Assembly: GCA_036172245.1 (NCBI GenBank)
Contig: JAYWIR010000009.1
Coordinates: forward strand, 1,302,001 to 1,366,000
Reading direction: 5' to 3'
DNA: 64,000 bases
Source: Raillietiella orientalis
Taxonomy: Eukaryota
The notes beneath the pieces were generated by a model. It did not search any database and was not told the origin of the DNA. It was given only the letters and a program-made list of their open reading frames with translations. Made by a program: the position numbers and the translations under genes. This document shows, piece after piece, positions 1 to 64,000 of the stretch; position 1 is the first letter of the stretch; each line of letters begins with the position of its first letter.

Positions 1-242
1 AGTTTACATTCCCAAACACAAGCGATCTCGTTTCGATCTCATGTGTGTCAAAAGACCGGTCCATCGGATGATATCTTCCAATGCTTCGTCCTTGCCTTGT
101 TATTCCATTGAAACGCTGTAAATAAATCATCTGACTGCTGCAGACACAGGAGAGACCCGTTTTCCCACCCTGAATTCGGACACCTTGCATGCAGCCACGT
201 TCACAAGGTGTTGGAGCTCCTGCAAGAAATGCAAATGCTTAT

Positions 243-1269
243 GCCCGCGTTGGAGGCCTTGTGGTTAAGGCTTCCTCATGTGGCACCGTGAGTCGCGGGT
301 TCGAATACTCCGGCATGAAACTGACGCAACTGCGTCGTTGGGTTCCGAGTTTCTCCTGCAATGGCGCTGGTTGGCCGAGACATTCAGGCGTGGCACCGGT
401 AGCGGTTCAAACCGGAAGCCCCCGATGAAGGCTGGAACAATGGGAGTCGACCTTCGGGCCTTCCAGGAATAAAGGAGTGGGGAGTTCCCCCTCCGGTCGT
501 GCAACGGAGAGCAGACCCCCCTCCCCGGGGACCCCTCCGGTTTCAAGATGGAGCAGGAGCCTTCAAAGGCACCTCTCTGGTTGTTTAAAGGAGCGGATCC
601 CCCTTTGTTGCGGGGGGGAACCCTGCGAGTCGCCTCCTCTCCAGAAAAGTGCAAGGAAGCAAGCGAGGGCGACCCTTCTGAGTTTCGGAAGCGTCCCTTC
701 GGGGTTCTCTTCAGAGAGGTGAACAGGAGCGGTTCCCTTGCGGGTTCCCTCCGGAGAAGAAATTCCTACTAGCGGATCCTTTCCGGGTTCTCTTCGGAGA
801 AGATGAAATGGAGAGGACTGCCCTCCCCATGAGGGGGGTGTCCCTCCGGAGAGAATGAGGAAGGAGATTCCCTTCGGGGTTCCCTTCGGAGACAACCAGG
901 GTGGGAGGTGCGATCCTCCCCGTCCGGGGGGGATTCCTTCCCAAGCGTGAGAGGAACGGACTCTGAGCCCTTCCTGGATTCATAGGGCGGACCCCACCCC
1001 CATCCCGGGGTGCCATATCCTGATGGTTTTCGCAGGCGGAGAGGCGTGGAAACAAAGCAGTGTGTTTAAAAAAAAGGGCCACGTGCGCCGCGAGGCACGC
1101 GACCGGCACTTAGTGAACCAAAAAAAAGAAAACCGAAGAAAAAGCACACACACACAAAAAAAAAGAAAACCCGAAGACATGGCAGAAAAACCCTAGGATT
1201 CCCATCATCAATAGTAACGATCTCCTCGCGGGATCGCTACTGGCCTTAAAAAAAAAAAGAAAAGAAAAG
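243..1269 (+). mobile_element. tRNA-derived SINE, apparently full length (~1.03 kb), with A-rich tail and 10-bp TSD
   Basis: TSD AAATGCTTAT at 233-242 and 1270-1279. tRNA-like head at 243-314. A-rich tail at ~1248-1269. Homologous copies at ~18260-18515 (+) and ~46472-47407 (-). Confidence 0.85.
254..308 (+). promoter_or_regulatory. Internal Pol III promoter (A and B boxes) in the tRNA-like SINE head
   Basis: A-box-like AGGCCTTGTGG (254-264) with D-stem GCCT/AGGC (256-259/268-271). B-box GGTTCGAATAC (298-308). The copy at 47.3 kb has GGGTTCGAATCCC. Confidence 0.75.
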
Positions 1270-2220
1270 AAATGCTTATCGACTGGGTGATAAACTGCTA
1301 TGTGGTATGTGGTGGTTTTACTTCTCGGGACAGGGTGGGGCCCGAGCTGTGAACATCATCGCTCAATTTTCTAATTCGCTGGACTTTTATCGTGTGGATC
1401 TAGAAGAGGAGGCATTCGTGCTCAAGAAAGTGAACACCACAAGGCGTTTGTGGAATCCAAGATGTGGGCATCATTAATGGACATCTGAAACTTCATTTCA
1501 GATGCCAGCAGCGATACACATCACAAGTTGCATCTGCTAGGACAAGTAGGAACGGACGCTGTGCGATATATGGAGCAAAAATCTGATGATGACCGTTCCA
1601 TGCAATGATTTTTTACTCCGTGCATTGCTCCATGTATCTACAGAATTTCGTATATCTTTCGAAAGTCTTGTGCAGATCCGAAAAACAAGTGGACTTGGTT
1701 CAAGCTTGCAACGGAAACAACCTGAGCAAAGATGAGCAACCACGGATCTCTGTGAGGTGGTTCCAGCAGGTGAAGGAGACGCGCCTCCTTGGAGATACGT
1801 GCCTCCTTCACGCCTGTTAACGAAGAGGCTGCCTGGGTAGCTGAGCGAGCTCAGCAGCCTCATCTCAGTCGGTTGGGCGTGCCCACTTCTATTGCAGGGA
1901 TAATAAGGCAAATGGGAGCATCACCTGAAAAAACGTCTGCCCCATTGCAAAATCCGAGTTCTTCCTGCCATCCCTTCATCAGGTGATTACGACACCGGCA
2001 GAAAACGCAATCCTTTACAAATTCACAAATGTTTACACAATGTTGCATTGAGATGAGTGGACTTGTCCGCGGTCCTTGGGCGCGCCTGCTGTCTTTTTTT
2101 CGTTGTTGCTTCACCTTGCGGTCGGGGAGCACCAGAAGAATGTCAGTCAAGCCAGAACAGCGCGAAAACCTTCGTCCACACTCACTGAGCTCTCTCTTGT
2201 TGCGGTTTCGACTTTTTTTT

Positions 2221-2240
2221 CTCTCTCTCTCTCTCTCTCT
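2221..2240. repeat. (CT)10 microsatellite preceded by a T run
   Basis: Read directly from the sequence. Confidence 0.95.
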
Positions 2241-2419
2241 TTCAAAATTCGTCATCTAAAAGGCGGCGTGCGCGTGCAAATTTTGCAAATGCATGTGCAT
2301 CTGTGCTTCGCTCTTCGCTCGCTCGAAGTTGACGCTCGCGCACGCATGCGCATTGCCTCGGAACCGACGCGCGCAGCGCGCAAGCATTGTTGCCGAGTCT
2401 AAAAACCGCATTTTTTTAT

Positions 2420-3010
2420 TTCCTCGCGTCCGGGGAACATCGGGAGTAAACATGGAGCTCTCACAAGCTCAGAACACCGGGGAAGTCTGGCGCTGGCCGC
2501 CAGTTTCGGTGCCCGCCAGAATGTGAACGGGTATCCTTCGTTTCCCTTTCTCTGCCCAGCTCGTGGACCTCTCTAAATTCCATGATAACTGAGCTTTCTG
2601 TAGCTCTGCGCTGATGGAAGCTGATTCACATTGAATTTCGGTGCCGATGGGTCTCTTGTCTTCTTGGATCCGACTTTCGCTGCGTCTCAAAATTGTTGAT
2701 TATTACAAGAGATTTCATTAGCTTCACTAGCATTCGCAACCGTGTGCATCCCCCTTCCCCCCTCCCTTCCTTTCGTTTATTTAACTTCCAAGCAAAAATA
2801 CCAGGGATGCCAGGTTGTTCGGAAGGTCTGTTTTGACCGCAAGCTGGGGAAGAAAACAAGTCAAGAAGAACAAGGGCAAGCCACGGATAGAAGGCCCTTA
2901 GAACTTCCCTATTTCCAGCGGGTTTCCTTCCGAATTTCCCTGGCCACCATTCTGCCCAGATAGGAGGGAAAGTTATTCTCTCAGCCCTCAGCTGTGGAAA
3001 CATGTGAGCC
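2420..3010 (-). mobile_element. LINE apurinic endonuclease (APE) domain fragment, degenerate
   Basis: Minus-strand motifs in the expected order across shifting frames: GIFAW (cf. NIYAP), SLVIINNF (cf. IIGGDFN), YPFTFW..ASARLPR (cf. FT..SRLDR). Confidence 0.5.
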
Positions 3011-3039
3011 AACATAGCTCGCGGACTGCGCGCTGAGCA

Positions 3040-5300
3040 AAATGGCCCTTCTGCGTAGTCACGCCTTCATGGTTCGGAGAAGGGATGCCAGCACGTCGCG
3101 ATCCGAAAGTGATGATGAAATGATGACAGCAATGCCGGAGACACGCTTTTTGCATTTTTCCCATCCCGCGCATGCGCAAGGGCAGCCGCTTGCTTCAGCT
3201 CAGCTTTCGTGGGCACGATCGGGGGCGCTCCGCCGCGGAAACTCTACCAGAAACAGCCCACCAGGTCGAAATCAGGGTTCCCATGGGGAATCTAGCATGG
3301 GGACGTTCGTCAGGAGCATCAGATACGACCGGATCGCTCGCTCTCTTGCGGCGCCGGACGTGTTTAGCGCGATGCCTCCCTTTGATCCCGTCTCTCATTT
3401 CCTCCAGGCGTGCACAGGGAATTCGGGAGGGACCGACCACCCTCCACATTCTCGATGCGACTTTCTTGGGGAGAAGGAAGGAAGGGAATTCTGGAATCTT
3501 CTCGGCAGCGCACGCTATGAGGAAATTCTCCCATCGCCCTCCAAAAGGCGGCATCGTCCCCGCCGCTGTCGTGGGTAGGTGCCGTCGTCCCATTCGAGCT
3601 GTCGTTTCAGCAGAACGAACGGGACAGAACAGCACCGGAGGCGCTCGTCCTTCGTTCCCTTGGCCCCGGTGTCGGCTTCGCCGCGTGCCACTCCCGTTTC
3701 TCCCGTACGAAGCGCTGGGAAGCAGTCCAGGCTGGGAGGCGGTACACAAGGATGTGTCGGGGCAGCGGTAGGCAGAATAGGTCGTCACCGGCGGTGGAGC
3801 CCCATTTTCCCTCCCCTCACGTTCTTCCGACCCAGGAACCAGCGGACGTGCCTCCCGACTCTTCAGGCAGGGCTTTGTTTTGAAGTTACTGACCCGGGGG
3901 AAGCAGCCTCCAGCCGAGGAGTCGTTGACTGGCGAGAGTTTCGCTCCCTCCCGGGAAGGGCGCACGTGGAGGACAGTGAGCTTCCCCGTAAGGGAACACC
4001 CCTGGGCAGTCTCGGCCTCCCACCAGGCAGGGAGAAACGTCAGAGCGTTTCCCGTCGTGACTCCATTTCAACGGAGCCCCGAAGGATCGATGGCACACAT
4101 TTTGGATAGCTGCCCTCATCCAGGAATCGCTCCCACCCCACTTCCTCCCTTAGACGGCGAGGAGTTCGAACAGGGTTTCGGGAAGTCCCCACAATCGGAC
4201 AGGAAGGCAGTCGAGGAGCGGGTTCTCAACAAGCAGCCACTTTCACTCCACCCTCAAGTCAAAATCCATCCGCAGAGGACGTGCAAGAGGAGGACGAGAA
4301 GGGCGAAAAGAAAGAGCAGCAGGTGGAGGCTAACGGAGGGACAGGAGCCACGGAGACCGGGCTTCCCCGATGGCATGCTGACACGTTCCTGAAGCGGCTC
4401 CTTTCCCCAGCGGGGGCTGCGCTCGCAAAGTGTGACCTCATGCTCAGGCAACGACGACGCCGGAGGTGAACCCTACCGAACGGGAGTAGCGCGTGTTTTC
4501 CCTCGGTCCCGGATGGACTCCGAGCTGAACCGACGTGGCCGGCGGCCAAACCAGTCCTCGTGCGCAGGCGCAATCCAGGGAGAGGGAAACGATAAGCCGC
4601 AGAGGGCGACTTGGCAGCGGGAACGGCCACCGCGTTGCGAGGCCATGAACATCGCCTCGCGCGATCCCCCTACCAGAGATGTCCGGAGACCAGGGGGAGG
4701 ACGGGACACTGACGCCTCTGCTTCACCGTAGCCGCTCTGTCGGAGATGGCTGCTCTCGGTGAGCGCCTCCCAGAATGATGCAGAGAGCCGCCTTCCTCCG
4801 CGTTCGCGTGGTCTGTTGGAACGTGCTCCAGAGGCGCGCCGGAGCATACGCCTTCCTCCCCGCCTCTCACTCATCCTGGTCACGCTCGCTCGCAGGGGGT
4901 GGCCCACATGAAGCTTGTGCTCGCGAGGGGTAAGAGGATCCCGGCCTCTCGTTCCTACCGCCTGCGGGTCAAGTGGTGCTACCTCGACCGGCTCCTACCA
5001 TAGCAATGCATCCGGAGACCCCAGCGGAGATGTCCTCCGGCAAAGTGGTAGGCCGGGAAAGACTCGGCTCGCCTCCCAGGTTAGCAGCGTGAGTCTCGAC
5101 TGGCCCAGCATCAGAGGCGCTGGGAAGAATTCCACGCCTGGTCCACCCCCTCCTGCCGCCGCGCGCTTTCCCGAGCCGCTTCGACGGCAGCGGCGATCTC
5201 TTTCGTCGAAAAGGGCTTGTGGAGGCGCGGGCGCTCCGCCCCCGCAAGCGCGGGAGCACCAGATGTTCAGGCGTGCTGCAGGGTGTCCATAGGGGCTGGT
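3040..5300 (+). mobile_element. 5' part of an L1/Tx1-like LINE: decayed ORF1 followed by the APE start of ORF2
   Basis: ORF1-like GRTWRTVSF..AHILDSCP (decayed zinc knuckle). From ~4645: MNIAS, VAALSEM (cf. LQET), HARSQGVAH (cf. S.GVA) and CYLDRLL (cf. SRLDR). Many frameshifts. Confidence 0.5.
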
Positions 5301-5699
5301 TTCTCATGAAGAAAGCAGATGACTCCACCGGAAGGAACTTGGGGAATCTCCTTCCACCTTGAGGAACTTAAGTGGGCGACAGGAAGCGGTCTCCACCCGG
5401 GCGCGGACATAGAGAGAGCAGACGCTCAGGGACTCCTCACTCACTCCAGCCAGCAGTGGAGTTGTCAATCGGGTGCGCCGAGGGATTTGTTTATGAATTA
5501 AATAAACATATGCAGTCTCTGTGATTAGATCAATGGCCCAACCACGTTTTTTTCATATATTACCTGCCGCATTAGCTGTTCACAGTCCGGTGAGGTTCAC
5601 CACAGCAGCAGAGGGACGTTAGAAGCGAGATCACCGGCATCCATAGCCGGTTCTGAAGGAAAGGAGCGGCCAAACCAAAGACCCCTGTTCTCTACCCTC

Positions 5700-6650
5700 C
5701 CCATATCTTTATTTCTATTTTTTGTGGACCCCTCCCTCCCGTTCCGGACTTTCGGTTAACCGACCTGCGTGTCGGGATCCTCCCCTTCGTTTCTTCTGTG
5801 TCCTCTGTCCGGGAACTCTGTTCCTGGATAGTTTAGGAATAAACGCCCCGGCGCACCCGGGTGAGAAACAGCAGCAGAGGGGAGGGGCAAACCAAAAAAA
5901 ATAAATGAGCAAATTTGGAGTGGGGGTGAGAAAAGGGATCACTGTCTGCTGGGGACGGTCCTTTGCATCCTTTGAAGAATGCCGGCAAGGTCCTGCTGGG
6001 TATGGGGCCATCTTGTCACCGCCCTCATGAAGTGGAGGGCGAAGTGGACGTAGTACCCCTGTCTTTCTGTCCTCTTGCGTCGCTCCAGGCAGCGACGATC
6101 CCGCATAGGCAGCAGAGAGCTGTCAGAGAGACTGTGGGCCGAAGGGTGCTTCGCGCAAGAGGAGGGGACTTAATGCGTCCCTGGAGTTGCCTCCGGAGGT
6201 TCCTAGGGTCGCAGAAAAGCGTTTCCGGAAGAACCGGTGGGCAGCAAAGTCCACAAAGAGGTGCGAGTGGGTTTCACGTCCCGCTCACCTGCTACAGTTC
6301 GGGTCCACTGCCCCGTGTCCAGTGATGCCGGCGGACGTTGCAGAGGAGACTCTGGTGCAGCAGCAGCAGCGCGGAACTCCTTCCACTTTAATGGGAGGGT
6401 GCGTCTGTCCGAGAGCACTGGGGGTCACGACAGGTCTTCCTCCGGAACAGCCAATGGCACGCCCAGCGCAAGAACCAGCGAAGGAACGGGCGGGTGCATT
6501 CGGGGGCTGCAGCGCTGTCTTCGCCAAGGAAAAGAGATGGCAGTGGCTCCAGGCTACCCAGCCTCGTCGCAGGCGTGACCCGGAGGAAGGACGGAAGCGC
6601 GAAGTAGGCGTCGCGGCCGCTCCGACGAAACAACTGCAAGGACTCCGGAG
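5700..6650 (-). mobile_element. 3' end of an L1/Tx1-like LINE (zf-RVT region plus 3' UTR)
   Basis: Minus strand LLLLHQSLLCNVRRHHW..VDPNCSR..THSHLFVD resembles the C-terminal Cys-rich zf-RVT domain. It is homologous to 13350-13800. AATAAA lies near 5708 on the minus strand. Confidence 0.65.
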
Positions 6651-6709
6651 TACCTGCTTGATTTTCTTTCAGAAGGAACTGGTGATCCTCTCCATCCCGC
6701 ATCCAAGGA

Positions 6710-6832
6710 ACAGGAAGGCAGTCGAGGGAGGATGCTCAACGAGCGGCCACTCCCACCCCACCCCCAAGTCAAAATCCATTCGCAGAGGACGTGCAAGAGG
6801 AGGACGAGAAGGGCGAAAAGAAAGAGCAGCAG
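6710..6832 (+). repeat. ~123-bp direct repeat of 4199-4322
   Basis: ACAGGAAGGCAGTCGAG...CGCAGAGGACGTGCAAGAGGAGGACGAGAAGGGCGAAAAGAAAGAGCAGCAG occurs at both sites, and the 3' half is essentially identical. Confidence 0.95.
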
Positions 6833-6999
6833 TTGGAAGAGGCCACCCACTTCCTGGATTAAGGGACGATGTCCCTCTTGTTACATTGGTGAGGAGCGGG
6901 GGGGAGGAGGGACCTGTGTGCAACGGACGGGGACTGTGGGAGGAGTGGGTTGAAGGGATTCGTTTCAGAATCCTGAAAGACCTCAAAAGTAGATGCTGT

Positions 7000-8050
7000 A
7001 TGTTCATTATGTGTATGAATATATGAATTTTTATATATATTGATGGAGAAATTTATCTTTACATACATATGAACCCAAATTATATATCTATTATATGTTA
7101 AAGTATGTATTTATATAGAATAATATATATTATAAGGATTATAAAATGCTTATCATATGTTTTAACATAATTAACATGTTTATTATATATATATTAATGT
7201 GTATATGGATATATAAATTGACATTTAGGTTAATGTATATTCTAAAGATCATAAAAAATGAATATATATGTCTTTTATGCATCTTTACATACATATTTAA
7301 ATAGAGGTTAATATAGAAATTTACGTAAGTATGCATATTTGTTAATAGGATTAATAATATGGATAAATATGCATTAACACATGCTCACTGAAGATCAGAA
7401 AAATTGCTTTTTGGATACATTGATACATGTTTGTACACATAATAAATATACATGAAGCTAATGGAAAGATCTGCAACCGTAAACGAATCCATCTAACGTT
7501 CGGAATCCCGAAAATAGAATTCGTCCTCTACTGAGAAAGTGGCATTCGCTGGAAGTCATTGAAAAGGAAAGAAAAATGGGGTGCCAGTTTTCCTGTACCG
7601 TGTTTTTGGTTTCCTTCCTCCATTTCGAACCGCTGCAGTTCTTTTTTATTTTATTTTTTCATCCCTTTTTTCTTTTTGAAACTCTGATACTTCCGCATTC
7701 ATTTGATACGTCTTCCTTGTATTTATAAGTGTTTACAAATATACATTTTCTGCAGTTCGCCTCTTACCCCTCATAAACATAAGTACTTATCTTTTGTAAC
7801 TTTTAACACATATTAATAGTGCGTGAAAACATACTGTTCATTATGTTAATAAATATGCACGTTAAAACAAATTTGCATATTAGTCCATATATAAAATACA
7901 TATCAAGGTACATATTAATGTACATGAGAAACGTGTGTATTTATTTTTAAGGTCTTATATCTTTAAGAAACGATTTTTAAGATCTCGTACCTTTTATATG
8001 TGTATATATCAAGATACATATTAATTAATACATGATTAACAATAAATAAA
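7000..8050. repeat. AT-rich foldback-like element with degenerate inverted arms (~7170-7450 vs ~7715-8040)
   Basis: Several colinear reverse-complement matches. Example: the reverse complement of 7170-7215 (TATATATCCATATACACATTAAT) matches ~8003 (TATATATCAAGATACATATTAAT). 7235-7262 matches ~7940 and 7410-7450 matches ~7718. Confidence 0.55.
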
Positions 8051-8059
8051 TGAATAGGG

Positions 8060-8900
8060 AAGGGCATGGACCGGCCCCACAGTACTCGATGGTGTGATCC
8101 CCGAGGGCGTGCATCGGATAGGGAGGGAGGAGGCGATGTACGCTCGCCGGTATCTGGATACTCTGCCACGATTGCTCGAGGGCTCCCTCGAAGCTCCCAC
8201 CCCGGGCTGGACCACTTCACCGCCCTTCGCATGTAGGTGACGGTGGTCGCAAGCGACTCCTCGGGACAACGGTCACACCCGTCCTCCATTCTGAAGGCCT
8301 CCGTGACTCGCGCGCACGTGGCAGAGAACCATCAGCGAGGAGGCAACCCGTGAGCCTTTAGGAGCAGGCAAGCCTTCGGACAAGTCCTGCAGGCAGCGTC
8401 GGGGGCTGAAGGGCTTCAGCGACGCGCTTCTAGCCCTGGCCCAGGCTTCCACGTTCGTCGCGGAACCGACCAACTGGGACCGCGCATCCGCCACGTCTTC
8501 GGCCTCATAGCCGCCTTCCCTACGTGGAAACGGCGGAAGTTTCCAGACCGCGAGGCGGTGGCGGGTCCTCCTCCACGGTCTCAGGAGCGGGGGAAGCTCC
8601 TGGGCGGATGCTCCTGCGAAAAGCTGGTCAATGCGGCTGCACCTTGCACCCGGACGTTCGGGAACTTCGAGTGTGACCCCGGGGCAGTTGTTCGTCCCTC
8701 CCCTGTGCTTGAACACTGGGTGATCCCATGTGGCGCGCGAGCCCCCCACTGGACAAGGGATCCCTAGGCTGTGGCCGGGAGCGAGGAAACGGCAAACCTT
8801 CCTGCGCTCGTCGCTGGAAGTTCCCTGAGCGTCTGGGAACGCTTTCCTGCGGTCCTCCCGCTCCCTATGGGCAACGGCAGAGAGGGGTTTCGCGGTGCCT
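8060..8900 (+). mobile_element. LINE APE-domain fragment, degenerate
   Basis: VTVVASDSSGQR (cf. D..GR), AHVAEN (cf. NVYAPN), EHWVI (cf. SDH..V) and RRWKFPERL (cf. WKLN..LL). Confidence 0.4.
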
Positions 8901-9299
8901 CTTCGAGGGCGAAGTGATGTTGCCCGCAGCTTCCCTCGAAGCTCCGTGCTGCCTTCGTGGGATCGTGGAGGAGAGAAACAGCGCGGAAGGAGGCCAGCTG
9001 AACTCTAAGGTCACCCCAATCGTCTGCTCCTTCATGAGGAAGGCAGCAAGATGGCCGCATCTCTGCCAACTCCAGGAAAAAATTTGTGATACCTTCCCTC
9101 CCATCAATACATTTTTCAGACTGGACTTTTGTTTATCCTTTCCTCCCACTTCTCCTATGCGGACCTCATCGGGGAGGTTTTCCAAGAGAAACAGCGCTTC
9201 CGAATCTCCCTCCGTAATGGTGATGTGAAGTCATTACGAAGAAGGCATTTTTAATATTTTATACGAATTTTATTTTGTTTTACAATGAGCGCCCCGGCA

Positions 9300-9720
9300 T
9301 GACCGTGTGAAAATGCCCTTTCTCGGGTGGCAACATGACGTGGTGCTCCTGTTGCACTGGAGTCTCCCTTGCAGCAAGCCCCTCCGCCACGTCACGAGCG
9401 GGAGAGTCTCTCCCTCCCGAGTGTGGCTGCTGACGAGGCGCGGAGTCAATCACCGGGGCCGTGGGAGCGACCGGTTCCTGCATATCCTAGGCACTCCTGT
9501 TGAGCTGCTGCGTCTCTCCCTCTCCCGAGAGGGTAACCCGCCTACCGCGGCGATCGGAACTGCAGCATCCGCACGGCCCTCTACTTGCCGGAGCTGTAGC
9601 AACACCATCGGAGAGCCGCCTGCATCGTTGCCTCCTTCATGAGGAAGACTTGCAGACGATCCCATGTGTGCCTGTGTGGGAGGGTAGAAAAGTCAGCAGG
9701 AAGATCGCCATCATCATTCT
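9300..9720 (+). mobile_element. LINE ORF2 C-terminal (zf-RVT-like) fragment
   Basis: WQHDVVLLLHWSLPCSKPLRHVTSGRVSP resembles the LLxHxxLPCN.RR segments of the copies at 6.3 and 13.7 kb. Confidence 0.5.
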
Positions 9721-9899
9721 GCAGCAGTTTTAGAAAGGAAGGTCACAGACTTATTTGTTCATGCTGACCTCCCAACTCCATGAGTACTCCGAAAAATTTC
9801 CTTAGCTGACCTGCGAGTCTTCAAGAACCCCCAAATGATTTTTTTCTTTTTTTTTTTGATCCGCCAGAATAGAACTTGCTGCTGCAGTTTTATTTGTTT

Positions 9900-12800
9900 C
9901 TTTATTTTTATGGACCACCAGCTCCACTGGATGGGAAGCCTTCCTCATCCAGGTAGCACATGCGGAAGTGTTCTCTTCCTCCTCCCATCGACGTACTACA
10001 GGACGCACGGCGTCATTAGATGGCCTTGCGCCATCTTTTGACGCCGTGTAGGGTCTTGGGAAGCAAGCGAGCGTGTCCCGCCCAGGGAGTGTTTCTCCAG
10101 GCATTTGATGGCACTTTATTCGGGAGGGTTGGTTTCCAGGAGCCTACACTCCTCCAGTGACTCCGAGAAAGCCACGCATTCCTGTCGTGTGCGCGACAGC
10201 ACAGACAGTCGTGGTCCTCCGGAGGCGACTCCATCAGTCGATGGGCGAATGCTGACTTCGACCTCGGTTTCATGAGTGGATAAGCGCCAATTCTCTGCAG
10301 TTTACTTTACTCCTCATGAAGGTGCGCGAGGAGAGACGCCATCGAGTGTCTTACAGCCTCGCCTCCAGGACCAGCCTCCGGAATGATCCTCGCATCTCTC
10401 GGCAGGAAACGAGCTCAGGGTCCGCTTCCTGGAGAGGGGCAGCCGCGTCCTTCAGCCGCGTCTCAGACCTGAAGGGGCGCCAGAAGGCTTGCCTCACCAA
10501 ACCAGCAAACTAGCGGCGAACTCTCATTAGCCTCCGGGCAAACAACTCAAAAAGAACGAACAGAAAAGACACGCGGAACATGTTCCACGAGACCAGCTCT
10601 TTCGGGAAGCTAAAGTCCGCTGTTGCGAGAGGGGGGTCAGGACACTCTGCGACTTTTGGACGGATCAGACGTCGGACGGACCAGAACTTCCTTGGGGACA
10701 ACGAACCAGCGAACGACGGTAGCAGCAGACTGGAGGAAAGTTCTCCTGTGCCATCAAGGGAGGAACAAGCGCCGAGGCGGCTGGAGAACGAGAGAGCTGG
10801 TCGACGCCTCATTCCGCGGTTTCCGACCAAGGAACTTCTTCGGTGGGGAGAACTCGGCGTGTCCCCCGCAGAACTGGTGGTCCTTGCCCCTCGTATTGAC
10901 TCTCCGATGCATCTTCTCAACTAAAAGCATCAGGTGGTGCTGTTCTGCACTGGAGCTTCCTGTGCAAAGAGCGCCTATGCCTCGTTTCCTGGGGAACTGC
11001 ATCCCGAACTGCTCCGGGTTAGGCAGACTACGGTGCTCCTCTCTGAACTGTGGTGGAAGATGGCTTCAGACTGCTTCATCCGGTGGACATTGCAAGAGAG
11101 ACTGCTGCAACGATCCTTTGCTTGCAGCTGACTACTGCAGGGCGTGGCGATCACGGCTTCGGGTCGTGCGCCATCTTGAAGGTCCGCCTAGAGCTGGAGC
11201 TGCGCTCGCAGCAACGGGAAGGTCACCCGCTTAGCAGCCGCCATTATCAGGACTGCAGCGAGGTAGACCCAGGAACCTGGGAGCTTGTTTGCGTTCTGAG
11301 AAGGCTGTAGAGAAGGAGGACGGCCGCCTCCAAAGACGCTCGTCACCGCTTTTCCTTCTGGACTGTCTGCTTGTCCGACCTGCGTGTTGGCCAACCCTCC
11401 CAGAGCACTTTCGTTCGTTTCCCTTGAGAACTCATCTCTCGCCCTCCCGTATGTTTCTTTTTTAAGGAATGAACGCCCCCGGCACGAAAGGATGCCCTGG
11501 GTAGGTAAAAGACCTTCCCGAGGGAAATCTCAAGGAGTAGCGGTTCTCATCTCGCGATAAACCCAATGCCACCATTCTCAACTTGTTCTTGTTGACGCGA
11601 GCACCAACACCCTTGCGTCTCGATCGGGGCTGAAGCGAAGGTCTCCCACGCAAACAGCAGAAGAAGCGACCCACCGGTGCGGTCTGCCTCCACTGGAGTG
11701 TAGTCATCCGCGTCCGATGAGAGACCGCCACTCGTTCAGCACCAGCTCGAAGAAAAACGGGCCGGAGATCTTCGGGACTCGGGACGTGTCCCCTGCAGAA
11801 ACCCCCGCTTGATCTCGAAGTCTCCGGTCAGGAAGAGCTCTCTGGAAGAGATGGGAATTTCCACGTTGCGCCAAAGCGAGAGCAGGCAGCTGAGAAGGCT
11901 CGCTGGGCAGCCACGCCGTTTCAGCAGCTTGAGAAGGTGATCCTGAATGGCGTGGCCGAAGACCTTTTCAAGGTCGACCGAGTCGGCCAGTTATTCCTTC
12001 TCTGAGGAGTTTGCTGCCCCGCGCAACACTCCCCAGCAGCCTGCTCTGTTTCTGGAAGTGGCCGTGACCTCTTCCTCACGTAATCTGAATCAGCTGTGGA
12101 CATAGAGCAAGTTGGCGTCTACGGTTCGAGTCAAGACCACGTAGGTTTTGCTCTGGGCTGACTATAGATCCCTCCTATTAGTGTGCCTTTCACACCTTGG
12201 AGGGCAGCTTGACGTCCGCCCTCACAAACGTAGCGGAACGGCAGCTAATGAGGCAGCGTGGGCCACGCCTTTTCGGTAAGAGGCCGATCCCTGGATGATC
12301 TAGAGGAGGTAAAGACCTGACTCGTCTCCCGGATCATCGGCGCCAGTTCTTCCGCAAGGAATCTCCGTGAGCAGCTCGTATGCAACTGGGTGCAGGACTT
12401 CTTTGGGCCCTTTGCTAGAGGCCACGACTTTGCTAACCGGGAAGGGCTCACCAAGCCTGCCAGAAGCCCCTCCGATCGCCTGCGAGCAGCTGCGTTTGGA
12501 AGCCTGTGCTTTGTTAGGAGGCACCTCGCGTACGCGTGGGAGCAGCATTTTCCCCATCACGCGCCGTAGGTTCTTCGGCAAGGCATCCACCTGGCCTTCG
12601 GGTTTAGTGCGTCCGCTGCATCGGATTTCCTCCGCCGTATTCCACGAGGTGCCAGGCTGCTTGCCGATAGGGAGGGGCTGGAAGGCGGTTTCCCTAAGCT
12701 CCAATCCTTCAGCGAAGCCTGCTAAAAGATGATGGGGAGGATTCCGCTTGCGGAAGAGATGTGTTGGGGATCTTCGAAACGATCTCAGTCTCTCACCGTG

Positions 12801-12900
12801 TGGATGGAGCGGTCCGCCAGGAAGGTTCGGAGTTCTTCCCGTGCTCTCCCGTGGCTGCTCCAGCCATCAGGCATCTCAAAATCTCGACTTTCCCGGAAGG
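9900..12900 (-). mobile_element. L1/Tx1-like LINE ORF2 remnant: reverse transcriptase through the C-terminus
   Basis: RT motifs in order on the minus strand: IGLLPKR..RADVKLPSKV, IVSPEQ, VDLEKVFGHAIQDHLLKLLKRRGCP, FEIKRGFLQG..PFFFELVLNE, LLLFAWE (decayed YADD), GARVNKNK, FTYPGHPF, FPRKRGIGAL (cf. GGLG). Many stops and frameshifts; may be more than one copy. Confidence 0.8.
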
Positions 12901-13169
12901 AACCAGATTAGTCCTGATCGTTGGGTGATCCGACAAGGTGGACCTCATTCGTCCTCTCCAAACCACTCACAGCACAGGTGTGGTTGTGGAACTCGTGGTC
13001 AATGGAATTTTTTATTCGGTCACGCTGGGGTATTTATTTAAAAGAACACAAGTTGGGAATGCGGCTCCCGAAACAGAAACAGCAACAAGAAGTTCAGGGT
13101 GAGGGTTCTCCGGCGCGTGGGTCGATCACTGGAGTAGTCCGATGACGATCTTCGTCCGAATTCGCCATG

Positions 13170-15300
13170 GAGTTTATTTGTTCAAGGCAAGCATTACAAA
13201 GATGGTATGACCACAGTCCCGGTTACGTGCTAACTGGTCAAGCTTGCCGAGAGTCTGAGCAGACCGGGGAGGATGGCCCGACAGCAGAGGGGATGAGAGG
13301 AGGCGGAAACACAAAAAATATATATAAATATCAATAAATCTGGGAGCACAGTGAGGGATCACAGTCTTCTAAGGGCTATTCTCTGCATCCTCTCGAGGGT
13401 GCCCGCAAGTTTTTTTCCGATTTTCTTCAGATGGTATTCCCTCCTGTTGCCACAAAAAACGTACTGGAAAGCGAATGGAGCCCCTGCCGCGTCCTCCTCC
13501 TCTGGCATCGTTCCAGGCCGCCACTATTCAACATAGACAGGAAGGAATGCTAAGGATGTGGCTGGCAGCAACACTTCGCGGGAGAAGAGGGGTTGCCACA
13601 TGCAGTCCGTGGGGTTGTCGCTGCAGAACGCCCCCGAAACAGTCGCGGGGCATCACAGTCCACGAAGAGATGCGGGAGAGATTCACTTCTTCCTCACCTG
13701 CTGCAGTCTGGGTCTTCACCCCTCCAGGTCCAGCGTTGTCGGCGGGCGTTGCATGGAAGATCCCAGTGCGACAGCAGAAGCGCCGACTCCTGCCACTCGA
13801 GATACTCAGAGGGAATCCTCGGCAGCTCTGTTCAATGCCAGATTCCTTTCGGCTGTAGACTTGGGGTCGCAGCATCGGTTATCTGGCCCGTGGTTCAGCC
13901 AGTAAGCGTCCTGCTTCTAAATGAAATCTCGCATAAGACTCCTCATTTCGCCGGTAGCTTCCTGCTGCCGAAAGCTTTCTCAGGGAAGGCATCGCCGTGG
14001 CAAAGAAAGTTCGTCCTGCCCACGTACACGTGGTGAAATGTACGATGATCTCCAGGGGCGAGCAGTTGTAGGAGGAGTACCGCAAGCGCTGCCGTAACTC
14101 GGGGCTCGGCTCGTTGATCTTTGCCCACGTGAGATCGGTTCCCGGCAATCAGGCTCCGCCGTGCGTTGGACAGGCAGGAGATCCAGGTGTTCTCCCTGCT
14201 CAGTGCAGCTATCCGCCGCAGTTGTAGCTCGCAATGGGCGCGTTGCGGCGGCGACTTGCAAGCAAAGAAGAGAGTTCCTCGCAGCTGGAGTCATTGGTAT
14301 TGGAAGCTTCTTCTGGCTCAGAATGTCTGCGATCCCCGGCTTTTCCTCTTCTTCCAGGTAAAATCACCTCACATTCGACCTTGCGTAGACTCGTTCCATG
14401 CGGGCACCTCTCTTCGCGGCACCCGAGACTCCACGGCGTGACGGACTGTGAGATTTGGCGCGAACTCAACACATCGTTGCAATCATGGCGCCTGTTCGCC
14501 TCGAGCGAATAATCGGCGCAGCAAGTTCTTGAAAGTGTCCTCTGGGAGCAGAAGCGCTGAAGACAACCTCCTCCATAGTGCCTGTAAAGTGCCACAGTAC
14601 GGCAACAGGTGTAGGAACTATTCGATCCATCCATACCCGAAAGAGTTCGAGGACGCAACTCTCCTGGAGACGAGGCGTCGGCGCTGGTCACAAGGAAGCC
14701 CCAGGGCAAAAAGTGGCATCACCACGTGCTTATACTTCAGTGGGAGCATCGAAGTATTCCAACGCAAGGGAGGGACCAGTAGTCCCTCGGAGGACGCACT
14801 TGAAAGTCCCTCCCAAGAGTTGCTCTGCCCTACAACGCTAATCGTCAGTGCTCACCAGCTCGCTCACCTTCCAGTCGTCCAGAAGTTTCGTAACTCCTGC
14901 AACGGTGCAGGAGAACTCCCACTCCGCCGGTGGGCTACTGCCGCTGCTTTCCCTTAGGGAAGATAGCGTTGCGGCAAGCAGTGTGACGGCTGTACCGGAC
15001 CACTTCTTGCAGTCCTACAGGACATCTCCCAGTGGGTTGCAGAGGAGGGCTTACAGGCGATGAAGTGTTCCTGAGCGCATTTTCAGGGTGCCAACCCAGG
15101 AAGTACCTCCTGTCACCAGGCATTTCAGTTCGTGGGGTGGCAGGGGATCCAAGTGGCTGTCCAAAAGTGAGACCAGTTGCCACAACGAGAATCCGAATCC
15201 CTGCATCCTATGGCGGCTGCGCGGCAGCAACGATCGACGTTCTCGGCTGCCGATGCAATGCCGAACGATGGGACGTGCAGGAACACACCGTGTAACGGTT
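13170..15300 (-). mobile_element. L1/Tx1-like LINE ORF2 remnant (partial RT, zf-RVT, 3' UTR)
   Basis: RCVPARPI (cf. CVPGRSI) and LVSLLD near 15.2 kb. LLLSHWDLPCNARRQRW..DPDCSR*GRSESLPHLFVDC at ~13660-13780. AATAAA near 13173 on the minus strand. Confidence 0.7.
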
Positions 15301-15379
15301 CACAATTTGGGACATTGAGTGTCACGTGGAGTAGAGGGGGGTCAATTGTGTCTTTGTTATAGTCGTGCAGCTTTTCTTC

Positions 15380-16740
15380 CTACCATCAAGCTCAGTCCAT
15401 TTCTCCGGCGTTTGCATTTCTCGCAGCGATTTACCGAAACCGTCATTCCTTGCGTATGTAAGAGAATGTCCTGAGGCTTATCAATCCAGTTGAGGATGCA
15501 TCCATTCTGTCTCGATCAAACGGTCGATGTATTATGGTTGAGTGGAGGAAATCCTTGAAGGATTTCTCCATAACACGAGGAATCAACTTTCCTTGATGTT
15601 TCATTCCTTCAATAGGAAAACATCAATCCTTTGTTAGTCCTTGGTAGCATTCAGTGAGCGTTCCGCCACGTGGAAGGAAGAAAAAGCAACCAGAGAAAAT
15701 GAATTTCTTCTTCTTCCATCAAAAATCATCATCAACAATAAGAAAACAAAAACCTGAGATCCGCAAATGCACCCAACATCTCGTATGGTGTACGGTTTCA
15801 TGTTGGAAATGGCAGATAAACCAAAAGCAGCATTTGATATCAGTCAGTCAGCACGGATGATGAAACTAGCATCTCATGAGCACAAACACAAAAGAAAAAA
15901 AAAAGATCTTTATCGTGGGTGGTCAGCCAACAGATCATTCCTCACCTTGAGAAAAAGGAATTCGGAAGAAAAGAATAGACCGTGGCAGGGATGAGATCTT
16001 CGAAATCCGATGATGCTACCTACCATCCACGTCCACAGGAGAAAGGCTTGAGCATTCGGGAAAGTTCGCCTATGAGATCATCTTCTGAGATTCGTCTGAT
16101 TGAGAAGGACTTAAGTAGCAGTAACGAACTGCTGAAATTCGGAGTCCGCTTTTGTGTTTCCTCCAGAGAAAGATTATCGGGAAAACAGAACAAAAAAGAC
16201 GGGGAGAAAAGAGATTGGGAATAAATAGTACAATTTGTGCTTGCAGGGAGGCATCGACCCCGAATTTTTTTTCAATCTCACTCATTTAATTAACTTACTC
16301 CATTTGCTTTTTATTGACTGCCACGAGGATCGAGATCCATCTGAACGATGCCCCCAGTGATTGATACAGAGCTGGCTGAGCAGCTGGAAAACACTGAACC
16401 TGAGATCAAAACTTCTTGAGCGTCGCCTGGGGAGAACGACCTTTTAATGCAGCCAATAGCAAATATCCAAGAAAATGAACGCTGGGATCTGATGCCTGGC
16501 ATCTAACGGACCATGAGCGCAGCGGGGAAAGATCCTATTGGCATGGAATTGCAAGCATCACGGTGGGATACCTGGTTCCTCCATCCCAAATAAAAGCGCC
16601 TTGTTTCCTGGACCCAACTGCCTGAGTAGGACACCGTGTCCGAACCTCTGCAGCTGCGGTTTGAACTCAGCACAGCCAAGATGGACAGCCAATATGAAAG
16701 CTCACAGCGACCCGAACATTTCTGAAGTGGTTTGAACACA
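15380..16740 (+). mobile_element. Highly degenerate LINE RT/C-terminal remnant, RTE-like
   Basis: KDFSITRGI (cf. F...RGVRQG), a G..IN..K-like segment and a C-terminal NSAQPRW (cf. A.DR..W). The matches are weak. Confidence 0.35.
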
Positions 16741-18259
16741 AGGGGGGGGTCCTTTTTTCTTTCTTTCTTTCTTTCCAGAAACAGCATTTCTTCCCTCAAC
16801 TGTTCACTAGAGCTTCACTCAGCAATCTGCTGAATGTAGGATCAGAACCTAAAACGAAGCCATCCTAATTAACTCACATCGTGGTGTTCAAAATTTTGAA
16901 GTTTCCTTAGTATTCACAATCGCGTGACCCATTCAGCACTATTTAGGCCGTTAACATCAGCACGAATCGTGTTGCTTCAAGATGATCTTTGTATTCGATG
17001 GCTTCATGCAAATCGATTATATCTCACTTTAGGTCAGATGTTATAGAGATTCAAGAGCCCCTATAGCTAGATGTGAATTGGTTGTCAAGCTTGATGTTTC
17101 ATCGGGAAAATCACTCAAGCAATGTGTTCCAAGTGGAATCCCCACGTGCTGATTCCCGTTCTCCTATTTTGTTCCAAATAGAGATTCTGACTCTTTCTCC
17201 GTTCCATCCATTTCCTGAATCACTGCTCTTTTTTTTTCTGTCCTGAGGGATTGACACATCTTCACAGTTCGGATGAGTTCCTCGTGAAATGCCTCATGAG
17301 GAAATCATCCGGCACTGAAGAACTTTTTGAAGTTTGCGCTTATTCCGTGCCCATTTAGTCCGAACATGCTGCGGCCCAATCAGGTAGGTTGGACCGTGAC
17401 ATCTTTTCAAGAAGACACGTGGAAGGAATGTGTAAAGAAAGAAATGTTTTGTGAAGTCTTGGCCACCTTTGCCTCTTGAGACGGAAATGCTTCCGACACT
17501 CGCAGAACCAATCCCTCCATTTTCCCATTTTATAAAGACCGTAGATTTTAGGATTATCGTCCCATATTCTGAGGACTACCAAGAGAGTGCCTTTGAATGT
17601 CGGTAGTTCAAACATTCGGATGCTGGAAACATCGTTGGTTGCACAGCAAAATTATTTTCTCTACTTTTCTAGAAGAATGAAACATTTTTCATGTGCCGTT
17701 GGAAAGGCATGCAACCAATGACCGTTGGTCAAGAAAGAAATGCTACGATTCGAATCATTTGATAAAAACGGACTTGTAAGAACATGTCTGAGGATCTCTG
17801 GACCCGCAGGCATGTTCTTGCAAGTCCGTTTTCAGCTAGCTCACTAAACCCATTACTCGTGAAAGACCGAATAATTAATTTCTCTCACCACTGTTCACAC
17901 GTTTTCCTTCTAGAGTATCCAAAAATAGGAACTGCTGTGAAATCTGTTGTGATATAAGAAGCGTTCGCCACGTTTGGGGAATTTGGAACTCATCTTCGCC
18001 AAACACAATGTGCATTCCGAAGAAAATGAAGCTCCCACCTTCTTGATCTGATTTATTCCACATGAGATACTCGACCATTTTTTTTTTTTTATTCGCTGAA
18101 TTCTTGGCTCCAGCAAACTGTGCTACGTAAACGGTGCCCCATACTCGTGATCCGGGTAGGACTGAATTCCATCTTTGTCAAGTCTCGAAATTCTTGGCTG
18201 ATGGAAAGAGAATTTCATCCACGAGTTGCTGAGCTTACTAAATTGCTATCCCTTCCGGG

Positions 18260-18515
18260 TTCCCTTCAGAGAAGAAAAACTGGAGCGGACCCCTCTAAGG
18301 GTCTCTTCGGAGAGAATAAGGAATGAGATTCTCTTCTGGGTTCCCCTTCGGAGACAACCAGGGTGAAGGTGATCTCCATTTTTTGGGTATCCTTCCCCAG
18401 GCGTGAGAGGAACGGACTCCGAGTGCTTCCTGGATTCATAGAGCGGGCCCCTCCCGGAGTACCCCCTATCTTGAAGACTACCCACCCTCGGGGTGGCATG
18501 AAACCGTGTCGAAGA
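18260..18515 (+). mobile_element. Internal fragment of the tRNA-derived SINE family
   Basis: Shares CCTTCGGAGACAACCAGGGTG, GCGTGAGAGGAACGGACTC and CTTCCTGGATTCATAG with 780-990. Confidence 0.85.
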
Positions 18516-19093
18516 ACTGCGAAGACGGAAAAGGATTTCCATCATCCTCACTCAGTAAACTCAGTAAGCTCGCTAAGTGAGCTTGTGTAGTGAGTAAAGT
18601 TCACTTATACGAGAAGTTCGAAAATTTCGAAAGTAGAAGAACAGTCTGATCGAATCTAAGCTTCCATCTAATAACCGATCTTCATTCTCATAAGGTTTGT
18701 AGTAAACCTCGTAGGGCTTTATAGGACTGCTCGTCTAGCAGAGAAAAACTAGTGGATAATTAAATTCGGTGCATTCCTGGAAGAAAGCTCTGGTTGATTT
18801 GTGCATTTGGATTCTGGGAGAAAGGGTACTTAACAGGGAAACTGATCGGACAAATGAAGTCCAAGTTTCGCAAGCATTAAACCTTTACGACCTCTCGTAA
18901 ATCTAAAAAATTCTCTATGGCCAGATTGACTCAGAAGCAGGATTTCGTTCTTGGTATACTGAAGCGTCGGTGGTTCCTTACTCAAGCTGAATGAAGGCAG
19001 TAATTATAATGATTTGCAGTTGTACGGCTCCAGGGCAAGTGCATTCGTCCACAGAATGTCCCAGGAAGAGCCTGTGCACCGTATTTTCACAAC

Positions 19094-19142
19094 CTTGTTT
19101 TTAACCCAGGATTAATGGAATAAATCCTGGGTTAAGAACAAG
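19094..19142. repeat. Hairpin with 20-bp arms and a 9-nt loop
   Basis: CTTGTTtTTAACCCAGGATT-aatggaata-AATCCTGGGTTAAgAACAAG, with a single G-T pair. Confidence 0.9.
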
Positions 19143-20499
19143 AAAGGGCTACTTTTTGCTGCCCCGTCTCATCACAACCAATGATCACGATCAAGAAAAA
19201 CGACCTTCGAAGATGGAACTGAAACCCCGTTGGGATCAATTTGCTCGCAGTCAATGATTCTATGCTGAAGCGATATCATATAATAGAAAATGGTAAGGTC
19301 TGGGATCATTCCGTTTCACGAAGCGAAGTGATTTCAGACAAAGTGCGGGGTATGCTTACTGCAGGCAAAGTGATTTGTATGAAATGCTGACGAGTGAGAT
19401 TGAGAATTTTGAAAAAATTGCAATAAAAAAGACGTGTGTTGTACTTTGAACTCTTGTACAAGCAGAAGAAGAACAAGTAGTGCATGGTATGCAAGTAATG
19501 CATACTGTCTCTCCAATGCATTTATCCAAATGTATTTATCTCGATTCTCAGAAATTCAAAGAAATTGGTAGAGAAAATCTGTTGTTAGCCCTGAGGTGAC
19601 AGCAGCCCACGTTCAGAACGAAATGTTTCCGGTTTCTAGAAAGTTACCAAACGGCATAAACTTCCTTTTAAAACATCTTTCGATCTTGATTTCTGTTAAA
19701 CACAAAATAGAACACAGATAGCTACAGATTTAATTTTATCCTCTATCTGTGCTTTGCATTCTAAGATAACTCTTGATAATGGAGTGTTAAAAAAAGTATA
19801 TCCTGTCACTGGTCGATTTCTTGTTCAATCTGTAGACAGCCAGGCAGCAATTTCATTACATACATTTGCCTTGCATAAAATTCATGATTAGCCTAATATA
19901 CACAGAGAATTAGTAAAACAACTGCTTAACTAATTGTCTGTGTTTGCCAGTGTATTGGACTTTATTGTCTACAGTACACTCATACGTTATAATATACTGG
20001 TAACGAAGGCACTTTGATTTTTGTGAATTATTCTGAAACAAATTCATGGTTAATCATTTTTGAACTTCACAGAGCAGGACGTTGTGGGACTCTGATCTAA
20101 CTGTTTAAAGAAGATTATAGTCTCCGTCTTTTTTTGAATTGAACTGAATTAATTTCTAAATCTAAGTCTTCTGAAAATTACTTTGTTGTCAGGGCATTTG
20201 TTACTGCTGAGATAGTAACTAATGTAGCAATTAGCAGATCAGAATTGCTGTTCAGTAACACAGTCGGGTCAGATCTTTATAGTAGAAGTAGCCAGATATT
20301 AAATTCATATCAAATCATCCTCATTCATAAATTCTGAACGAATCCTTTGACTACCTGTCTGATTTTTCGGACAGTATAATTCCTAATTTAGTTTTGTAAG
20401 TACGCAAGGAAGAAAATGACGTAGAAATAGTGATGAGAACGATAGGATTCCATGAAATGAAATGACGATCTGAAGAAACTCGGTAGATTAGAGTTCACC

Positions 20500-21590
20500 A
20501 CTCTGCTGGTAACACTTTGTTTGTCAAAAAGCATGCAAATCTACCCTTTTGACAGCTAATTAAATCATTTTCCTCATTCACCAAATTGATCAGGAAAATC
20601 TTTTAAAGCTGGAAACAAATTTCTACAACGAATTCATCTGAAAAGCTACAACTACAATTTCATTCTGTTATTGGAATTTCTGAACCCACAGACTGAAACT
20701 TTGCTATCATCTAATCAGTCTGGAATTTCGCAGTGAACCTTCAAGCCACCATGGACTCGTTGTGTCCGAATTCTACATCAGTTTTCTCAGTAGCTTTGTG
20801 AAGCATGTGTTGCATCTGACTCACTGAAATGTGCCTTGAATTTTCCTCCAAGAGTGATGTCTGTTTCTTACTATCATGTTAGAAAGTCTCGAGGTCTGCT
20901 ACATTACATTGCTAACAACTAGCTCATTAGTCTGCCGACCATTTTGCTCGACTCCCTGTTGGATCATGCTAAAGTAAATCCAGATTCTTACACCGTCAAC
21001 ATTTACTTACCTATTGCTTTATTTTACCATACTCGCATAGATTGAATAGTATTAAATTATTAATCGTTCAGTATGTTTTTTGATGCTGTAAGACTTTGGA
21101 AATGTATGTGTTGAATTTATTAATTGGTACACCTACCTCTTATAAATGATTTAGATAGTTTGTTTTGCCTTATTAATCAGAATCAGCTACTAAGAAAGAA
21201 TGCATGTGATCATTTTTCATCGTGAGAAAGATACAATTCTACAAGTATGGAAAATAACCATAACTAACTCTGAATGACTACAATTGAATGTGCCCACGCC
21301 GTGTTCACGATGTACACAGACGGATCAAAAACTCACACGGACGAAAAAGAAACAAAAAAAAAAAGGGCGAGGAGAAGCAACATGAGAGTCTTCAAAACAG
21401 CAGTTCCGTCAAAGCACAGCTGCTGATTTTGAAATGCAAGTTTGCGACAGTCGGTTAAAGAATTTGTATAATCATTCGTGTCGATGGAAAAATTCAAGGA
21501 ATACAATAGCTTGAGGAGGATTTTGTTACTCAAAAAAATAATGCATATAAAAACATCCATTCTTTTTTTCACAGCCATATGGCCATCTTG
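20500..21590 (-). ncRNA. Candidate spliced non-coding (or long 5'UTR) transcript divergent from HINT1
   Basis: Chain of minus-strand GT-AG introns: 21336-21190 (GTGAGT..TTCTTAG), 21136-21086 (GTAGGT..TTACAG, 51 nt), 21010-20969 (GTAAGT..CTTTAG, 42 nt) and 20871-20824 (GTAAGA..TTTCAG, 48 nt). No long ORF. The transcript ends are uncertain. Confidence 0.4.
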
Positions 21591-23080
21591 TTAAGCGTCT
21601 GTGCTATCAAAGCAAAATCTAATTTCAAAAATTCATCCTTGCATGGATTTCCATTTTTTTCTGTGGGCATTCTGGATAACACTGATAAGGCACTTTGGCA
21701 CGGCAGTATCCGAAATTAAATTCGTTTGAAATTACTTTATGCACTGTTGTTATTTTTCCGTGATCGAAGTTTGATTTATTGACAAATTGCCGCTGTTCTT
21801 AAAGTTTATTGTTCTTATCTCACTGTACAGTATTTTCTGGTTAGACATCTTGCTTTTCTTTGTTACTTTTCTCGCCAGGCTAAATACATATTATTACTTA
21901 TCTCGTATTAGTAATTTAGTTTTCAGTGTGATTTTTTCCTGTGTTCACATCAGCGTTTGTTTGCTTCCTTGGTATAGAATGTTCAAATGATCAGTAGTTT
22001 TAAGTTTTTTCGTTACATGCTATACTCCGATATGCATTAGGTGAACTGCACGCTAATATGTGTGTTCTCTTTGGGAAAAACGGAAAGAAAAAAAAAGAAG
22101 CGTTCACGTCAAATTGAAATTGTAAATTGAATCCGTAAGTTCGTTTTAAAACATTACTTTCAAATAAAAAACCAAAAGGTTTTAGTTTGTTTTACATTGT
22201 TTTACATTCCAAGCGCTTACTAAACATTCCAACATTCCAAACCCCACCTTTGTCCATTAATGATACTGTATACAAACCTGCTGTGTGTGTTGTGAATGAG
22301 GAGAATTGCTTTCGAAATTCGAAAATAAAAGTCAGAAATGCTTCCAACATTGAAACTTCCTCCACATGTTAAAAAAAAAATAAAATAAAAGGCGATTCTT
22401 GGACCCAAATAGGCAAACGTTTGCAATGCAAAGTGCACAAATAAAAAGGATAATTGGGCCGTTTGTTTGAGTTGCTTTCTTTAAGTCCATTTTTTACTGT
22501 GTGAACATTTCTAGAATAGTTTGTCGTTGGCAATGAATAAATGGATTTGCATATGGTGTCCTTCATATGCTTTCATTTCACTGCACTGTAAACTGAGACT
22601 GACCTTATAACAGATAACAGTTAGAACAGTAACCATGGAAGTAAATTTCGTGTTAAACTTGTTTTTCACATAACAACTTTTACACTACTAGCATGTATTA
22701 TATTATGTGACAGTTACAATTAAACTTAACAAGATTACAATAAATTTTTGTTAAAAAATAGATCGGCATAAGCAACACGCCTTTTCATAGTTTAGTGTTC
22801 ATTTAATTTTCTTTTATAATTGCTGCACTTTAAAAGTCCTGTGACGTGAAGCAATCTTTCAAGTTTTCTCAAGCACCTTTAAACGAAAAACTACTTAGCA
22901 CATGAATGACATTTTATTTGTTCTCTGTTTAATAGATTGTGTTAACTGACTTCATTGTGCATGTGTTAATGTGAACATTTCTAAGCCAATATGTTTATGT
23001 ACTTATCACATGTATTTAAATACAGTTCTAAAACATCCATTTGTTCTCTGTGGAGTAAATTAAAAGTCATTAATCAGGGA

Positions 23081-23674
<594 letters not shown>

Positions 23675-23710
23675 TTATTATCTTGGGCATGAAGTTACAA
23701 GCTGACTAGG

Positions 23711-25445
23711 CTAAAACATGTTACTGCTACTTTTGCGACAAGTTCGTCCAACTAGTAACTTGGGTTTGCATTGGGATTTCTTAGTTCCTTGAAAGTAGCA
23801 CACTATATCAGTCAACTGACGAGATAGCCATTCATTTTTCAGACGTTCTGCATTTAGTTCACGGCACAGTTCATTTCTGTTTTTGTTTGGTAAGCGTACA
23901 ACAGCTTTGTGTTGAAGCAATTCAAATGATGATGGTCGTTGTTCTGGATTGGGATGAATCATAAGGCAAAGGAGATCTTTGAACTGTTGGCTGCATTGAG
24001 GGAAATCTGGAACATGTGCCTTTCGTAACTCATGCCATTCATCTCCATTTTTAGGCAAAGGTTTTCCGCCACCTGCTTCTATCAAAGTCATTCCTAAAGC
24101 AAAAATATCAGCTTTAGGCAAGTTACGATAATCTTCCTCGAGAATTTCCTTAGGCAAATAACGGCAGTCTCCTTCTTCAACCACAGGGTTACAAATGCTA
24201 GTTACATGACCCAAATCTCCTGAAAATTAATACCAAAGAAATGTTTTGATTTCTCATTTTCAATGAAAGTGCAAACTAAACATGACTAGGGTGGTACTGT
24301 AGAACTTAAACAGTTTACATGAATAACATAAATAGACTAAAGAACTCACCTATCTTGTAGATCACATGTCGAAAAGTATGTTCTTCTTCTTCAGAACCAC
24401 TAGAACAGCTACTACATGATTTGTAAGATAAGAAAATATTTCCAGGTTTGATGTCCATGTGAACTAAACTTGAATCATGCATAAATTTAAGACCCTTTGC
24501 CACATGGAGTAACACTCGTTTCAACTCAGTTTCCTTCAAATAATTGCAGCCATGCTGGCAACTTTGCAAAGCATCCAACAAGCTCCCTCCATTACAAAAT
24601 TCATTCTGAATGATCATGTGGCCATCCTCTGACCAAGCAGAATAGTAGCGTACCACATGTGCATGCCTACCCAACACTGCATGAGCATAAACCTCATTTA
24701 GGGAATTTCTCCTGCAGATGCCTTTTAAAAAATAGCTCTAATGAGTTTTACTTACTCTTGTAAACTTCCTGAAATGGGTCTGCGACTACGCTTAATGGCA
24801 TATGTGCATCCATCCAAGCGGTTAATACATTTGTAAACACAACCAAATGTACCTCGACCAATGAGACCAACTTCATGGAATTCTCGATGATATCTTGATA
24901 TCGAAGATTCATGCAACACTAATTTTTTAGAAGGAAGATTGTCATCATCAACTTCCTCAGATGAACTACAATAGGAGGGTGAATGCCTGCATAACAGTTA
25001 TTTATGTTAACAAAATCCCCACTTACCTTGGACGTTTAACACTTCCACTAAGCTTCCTGCTTGCCTGCAAGCTCTCTGGAGTGTAAGGATTCACATTTAC
25101 TAATGGTCTCTCTTTAACAGGTGTTTTAGCAACTCTAGGGGTATCTGCAAATAGCCTATTTCGAGTCACATATGCTGTTGCATGAAGGCTTTTTGGTCCA
25201 GGAGTTCTCAAACTGCATTCCACCAGTGTTCTAGGTGTTTGAGGAGATGTCCTCAAATTTAGAGATGCAATATGATGAATGCCAAGAGTATTATCATCTC
25301 TAATAATTTGTTTTCTAAATGATTCCTCGTTAAAGTCATAGTCTTCAGAGAGTTCTAAGTCTATTTCTTCTTTCATTACACCAGACTGGTTGTCCTTGTT
25401 CATAACCAGGGTAAAATTACGCTTGCTGAAAGCCTCATGCTCCAT
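23711..25445 (-). CDS. WEE1: Wee1-family protein kinase (506 aa, 4 coding exons)
   Basis: Exons 25445-25027, 24986-24756, 24711-24350, 24219-23711 (introns 40, 44 and 130 nt, in phase). Wee box [64 protein letters not shown]-terminal ELNAERLKN. The ATG directly follows a TTCAG acceptor, so a 5'UTR intron to the donor at 25775 is probable. Confidence 0.96.
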
Positions 25446-25951
25446 CTGAACAAAATTAGCAGATCAGTGCAAAATTTTAGCAACTTTTTTTTAATATAAA
25501 AGTATCCATCCGCGTCACAGAACACGAATGAAATAGCTAGAAAGCTAAACCCTTCGTTTCAAATCTTTGATCCTGAAGATGCTACAAACAATTATTCAAG
25601 AACGCTCCAGAACTATTGAAAAATAATCATGCATTATAAATTGCTACCCTCGTATAGAATTTACTTTTTTTGCAGTATAGTACCTTTTTCTTACAGCCAT
25701 TGAAACAATACATTCAAATAGATCCACACGATTTTTACAAATGCTAAAATCATTTCTCACAAAATACCCACTTACCTTTGAATATTATTAGTTAGCTTAG
25801 TTCACCAATTCTATTATGCATCAGCAAACTTCGGTGGTTAATTTTTTTATGTTCAACTTGCTAAAAAAAAAAAAAAAATACGACGAAAAATAGGCAGCAA
25901 ACAACACACAGCGCTGACATTACATGGTTTAGATTAGTCATCACATTTATC

Positions 25952-25962
25952 TTCCCGCCAAA
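25952..25962 (-). promoter_or_regulatory. E2F-binding site upstream of WEE1
   Basis: TTTGGCGGGAA on the minus strand, ~180 bp upstream of the predicted first (non-coding) exon donor. It matches the canonical E2F consensus. Confidence 0.55.
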
Positions 25963-28900
25963 TTAGATAAGCAAAGGGCTTACTGCGTTAGCTGCTGTCA
26001 AATTTCGAAAGCTTGAGAGAATACTCTACTTCACATATAACTCAGTTCTGCAAATAGATGCGCCTTCTTTCTGATATTTCAGAAGAATGATATTTCATGA
26101 AATTTTTGAGATCATTTTTAGGTATAGGTATTAAGTTAGATTTGTTCCCCATTTTTATGCTAAATGAACATCGTTCATTTTAATGGACTACTTTAGATAA
26201 TAGCAATCATTTCATTCCATTTGTTGTTTTTGGTTTATGCCGTTTTCCTGAAATCATTATGAATTTGCTCAATTCAGTCTTTAGTAAGCAGTTTTTGCAA
26301 TACATTTCATGTGTATACAGAGCTATTGCATTCATGCATTCCATAAGACCGAACTTAAAAACCTCAAGAGGCAATCATTCAAGTATTGTTTTCCGAGTAA
26401 ATGGAGTATTGTAATTTTTTCAGGATAAAAATTGCATAACGTTTCGTAGGATATGCAAATGTACAGTTACAACTCAGTGATGAAAATTTTAAAGATTCTA
26501 GTACGATTGGGGCATGACCACCATTTTGATATTTTTGTAGGTTACGAAACTGTATACAGTTACAGTATTTGAAAAACACTTATGTAAATACAGAGAATAC
26601 TATTGCATCCTGAGTATAAATGTATGCAGTATAATCTGTATAAATGCTATTTGCACAACTCATCTTCAGTAACTTGATATTAAAATTAGATAAAACTAAG
26701 TTAATCCATTACACTTTCCAAAAATGCTCGATTTATTGAGTTTTATTAGTTATTTAATTCATCTTAAAATGGTAGGAGTCAAGTTCACAGTAAACCAGAA
26801 TATGGATAAATTAAGGAGCAAAAACTATAAGCAATTTGAGGCACAACAGGTGTTTCGATCTTGGCAATACTGAGGGAAATCGGGGACGTGCGTGTCTTGC
26901 TGATTGTCACCAATTGTGGGTGGTGGTCCTGGAGTTGGTCATGCCTTCATCCATCAATTGTGTATGGCAGAGGAGGAGTTTCTAATCTGAACATTACGCT
27001 TTAATTCAATCTTATTTTGCAAACTCTACTATTCTGTGATATAAGAAACCAGAAGAAAGCTTCACTCTATTCTTGCCTCAAAGAAGCTGCCTTCTATCGG
27101 ATCTCGTGGCTTGTTACTCTACGTGCATGCATTTCCCCATGTACACGAATTCGCTAATTAGAAATACACTAAAATGACGAGGGTATGAGAACATTTTGAG
27201 GATGGGACTGCCATCTTCAAATGCCGAATATCTTTCTTGAGAAATTTAGGAAATTCGGGGTTTATTTTAAACGCTGAAACGATTTTATTGCTTACAAAAG
27301 TTATCAAAGATTGGTTACCTATGGTTCTTGATATTCTCAATCCTCAAGAAAAGTTTCCTGGGTATGAAGGGGAAAACAAAAAAAACAAAAAAAACATGAA
27401 CCTTCAAATTGAAGTCATTTTTTCGTAAATGTGGACTCCGAATTATTAAGCGTATGATTCTTTAAATTACGTAGCCTTTCACTGGGGAGAATCTGAAAGA
27501 AACGCACCACCCAGTGTTAAACATGCAATTTCTGAAGTCTTTGTGAATCGAAATCGATCGTTCTTTCCAAATTATTTTGTACTCCAGAATTTCGGAATCG
27601 TTTCTTCAAATTCTTTGACGTTGAGTATTCTATGGGCATCACGATGTCGGTGGAACGGAGATTACAGCATCAAAGAACCTCCACTGTTTATGAATTGCCA
27701 TGTGAATTGTGAGTGATTAACCTTTTCCTCGGCCTCTTGATTGCCTTGTCTTTCACATTCGTACGATTTTCATGCTATTTGCAAGTCAGGATCACACTCC
27801 TCAATCTGATCACTCAAGGTGAATTCAATTAAGTGTCATTGCTCCAGGCCAAGACAAGGCGAACGTGATCTGAAATCAGGCAGAGTTCAGTTCAGCCCGA
27901 AAGTCTCATCAATCAGTTCTCATCAATCAGATCAGTTCGAAAGCCTCATCAGTCCCAGGTCCTCCAGAGACGCTCCCAAATTTTAAGGCATTCACAGCCG
28001 TGGTGCAAGGGAACGAAATAGCTCCAGCTGGAAGGTTTCTGGAATAGGTGACCCGCGTCCTTGGAAACGTTCAAGAAGCAAACAGTTATGAGGAATCCTT
28101 AAAAATTCAATGAAGAGCAAGACAAGGTACACTGATCCTCCTGCTGCCCGAGCACAGAGTTAAGATTCCGGGTCGGGCTTGGAACCGTTACGTCATCTGG
28201 CATAAGTCCTGTTCTTGAGCGTTTTTTGGAACTGATGTTATGTTCAAAGTAGTATTCCTACTGAAAAAATGCAATCTGTTGTATAGCTATCTTTCAGTCG
28301 CTCCCATCCATAGATTATGGATTCAAGCTTATGCTCCAAGATGATATGACTAAATTTCATACCAACTTTCATTTCAGATATCCCTCATGCTCACCATGCC
28401 AAGATGTTCTTCCTTCTTTTTCTGTTACAAAGGTCGAGATAAATTTAAGGTTATTTATACGCACAGTTTCGAATGTTACATAGACTGTCATATCAGAAGT
28501 GGCTGAGCAGATTCTCAATGTTGATTACTGGTCAGCTCTTCTGGAAACTTTCCAATCACTTCAACATCAAATTCCATTAACAAGCGCCCACCATCCGGCA
28601 AAAGACCACGTGTACGTTCCGTACAATCGTAAGATGTACATTTTTCTGAAGATGAATACTTATGGATGCTTAATTAGTCCTAAGCCTAAAAATAAACCGT
28701 CAGATGAATATTTTGAAATTTGAAGCTGCCGGCTTCAAAATCCTAGGTTCTGACTTCCTACTTAGAAATTGAATGGTATTAAAAGGAGGCGTGCATACTA
28801 ATAGTCATCTGTTGGTTTCCGTAGTGAGTAATTTTTCGGGTAGTCAAAGATCGACGTAAATAAGCATATCAGGGCGTCATAAGTGCTTCCATAACCAAAT

Positions 28901-30562
28901 GCGGAATATTGAAGGAAACAAACATTTCTCTCGTAAGTTGATTCAAGCAAGTGACTACCCTGGAAAGAGGGGTCAAATTGAGCACGATGTTTTGAGGAAG
29001 TGTTGAAGTGTTGCTAAAGGAAAACAGATTAAAGCTGTCTGCCCCACACAAATGAGGTTGTTATCCACATCACAAAACACTAGCATAGCAGTTTTTTGTT
29101 TTCATTTTTTTCAACAGGGACATTATCTTTATATTTTATTACATTTGACCTTGAGTTTTTACCAAATTCTCATAGCGTACTCATGTACAAGAATACTGTA
29201 AATTCCATTATCGGGGGAAAAAAAAAAAAAAAACAGGGTCCAACTGTTTCTGGTAGTGTTATGTTATGCAGAAAATATGTTCTCCTCCGTAATCGTTCCA
29301 TAATATTGGAAAGCAAGATTCTATTTCATCTGTGGCATAACACTTAGTGCTAAGATTGTCGTCCTGGCTAATGCACCGCCAGAAAATAAATTAAACACTC
29401 CAATATAGTGATGGCCTTAGGGAGCAAGAGAAGGACCATGTTTGGGGGTGTAGTGTTCTGAGTACTGAGGTGGTTTCATTTGGGGGTTTCTCCTATGGGC
29501 AGGAAATTATTTCTCTTCCGATGATGACGTTTCTTCCCAAACGTATGAATGTATTCTCCTCTTACAATGTAAGACCCCAAAGTTGATGCGCTGTAAGTGT
29601 TTTTTTTTTTTTTTTCCCCCTCCCAGCCCTGCCCCTTACCGAAGGGTGATTGGACTTTTGTGAACAGCTAGACTAGTCAAGAAATGCCTCCACAATCCCA
29701 GCCGAGCGGCGAACGAGCACCTTTTTGGGGAGCGCTCGGAGTGATGTCCAGACCTCGTAAACCTCCTGAATGAGGCAGATACCTTCTCTGCGGGCTTCTT
29801 GTTTACACTCCTTACGTGTTTGGATCTGCCTGCGCTCTCACTCCTCCTCTGCATTGCGATCCATAATCCAAAGAGGTGTTGTAGCTTCTCTTACGGATGC
29901 GGGGCTGGGCGATTTTCTATCTGGAAAGACGACCGGTAAATTTGAAAGGAGAGGTGATGTTCATGGCATGCGGGCTCACGGAACAGCAAGTGAACATCAC
30001 GAGTGAAGGAAAAGTGAACGCACGTCGACGGGAAGCGCGCGAGTAGTCGTCGGGGATTCCACGTTTGATGCTTACCATGTGCCAGAAGTTAATCCCAAGC
30101 CTTCGGACCGTCCAGGCAGAAGGACTCTTCTATGTACTTCTTTCAGGAGGACCATCCTGAAAGAAGGACATAAGGACCATTGAAAAGCAACGTCTTGCAC
30201 GGGGATGACGTCCAGGTGCTCGAGACACCTCATCACGTCCGGGAACTGCACCTACTCTCAGATTACCACTTCATTCAGGTCATGAATCTTTCCGATGAGG
30301 GGGACAGCCCCCGGGAGAGCTTCTGTAAGAGATGCAAGATGTGGGATGCAATGCTGCTGCAAAATCTCTGCACTCGTGGACACGATGGCTATGCAGATGA
30401 TGAGTTGGTTGAACGAGTGAAGGTGGCAGTCAAAGAGTGGTGGGAACTGACCTCGCTCAGAGAGTGATGGGAGTCCATCCCTGAAGTGGCCTCTCCACTC
30501 CCTCTTCGTCGTGATTCGGTTCTCGGTTAGGATAATCACAAAATTATCCTGAACGTTCGGTC

Positions 30563-30597
30563 CTCAAACGTGCAGGACGTTCTCCTGCACGTTTGAG
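30563..30597. repeat. Perfect 15-bp inverted repeat with a 5-nt loop
   Basis: CTCAAACGTGCAGGA-cgttc-TCCTGCACGTTTGAG. Confidence 0.9.
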
Positions 30598-31599
30598 AAC
30601 ACCCTGAACGCACGATGCAAGACTGTAATTACACGGTACACATGTACAAGGATGGATGCAGTGGAAAGATGACAAGGTTGACGAGTTCGATCCCTCACTT
30701 CCATTAAGTACTGTTAACCCTTTTCTGGAATAAACTGGCCTTATCGGCTTAATGCTTGGATTTTTTCAAAATAAGGGTTTCATTCGGAACGCAGCGACCA
30801 GTGTCCCTTTCTTTCAAAAAAGTTCTCCCACAGATCCTCAATGCACTGATTTCTCGTCGGCTGAAAATTCCACGTTTTGGTGCTTTGCGCATGTGCAGTG
30901 GCCGGTTCCCCTTAAGAATGTGGCTAATTCGGTGGCCTTGCTTCCTGAGGTTTATTATTTTCACTTTAAGATCGTCCTTTTGCTTGCTTTGGTGTCACTG
31001 CTTATTCTCTGCCGTGCTTTGATTTATGCTTTTTCTTGTTTCCGTGTTTTCGAATTCAACCCTTTGCTTTTATTGTTCCGCCCTTTTGGGTCCCCGTCGC
31101 TATGGACTACGTTTTTGTAATACTTTGTTCCTTTTGGCTTCTCCTATACTTTGCCACAAAGCACTGCGTGCTGTGGACAAACAGGCACTGATCAAGAGAC
31201 TCGTGGTTTTTTTTTTTAAATAGATGTTACATAATATGATTAGATCGATTGGTAGACATTCATTATCGAGCTTCATGTGCAGCGTATCCTACATCGATTT
31301 CCCCATTCCCGCTTGCATTTCTCCCGACATGTGCGATTCCCTAATGCCAGATCGCCACTCGGATGGCGACGTTGCAGTTTCACAATCTCAAGAGCATAGC
31401 CTTAACACTTTCTGGTTCTTGCCGTAAAGGTGCATTAGAGCAAGCAGTGCCGGAAGAAATTGCCAGCCATGAGGATTTCCGAGACTTGATATATGGAACA
31501 GGAGGATTCTTCCGTGACCTAAGATTCGTTGTTGGCCAAAAGATGGAACTGGAGTGGTCTAACCTTGCAGCCGATCCGGCCGAACCGGAATCCTCGAAG

Positions 31600-33000
31600 G
31601 ATGCGGGGACCAACCCTTTCATACTTTTTGTTCCGAAAATCGAACCCACTCTCGGCGTTGGGAGGTCCTTCGTTTCTTCTTCCACTAGTGGAATTGTGGT
31701 TCTTCATGCAGATGATGTCTGCAGACGTTCCAGAGGAACGGAGAAGATACGGAAGGATTAATCCGGAACTTGCGCATCCTGAGCTCGGAAGCGGAAAAAG
31801 ATGGCGTCTGATTCGCTTCCGCCTCGCTGAGGTCCTTGAACACGTGCCTAGAACACCTTGAAAGTGCGGCGTTTGCCTCCTGCAGTGGGTGGGACGAGGA
31901 TGTCGACTCACCGAAGATTTTAATTTCTGCTAGAGAGAAAGAATCGGGGACATCTAGAATTGGGAATTTCCCTTGGGAATTTGCCGAGGAACGATGTAGA
32001 ATGAGGACACTCGAGTCAACAGAAGACCTCAGCTGGGAATCCTTTTCCCAGCTTCTGGAGAAGATCGGAATTGTGCTAAGGATCAACTCCCCTCAAACGC
32101 AGGCTCGGACCGTGCCCATTGTCCTCACATGCCCCCGAAATCCACAAGAACCGATTCACTTCACATTCGTTCAAGCTGCAGTCGAATTCGATACAGATGC
32201 TATTAAGAACATGAGCATTGGTCAGCAAAGTGATGTCTTGCTAATGGACCCCTCCGAATACACCGTTGATGAGGTGAAGGCTATACTTTGATCTTAGCCA
32301 AAAGGCCGAGAAGCAATGAAGGCTACACTACCGAGTAGGGAAAACTCCCCTGGGATGAACCATGTTTCATTTCTGGATGAAAGGTTTTACATTCTGGTGC
32401 AGAAATGGAAATGTCAATCATACTCATTATTCCTCACAAGAAGAAAAATCTACCGTCTTGGTGGGATAGCATTTCCAAACGATACTGATCCCGAATTCGG
32501 ACCCAACGCACTGGGTATCGACCAGTGAAGTGTCTCCTGTTCCCATTGGTGACTGCGTTTATCGAGTGTGTAAAAAAACCCTCTCTCGATGGTCATGGGA
32601 TAGAATGTTAGAGAACAATGTGATATGTCCTCAGGAAGAGAAGTTTGATGGAGTTTCAGAGTAAAACTCCTCCATGCAAAGTGGACTTGACGCAAGCTTT
32701 TCGAAGGACTGAAGAGTAGTTTTAATCGAAAGAATGCTTTCGAGATGGCGTCTAATGAGATTCTGAAAGCTGCATTGAAGGGATCAGCATTAAAGACTTA
32801 GGGATTACATTAGGATTCATATCAAGGTGCCGCCACCACCATCCTGGCTGATAATCAAGCTAAGAGGAGTACTAGCATTCTAAGGACCGTAAAACAAGGT
32901 TGGTCCCTCAGTCCGTCGCTGTTTGACGTCACCGTCGATTCTCTGAGTGCCTCGTTCGGTGGATTTAGCTTGCGCCGAAGATCCTGTCATCGTGGCCTAG
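31600..33000 (+). mobile_element. Degenerate non-LTR retrotransposon RT, R2/RLE-type
   Basis: YTVDEVKAIL, NSPGMNHVS (cf. SPGPDG), TILIP, AFEMASNEILKAAL and YQGAATTI..RTVKQGWSLSPSLFDVTVD. Upstream VGRSFVSS..G..LH and GKRW..RLAE recall the R2 zinc finger and Myb. No APE motifs were seen. Confidence 0.6.
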
Positions 33001-33549
33001 TCAGTGATTGGCTTCCGAACAATCCTGGCAGTTTTCGAAAATTCCTGTTCCCGAGTTGGTCTGTCAATTAATTTCCGGCAATGTGCAAGCCTGCACTATT
33101 CTGAGAAAACTCTCAGGTGAACCAGTTGCATCATATTTCAGTTTAATCAAGGATGCCTACTCTGCAACGAAATCAGAGATTCAAAGGCAAATGTTTGGAC
33201 TGGAATTGTTGCACTTCGAAAGAAAGTCGCCTTGTCAAAGTAGAAGAGCTCCTTGATTGTAGGTTTGCATCTGGATCAATGCTTTGAAGGCATTTTCTTT
33301 CCCCAACCTTGACTGCTTCGAGAGGCCAGTGTTTCTTCCCGGAGAGATTGGTTTTGTATCGATGAATACATAGATAGGAAACAAGGCAAGAAGATCCATC
33401 ATCTCTCGAGGAGAGCTGACGGCGAGTACCCTCATGGCGAAATCTCGAAGTGATATCTTGGCCTCATGTTACCTCCAGATGAATCTTTTCTAGTAGGCGA
33501 CTGCTTGAATCCACTGGATTGATCCGATTTAGAGGAACGGGAACTTTCT

Positions 33550-34720
33550 GCCCAAGCTCTTCAGTCTGCAGTGAAGTGACCAAATCATAGATTCGAGAGG
33601 CACCGATCGTAAATGACTCCTGTCTGTCGATGCTACGGCAACTTTGCTAGGCAAAGCAGGGGCATTTGCAATGTAAGTGCCCCGAGTTGTTTCAAGTCAT
33701 CATCGATAAACGTCCAATGAATGTTCGAATGTGAAGACCCAACGACTGCAGTCTGGTACGTGACCTTCCATAGACCCATAAGGAAGCAGATCACCTCTAG
33801 CGTCCGCGTGACGCAACTCAGCATCGCATGGCATTTTCTGGCAGGGAAGCATCCACATCAGGATGAAGTCAGGCCTGCATGAGGCTATATTGGTGTTCAA
33901 GTTACTTTCTCGGGAGGAAGTACGTGTAACCCTTCGCCGACTACCGTTTATTCTTGCCTCCCGTTTCGATTTCCTCTCGATACGTGTGGCAGCAAAAGGA
34001 GATCTTTTCTGCAGATGGTATAGGACGTGAAATGTTTTCGCATGTTTAAAACCATTGCAAGCAGCATCTTCGTCTCTGTACCAAGCTCCACGATGCATTG
34101 GGCAGGGAGTTTGTATCCTGCAGTCGCCTAATTTCAAGTTTGAGAGCCCACTTTGTACGAACTTCGTTGTGAAAGCCAATCAGGCAATTATTCTGCACGT
34201 CTTCTGCCCTTTCGATGACTCGACAGCGGCGTTCATATCTGCCCGTGAAGATAACGGCGGTTAAACATCAAGCATCAGCCTCTCGGTTGTCCTCCACTGG
34301 ACTACAAGTTTCTGCTCGTGCGATCATGATTAAATCTCTGGCATCATAGGGTCCCCCAAACGATGTGGTCTTCAGGAAATCGAATGTTTCCCATCTGTAC
34401 GCGTGATAACATGATGCCATCTAATACAACAGGGGCATTTATTGGACTCAGGCACCCCCTGGATGAAGGGCAAGAATATTCCCTGGAATACAACTACAGG
34501 AAGACGAAGCAGATGAGAGGCATGAGATTCAGAATGGCAGCTTGAAAATTTTCGCCCCTGGCTCTTAAAAAGCCAACGGGATGTGCTATCTATCAAGGCA
34601 GACAAATTGGGAGAAGCTCAACTTTTGATGTACTGTTGTCCACTTCCCCCAAACCCTAAGAAATCGGAGCCAGCTTTCAATAACGACCTCGACAAAAAAG
34701 CCAACAAAGACTTGAATTCG
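33550..34720 (-). mobile_element. Ty3/gypsy RT-RNase H remnant
   Basis: Minus strand GAKIFKL, MPLLY (cf. MPFGL), DLIMIA (cf. DDILI), LIGFH (cf. YLGH), and RPDFIL/VDAS..EVICF (RNase H start). Frameshifted. Confidence 0.55.
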
Positions 34721-37700
34721 TGTCCAAAAATCTTGCATAGAACTGTTTTGTGATCTCAGTGGCACGGATGGTAGAGATTTTATCTGCTATCAGAAATTGA
34801 ACTCATGACAAACATCTGAATTTATGTAGACCTTCCACATTGTGAGATATCTTATTTCCTTTTTTAGAATCTTAGCATATACTTCATTGCTAGATGAGCG
34901 TCCCAAAAGGAATCTTGATTTGTTCATTGGGTATTGAGCACACATTAAATATGCACAGCAATTCTATGAAATACATTCAATTTAAATAGTAAATCAGGAC
35001 TTAAGATTAGCTGGATTTACACAGAGAGCTAATGAATACCTCAATGATTAAGCTGTTCTTGAAGAAACTGCGATGAACTGGAAGCAGCTCATTTACCAGC
35101 AAAGTGGAAGTTACGTCGTTCAAAGTCAAATACAAACACGAAAAGCGGACAAAAAGGGGGTTTATTTCCAGCCTGATAAAAACGAATTTCAAAGGAGTAA
35201 TGTCTTATGAAGGAAGCCCCTTCTAGTCGTCAGTGAATGGAACTTGGTTTGATTATTTCATTTCCTCGGGAAAATAGAATACCTGCACATATCTCCACCA
35301 TGGATCAATCCTAAACATGAAACACTTTCGCGCTTCCTGATATTCAGAAAGAAAACACCGATTTTTCGTGATTGCTTCGAAATAATGAAGTTATCAACTC
35401 ATGTAAAGATAAATCTACGATCGGTACGTGTCTTTGGTATTTATTCCATTTTCACTTTTGCCATATAGTCCACTGCTCCCTTTGCACTTTTGATATGTGT
35501 GTGAATTTAAGGACTCCAGAGTAACGAATCAAAGAACTAAGAAGGATGTTTCCTCAAAAAGATACGCCTATAAAATCAGAAGCGGAAATAATTTATAATT
35601 CGAGCATATATAGTGCTCAAGTTATGCCAAGTAATCTTGACCTGTTTACGTCACTACCGGTTTTTACAATAAGCTGGGTGCTGCTCTGAAAACAACGAAG
35701 GATGTCCACATTCACAAGAAATGTTATGAATAGATTGAAAAAGTATCTTTCCATTTTGTTCCATGAGTTATTTATTGGTAAGTTGCTAGGATTTTTGGCG
35801 TGAATGATCATATTTTAGATGTTTGCGGATAAGAAGGAAAAGAAACCTGAATTCCACACAGTCAACAAGGCATCAATTGGAATCCAGAAATGAGAAAACA
35901 GAAAATCAATAAGAAGTAAAAGACAGAAGTGCAATGGAGTGAATCCAGAAACTTAATTGTGGATTTTGAGGAGTAAAGATCTGAGATTCCACAGAGCAAA
36001 GTGAGGCAAGCATTTTGAAAAACGCTAATCCTCGTAAGAGAGGCAGGCTTCAAAGCAAAGGAAAAAAAAAAATCCAAATGTGTTAAGAACTAATTGAAAA
36101 TTCTGTCACGTCCAATTGAAATTCACGTCTTTATCTAGGATTAACAAAACATACAGTATAGATTAGAGAACGAAATCGCGTATATAGAATCCTTAATTAA
36201 ATGACCCACAAGGCAAATGGATTTCAAATCAAAGCAATCTCCAAGTAAAAAAAATGAAACACTTTCCGATGACTGATAATTTTTATGCATTTGTTTGCTA
36301 GTAAATCGAATGGGATACCCTGGAATGTGTGATGTGTTGTTGTAAAGATTCGAACTTGCAGTGAGTTTCACGGAAAGTATGACTCATGGTTTTCTTATGA
36401 ACACTTAACCCCTCATAAAACCTTTCTTTGTTCCTAGATTCGAAAATGCAGTTATTTGTATTGCATCCATATAAATTTAGTTGCAAAACTTCAACATGCT
36501 TTTCGGAATGCATGTCTCACTACTTACCTATTTAGAAGCCCTCTCCGGCCCAAGTAAAAGAAATTATCCACACATCAGAATCCCATAAATAGCTTCGAAG
36601 AATAAGTTTTCTCGTGTTTGAATGCAGATCACACTCTGACAATTCATTCCCAATACATCTCTCACATTCATTATCAAGTTTTATGCATGTATAATTTTGT
36701 GCGGATATTTTGTCCGTGTTCCAATTGACCCTTTCGAGGAAATGTCACTTTGTTTAGCTTTGCTTCATAAAATGCATAAGGTCGACTTCTCTCCCAAAAT
36801 TCCTTTTTCCTAGGTCCTTTTTTTTTTCCTTCTTCCAGTTTGCAAACTAAAACAATTTTCCTTCTGAGCTTGTTCTTCTTTCATTGTAGTGCGGTTTGGT
36901 AAAAACTGGAAGTTGTTAACCATCAGATCTTTTCAGGAGGTTTCACATTAATCCTTTCGTCACTCTTATAATGTCTTTGCCTTTCATCTCGGAAGAGAGG
37001 TTTGCGAATTCAATTCGTATCGGTTTTCGAAGCATAAACGATTAGGAAGTAATTTTCAAATGTATCTGCTGGACATCTTCTGCCTCTTTTGTTTCATGCT
37101 TTTTCATAAGGCCACATTTGTTTTGCATGCCAAATCCGTTAAAAGTTAGGGATGATTACAGATTCCTAAACAGATGAGGAACATATTTTGCATATTTTGT
37201 GTTGGTTGAAAATTCTGTTTCCCGTGAAGTTGGTACAACCAAAGTGTCGTCATACCCATTGCTGTCAGACATCAGAATTCGGAACATTATTTGAAAATGG
37301 AATGGGAGTGCATTTCCACCCCCTTCACGTCTACACATTCTCCACAACCAAACCGTACACTTGCAGTTACCTTTCGTTAATTTCAGTCATTTTCCATGTA
37401 TTTCTGCACCGCGCAGTTGATACTCCTTAGGAATTCGTTGCGGATGGTTGTGGAAACCTCGGCCTACCCAAGCAGAACGGGAACGTCGGTCGAGTTTCAC
37501 TAAATCATTGTGATTCCCAACCGTTGACACGAAAATTTCTTCCGACATCTCCAAAGATACCTATCGTGTTTTTGGGGAAGCAAATTTGGAGCACGTTTTG
37601 CAGGCAGGGAGGGAAAATTTTGGTTTTGCCGGCGATGCTGCGTCGAGCGAATTCGTGTGTGTGTGTTTTTGTCTTTGGGAGAGCATTTCGCTATTTTCGT

Positions 37701-38331
37701 TTTCGGCAACAGTACGGAAGAAGCACGGAAGAAATTTCGAAACGGAGGCAGCGATGCCGTTCTTATAAAATCGAAATTTCCCCGAATGTGGGATTAAGGT
37801 TTGTGTTTTTGCAAAGCTTTTTTTTTTTTCCTGCATGTTCAGCTGCAGTCCTGAGCAAAAGCAGCGAAGGCTTGCTGTTCGGCGCCTTCCGAGGAGACAT
37901 TGAACGTTTGCAGTTGCAGGGGATGTCACGACTTGGGATTCTGCGGTGAACTTTCACGAGCATCGGGAAAGTCTATCTTATATGATCACTTATTTGAAAA
38001 AAGGAGAAATCCTATATCTTAGCAATAGTATTGTTGAAAAGCGTGTTTGCGTGACAGAGAATTCCAATTGCATATCTGGTGTCTGCATAGGTTAAAAGAA
38101 ATCCGTTGTTTACAAAGGTAAAATTGGAGTTCATAACTGTGCATTAACTCGTAGCTCGTATTTTGCAATTTGTGCATTCTGTTGTATTTTGCATGTTTCC
38201 GAAATTCTCGTTTTGTTTTATTGCGTCTTTTTGTCATTTTCAGAGTTTTTTAAAATTACAATGTTTGCATATTCAAACATATCACTTTTATAGTGAAATT
38301 TTCTACAGTGCAAGTTTTGACGTACTTTATT

Positions 38332-40783
38332 ATGGCCGCGGGAATCCTCATAAATGTAGATAATCATGTTGAAGCAAAAGGTGATAATAATACTTTGGAG
38401 GCCAATGAACAGTGTTCTCGAAATTCACGCAATATTAAATCAGCCTCAAAATTCAGAGGAGCAGAAGGTATAGATTCATGGAATCGAAGCTCAATATCCC
38501 AGATGAGTGACCAGAAGAAAGCAAAAAAAGTGAAATTTTTTCGGAATGGAGATAAATTTTTCAAGGGAGTTCTGTATGCCATAAATAATGATAAATTTCG
38601 CAGCTTTGAAAGCCTCTTAGCAGAACTTACCAGAGTACTATCTGATAAAATTAATCTTCCTTTTGGTGTGCGATATATCTTCACTTTAGAAGGAATAAAA
38701 GTGAGAACATTAGAGGAACTGCAGCATGGATGTAGCTATGTTTGCTCTAGTGCTGAAACTTTTAAAAAACTAGACTATGATAAGAATGAAACTCCAACTT
38801 GGAATCCCAAGAAGAGAGATGAATCTTTACCCTTATGTTCAGTTCCCTTGACTACTGTAACGAATAAAGTTAATCGTGTATCTCCATTTGGGAAAAATTT
38901 CATCAAGCCCAGATTGGTCACCATTATCCGTAATGGTGGGAAGCCTCGCAAAGCTTTCAGGATGTTACTCAATAAGAAAACTGCTCACTCCTTGGATCAG
39001 GTACTCAATGACATTACCAGGGAGATCAAGCTTGACAGTGGTGCTGTGAGAAAAGTGTATACAATGAAAGGTCTACAGGTGAGTATAATGCTGCTGATGA
39101 TGTGTATTTTTTCATTTTATGTTTGTTAGTTCTCCTTGATCACTTTTAGCATTTTTGTGGTGTTACTGTGTCTTCATGATGTCTCAAGTGTTTCTTTAAG
39201 TGCAAATTACCTTTTTTATTGCCTGCTTTCCTCGTGTTTGGTTTTTATTGTTTTCTGTAGGTGGTCAGTCTGGAGGACTTTTTCAAGGAAGATGATCTCT
39301 TTATTGCATATGGACCAGAAAAGATTTCTGGTGAAGACTTTGAAATTGATATTGAAGGTAAAAAATGGAAAAATTGATGTACAAAACTGTTTCCTTCAGA
39401 ACAAAAGAGTATTAATGCTTTGCTGAAGACTCCACCAGCACAAAGGAAAAAAGTTAGTGGTCTCACTCGTTTCAGCCATTCTGCCTGTGCTCCAGGTAAG
39501 TTAGAAAAAAAAATGGGAATGGGATCTCATGATTTACCTAACTGCTGTTTCTATCCTAGTCCAGAGAAATTCCTATCCCTGATCCCAAATACTATTGCAG
39601 TTTTCCTCATAAACCCATCATTTTTCCAAGTGGTTTTAACATCAAATAAAATATTATAAAATGAAATGATTGGGTCAGGGTGGTTGGGAGGTGATTGAGA
39701 AAATTTTTTGCAACAGGGGGACTTCATTGGTATCATAAATGGCAGTTCTGGCAGTCTCAGCATTCAGGACTTAGCAAAGACATGGCAAAGGAACACATGA
39801 TGCTTGTTGAAAAGAAATATCTGCTAGGCCGTGTCATAGGGACTGGGAATTTTGCCCTTGTCCATGAAAGCCGTTCCAGGTTAGGTGACTGGGCTGAATA
39901 GTGAACCACTTTTTCTCAGGGATACCCAGGAGGCCTTTGCCGTCAAAATCATTGAGCGTCAACGCTGCAATGCAACACAAAGGCAGTTGTCTACTATGGT
40001 GGATAATGAAGTGTCTGTGCTGCGTCAGTTGAATCATCCCAACATCATTCGGCTGGTGGAGGATATGAGCAATCCTTTTGCTCTGATCCTGGTCCTTGAG
40101 CTTGTGCCAGTGAGCAAAGGCTTTTTGTTGAGTTTGGCTTGTATCAGTATGTAGGGTGGTGATCTATTTGATGCCATTTCCAAATATGGATGTTTCCTGG
40201 AAAAAGATGCTCTCAGATTGACTGCTGATTTAGCTGCTGCATTGGTGTATCTGCATGAGCGCAACATTGTACATAGGGACATCAAACCGGAAAATCTGCT
40301 GGTATGCTGATTCTGCTCTTTGATTCTCCATCCCTGCTTGCAGGTTACATCCACTCTTTGTGATCACCTTAAACTAGGGGATTTTGGACTAGCTCAGTTG
40401 GTTACACAACCCCTGTTTTCTGTTTGTGGCACACCAACCTATGTGGCTCCTGAAATTCTAGCAGAAGTTGGCTATGGCTTGCTGGTGGATGTCTGGGCAA
40501 TGGGTGTTATTTTGTATTTGTTACTGTGTGGTTTCCCACCATTTGTCAGTGAGAGTAATGATCAAGAAGAGCTCTTTGAAAACATTCTCAGAGGACAGTT
40601 TTGCTTCCCCTCTCCATACTGGGATAATGTGTCAGAAAAGGCACAACAAATGATTGTCAGGATGCTTGTTGTTGATCCCGATGTTCGATGTCAAGCTCAA
40701 GAAATTTTCTCAGATTCTTGTACACAGGTAAGTCTTAAGGGACATGCTGCCTAGTTTTCAATTTTTTGTAGCTTCAGCTTTAA
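38332..40783 (+). CDS. DCLK: Doublecortin-like serine/threonine kinase (2 DCX domains plus CaMK-like kinase; DCLK/zyg-8 family), ~611 aa
   Basis: Exons 38332(start uncertain; alternative ATG 38503 or an upstream exon via the AG at 38359)-39078, 39261-39357, 39400-39495, 39717-39879, 39920-40109, 40155-40301, 40344-40727, 40772-40783, all in phase. [79 protein letters not shown]. Confidence 0.93.
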
Positions 40784-43259
40784 GATTTCTAGTCCACTCT
40801 TTTCAAGTTTGTAAGCTTACTGATATACCATCTGGAAAATGACTCAGCTGAAAATTCCATCTATTTTTGTTATAATTTTCTGTTATAGTTTTAAAAATTA
40901 TATGACCATGTGAAAAGTCTATTTTAATGTTTAACCTTTTAAGGGATGATGAGCATTGTCACCTCCCAAAAGTGCTCAAAAATGTCAAACATTATTGTTT
41001 TAAGTTTTTGTTTATTTTGATTTGAATCAGTAATGATACAAAAGGAAATTAAAAAAGCTTAACCAAAATTGTTGTTTTGAAGAACCCCTGTTAAGGTAAT
41101 TGCAGCAAACTTTGTCCAGACATTTAAGCATTATTTGAAAAGTCAATGCAGTTGAATTTGCCAGTCAGTGTATTTTATTAATTGCAGAAATATCACTATT
41201 ATGAGCATTTGTTGTATAAAAGGACTAAGTTCCTGCTTTAACATTTGCTTTAAAGAAAATTAATCCACAATTAATTTTATTTGCAGTGTTAATAAATATT
41301 TCATAATTCAGTACATGATTTAATATAATTTAATTTCATAATATAAAATGCAATCATGTATGCACGAAGTTTCAGCAAAAAAATCAAGATTCATGAGAAT
41401 ATCAAATGTTCAACTAAAGTTGCATTCTGAGGAATGGTAATTTTGTCCCTTCTGTATCCGATTTTTTAAATTTGCCTTTCCCACCCACAACAAAAGCCTT
41501 ATTTTCTTGCATAGTGTAACAATAAGCAAACTTTGTATTTGATCACGCCAGATTACTTTAGCTTGCGACGGTTTCTGGATGCTTGAAATACTTGTGATAT
41601 AGTATATCTTCAGATCAACTTTTGCAAATTACTCTGAATAGACATCATGTTACATAAGAAATAATGTTCCCAGTTCAATGTATGCAGTTGATAATTTTGA
41701 AAGAGGACATTTTTTTTTAGAATGGTAAGAATTCTTGGAATGGAATTGACCGACTATTCACAGTATCTTTGAAACATGTAAGACACGTTTCAGCATTAAA
41801 CATTTGAGCCCTTTTGCATATCAGATTTTCATAACAGGATTTTCAACTCGAACTTCCATTTTAACTACGCTCTAATCATTTCTCAACAGGTTCTGTTTTT
41901 GTTTGCTGCCAAAATATCATGTTTTGCACACACTGTATCCCATAAATCGTGTATTCTCTTATTCTTAAAATAAAACAATGAAATTGTTTACTTCAAGGAA
42001 AAATCATCTTGGAGGGTGGAACTCTAAAAGGTTGACCAAACTATTCATCAACCATGACCTCGCCATAAAACAAAAATTTACAGTACATGTTGTGGGAGTA
42101 ATATATCTTATTATATTTGCCTTTATTGTTTGTTCGTTTAGGTATTCCATTCAGTGAAATATGTGCACTGCTTAAACAACTTAAAGTTTCGAATCGGTAT
42201 CGGGCAACTCTGTTTCCGGTCCTAAATATGATTTATGGGCGGTTAAGTATTTTTTATGTAAAATCGTCACCACTGAAACTGCATTGCACCTTAATTTGAT
42301 GATGCCATGCAACCACGAATTTAAAAACTGCCATTTCAATCACGCTTGCCAGATATGAAAGTAAAAAAAAAAAGGAAGGATGCAAAATTGTCACAAAAGT
42401 ACTCCGAGCTTTGCAGCTTGCTTCTTGAAATAGCGAGGGCATTCGGAAGCAGACCGTACTTTTTTATTGCTTGTTTTTCACAGTGTGAAATTCTTTTTGT
42501 CTACAATTATTGGTTGAACCGTATCGGGCTTATTTAATCAAACGGATTTGCACTGGGGTTGTGTGCTTCCTTACAAAACTTCACGATCTAGAACAATGCG
42601 TAATATTGATTGAATATCTGTCTGGTTCTGTTGAATCATAGCTCGAATAAAGCTATTAAGCATCCTTTTTATTATGTCGCACTGGATTTGCATTTGTTCT
42701 CCTGATGGAATCAATTTATGTCTTGTAATTTAAAAACCATATCCTCAAGGCGAGTCAAGTGGTATTCATATTTTCCACGGGAAAACTTTAAATATTTAGG
42801 AAGTTTTTCTAACGAAATACATTCGTTTCTCTGAACACGATATATATATGATTGAGATTATAACGTTCTGTTTCCTATCAAATGAATATGTGTTGAACAC
42901 AACTCTTCCTGTGTCTGTTTTCGCTGCATTCTCAAGCTACTCAACTTTTGGTGATTTTGGAGGCTGCTAATGCTTTTTGATGAACTATTCATCTCTTGGA
43001 TCACCAATCCAACCATATTATCAGCCACAGTCAACTTCGTTCTCCATTGTAAGGGATCTAAAGGATCATTTTCAGCATTTTATCACATTTTGTACCTTAA
43101 TAACCTCTATTCTGAATCTAAAATGAAAGATCTTCACAAAACTGCAATTCATCTTGCACTGCTTTCTGATTGAAAAAAAGAATCATCCCATTTATCTCCT
43201 TAGATGTTTGGGTCAATATATCTCATCCCGATGCAAGGACTGTACTAATTTTTTTGTTT

Positions 43260-43320
43260 AAAAAAAAAATGTGGCACGGGCCGGAGAGACTCTACGTTGT
43301 ATTTGAAAAAAAAAAAATGT
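43260..43320 (+). mobile_element. Tiny 5'-truncated retro-insertion with A tail and A(n)TGT duplication
   Basis: AAAAAAAAAATGT at 43260-43272 and 43308-43320 flanks a 33-bp GC-richer insert. The target context is TTT/AAAA. Confidence 0.5.
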
Positions 43321-44189
43321 TATCGACTAATCTTTGAGCTAATAACCTATGAAGATCGCTGAACAGATACATTTTGCTAATCATCGCGAGATTCCAATTT
43401 TTTTTTTTTTTTCCCCCACCTATATAATCGTGCTTTCTATAAGCATCCCACCATTTTCGTCTTTAGTTTTCAGTGAAAGCCACTGTAAACTACAAATTCA
43501 TATTTAAAGGTATGTCAAAGATGACACAGTTGGTTACCAAGTACTTAGTTGCGGCAGCACTCATATATGTGAATGTGTCTAGTGTAATGTGCACATTGAA
43601 GTTTTTTATCTCAGCAGCATCTACAAATTTTCAATAGGACAAATTACAGCATATTGGAGAAAAATATAAACACGAAAATGAAGCAGTCACCCAAGAAAAT
43701 AGGCACTTGCGCTGTCTTCTTGGCATCGAAACGTGGTCGTGGAAGAATAAAGCACCAAACGTTGCATACCTCTACTTGTGCAGTTCAGTTAGTTATAAAT
43801 CACGTTGATGGGGAGCAGAAGTAAGATTGAAACATATTTGATCGAGAAGTCATGCTTTCGGAAATAAATAATAATAATCATACGGACTCTGTAAGATCTC
43901 CGAAGGATAAATATAGGACAGAATCTCTTATCAGCTATCAACAAACTACCAAGCAATGAGACCGATCTCATCGCTAATATTAGGTTTTTCAATATTATGA
44001 TGCTGCTACATTTTGTGCTTACTAAGCAGTAGATCTAAACACGACTTAGTAGAGACGCTTCAAGGAAAAACAACTTCAAGAGGGGGTATGATAGGAATGC
44101 GTAATGAAATGAACTTCAAAATGATAAAGCCTAATTTAGTAGTTAAGTTAGGTTAGGAAAGTATAATTTATTTGGGGTGGGAGAAGAGC

Positions 44190-44269
44190 AGTCAATTTCT
44201 CTTCAGTGCCGTTGATCATTCTCATTCATGAGCATAAGAATGATCAACAGTACTGAAGAGAAATTGACT
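44190..44269. repeat. 80-bp near-perfect palindrome (36-bp arms, 3 mismatches), MITE-like
   Basis: AGTCAATTTCTCTTCAGTGCCGTTGATCATTCTCAT-tcatgagc-ATAAGAATGATCAACAGTACTGAAGAGAAATTGACT. Confidence 0.9.
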
Positions 44270-45199
44270 AACATAAAAGTAATCGTTGAGAGATGCTCGG
44301 GTGAAAGAAAATACCTATCAAAACCCATTCTTCTTTTATATAATTAGTTTGCATGGAAGAGGAGTTTCTGCTGTAAATATACTCTAGAATTCCTAACAGC
44401 TCAGCTTCTTTGATGCCTTGATCATGAAAGGGAAAACGAAGCTTTCAAAGTACGCTACCCTTGTCTGTGCAACTTTATCATCCAAGGAAGGAAGATCAGT
44501 AGTCTGCCTCGTGCATTTAAGAACAGTAAAACCTAAATGACAAATCAGGCACGTAAGAAGCACATCCTTTCGTCTTAGGGAGACAAAGAGTGAGGACTAA
44601 TCTCCGCGCCTATCAGAACTTATTCTAAACACGGATATCTACTTGCGATTTATTACATCGTGTTTCATTCCCTTTGATGCAAGAGAGTATTCGGAGGGAG
44701 ATTCAAGGAAGCATCCTGCGGGCACACATTCAGAAGAATGATTTTCTTCTGAGGTTCGAGGGTTGTCCAGCTAGACGGGGAGAAAACCGTCGAAAAAAAG
44801 GTTTCCACCCTAAGTCCATGGGGTCGCGTATTGCTCCAAGGAAGCACACGGACCCACAAATAGGTGGGAATATCTTTGTTCGGTTTCTTTCACTTCCAAT
44901 TGCACGATTCGGAACGGTTTGGATTCTGAAATCTCTCCATTTGGGAATGTCCTCGGTCTGCTTCTGTATTCCTTTCCATTTGGGTGAAAAATCTCAACAA
45001 ACCGTGCCTTTGTAGCTTGCGAATCAGCAGCTAACGCCGTTCGGGAAATATTCCCAAATTATCGCTCTTCTAATCATCTTAAAGAAGTTGTAACGGCCGA
45101 ATGATCTTTTATTAGCATTTTCTTTCCTTTCTCTTAGAGAGTTATGCTTATCGATGTGCTGCTTGACTTGAAGATTCGAAGGTTCATTTCTGATCTAAC

Positions 45200-46380
45200 T
45201 GAAATTCTACTCAAGCGTCTATACTGCTTTCTGGAATCCCTTTGCTAAGCTGACCCTTTGTCCGGTTTTGGTAATGACCCGAACATACGTCTCTTTTCGG
45301 TTTCCTTTCTCTTCTGGCGTTCCGAAACAATTTGTTTTCAGATCTTGCAGTTTCTTGAGGATCACTGATTCCCAGTTATCCACGGCTTTCAAAGTTTTTT
45401 GGGATGCTCGCCAGAGTTGACCCCCTCCCATGATTCTGAGTCCTCCCAGTTTTTCGATCCCAATTCTGTGGGATCTTGTTCCCCAGGTCCCAAGCAATCT
45501 TCTCTGCCAGCGCCCTGCTTCCCAACGGATACTTCACAGGCCACCCTTTAGTCATCTTCACCTGCTCCACAGATGATCCCTTTCCACCTGCCAAGCAACT
45601 GGAAATTCGCCAGGGACATCAAAGGGCGGTTTTATTACTATCATAAGAAATATCTCTGCCCGCAGTGGATCCTCCCCTCGACATAAGTGAGGACTCCTCC
45701 GACGATGCGTATAGCTCCAGCACGAGTGAGGAGAGTGAAGAAGACAAAGTTATGTCCTTCACATTTTCGAGAAGTGCAACTGTCCTCCGTTGGTTCTTAC
45801 AGAGGGAAAAAATCCTAACATCTTTCTCTTTCATAGTAGAGCGCGTGCTTACGCGTGCTCTACGGGCACTCTGTAGATGACCAGTGATTACCGAACACTT
45901 TCCAATTGGTGGATACAATACTTAATAACAGTACGTACAATACTCACTAACAGTCGAAGGGAAGCACCCGCAAGGCATTTCCACGTGCTCCGAAAGTCCC
46001 CGCTGGAATGCGGGGACTTTCGAAGCCACCCGTTTTCGGGCCCACCCGCTGGGCCTTCTGATTCCTTGAAGTTTCCGAGGGATGGACCTTCGTGGCTCCG
46101 AGAGCGACAGGAATCGCATTCGGCGAGCTGGATGCAGAGTGTCTCCACGGCGGCCGCTTCCTGAGGGACAAAACAGGTTTCAGGCAGGTGCGAGGGCTCT
46201 GACCTATCGCAAGGCGAGGTGCGACAGCGAGACGCCGTTCTTGCGGAGGAGAGGGAACGGGGAGAGGACCCATCGAGGGGTCCACTCGTCCCTTTTTTCT
46301 TTCATCCTCAGTAAGCAAGAAATCCCAAACGTACCCTATGCTTTCATATCCAAAAAGTGTGCCGGGGAAACACAATGGGG
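45200..46380 (-). mobile_element. L1/Tx1-like ORF2 fragments (zf-RVT-like and post-RT segments)
   Basis: SLSHLAL..ETCFVP..VETLCIQLAECD near 46.1 kb and EKLGGLRI (cf. GGLG) near 45.45 kb. Confidence 0.45.
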
Positions 46381-46471
46381 CTAGATTAGGGGCAGGTGGG
46401 GTGTCGCTTCAGAGGGGGCTACACGATCACTCGAGCTGCTGCTTTGGGTTACTACGCACGTGTGTCGTTCC

Positions 46472-47407
46472 TCTTCTTTTTTTTCTATTTAAAAGACCAG
46501 CAGCGTCCTTACGGAGAGGTCGTTACTATCCGTCTCGGATGATGCGAATCCTTTGGGGTTCTTCTGTCTCGCTGCTTCCCTCCCAGCTTTTTTATTTTAT
46601 TTTATTTTATTTTTTGGGGTGAATGGGTGGAGTGAGGTTCCCTTCATTTGGTTTGCCAAATGCTGAAGAATCGCTCGTCTTCTTAGTCCCTCCCCCCACC
46701 CGAAGCCTTTCGACGCTGCCCACGCCACCCGAGGGTGCGTGTGACTCTTCGGTTTATAGGGTGTAACCATGGAGGAGACTGCCCTTTGAATCCAGGAAGG
46801 GACTCCGGAGGAAGCAGACCGTTCCTCTTACGCTTGGGTGGGAATCCCGAAGGGAACTCTCGCCCTGGTTGTCTCCAGAGGGAACTCCGAGAAGATCCGC
46901 TCCTGGAATTCCTTCTCCGGAGGGAACCTCCGCAAGGGAACCGCTCCTTGTTTTCCTCCTTCTCTGAAGAGAATCCCAGAGGGACGCTTCCCGATTTCTC
47001 TCTGAAGGTAGCGCTCGTTGAAGGGATCAGCGTCCTTCTCAGCGCTCTGGAGGGAGGCATCAACCAGCTCGATAGTCGCGGTGGAGGGGACCTCCCGGAG
47101 AGGGGAGAGGGAGAAGGGGGCGACTCTATTTGCACAAACGGAGGAGAACCCCGAAGAGCTCCTGGATTCCCGGAAGGATTCCGGAGGAGGGTCGAATTCC
47201 ATCGCGGACAGTCAACGGGGGCAGTCGGCTTCCACTGGATCCACACCCGAAGTCTACAGGCCAACGAGCGTCATCTTGCGGGGGTCTCGAAAATCACCAC
47301 GCACCGCGTGTTCTCGGGGGCGTCGATTCTCCACGCAGGGATTCGAACCCGCAGCGGTCGGTGTCACGCGCGGAGCCCGCCGCAGCCACACGGCCGCCCA
47401 TGAGGAC
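46472..47407 (-). mobile_element. Second near-full-length, diverged copy of the tRNA-derived SINE
   Basis: The minus strand starts GTCCTCATGGGCGGCCGTGTGG..GCGGGTTCGAATCCC, which aligns to 243-310. It shares the internal repeat block and ends GGATTCGCATCATC..ATAGTAACGACC..CGCTGCTGGTCTTTTAAATAGAAAAAAAAG, like 1196-1260. No clear TSD. Confidence 0.85.
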
Positions 47408-47409
47408 CC

Positions 47410-48550
47410 CCACCCCCCTTCCGGAGAACACGAAGCGATGCGTTTTCCGGTTTCTTCGCCCATCAGGAATCGCCACCGTGGAGTTCCCTGGTCATCACCG
47501 GTTCCATCCCACGTAGACGAGGAGAAAGGGATAAACATTCGGCGTCTCAGACGCGGAGGCTGAAATCTCCCGGAGCGATCGCAGGCTGTTTCGGGACCGA
47601 TGTATCCCTTTGGCGTCGGGAGCGTGAACGCACCGCATGGAATACCAACATGGGCTATTAGGAGGATTCCCGGGGACAAACGTCAACATTCCCTAATGGC
47701 TTTCCCAATAGAGCTCCGGGATGGAGGGAGGAGAGAGAGGAGGAGCAGGTGTGGACGTCGCGCCCCTGCTAGCCGGCGGCGCCTCTGAAGTTTCCCCAGA
47801 GCCCTTCCTCGGAAGCAGAGCCTCCCACCCCCTCTGTCTAGTGGGGATAGAGACCAGGAACCAGGCGGGAGTCGCTCGGGCTGCAACTGGTCACACTCAG
47901 CTCAGGAGAGACGGAGGTGCCATCTGCCGACGGGAAGCGGTGCGGAGGCTACTCCGCTCACGGAAAAATCGGGAGCTAGAATGCGCTCAGTGGCATTCCC
48001 GGGAACCCACGAGCCAGGAGACAGCCGTTTACTTCTGTCTGGATCGCATCCCTCCCTCTCCGCCCGGGTCCTTCGGATTCCTCCGAGCGGTTTCCAAGTA
48101 TCGTTGCAGGGAGAAACCAAGGAGGGATAGGGGCAGAGGGTCTCTTCGATGGGAGACGAAATTCCCGACGACCCCAAAAGGAAGGGAAAAAGTGGCATGA
48201 AAGGTTTCGTACGCTCTTCCCGAGACCTCCCATCCCCGTTCCGAGAGTTGCGAACCCAGACCTGGCGCGGGCAAGGGACAACAAGCTGTTCTCGGAGCGT
48301 GTCCGGAACGCCTGCGGTGCTGCCGGCAGTTCGGGGCAGTTATGGAAGCGTTCCCCTCCTAACCAGGGATGGGATGTCTCAAGCAAGAGCGTGTCGGGTC
48401 GCCTGGGAAACCTCCCGCGGTTTGGAAGCGTCGACTTGGTCTTTGAGAGACTTGATTGGATGCTTCTGTATCCCGTCGTCTCTGCTTTTTTTCCTGGGTC
48501 GGGTTCCTTCCTAGGCTCCTGAGACGCACTCCGGGAAGTAAGTCGCCCAC
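47410..48550 (-). mobile_element. LINE APE-domain remnant
   Basis: LPFGVVGNF (cf. IIGGDFN), PDFSVSG..GRWHL (cf. FT..DRFY) and a YW-K-like motif near 47700. Confidence 0.5.
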
Positions 48551-48949
48551 GCTCCCCCTTATCCTACGGGGTCTTCTGACCCGCTCTCTTCCAGTGGGCC
48601 CCTCGCGTGGAAAGAGGAACAGCAGGCAAAGGAACGTGTCTGCCGAAAGTGTCCCCAGTCACTCGCCCGTTCGTCGCCTTCGAAAGGCCTCACCGTCTCT
48701 GCAAGGTCCCGGCCGCAGAGCCGCTGCTTGGCGCGTCCTGCGAAGGCGGGCGGGAAAGTCCCATCTACCGTGACCGCTCGACCGCCTCCGATCTTTCCCA
48801 GAAGCCATCACGCTCCCCGTCAGATTCGACCTCCTCCTCCGTGCTCCCTCGTGGTGCTCCTTGCGCTCCAAAAGAGTGGAGATGGCCTCTCCGCTCCCTC
48901 CCAAGGAAAGCGCTCGCTGCGCATACCGAACAAGGGGGTGACTTGGAAC

Positions 48950-49550
48950 AGGAAGCCGCGGGTGGAACAGTGACACATACGAAGTGAGCTCGTTTGAGTT
49001 CCCGACCCATGCTCATGCCGTTACTTGAGGCATGCCTCCCACCCATGCTGCGACAGTCCAAGGGACTTTCCTAGAAGAGGAGCAAGGAGGGATTTTGTGG
49101 AAGCAGTTCAGCAAGGCGGGAACACTCCAGTCGGGCAGCGCAGGGGATGCGCCTACCTATGGAGTCGCTCGGTGCAGGAGAGGGAGGAGATTGCGCAGAG
49201 ACGCTGCGGAGACCCCGGTGCCGGTGCAGGTTGGTCATGCTGTTTGTCTGGGCCCCGCCGCCGGCCTGGACCTTTCCTTGTTTCACGAGCGCTCCGTTAC
49301 TTCCTGGAGGGTTCGGGAGCACCCTCTCCCTCCAGTGGGGAGATGGCTAGAGGTCGGCAGCCGCTACCACGCGGTTCGGATGCGCTTCCCGTCGCCACGG
49401 TGAAGCCTGACTACCGCCCGCCGCGCCAGAGCATGCAGTCCCGCGTCGCACTCGTCTGTTGCCCGTGCACCTCCTCCCACCCACCCCTCCTTTGCCTTTT
49501 ATCGAGAAAAAGGGGCCTTCTAATTCACATACGGGAAGTAAGAACGGGAA
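48950..49550 (+). mobile_element. LINE ORF1-like fragment with a decayed zinc knuckle
   Basis: RWLEVGSRYHAVRMRF followed by VCCPCTSSHPPLLC (C..C...H....C spacing). Confidence 0.4.
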
Positions 49551-49689
49551 GGGTCTCGTCGGGACGAAGGGAGAATATCCTGTATCCCTGGACGTGGTAA
49601 CGTAGCCTTTCTTGGACATTTTTACTGTCCTCCTTGCTGCTGCTTCTTTTGAGAGGAAGGAGAAGACGACTAGGATGATCGTTTCAGCG

Positions 49690-51000
49690 CTCAGCCTCCT
49701 CCCAGCCTAGGGAGCGCTTCGCCCACTGGGAGACGGACGCGGGAGTGGGCCTACCGGTCGGGAAGGCGTCGGAGGGCCAGTCTGCGAAGCCAAGCGAGGA
49801 ACGGAGACCCACGACCCTGACGATGCCTAGAGATGTCTGAGGGATTATCTTCTCAGACCGCGTCGTTGCTGGCCGCATCGTCCGGTCGACAGGAAGGGAT
49901 GCGAGCATTCCCTGCTGAAGAGGAGGGAGGAATCGGGAAGGCGCCGTGCTCTTCGCGGTCACAGCGTATCCCGAATTCCCCTGGCGTTGGCTTGCCGCTG
50001 GTAGAAGCATCTTAGAGACGGAACAGTCCTGAGCCTCCCAACGCCTCCTCGCGCAGGGCGGGACATTCCTTGTGCCTTGAGGATGCTCCGCGCGCATCCG
50101 CATTCGTGTGGCGCTTCGACTTCCTTGCTTGGTGACCGGCCACAGCTGCTCACAGAGAGGATCTGCGGTCATTCTGCGCTTACTCTGCGGGAAACGGTAT
50201 TCCCCGCCCATCGCACGCCACCCTGGGGGAAGTATCCGGCACACACGGACCCCGGGAGACGCACGCCGAGCGGAAGGCGAAGGAACGGGGTCATCTCTCC
50301 TCAGTCCCGCAGCCAGGCGCGGCTTTCTCAGGTCCACGTCCGGATTCGAGCCTTCCCACTCCCGGGGTGCGATGCAGGGACCAGGCGCTCGTCAAGGGAC
50401 CACCCGCGGCGGAGTCCAGTAAGCATCCTTCCTCTCTCGGTTGACCTCGCGCTGTGCCCAGGGAATTGATTCTCCAGAAGCGGAGGCAAAGGGGTGACGT
50501 CAGCGGTCCACAGGAGAGGAGAGGAGATGCTCATGCACTCGGGTTCTCTTGGGTCTGTCTTTCCCGCCCCGCCCGAGGGGCCCGTTCAGGAGAAGTCTGG
50601 CGCGCACGACTTGCTGCCGCCTTTGGCGGAGACAAACGGACAGGAGCAGTTCATTCGGAGGGGAAGTCGGGACGAGGACAGGAAGGAGGCGGGAGGCGGG
50701 AGAGGGAGAAACCCGTGGGTGGGGACAAGCCTTCCAGTGGCCAGCCGGACGACAAGGAGAGGGAAGAGTAGGGCATGGAGGGAGGAGGAGCCGGTGGCTG
50801 GCATAAAATCCCGACTGGCCGTCTCCTCTTCCGCACACGGGCTCGGGAAACCCGAGAGTGCGGTGTGCCGTGTGCGCCTCCATGAGGAGCATTGCTTCTG
50901 GAAAGCACTATGCCCATCACGTGCGCTTCCCAGATGGGCAGGGTGGGGAGAGGGGGGGCATCCTCCTTACCTTTCCGGACTCCTCCCTTTTCCTGAGCGC
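49690..51000 (-). mobile_element. L1/Tx1-like RT remnant
   Basis: Minus strand RTLGFPEP..FYA, LLLNGPL, LLWTADVT (cf. LFADDVT), EVNRERK (cf. KVN.EKS) and LGGSGL (cf. GGLG), in the expected order. Confidence 0.6.
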
Positions 51001-53949
51001 GCTTGCGCGGTTTATCCGCGGCGTGAAGAGGGAGCAGGGAGAGGAAGAAGGAAAGAGGGAACTTCCCTTCCCTCCCTTTGCCACTCCCTCCCCCTCCTCG
51101 GATGGTTCCAGGGATGGGCGGCAGTAGTGAGGTGTGTGAGGGAGCGCTTAGTATGGGGATCTAGGGGGCACGAATAGGGGGAGGGGGGAGAGGAAAATGC
51201 CCTCCCTGGAGACTCAGGCAGGAGCAGGCATCGTCTTTTCCCCTCCGCCGCCGTCACTCTATCCCTCGGAAGTAAGGGAGGAGGCCGAGGACCCTCGCCT
51301 TATTGAGGGAGGAGGAAGAAGCGTCGCATCCACGAGATGCGGGGAGGGCAGAGAGGAAGGGGTCTTTTCCCTTAGCGAGAGGGAGCTAAGGGAAAGGAGG
51401 GGAAGGGCTGAAGCGTCCGACTGAAGAAAACGCCGAGAGTGTCACTCCCTGTTCCCAAGGAGCTGAGACTAGAAAAGGGGAGTGGGGAGAGGAGGGGGCC
51501 ACTGGGCGACTCGAGGAAATCGGAGATAGAGACGGGAGAGCTCTCTTCTCGGATCCCGTCTCCTCCCGACTCTCACCGACAACGAGGACGAGGACAAAGG
51601 GAATAGAGGGACATTTCCCTGCTGATCCCCTCCCCCTCTCATCTGTCCCTCCTCCTCCACCGCTGCCACCTTCCTTCCTAAACGAGAAAGGACTCCTCTT
51701 CTGTCCGCTCCTTGGGAACACCTCCATTCCCTGCTTTTCCACGAGGGACCAGGCGGCCTCCGTCAGGATGAGGGCAGCCACGCTGGGGAGCTGAGCAGGC
51801 AGGACGGGACCAGAAGGACCAGGCCGTATGGAAGGGCAGGAGGCAGCTTTTTCCTTCTGCGCGCTAAGAACAGCCGATCGGACCCAACTGTTTTGGGCCT
51901 TCGCTCCTGAGCAACGAAGTCTCTGAAGGAAGAAGGGAGCGGTCACCGTCGAGGAAGCTCAGGCGCACCCGGAGCCGGAGCTCCAGGAGCGAGGGAGTTC
52001 GCGAGATCTTCCCTCGAAAGGCAGGCGGCGTCCGCTTTCCCCTCCCTTTCTTTGGGGAGGTTCGTTCCTGATCCGAAAGAGGGCGCGTCCGGTTGACAGA
52101 CGGGAACGGGACGGAGCGAAGGGAAGAGGAGCCTCCTGATATCGAGGCAGGAGGACTCGTCTTCCCTTGGGGCGAAAGGGAAGTAGGGAAGAGGAAGAGG
52201 GTTCGAAGGAGGAGGCAGAACTCTCCCCCATCCAAACGACCGCCTGCGCCTTTCCGCCGTCACGTCAAGATTTTTCCAGAGAGATTCCTGGAAGATGATG
52301 AGCCACGTGATCTGGAACTTCCTGCTGGTGACTCTCTTCCTCCTGCAGCTGGTCCAGGTGAACAAGGCGGACGGATGGGACCCCAGGTAAGGTTTTTCTC
52401 CAGCCGAAGCTCGTTTTCCTTCCTCTCTGCTCCCGGTGGGCTCGCGGGAGGAAGTCCCGACCTCTCCCAAAGGCTCTGCAGCCATCCGTCTGGCGACTCC
52501 CTCCTTTCCCTCCTCCATTAGCCCTCCTCCACTCGAACGAGATTGAGGAAACACCGCAAGGAAGAGCGGGCGCATCCTGGGCCCGAGGATCTTGAGGCCC
52601 AGGGCGGACAGATGTTTCCAGCAACTCTGCGGAGAGCGGAAGCTTCCGTGCTACGACCTCTGGCAGCGTTCAGGGACCCTTGGCCCCATGAAAAGGGACT
52701 TCGGGAGGGGGAGGGCCCACGAGGGAGGGCAAAGAAAAGGAATCTGCTCTATCGGAAGGTCAACTTTCCAGAACCTTCCGGAAGAGGATCTCCGACCAAA
52801 GGCTGGCCGAGCTGGAGGCCATGATGCACATCTCCAAGATGCGTCGTCCTGTCGTGGCCTTCGGCATTGTGGACCCACGAAAAGCGTAGGTGCCTCTCCT
52901 TTCCCTACTCCTCTCCCCGCAGGATGCGCTGTCGCTTTTCAGGGGCAAAAGAGAAGTGTTCTCGCCGCTCCAGGATTACGGGTCCTGGCTCCAGGAATAC
53001 GAGGACAAGGAGCCGAGCGATAAGTAGCCCTGCCGTCAGCCGACCTCCGAAACACCCGGAAGAAGACAGAAGGAGAGGAAAAAAAAGGAACAGTCGCTGT
53101 GCAAGAGGCACTCTGAGGCTGGAAACAATAAAAGACAATAAGACGAGAGTTCTTTTTTTGTCGGGACTGGGAGAGCACGGCGGGAGGAGGGAGGGATGTT
53201 CGGGAGTTAAAAGTCTCCCCTTCCCATGTTGTGGCAGCGCCCTCGGAGAGGATTTGCCTCACTCCCTCGCTGATGCAAGACAAGATTCCGGTCGTGGAGG
53301 CTGCTGATGAACTCAGCATTCATCTTTGTCTCTCCATCCTGGGGAGAACATCGGTAAGCATCCCTTTGCTCCCTCAGGTCCATTTCTAGCTACCGTTCGC
53401 CTCAGATGCCCACCCGTCGGCTGAGATAGAGAGGGACCGGATGAAGTTATTCAGTTTCCTCTTTCCTGCTCTCCCTTTGGCACTCCAGAAATCAATCCAG
53501 AGATTCACGCAAATAAGCGATTCCCTCGTGTTTCTGCACCCGCCCTCCTTCCTGGAAGGCTAGGGGTGCCTAGGGGGTCTCACCTTTCTCATGTAAAGGT
53601 TCCTCTCCATGTTCGGGTCGATCCGCCTTCTCCAGACCCGGTTCTCCACTTTGCGGAGGAGGGGTGCTGTATTCCCGTTTAACGGATAGACAGAAGTCGT
53701 TCCGAGGAGTGCTGGAAGGATCCATCGATCCAAGACTGAAGAACAGGAGCTCTGAGAGGAAGCCGTTCGAAAAAATTGGTAGGATGCGACTGAGGAGGAA
53801 AGGAAAAATGCGCAAGACGAAAAACAAAATGCTCGCCCCTCAGGACTGACACGGCCTCTGAAGGCTCCAGAGCGGCTGCGCCGATCCCCGAGATAATGCA
53901 GCCATCTCGTCGCGATGTTCCTCTGCGGGAGGGGCGAAGAGAGAGACAA

Positions 53950-54750
53950 CCCAGCAGACCGCCCAATCCCATGCAACCTTCAGGAAGACGCTCACGGGAG
54001 TTTATTAGAAGGAGTTCCCGCCTTTCCAACTTAGTGGATAAGCAATGAACCCTGAAGGATGCACACTGCCTTTGGGTACAGATCATGATTTTTCTGCAAA
54101 TGTGGAGGCTTTGGGAAAATGAGAATTGTGTGAGAAAAGGAAGATGGATCAGAAAGAAATTGGAGAGATGGACCGCATCTCTCAGAATCCTTTTAGCGTC
54201 TTTACTCTCTCCAGGAGTAGCCACTAAGGACTTTAGCAGCCTCGAAGTGCCTTAGGGGAAACTCTTGAGATAGGTTCGAGTGAGCTGCTCTGTGCAGTGC
54301 GATCAGCCTGTGGCTACTGATTTCAGTTAGCTCATGGGTCAGATAAAAGACATAATAGATGGCTTGAATGATGTTAGACGTCACAATGACTTTCCCTTCT
54401 TTATGTTCACTGTTGCCAGTAGCCTTCCAGTTCTCTTTGATTCCAGGAGAAGGCGGATTACAGCCAGCAATGGAAAACGTGAGTTGCTGGGTCCTGCGGC
54501 TAGCCACGAACGCTGGAAGGAAGATGGTAGTATTTCCCACGTGCGGGTCTATAGATCAACGAATATTCCTTCTGTGATGGGGGAAAAGTGAATACCTCAG
54601 CAGCTTTTCTTTCACCATCTGACAGCACCTGCTCTTTCCGCATGTGGCAGCCAAGTAAGCCACGTGCTTTTGACGTCACGAAACTCCGCTACAGGAAACT
54701 CCAACAGGTTTCTTTCTGCTCCAAACCTCCACCGAGTTTGGTCCCCTGAC
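53950..54750 (-). mobile_element. LINE APE-domain remnant
   Basis: TFSIAGCNPP..EGKVIVTSNI (cf. I..VYAP..IIVGDFN) and LSWKGGNSF (cf. WKLN). The matches are weak. Confidence 0.35.
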
Positions 54751-57700
54751 AGTCAACAGAATCAGCCCTTTTGTCTCCGTTGTTTGCCAATCCGGACGTG
54801 GCTCCTAAACAGTTTGCAAGAACAACGGTGCTCTAGCGGAACAACGTCACGCCATTACAAGTGCGCTCTTTCGTACAAAGCGACATCGTGAATCAGCTTA
54901 CCGAGGTCGAAAAAAAAAAAAAAGAAGCACATATTTCGCCTAAGGAGCTATAATAATCTAAGAAGGCTCTATTTCATCTTGTTTGCGTACTGTGTAAATT
55001 GTGGATCTGTGGATCTCTCAAACGGTGCTTCCGCTGATATCAAAACATCACACGCAAAAATCTCGCCCCTAGTGGCCTGTCCAGCAGATCGCAATCCCTT
55101 TGCACACAAGTGGGAAGCTCTTTCTTCTCCTTGGCCGCTGGATGTTTCCAATTCTTCCAGTAAGTGCACGCACTATCGGATATTTTTCTACTCATCGTCG
55201 TCACGTCGATCGTGCTCTAATCGTACCGTTGAGATCCAAAGAGAAACACATCGGTTCCCACAGAAATTCCACTGAGCCTTTTCCCCTCTACTGAGTCCCA
55301 AGCAAACAAACAGATCCCTGTGTAGTTTATGTAAGTACTCTTAGTGGCTTTGGTATCTTAACCTATCTAGGGACGTTCCGGATCACAAAGAGCAGCGGAA
55401 AGGAATCGCAAGCAGAGAATGGCTTAAAAGACCGGATTAAGGAACAGTGAAATGTAAATTCCTGATATACAAGATCGACCGTGAATGAACAAACAGCACA
55501 GTACACATCATTTCACAGGAGAACAGGTTGTCTGGCTGAATATGTACCCAAAACCTGAGCTAGACTGCACAGCCAGTCTCAGATACCTTTGTTTCCATAG
55601 TTTCCCAGCGTTCTAAGGTATCTTTATGGGTTGTTGTTCAGTTCTTACAGTATTCTTTACCAGCAACCTATTTAGAATGCTCGTCTGCTATTCAAAGAGT
55701 GCCACAAGATTCTTTAGATGTAGTCACTTGAACAAGGACACATGGGGAATACGAAAAAATCACCCCATTTCATCATGACAAACATCTTCTTAAACATGGG
55801 TTTCTTGGTAGATGTTTAATGCTGCAGCTCCCTCTTGTTTCGTTCATGGCTGGCTATGTTTGTTGACCATCAGTAAACGCTAACGTGTTTTCTTTTTTCT
55901 TTATTTTTATAATCAACATAGAGTTGAAAGAATATTTCATAAAAGCAGAAATAGAATCCTTCAGTTGAAATCCTCTAACCCCTCATTTTCGAATCTGGTC
56001 TGCCAGGCTTTGTGGAAATGAAACACCACCTATAATGAAAATTCATTTCACTGAAATCCGAGGCTGAGAGAACCCATTAAGTATTGATAAAAGTGCATAT
56101 GCTCACGGTAAGTGAAATTTACAGGAAGAATTCTATTAAGCACTCTATTTCCACAACATTAAAGTTCTATCGTCATAATGATTACATCTATTTCACAGCA
56201 TAGGGAGGAAATTGCTCGCTGCTTGCTATTCTATTTAGAAAGAGTCTTCTAAATAAAATAGTGAACATATTTTTAAAATTCATTTTGTTCGGATAAGCGG
56301 TTATTTTGACTACATTATCCTGTTTATCTTCTTCCATTTATTTATTAGGCCTGTGCCTATTAGAATTTTGTTTATTATAACTTTCATTTTGTTTCATCAG
56401 ATAAGATGCATAAATTTTGCTCAACCAAATTATGATTCATCAATTCAGATTTATGTATTCTCCAAGTGACAATTTGTAGGTCTCATTGAATATGGGGAAA
56501 TTGAAATCAGTTTCAAAGCATATGTTTCAGCATGCCTACAGTAGTAATTTCCGTAAGTGCAGAAATTTCCAAGAGGCATCCTTGTAGTGGTGAACACCGA
56601 TGACACTCACCACTTCAAGGAAATTTGAGAAATCATTTTTCTTTCCTTTCTGTTGTGTACCTTGAAACTTCTTGGATACTTCTCGCTTCGTAGTAAGTAT
56701 TGAGTCCATGAATACAGTGCACAAAATTCTAATCAACTTCAATTAGCCATTAAGTACTCGTAATAATTGCTCGGGATTCAGAAAATCACGACTGACTCTC
56801 TCTGTACCTCTTTCAAAGAGTCTTATTCAGTCTCTCAAAAAGATAGCTGTTTTTCCGAATACGGTAACTTTGGACTCATGGAAATGTATCGAATTTCATG
56901 TGTAAGCTGCGGATGCATTAAAATCTGGAACTCGTTTTCCCATCTTTTTCAGCGTAGATTGCGAAATAAAACGCCTCTTATTTTCCACAAGAGCAACTTT
57001 CACTTCCTCAGAAGTATTCTTCCGGTGATCCTAGCATAAGCTCGCATACAGATCCTGTAAACAATTTTGAAATCTCATTTCACCCGCAGCAAGGCTCCAA
57101 TTTTTAAAATCTTCGCAATTGGGGGATGTATTCAAAATCCAGAAAAATTTCAGAAACCATACGTGAATACAACACCTATCTAAGAATGCCAAACTTCAAG
57201 TTCATTAACTTCCGCTTGTTCTCGAATATGTATTCGTTTATATGGGGAATTTTTACAAATATTACAATTTTATAATAAGGACTGATAACAAAATAGAAAG
57301 ACATGCTCAATAGCTATTTGCTCACTCAATAGCGAACTACCCTGAAAGTCTATAGCAGGCTGAAAATCTATGATTTACGAATTAGCATGTTCCAAAGGTG
57401 GTCATGCTACACGCTGATTTCCGAAAATACAACTCTATTTATTGCATAGATTGCATGGAAAGACGGAAGATATTACTCTTCTACGAGGGCATATTTTGAT
57501 TTTTGAGATTTTTTTCCCCATATTTATGCAAGGTGCTGTATTTTGCTCAGGAAGGATGTTTGATAAATAAAAGCCATGCACCATAATAAATATACTGCTG
57601 TTGCTAAATACAAATGGTCTATGTGGCAATACGAATTAGCATCAATATGCTAGCATTAGCAGCAATACGTGTATCACTAAAGTAACATGACATGTAGAAC

Positions 57701-58342
57701 ATACTGAATGCTATATGCTTAAACATATATCCATATGTACTAACAGCATCTTACAAAACATCTAAATAATAAAAAAGTTTGCAAATCAACCACCCAAATC
57801 TTAATTTGTCCCTCATGGTAAGTACGATTGAATTCTGCTTGAATTAGGTCCCATAATTTGAAGGATGTAAGTCTTTTAAAATGTACGTTCATTTTTATTG
57901 AATATTATTAAGATATTTTATCAGAAGTCTACAAATTAATTGTTAAATCGATTGTTTGTTTGTTTGTTTCGTTCTTTTAATTTAGATGGAGGATTGAAAG
58001 AGAAGACTGCTTTAAAATGCTTTGAATCACTTTTGAATGGGTTAGAAACGTCACATGACTAGAGTAGGTCAAGAATAAATTGCAGATTATAGAATGGATT
58101 CCTTACTTTAAAAAAGCTGATAATACGTTTGTGTATAGTCCCAGCTGGACACTCACTCCCGTATTGTCAGGATGAGTCGAGATGGATATGAATAAGCAAA
58201 TTAATTCTGCATTTTAATTTCACGTGAAGATGTTTCTGTTTCAGAAATTACGTGTTGTTCAGGTCTGAAACATTTCTTTGTCTAGAATTAACCACGCAAC
58301 TTTAATCACTGAAATGTAAGTGCAGCTGGTATCTCTGTCCAT

Positions 58343-58357
58343 TGCGCGATATTTGAA
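58343..58357 (+). promoter_or_regulatory. CDE/CHR-like cell-cycle element upstream of CIP2A
   Basis: TGCGCG-ATA-TTTGAA about 140 bp before the ATG, with a second TTCGCGC at ~58472. Confidence 0.4.
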
Positions 58358-58497
58358 TCGCTAATCGATCTTTCTGTGTGGAGAAATGCTGGTTTATGAA
58401 GCTTCAGATTGAGATTTCCCCCCCAAAGCAAGCTCTGCGTGATTATTTTATGAATACCAACAGTGTTTAAGTTCGCGCACGTGGTTATTTTTGCGTA

Positions 58498-61130
58498 ATG
58501 AATACCAGAAGACAGTCAGTTCAGGGTTTGGATTCAGAGGTTACAAAAAGAATTCTTCTGTTTAACAAAGTGGTACTCATGTACCAAGGAACTAAAGATG
58601 AAAAGCTTTTAGCCGATATTCAAAGACAGGTTCAGGTAAGACTTTTCTGTTATTATGAAATCACTATCCTAGTGATTCATTCAATGCCTTTTCATTTGTT
58701 ATTTTGTTTGCAAGTATTGCATTTTTGTTCATAAAAGTCAACAAATCAATTGTGCGCTGGATTTTCAGATGCATTTATTTTCAGATTTTAACTTTTACTG
58801 ATATTGAAGAAAACTTTGACAAAAGTAGTTGCATACTGCTGGAATTTTATTTATCATTAAAATATTTACTGAGTTCTTTGGATCACCACTCAACTTTGGC
58901 ATGGAAGCTAATCAGTTTATTAGGAAAGACAATAAAGAACAATAATACACTCAATCTTATTAGATTTGAAATAGACCTTGTACCAGCAGTTATTCCATAC
59001 TTACCAAGTAGCATTCATAAAGGCAAGTTAGGAGAACTTTTGGAGATCATTAGCAAATTGATTGCTAAAGAAGATCTGTGGCATGGTAGATATGCAACAG
59101 AATTAGTAGACTTTTTGCTTCAGCAAATCAGGTCTCAAGATGATTGTGATAAAGAAGCACAATTACTCATTAGATTGTGTAGTGCAAACAATGCAGTACT
59201 GATGCATCTCATGGACACTTCCAGTAAAGATTTATTTCGCACTCTTTATAAAAATTCTAAAGCTCGTGACAGTTTTGACTTCAAGCTATTAGCCGATGTC
59301 TTACTTCTTCTTGTTAATTCAGAGTCTGTCAGTAGTCATGAGAAATTAGCCATGATGGTGTTTCATTCTTTGTCTAGAGATGGAGACTTCGATCCACTTT
59401 ATTCTACTCAGAATGCATTTATTGCTTTTTATGAACAGGATTCTGTCCATCAGGAACAACTACGAGCGTTGACCTCACCATCATTCTTAAGCATGCTTGA
59501 ATGTTCTGAGAAGTGCATTAATCAACCAGTTAAATTACAAATTCTGTTACGATGGTTATACATCTTACTTAATAAGGCGGACGTACTGAAAGAATCTCAA
59601 TACATCATTAGACTTTGCATGCTGATGCAGCAGTCTCTGCTATCTCCTATTGTTGCTTCACAAAGTGTTCGTCTATATCAAAAGTTTAGAACTTTGGGTC
59701 ATCAATTGGTGGAGTCCCAAGTCACCAGTCAAGTGCTGGCACTTGTTGAAGAATTTTTATTAAAGCCTTTTGCTGATTTACAATCTGATGACAGATTGTG
59801 GCTCAAAGAGCTTTTGCTTTTTGTTGATAATATCCTTTAAATGATGCATCTACTATAGTAACTTAATGAGGATTTTCCTCTAATGTTTTACAATTTTGGT
59901 AGCACACTTCTCAATTCCTTAGCTTCTCATTGTTAATTCAGGATAAAAGCAACTCTACACAACTAGTAGCAGTCATTCGACCCTCATTACTGAATCAGTG
60001 GCTCCATGATTTGCTTGATTCGGAGAACAAAGAGTGGCAGAATCAAGAGCAATTACTTATATCTGGCTTGTTGGTGCTCAGTCATCTTCCAGATAGTGAC
60101 TCCTATTTAGAGGAGTTACTTGATCGTGATGATCTCTCTTTATTGGTAGCCCAGCAGTTTTCTAACTTATTAGACGGAAATTACATGTTGCAACTATTTG
60201 TTAAGCACAACAGGTTGGTTGAACATTTGTGTATACTGCTCTGTAAAAGATTTATCAAGAATGGAAAAGTTCGGCAGCTATTTGCAGCAAGTTGCCCATC
60301 CTCACATAATAAGTGCAGCTAGCTGTAGAAGCCGTCCATCAACGTTATTGGCATATGAAGTTGATACTGCTCTACGTCGCGTTCAGGAACATCCTCAAGA
60401 GGATGTGCACATATCTTCAGTTATCACTGTTTATGAATATCAAGTGGCATCACTCCATCAGCAAATTAAACTTCTAAATCAGGAGTTGAGCACATCATGC
60501 CAGTTGAATCGATATTATAGGGAACAGCAGCATGTTGCTCACTTCCATCATACTGAACAAATAAGCAGTTTGACTCGCCATTTGGAGTCAATTCAAAGGA
60601 GTCATAAAAGTGTGCTAAACAAAATGCAGGATAACATGACGATGATGCAGATCCAATATGATACACTGCAACAGGATTACCTGTCTACTAAGTCCACATT
60701 AGATAAGCAGCAGTCAGACCTGCAACATACTAAGGAACAGCTTCAGGATGCAGAAGCACGCAATCATGGTAGATGAATATGTTTTCTCAATGCGTTAAAT
60801 TTTTCATTAGAACTTCAACTGAGTCAGCAGAAACTCAAGGATACCTTGGAAGCTAAAACACAGCAGATTGCAGCATTGCTACAAGAAGGAGAATCACTTC
60901 AGAAAGATCAGTCGAAATTGAAAAAGGTATTCAGTCCACAAAAATGACTTCTACATTATTTATTTCAGCAATTACGCGAGCAAGAACTACTAATAAAATC
61001 TCAAGAAGCGACATTAACAGAAAAAGAGGAAGAACTGCAGAAAATGGCCACAGAAATAAGAGAATTGCATAAGATGCGCGAAATGATAGTCGAATTATCT
61101 GCGGGTAGAACTCCCTATTTCAAAAACTGA
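58498..61130 (+). CDS. CIP2A: CIP2A (KIAA1524)-like armadillo plus coiled-coil protein, ~740 aa
   Basis: Exons 58498-58635, 58785-59829, 59931(or 59937)-~60242, ~60319-60768, 60811-60926, 60969-61130; the third junction is uncertain. Similar to CIP2A as recalled: YQGTKDEK..IQRQVQIL, ELVDFLLQQIRS, LLIRLCSANNAVLMHL, LFRTL, ISSVITVYEYQVASL, a Q/E/K-rich coiled coil and terminal KMREMIVELSAG. Confidence 0.8.
59830..59930 (+). other. U12-type (minor spliceosome) intron in CIP2A
   Basis: 5' splice site ATATCCTTT at 59830-59838, 8 nt before the in-frame TAA. Branch site TTCCTTAGC at 59915-59923. Frame-restoring 3' ends are ..CAT (59930) or ..TAA (59936). Confidence 0.8.
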
Positions 61131-62129
61131 AGCAAAGTGCCTCACTATCAGTCTGCCCGCATCTCAGGATATACGTGAAATCATTGAAACGTTTATTCTG
61201 CTTGTGTACACATAACTGGAAGCAGAAAGCACATAGGAGCACAGAAAAACAAACGAAGGAGCTTATAAAGCACATCGATGCATACTCCTATTTCGAAGTC
61301 GTGTGTTTTCACGGTGTGCAACAATTTCAATCGTAATTTCTCTGCCATCAAGGAAACGAATCTTATCAGTGGGATTATAGGCCAAGATTTTTGGCACAGC
61401 ATCTCACTATCCAGAGACATGTATCGCAGATGTTGTGCAAGGTATCCCTGCAATATACTTTCGGGAAACTTGAAAAAAGAAAGGAAGGGGGGGAGGGAGA
61501 GACAGCAGTATATAATCACTTGCTAACCTCAATTTTTTGTGAAAAAAGTGATCTTGCCATGACGCATTGGTCGCGTGTTCGCTGCGTGGACCGCCCGCAG
61601 CCTTTAGCCTGGTCTTCAATAAAGATGAACCATGAGAAATAGTGCTCGGGATTTCAACTAGGAAGCAGAGTTTGGAATTCGACTGTAGAAAATTGTTCGT
61701 CTTTTGAATTTTTTTATGATCTCATATGACATTTCCGAATTACGCACTATTGAATTAGAAAATTATGATCTTACTAAAATTTGAAGCTGGAGCGTTTATT
61801 CTTCACTGATTATGAAGTGAAAATCATTTCCATCACACACATGTCAATTCTGAAGAAGCTCTATCGATTAAATTAGTTTTGATTCTTTGTTACAACCATT
61901 GACTAGTGCTGTGACAATTTTGGTCTGATGTTGCACTGAAACACTAGAAATACATTATACTTAGTTTTGGCTGCAACACTGAAAGACTTAGATGCAGGCT
62001 TAGACATTGTTTCAGTGTTGCAGGCTTATATATCTATAGCTTAGATATTGTTTCATAGCTACGTTCGTAAACTAATCTTATGAGTTCAGCGTATCCACCG
62101 AGACCCGATCATTTAGTTTGAAAACCTTA

Positions 62130-62620
62130 GGATAATGTTACTTCACATGGGATTCGTAGATGACGACCATGTGACAAGCAGCTTGGGCAAGAATTTCGCT
62201 ACCTGCCTTATTTCCATTCCTCACACCTGCATACTTCAGAATTTCCAAAATCTGCACGCAAGTTGCAAGGTATGTGGTCGATTTTTATACACCTTTATTG
62301 TGAACATCAGTTGAGAAGAAACCTTGGAAAACGGTAAATTTGTTTTCCAGTTGCATACTTCAAGGACCAGCACTCATCTCTGGCAACACCGTAAGTATGG
62401 TATTTGGCGGCAAGTATGGAGAACCATCGAAACACGTGACCGACATGGATGCCAATCACAACTGCGAGTTGTAACTACATTAGTCAGAGATGGAGAAGAA
62501 GTGTAGTATCAATTCTGTCGGAAGCTTTTGTCGAAGTGCACTACTCTTGGAAAGACTGAAAAATCATCATCTACTCAAATGGGTGTACTCATTCTTTTAA
62601 TATGTAGGTTGTAGACATAA
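62130..62620 (+). mobile_element. LTR-retrotransposon integrase remnant
   Basis: KKPWKTV..QGP..YGEPSKHVTDMDANHNCEL (cf. PW..V..D..GP and FG.P..I.TD.G.NF.S.L). Confidence 0.4.
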
Positions 62621-64000
62621 AAACCGCTATCTTTAGTGCTTCGTTTCCAGTTCTAGATCAAAGCACAAGCGGACCTGGATCTGGATCTACTATGAACGGT
62701 TCTGCCACTCCTGAAGCAAGAAGGAACATTTACAACATTTTGTTGCATTAGTTTACTCGAACGAGCCTAAAGCTAGCAGGCTTTCCAAATGTCAGTTTAG
62801 TTGCAGATGTAAACAGGAGATCCGAATCACCAGCTTTTTTTTCTTTCTTTCTTCCTGGTTCTTCCGTAATCTTATCAGGAACAATACAAGTTGGCGATTT
62901 TCAAACACTTTGATGTTCTTCCTACTATAAGATACGTTCCTGTTTGAAAACTCTTTCAAAAAATACGGAGAAGAGTAATCCTTGATGCTGTCCTATGGAT
63001 ACTGATGTAATTCTCAGGCGGTCTACGTTTATTCTGATATTTTTTCCCATTCATTTCTCTCAAAGGTTTAAAGGAATTATTGTCTTTAAAATGTCTCGGT
63101 AAAAACTGAGAGGCTAATCTGATCAGAAATTATCAAAAACTCATAAAAAAGATCAAATTAAGTAGTGAGACAAAGACTGATAAAGAAATCTTTGCAAACG
63201 GTAATGCACCTAAATTTAAACTGTATAAATCTTCGTCTCAGATCTTTAGAGGAAACACTATTTCAAAAACTGTGCAGAAACAGGTTGGAGGCTTTCGATT
63301 TCGTGTCTGCAGAAAACTGAAGTTCGTTTGATCTGAGTGAATTTTCGGATAACCGACAACGAAGAGATTTCTCTTAGAACAGTTTTAAGAGAATGGATAC
63401 ATCACTGAAAGGAAAACGCGTGAAGGACCAATGCTCTATGGAGAACAGCCAAGAAGATTAGCAAGACGTAGTTAACAGTAGCATGCCAAAAGATTGAAGG
63501 TAGCGCGTAATGTAAAGCGTTATTTTGCTTCATGGCGAACGTGGAGATTTGTTGAATGGATTGGATCGACCGCTTGTCTACGTCACGACATGACGTCACG
63601 AATAAGAATAAGCAGAGTTTCCAGAGATCACGTCGTTTTTCGGAATGCGCTGGAGACTGTCTACTTTTCTGCTCGAGCACGCTTGCATGCACTCGTGTAA
63701 GTGTGCGTTAACATTCCGTTTCAGAGGGCAACATGGCAGTGCAAGATGCTTTTGGAGGTTAGCTTCAGTCTGCCCTGAAGTGTTGAGTTTTCGTGCCAGC
63801 AGATTTTCAATGGAGTCACCGCAATCGGCGGCCTTCTGAGATGAGACTCGGAAAACACAAGGGTTGTCATAGAAATATATATATCAAGGTGTTTCCAAAA
63901 TGTGAAATTCATCTTGAGCATGTGAACGCTTACATAGTATGAAACAAAGAGTACCGAATAAGTTTTGGCTCTTGGAAGAACTGAAGCACCTCAGTATTTA

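What the first reader, a model, noticed from the sequence alone, without database searches (positions are those of the whole stretch)
59830..59936. Minor-spliceosome intron in CIP2A that appears to need non-canonical AT-AT or AT-AA termini
Seen: the long CIP2A exon runs into a perfect U12 donor, ATATCCTTT, just before a stop. A U12-like branch box (TTCCTTAGC vs consensus TTCCTTRAC) lies ~85 nt later, and coding resumes right after it. The donor is phase 1. The nearby AG (59941) and AC (59953, 59958) would shift the frame, and the first in-frame AC (59960) is 39 nt from the branch A. The only in-frame ends at a usual distance are AT (59930) and AA (59936). Established: U12 introns are normally AT-AC or GT-AG, other termini are rare, and some lineages (e.g. 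C. elegans) have lost the minor spliceosome. Inference: this organism keeps U11/U12 despite tiny major introns, and standard gene predictors would split or mis-splice this gene.
Basis: partly seen in the sequence, partly recalled or inferred. Interest (0 to 1): 0.75.

Follow-up and report, generated by a model that had tools for sequence, protein, structure and literature searches.

The report
Minor-type intron in CIP2A gene
A diverged invertebrate copy of the CIP2A gene holds a rare minor-spliceosome intron, as the mammalian gene is already known to do, and here it seems to end in AA or AT, not the usual AC, although no RNA data were available to show the exact cut.

Summary
A 1,045-base exon ends in phase 1 at a perfect U12 donor (ATATCCTTT, 59830-59838). 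A one-mismatch U12 branch box (TTCCTTAGC, 59915-59923) lies 85 bases later. Donor plus box occur together about 3.5e-7 times per base in simulated sequence.

The gene is a diverged CIP2A. Three of the four exons tested (not exon 3) match a crustacean CIP2A profile in the same order, and the fold model of exon 2 is closest to human CIP2A.

Human and mouse CIP2A are already catalogued as minor-intron genes with the same nine-base AT-type donor. The mouse intron is also phase 1.

The only in-frame GT donor (59823) scores below all 12 inferred major donors in the window and no better than a random GT.

The most likely reading is therefore a genuine U12 intron with a non-canonical 3' end. AA at 59936 (15 nt past the branch A) is favoured over AT at 59930 (9 nt). 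AT-AA and AT-AT are the two commonest non-canonical minor termini in animals, so this is a new member of a known kind.

The exact 3' site, the minor snRNAs and the base calls could not be tested: no RNA runs were listed and no genome is held. Earlier scan notes, unchecked, report other U12 introns in this genome.

The parts
58498..58635 (+). Exon 1 of the CIP2A-like gene (ATG at 58498; ends in phase 0)
   Evidence: Read and the ORF 58471-58734. Inferred, with no RNA support.
58636..58784 (+). Intron 1, major type, CAG|GTAAGA ... TTTTCAG, 149 nt
   Evidence: This is the only in-frame join of the two ORFs that I found by eye.
58785..59829 (+). Exon 2 (1,045 nt), armadillo-repeat N-terminal part of CIP2A; ends after the first base of a codon (phase 1)
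   Evidence: ORF. hhalign against a profile of 11 crustacean CIP2A proteins gives 96.3%, E 1.7e-9. The AlphaFold model (pLDDT 71.8) is closest to human CIP2A 5ufl_B: Z 17.4, rmsd 5.5, 327 aligned, model 1-348 on chain 29-424.
59830..59838 (+). U12-type 5' splice site ATATCCTTT, 9 of 9 to the consensus RTATCCTTT
   Evidence: The intronic 9-mer is identical to that of the human and mouse CIP2A minor intron (Olthof 2019, supplementary file 1).
59830..59936 (+). Candidate U12-type intron under the preferred reading AT-AA (107 nt). The alternative in-frame end is AT at 59930 (101 nt).
   Evidence: Frame enumeration. The 3' end is inferred and was not observed.
59915..59923 (+). U12-type branch box TTCCTTAGC (8 of 9 to TTCCTTRAC); candidate branch A at 59921
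   Evidence: It is the only 9-mer with 2 or fewer mismatches in 59839-59995.
59823..59941 (+). Rival major-type GT-AG intron (TTT|GTTGAT ... TTAATTCAG|G, 119 nt, in frame). The same donor could also join the TAG ending at 59902 (80 nt).
   Evidence: The donor scores -6.64, against -0.58 to 8.06 for 12 inferred donors. Of 407 random GT sites, 72.7% score at least as high.
59937..60213 (+). Exon 3 (its start depends on the 3' site used); ends in phase 2
   Evidence: Open frame 59903-60322. It has no detectable match to the CIP2A profile.
60214..60277 (+). Major intron, CAG|GTTGGT ... GGCAG, 64 nt
   Evidence: by frame continuity.
60278..60768 (+). Exon 4, start of the coiled coil, with the YEY motif
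   Evidence: hhalign against the CIP2A profile gives 68.8%, E 4.5e-5, profile columns 592-747.
60769..60810 (+). Major intron, 42 nt (ATG|GTAGAT ... CATTAG)
60811..60926 (+). Exon 5 (coiled coil)
60927..60968 (+). Major intron, 42 nt (AAG|GTATTC ... TTTCAG)
60969..61130 (+). Last exon with the conserved CIP2A C-terminal tail; stop TGA at 61128-61130
   Evidence: hhalign against the CIP2A profile gives 95.4%, E 1.8e-8, profile columns 806-852.

Best explanation
The stretch from 59830 to about 59936 is a genuine U12-type (minor-spliceosome) intron of the AT subtype in a diverged CIP2A orthologue. It is probably the same old intron that human and mouse CIP2A carry.

U11 would recognise the ATATCCTTT donor. 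U12 would pair with TTCCTTAGC, bulging the A at 59921, with a G-U wobble where the consensus has an A-U pair.

No AC or AG lies in frame within reach of that branch site. The productive mRNA must therefore be made with a non-canonical 3' end. The most likely end is AA at 59935-59936, which is 15 nt from the branch A, gives a 107-nt intron and a split codon A|TT. Less likely is AT at 59929-59930, which is 9 nt from the branch A, gives a 101-nt intron and a split codon A|TG.

Shown: the motifs, the frames, the gene identity, and the weakness of the rival donor. Inferred: that the minor spliceosome acts here, and which 3' nucleotide is used.

My sub-odds: U12-type about 0.85. Given that, a non-AC/AG end about 0.8. 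AA specifically about 0.5.
For: - The 9/9 donor lies exactly where the 1,045-nt exon must end, 8 nt before its stop codon. The 8/9 branch box lies 85 nt later.
- The pair occurs by chance about 3.5e-7 times per base.
- It is the only branch-like 9-mer in the interval.
- Gene identity as CIP2A: phmmer hits are crustacean CIP2A proteins, and these hit human CIP2A at 1e-13 and 3e-28. Profile matches run in the same order for exon 2 (96.3%), exon 4 (68.8%) and the last exon (95.4%). The best structural match is 5ufl_B at Z 17.4.
- Human and mouse CIP2A minor introns have the 5' site TAA|ATATCCTTT (Olthof 2019, PMC6717393, supplementary file 1 row 177).
- The mouse Cip2a minor intron is phase 1 (PMC12956336, passage) and has a perfect consensus donor (PMC8848931, passage).
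- The human minor intron lies upstream of exon 13 (coordinates). The end of exon 2 maps near human residue 424. The two are compatible.
- The in-frame GT donor scores below all 12 inferred donors and below the mean of random GT sites.
[quoted passage not shown] Counts are in Sheth 2006, Table 2.
- The 3'-most nucleotide is tolerant of change in AT-type introns (PMC1635337; PMC8280824).
Against: - No RNA evidence of any kind.
- The minor snRNA genes could not be sought, because no genome is held.
- The branch box has G where the consensus has A at position 8.
- Neither candidate end lies at the stated optimum of 11-13 nt from the branch site (PMC3584512). AT at 9 nt lies below the 10-20 nt range that older classifiers used (PMC1557818).
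- Non-canonical termini make up only about 3.8% of conserved animal minor introns.
- Pfam CIP2A_N does not hit the window protein directly, even at E 10. Exon 3 has no detectable CIP2A match.
- Identity of intron position with the human gene was not shown at codon level.
- The structural match stands only 1.2 Z above unrelated repeat proteins.
- The 13 major donors used for comparison are my own inferences from frame and domain continuity.
Confidence: 0.65

Rival explanations
1. The intron is removed by the major spliceosome from the in-frame GT at 59823 to the AG at 59941 (119 nt), or to the TAG ending at 59902 (80 nt). The U12 motifs are then a relic of an ancestral minor intron or are unused.
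For: Both joins are in frame and free of stop codons. TTAATTCAG|G resembles the other acceptors of the gene. Conversion of U12 introns by activation of a nearby cryptic major donor is known (PMC3584512, passage). Two of the 13 inferred donors also have T at +3.
Against: The donor TTT|GTTGAT scores -6.64 against -0.58 to 8.06 for 12 inferred donors, and 72.7% of 407 random GT sites do as well or better. It lacks G at -1, which 11 of 13 donors have. It lacks a purine at +3, which 11 of 13 have. It also lacks G at +5, which both donors with T at +3 have. A relic would not be expected to keep a 9/9 donor and an 8/9 branch box. The chance rate of the pair is 3.5e-7 per base.
Confidence: 0.1
2. The termini are canonical in the real genome and the oddity is an assembly error. 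Either C is miscalled at 59930 or 59936, giving AT-AC. Or the run of five T at 59818-59822 really has four, which would put the exon end in phase 0 and make AT-AG at 59941 in frame.
For: One base change or one homopolymer slip is enough (my reading). AT-AG is the most frequent non-canonical class in Sheth 2006 Table 2, with 11 human cases. Earlier unchecked notes of this scan list other single-base splice oddities in this genome, a TT-AG and a TG acceptor. These could point to base errors.
Against: Phase 1, as read here, agrees with the phase given for the mouse Cip2a minor intron, whereas the four-T version would give phase 0. No reads were available to test either way. AT-AG combinations are described as disfavoured (PMC3584512).
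Confidence: 0.12
3. The minor spliceosome mostly uses the out-of-frame AG at 59941 (20 nt from the branch A) or the AT at 59937. This gives a transcript with an immediate stop, so only a minor fraction is productive. The intron would then act as a brake on CIP2A output.
For: Choice of the U12 3' site is described as error-prone (PMC3584512). [quoted passage not shown] Cip2a minor-intron splicing is sensitive to loss of the minor spliceosome in mouse.
Against: Nothing in the sequence calls for it. The downstream exons are intact and conserved to the last residues, so a productive join must be common enough. No RNA data.
Confidence: 0.08

Closest known systems
The catalogued minor (U12-type) intron of human and mouse CIP2A (Minor Intron Database; Olthof et al. 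2019, PMC6717393, supplementary files 1 and 8)
   Same: Same gene family. Same AT subtype. Identical intronic 9-mer ATATCCTTT. The split codon begins with A in both. Phase 1 in mouse (PMC12956336) and here. Both lie in the armadillo part of the protein, upstream of the coiled coil.
   Different: The human intron is 1,516 nt and the mouse intron 1,202 nt, against about 101-107 nt here. Their branch boxes are of the form ATCTTAAC, against TTCCTTAGC here. I did not see the 3' ends of the mammalian introns. Equivalence of the codon position was not shown.
Non-canonical A-type minor introns AT-AA and AT-AT (Sheth et al. 2006, PMC1557818; Alioto 2007, PMC1635337; de Wolf et al. 2021, PMC8280824; Larue and Roy 2023, PMC10639083)
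   Same: A U12 donor and branch box with a 3' terminal nucleotide other than C. Examples are RASGRP4 (AT-AA) and ERCC5 (AT-AT) in human.
   Different: Those cases rest on transcripts. Here the end is deduced from the reading frame alone.
Very short minor introns, for example Blastocystis with a mean just under 42 bp (Larue and Roy 2023, passage)
   Same: A minor intron in a genome whose major introns are at the minimum size.
   Different: This intron is not miniaturised. At 101-107 nt it is longer than 8 of the 11 major introns measured in the window.

Membership tests
U12-type (minor-spliceosome) intron | 5' splice site matching RTATCCTTT | tested here: met
   ATATCCTTT at 59830-59838, 9 of 9.
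U12-type (minor-spliceosome) intron | Branch point sequence TTCCTTRAY close to the 3' end (10-20 nt, optimum 11-13) | tested here: met
   TTCCTTAGC, 8 of 9. The distance from the branch A is 15 nt to the AA end, 9 nt to the AT end and 20 nt to the out-of-frame AG. Ranges are from PMC3584512 and PMC1557818.
U12-type (minor-spliceosome) intron | Canonical termini AT-AC or GT-AG | tested here: not met
   No in-frame AC lies nearer than 39 nt to the branch A, and the AG at 59941 is out of frame. Termini do not define the class (PMC3584512). About 3.8-5% of minor introns lack them.
U12-type (minor-spliceosome) intron | Removal by U11, U12, U4atac and U6atac snRNPs; these genes present in the genome | not testable with these tools
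   No genome is held. The window has no Rfam match. No RNA runs were listed. Unchecked scan notes mention other U12 introns and a ZCRB1 gene in this genome.
U12-type (minor-spliceosome) intron | Orthologous intron of minor type in other species | tested here: inconclusive
   Same gene, same subtype, same donor 9-mer and same phase as mouse and human. The positions are compatible but were not mapped to the codon.
CIP2A | N-terminal armadillo domain (Pfam PF21044, CIP2A_N) | tested here: inconclusive
   There is no direct Pfam hit, even at E 10. hhalign against 11 crustacean CIP2A proteins gives 96.3%, E 1.7e-9 over 164 columns. Those proteins carry PF21044 and hit human CIP2A at 3e-28. The model's best PDB match is 5ufl_B at Z 17.4.
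CIP2A | C-terminal coiled coil with the conserved tail, in the same order as the N-terminal domain | tested here: met
   Exon 4 matches profile columns 592-747 (E 4.5e-5). The last exon matches columns 806-852 (95.4%, E 1.8e-8).

The most novel reading that the evidence does not exclude
In this compact arthropod-like genome the minor spliceosome no longer requires C or G as the last intron base, so AT-type U12 introns commonly end in AA or AT. If a genome-wide tally with RNA support bore this out, it would be a lineage-wide relaxation of the U12 3' rule alongside extreme intron shrinkage.
Probability: 0.15. Interest if true: 0.55.

Novelty: new member of a known kind. Interest (0 to 1): 0.3.

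Why it matters
Gene predictors that allow only GT-AG (or AT-AC) would truncate, split or mis-join this CIP2A gene. The annotation therefore needs a hand-curated join.

Biologically it adds an invertebrate case to a minor intron already catalogued in mammalian CIP2A. It adds one more probable AT-AA or AT-AT terminus. With RNA data it would also give a small test of how the minor spliceosome picks a 3' site when no AC or AG lies in range.

It does not change what is known about minor splicing.

Tried and rejected
RNA, genome and snRNA data:
- No RNA holder was listed for 58700-61200, so read laying could not be used.
- No whole genome is held, so U11, U12, U4atac and U6atac could not be sought.
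- The Rfam scan of the window found 0 families. This says nothing about the rest of the genome.

Direct identification of the gene:
- Pfam gave nothing for exon 2, the 59903 frame or exon 4, and nothing for exon 2 at E 10.
- phmmer of exon 2 against PDB gave only weak COMMD9 hits (E 0.025), which I take as chance.
- phmmer of the 59903 frame against PDB gave nothing.
- The word-indexed protein search with 'longer' lengths gave nothing.
- The ESM Atlas gave only generic HEAT/ARM-like neighbours with low recognition.
- Exon 3 does not match the CIP2A profile.

Relatives and earlier scan notes:
- The metagenome contig scan found no relative.
- Scan notes by place near, by sequence and by relatives gave nothing.

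Papers:
- The supplements of PMC12956336 and PMC8848931 could not be read. The exon numbers and 3' ends of the mouse Cip2a minor intron remain unseen.
- Levine and Durbin 2001 (PMC60238) and Dietrich et al. 2005 (PMC1370826) are not held. What I say of them comes from citing papers only.
- The hits of the papers search for CIP2A plus U12 gave no intron position. I opened one further hit, PMC12475092, which names CIP2A only in its reference list.

Other sites and readings:
- The other three RTATCCTT sites (2531+, 18387+, 60837-) are not at evident exon ends on inspection and fit the chance expectation.
- In-frame AC ends at 59960, 59963, 59981 and 59990 were rejected, because no branch-like 9-mer with 2 or fewer mismatches lies before them.
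- Skipping exon 3 altogether was rejected, because a 139-codon open frame in 35% GC DNA is unlikely by chance (my estimate).
Full report
**What is in the sequence.**

On the + strand a frame that is open from 58659 runs to TAA at 58938-59840 in window numbering 59838-59840. Its last bases read ...GTT GAT A|ATATCCTTT, so ATATCCTTT occupies 59830-59838. An exon ending at 59829 stops after the first base of a codon, which is phase 1.

TTCCTTAGC lies at 59915-59923, 85 nt after the donor. It differs from TTCCTTRAC at one position. Its only candidate branch adenosine is 59921. The G that follows could still pair with U12 as a G-U wobble (my reading, not a computation). A second frame is open from 59903 to 60322.

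I enumerated every join that keeps the frame open from 58785 to 60213. With the donor at 59830:
- The AG ending at 59941 and the ACs ending at 59953 and 59958 are out of frame.
- The nearest in-frame ACs end at 59960 and 59963, which are 39 and 42 nt past the branch A.
- The in-frame ends 8-21 nt past the branch A are AT (59930, 9 nt), GT (59933, 12 nt), AA (59936, 15 nt), TC (59939, 18 nt) and GG (59942, 21 nt).

The only addition is that in-frame ends not of the form A-N also exist.

**Is it more than chance?**

Taken singly the motifs are not enriched. RTATCCTT occurs 4 times in the window against 3.79 expected. The branch box with up to one mismatch occurs 34 times against 37.96 expected.

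The arrangement is another matter. In 20 Mb of first-order Markov sequence trained on 56000-64000, a 9/9 donor followed 40-200 nt later by such a box occurred 3.5e-7 times per base. That is about 1e-5 for the 30 nt or so in which this exon has to end. The box at 59915 is the only 9-mer with two or fewer mismatches between 59839 and 59995.

**The gene.**

Reading together gives a six-exon model:
- Exon 1: 58498-58635, with the ATG at 58498.
- Intron 1: 149 nt.
- Exon 2: 58785-59829.
- The intron in question.
- Exon 3: ends at 60213.
- A 64-nt intron.
- Exon 4: 60278-60768.
- A 42-nt intron.
- Exon 5: 60811-60926.
- A 42-nt intron.
- Exon 6: 60969 to the TGA at 61128-61130.

This model is inferred from frames, not from RNA.

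Direct searches did not name the gene. Pfam found nothing. PDB by sequence found nothing relevant. A word-indexed search found nothing.

An exhaustive phmmer search of 1.84 billion representatives gave three hits, the best at E 1.7e-5. All three are crustacean proteins. One cluster holds 'protein CIP2A [Penaeus vannamei]' and another is labelled 'CIP2A N-terminal domain-containing protein'. The best hit matches human CIP2A (PDB 5ufl) at 1e-13.

I then built a profile of 11 malacostracan CIP2A proteins. Its matches are:
- Human CIP2A at 3e-28.
- Exon 2 at 96.3%, E 1.7e-9.
- Exon 4 at 68.8%, E 4.5e-5.
- The last exon at 95.4%, E 1.8e-8.
- The three exon matches run in the same order along the profile.
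- Exon 3 gave no match.

An AlphaFold model of exon 2 (mean pLDDT 71.8) is an armadillo repeat. Among Foldseek's matches human CIP2A has the highest TM-score shown, 0.59. It ranks first on re-alignment: Z 17.4, rmsd 5.5, 327 residues, model 1-348 on chain residues 29-424. The next row is at Z 16.2, so the margin is modest for a helical repeat.

Taken together the gene is a diverged CIP2A orthologue.

**What is already known about CIP2A.**

Human and mouse CIP2A are catalogued minor-intron genes. Olthof et al. 2019 (PMC6717393, supplementary files read by term search) list the 5' site TAA|ATATCCTTT in both species. They give branch regions with ATCTTAAC. The introns are 1,516 nt (human, chr3:108566639-108568154, minus strand) and 1,202 nt (mouse).

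A 2026 paper gives phase 1 for the mouse Cip2a minor intron (PMC12956336, passage). A 2022 paper lists it among introns with a perfect consensus donor (PMC8848931, passage).

The intron here therefore shares the gene, the AT subtype, the nine intronic bases, the A that starts the split codon, and the phase.

For position I have only compatibility:
- The human minor intron lies a few kilobases upstream of a segment of intron 13, at 108561721-108562069 (NOCIVA preprint, passage). It therefore falls before exon 13.
- The end of exon 2 here maps near human residue 424.
- I could not see the human exon boundaries.

**The major-type rival.**

The one in-frame GT near the exon end is at 59823 (TTT|GTTGAT). 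It could join the AG at 59941 (119 nt) or the TAG ending at 59902 (80 nt).

To judge it I inferred 13 major donors in the window from frame and domain continuity:
- Four in this gene.
- Three in a Wee1-like kinase gene on the minus strand.
- Six in a doublecortin-kinase gene on the plus strand.

Eleven of the 13 have G at -1 and eleven of the 13 have a purine at +3. The two with T at +3 have CAG before the cut and G at +5.

I scored twelve of these donors leave-one-out with a small weight matrix. They scored -0.58 to 8.06. The rival scored -6.64, below the mean of 407 GT sites in 56000-64000 (-4.39), and 72.7% of those sites did at least as well.

The sample is small and the introns are my own inferences. 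Even so, the rival donor looks like any GT.

**Which 3' end?**

This cannot be read from DNA. What the literature offers:
- A review gives 11-13 nt as the optimum distance from the branch site to the 3' site, and calls the choice error-prone (PMC3584512, passages).
- Older classifiers required 10-20 nt (PMC1557818, passage).
[quoted passage not shown] - In human, Sheth et al. 2006 counted 11 AT-AG, 3 AT-AA and 6 AT-AT (Table 2).
- In a pan-eukaryotic survey AT-AA is the commonest and AT-AT the second commonest non-canonical minor terminus in animals. Non-canonical ends are about 3.8% of conserved minor introns (PMC10639083, passage).

On distance I favour AA at 59936 (15 nt) over AT at 59930 (9 nt). 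The AG at 20 nt gives an immediate stop codon.

**Other rivals.**

A single miscalled base (C at 59930 or 59936) would restore AT-AC. One T fewer in the run at 59818-59822 would put the exon end in phase 0 and make AT-AG in frame. The latter would disagree with the phase reported for mouse. No reads could be laid.

**Does the organism keep the minor spliceosome?**

I could not test this. No genome is held and the window holds no snRNA.

Earlier notes of this scan, which I did not check, report other U12-type introns in the same genome: in MCMBP, RFC5, hnRNP M, Rab6, PHB2, prospero and ESRP. They also report a ZCRB1 gene. The MCMBP note says that intron too lacks an AC end. Another note reports an AT-AC minor intron in a CIP2A-like gene of a different genome. 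That note led me to the Minor Intron Database entry, which I then verified in the paper's supplement.

**Verdict.**

The intron is very probably a true U12-type intron inherited with the gene. It probably needs an AA or AT end. Both the host gene and the kind of terminus are already known, so this is a new member of a known kind.

It is useful for annotation. With RNA data it could also serve as a small natural test of 3' site choice by the minor spliceosome.

Noticed in passing
window 37400-40800 (+): A doublecortin-plus-kinase gene (two DCX domains, E 1.8e-34; Pkinase, E 5e-27). It has several introns of 40-45 nt, for example 39358-39399, 39880-39919 and 40302-40343.
   Followed up: partly
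window 23600-25500 (-): A Wee1-like protein kinase gene (Pkinase in two ORFs, E 1.5e-20 and 4e-10). Its introns are 40, 44 and 130 nt (25026-24987, 24755-24712, 24349-24220).
   Followed up: partly
window 1-16000 and 46000-54000: Two blocks of 52-62% GC sit in an otherwise 34-44% GC window. They carry many long open frames on both strands but no Pfam match (9 ORFs from these blocks tested). The two blocks share only one 121-bp match at 82% identity. Their nature is unexplained.
   Followed up: partly
window 59900-59902: The TAG that opens the downstream frame is also an in-frame major-type acceptor for the weak GT at 59823 (80-nt intron). That join would turn the U12 branch box into coding sequence.
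   Followed up: yes
window 2531, 18387 (+) and 60837 (-): Three further GTATCCTT sites. None is at an evident exon end on inspection, and the number fits chance (4 seen against 3.79 expected).
   Followed up: partly
window 58636-61000 and the two kinase genes: Major introns fall into a minimal class of 40-45 nt (8 of the 11 measured) and a few longer ones (64, 130 and 149 nt). The U12 candidate (101-107 nt) belongs with the longer ones.
   Followed up: partly
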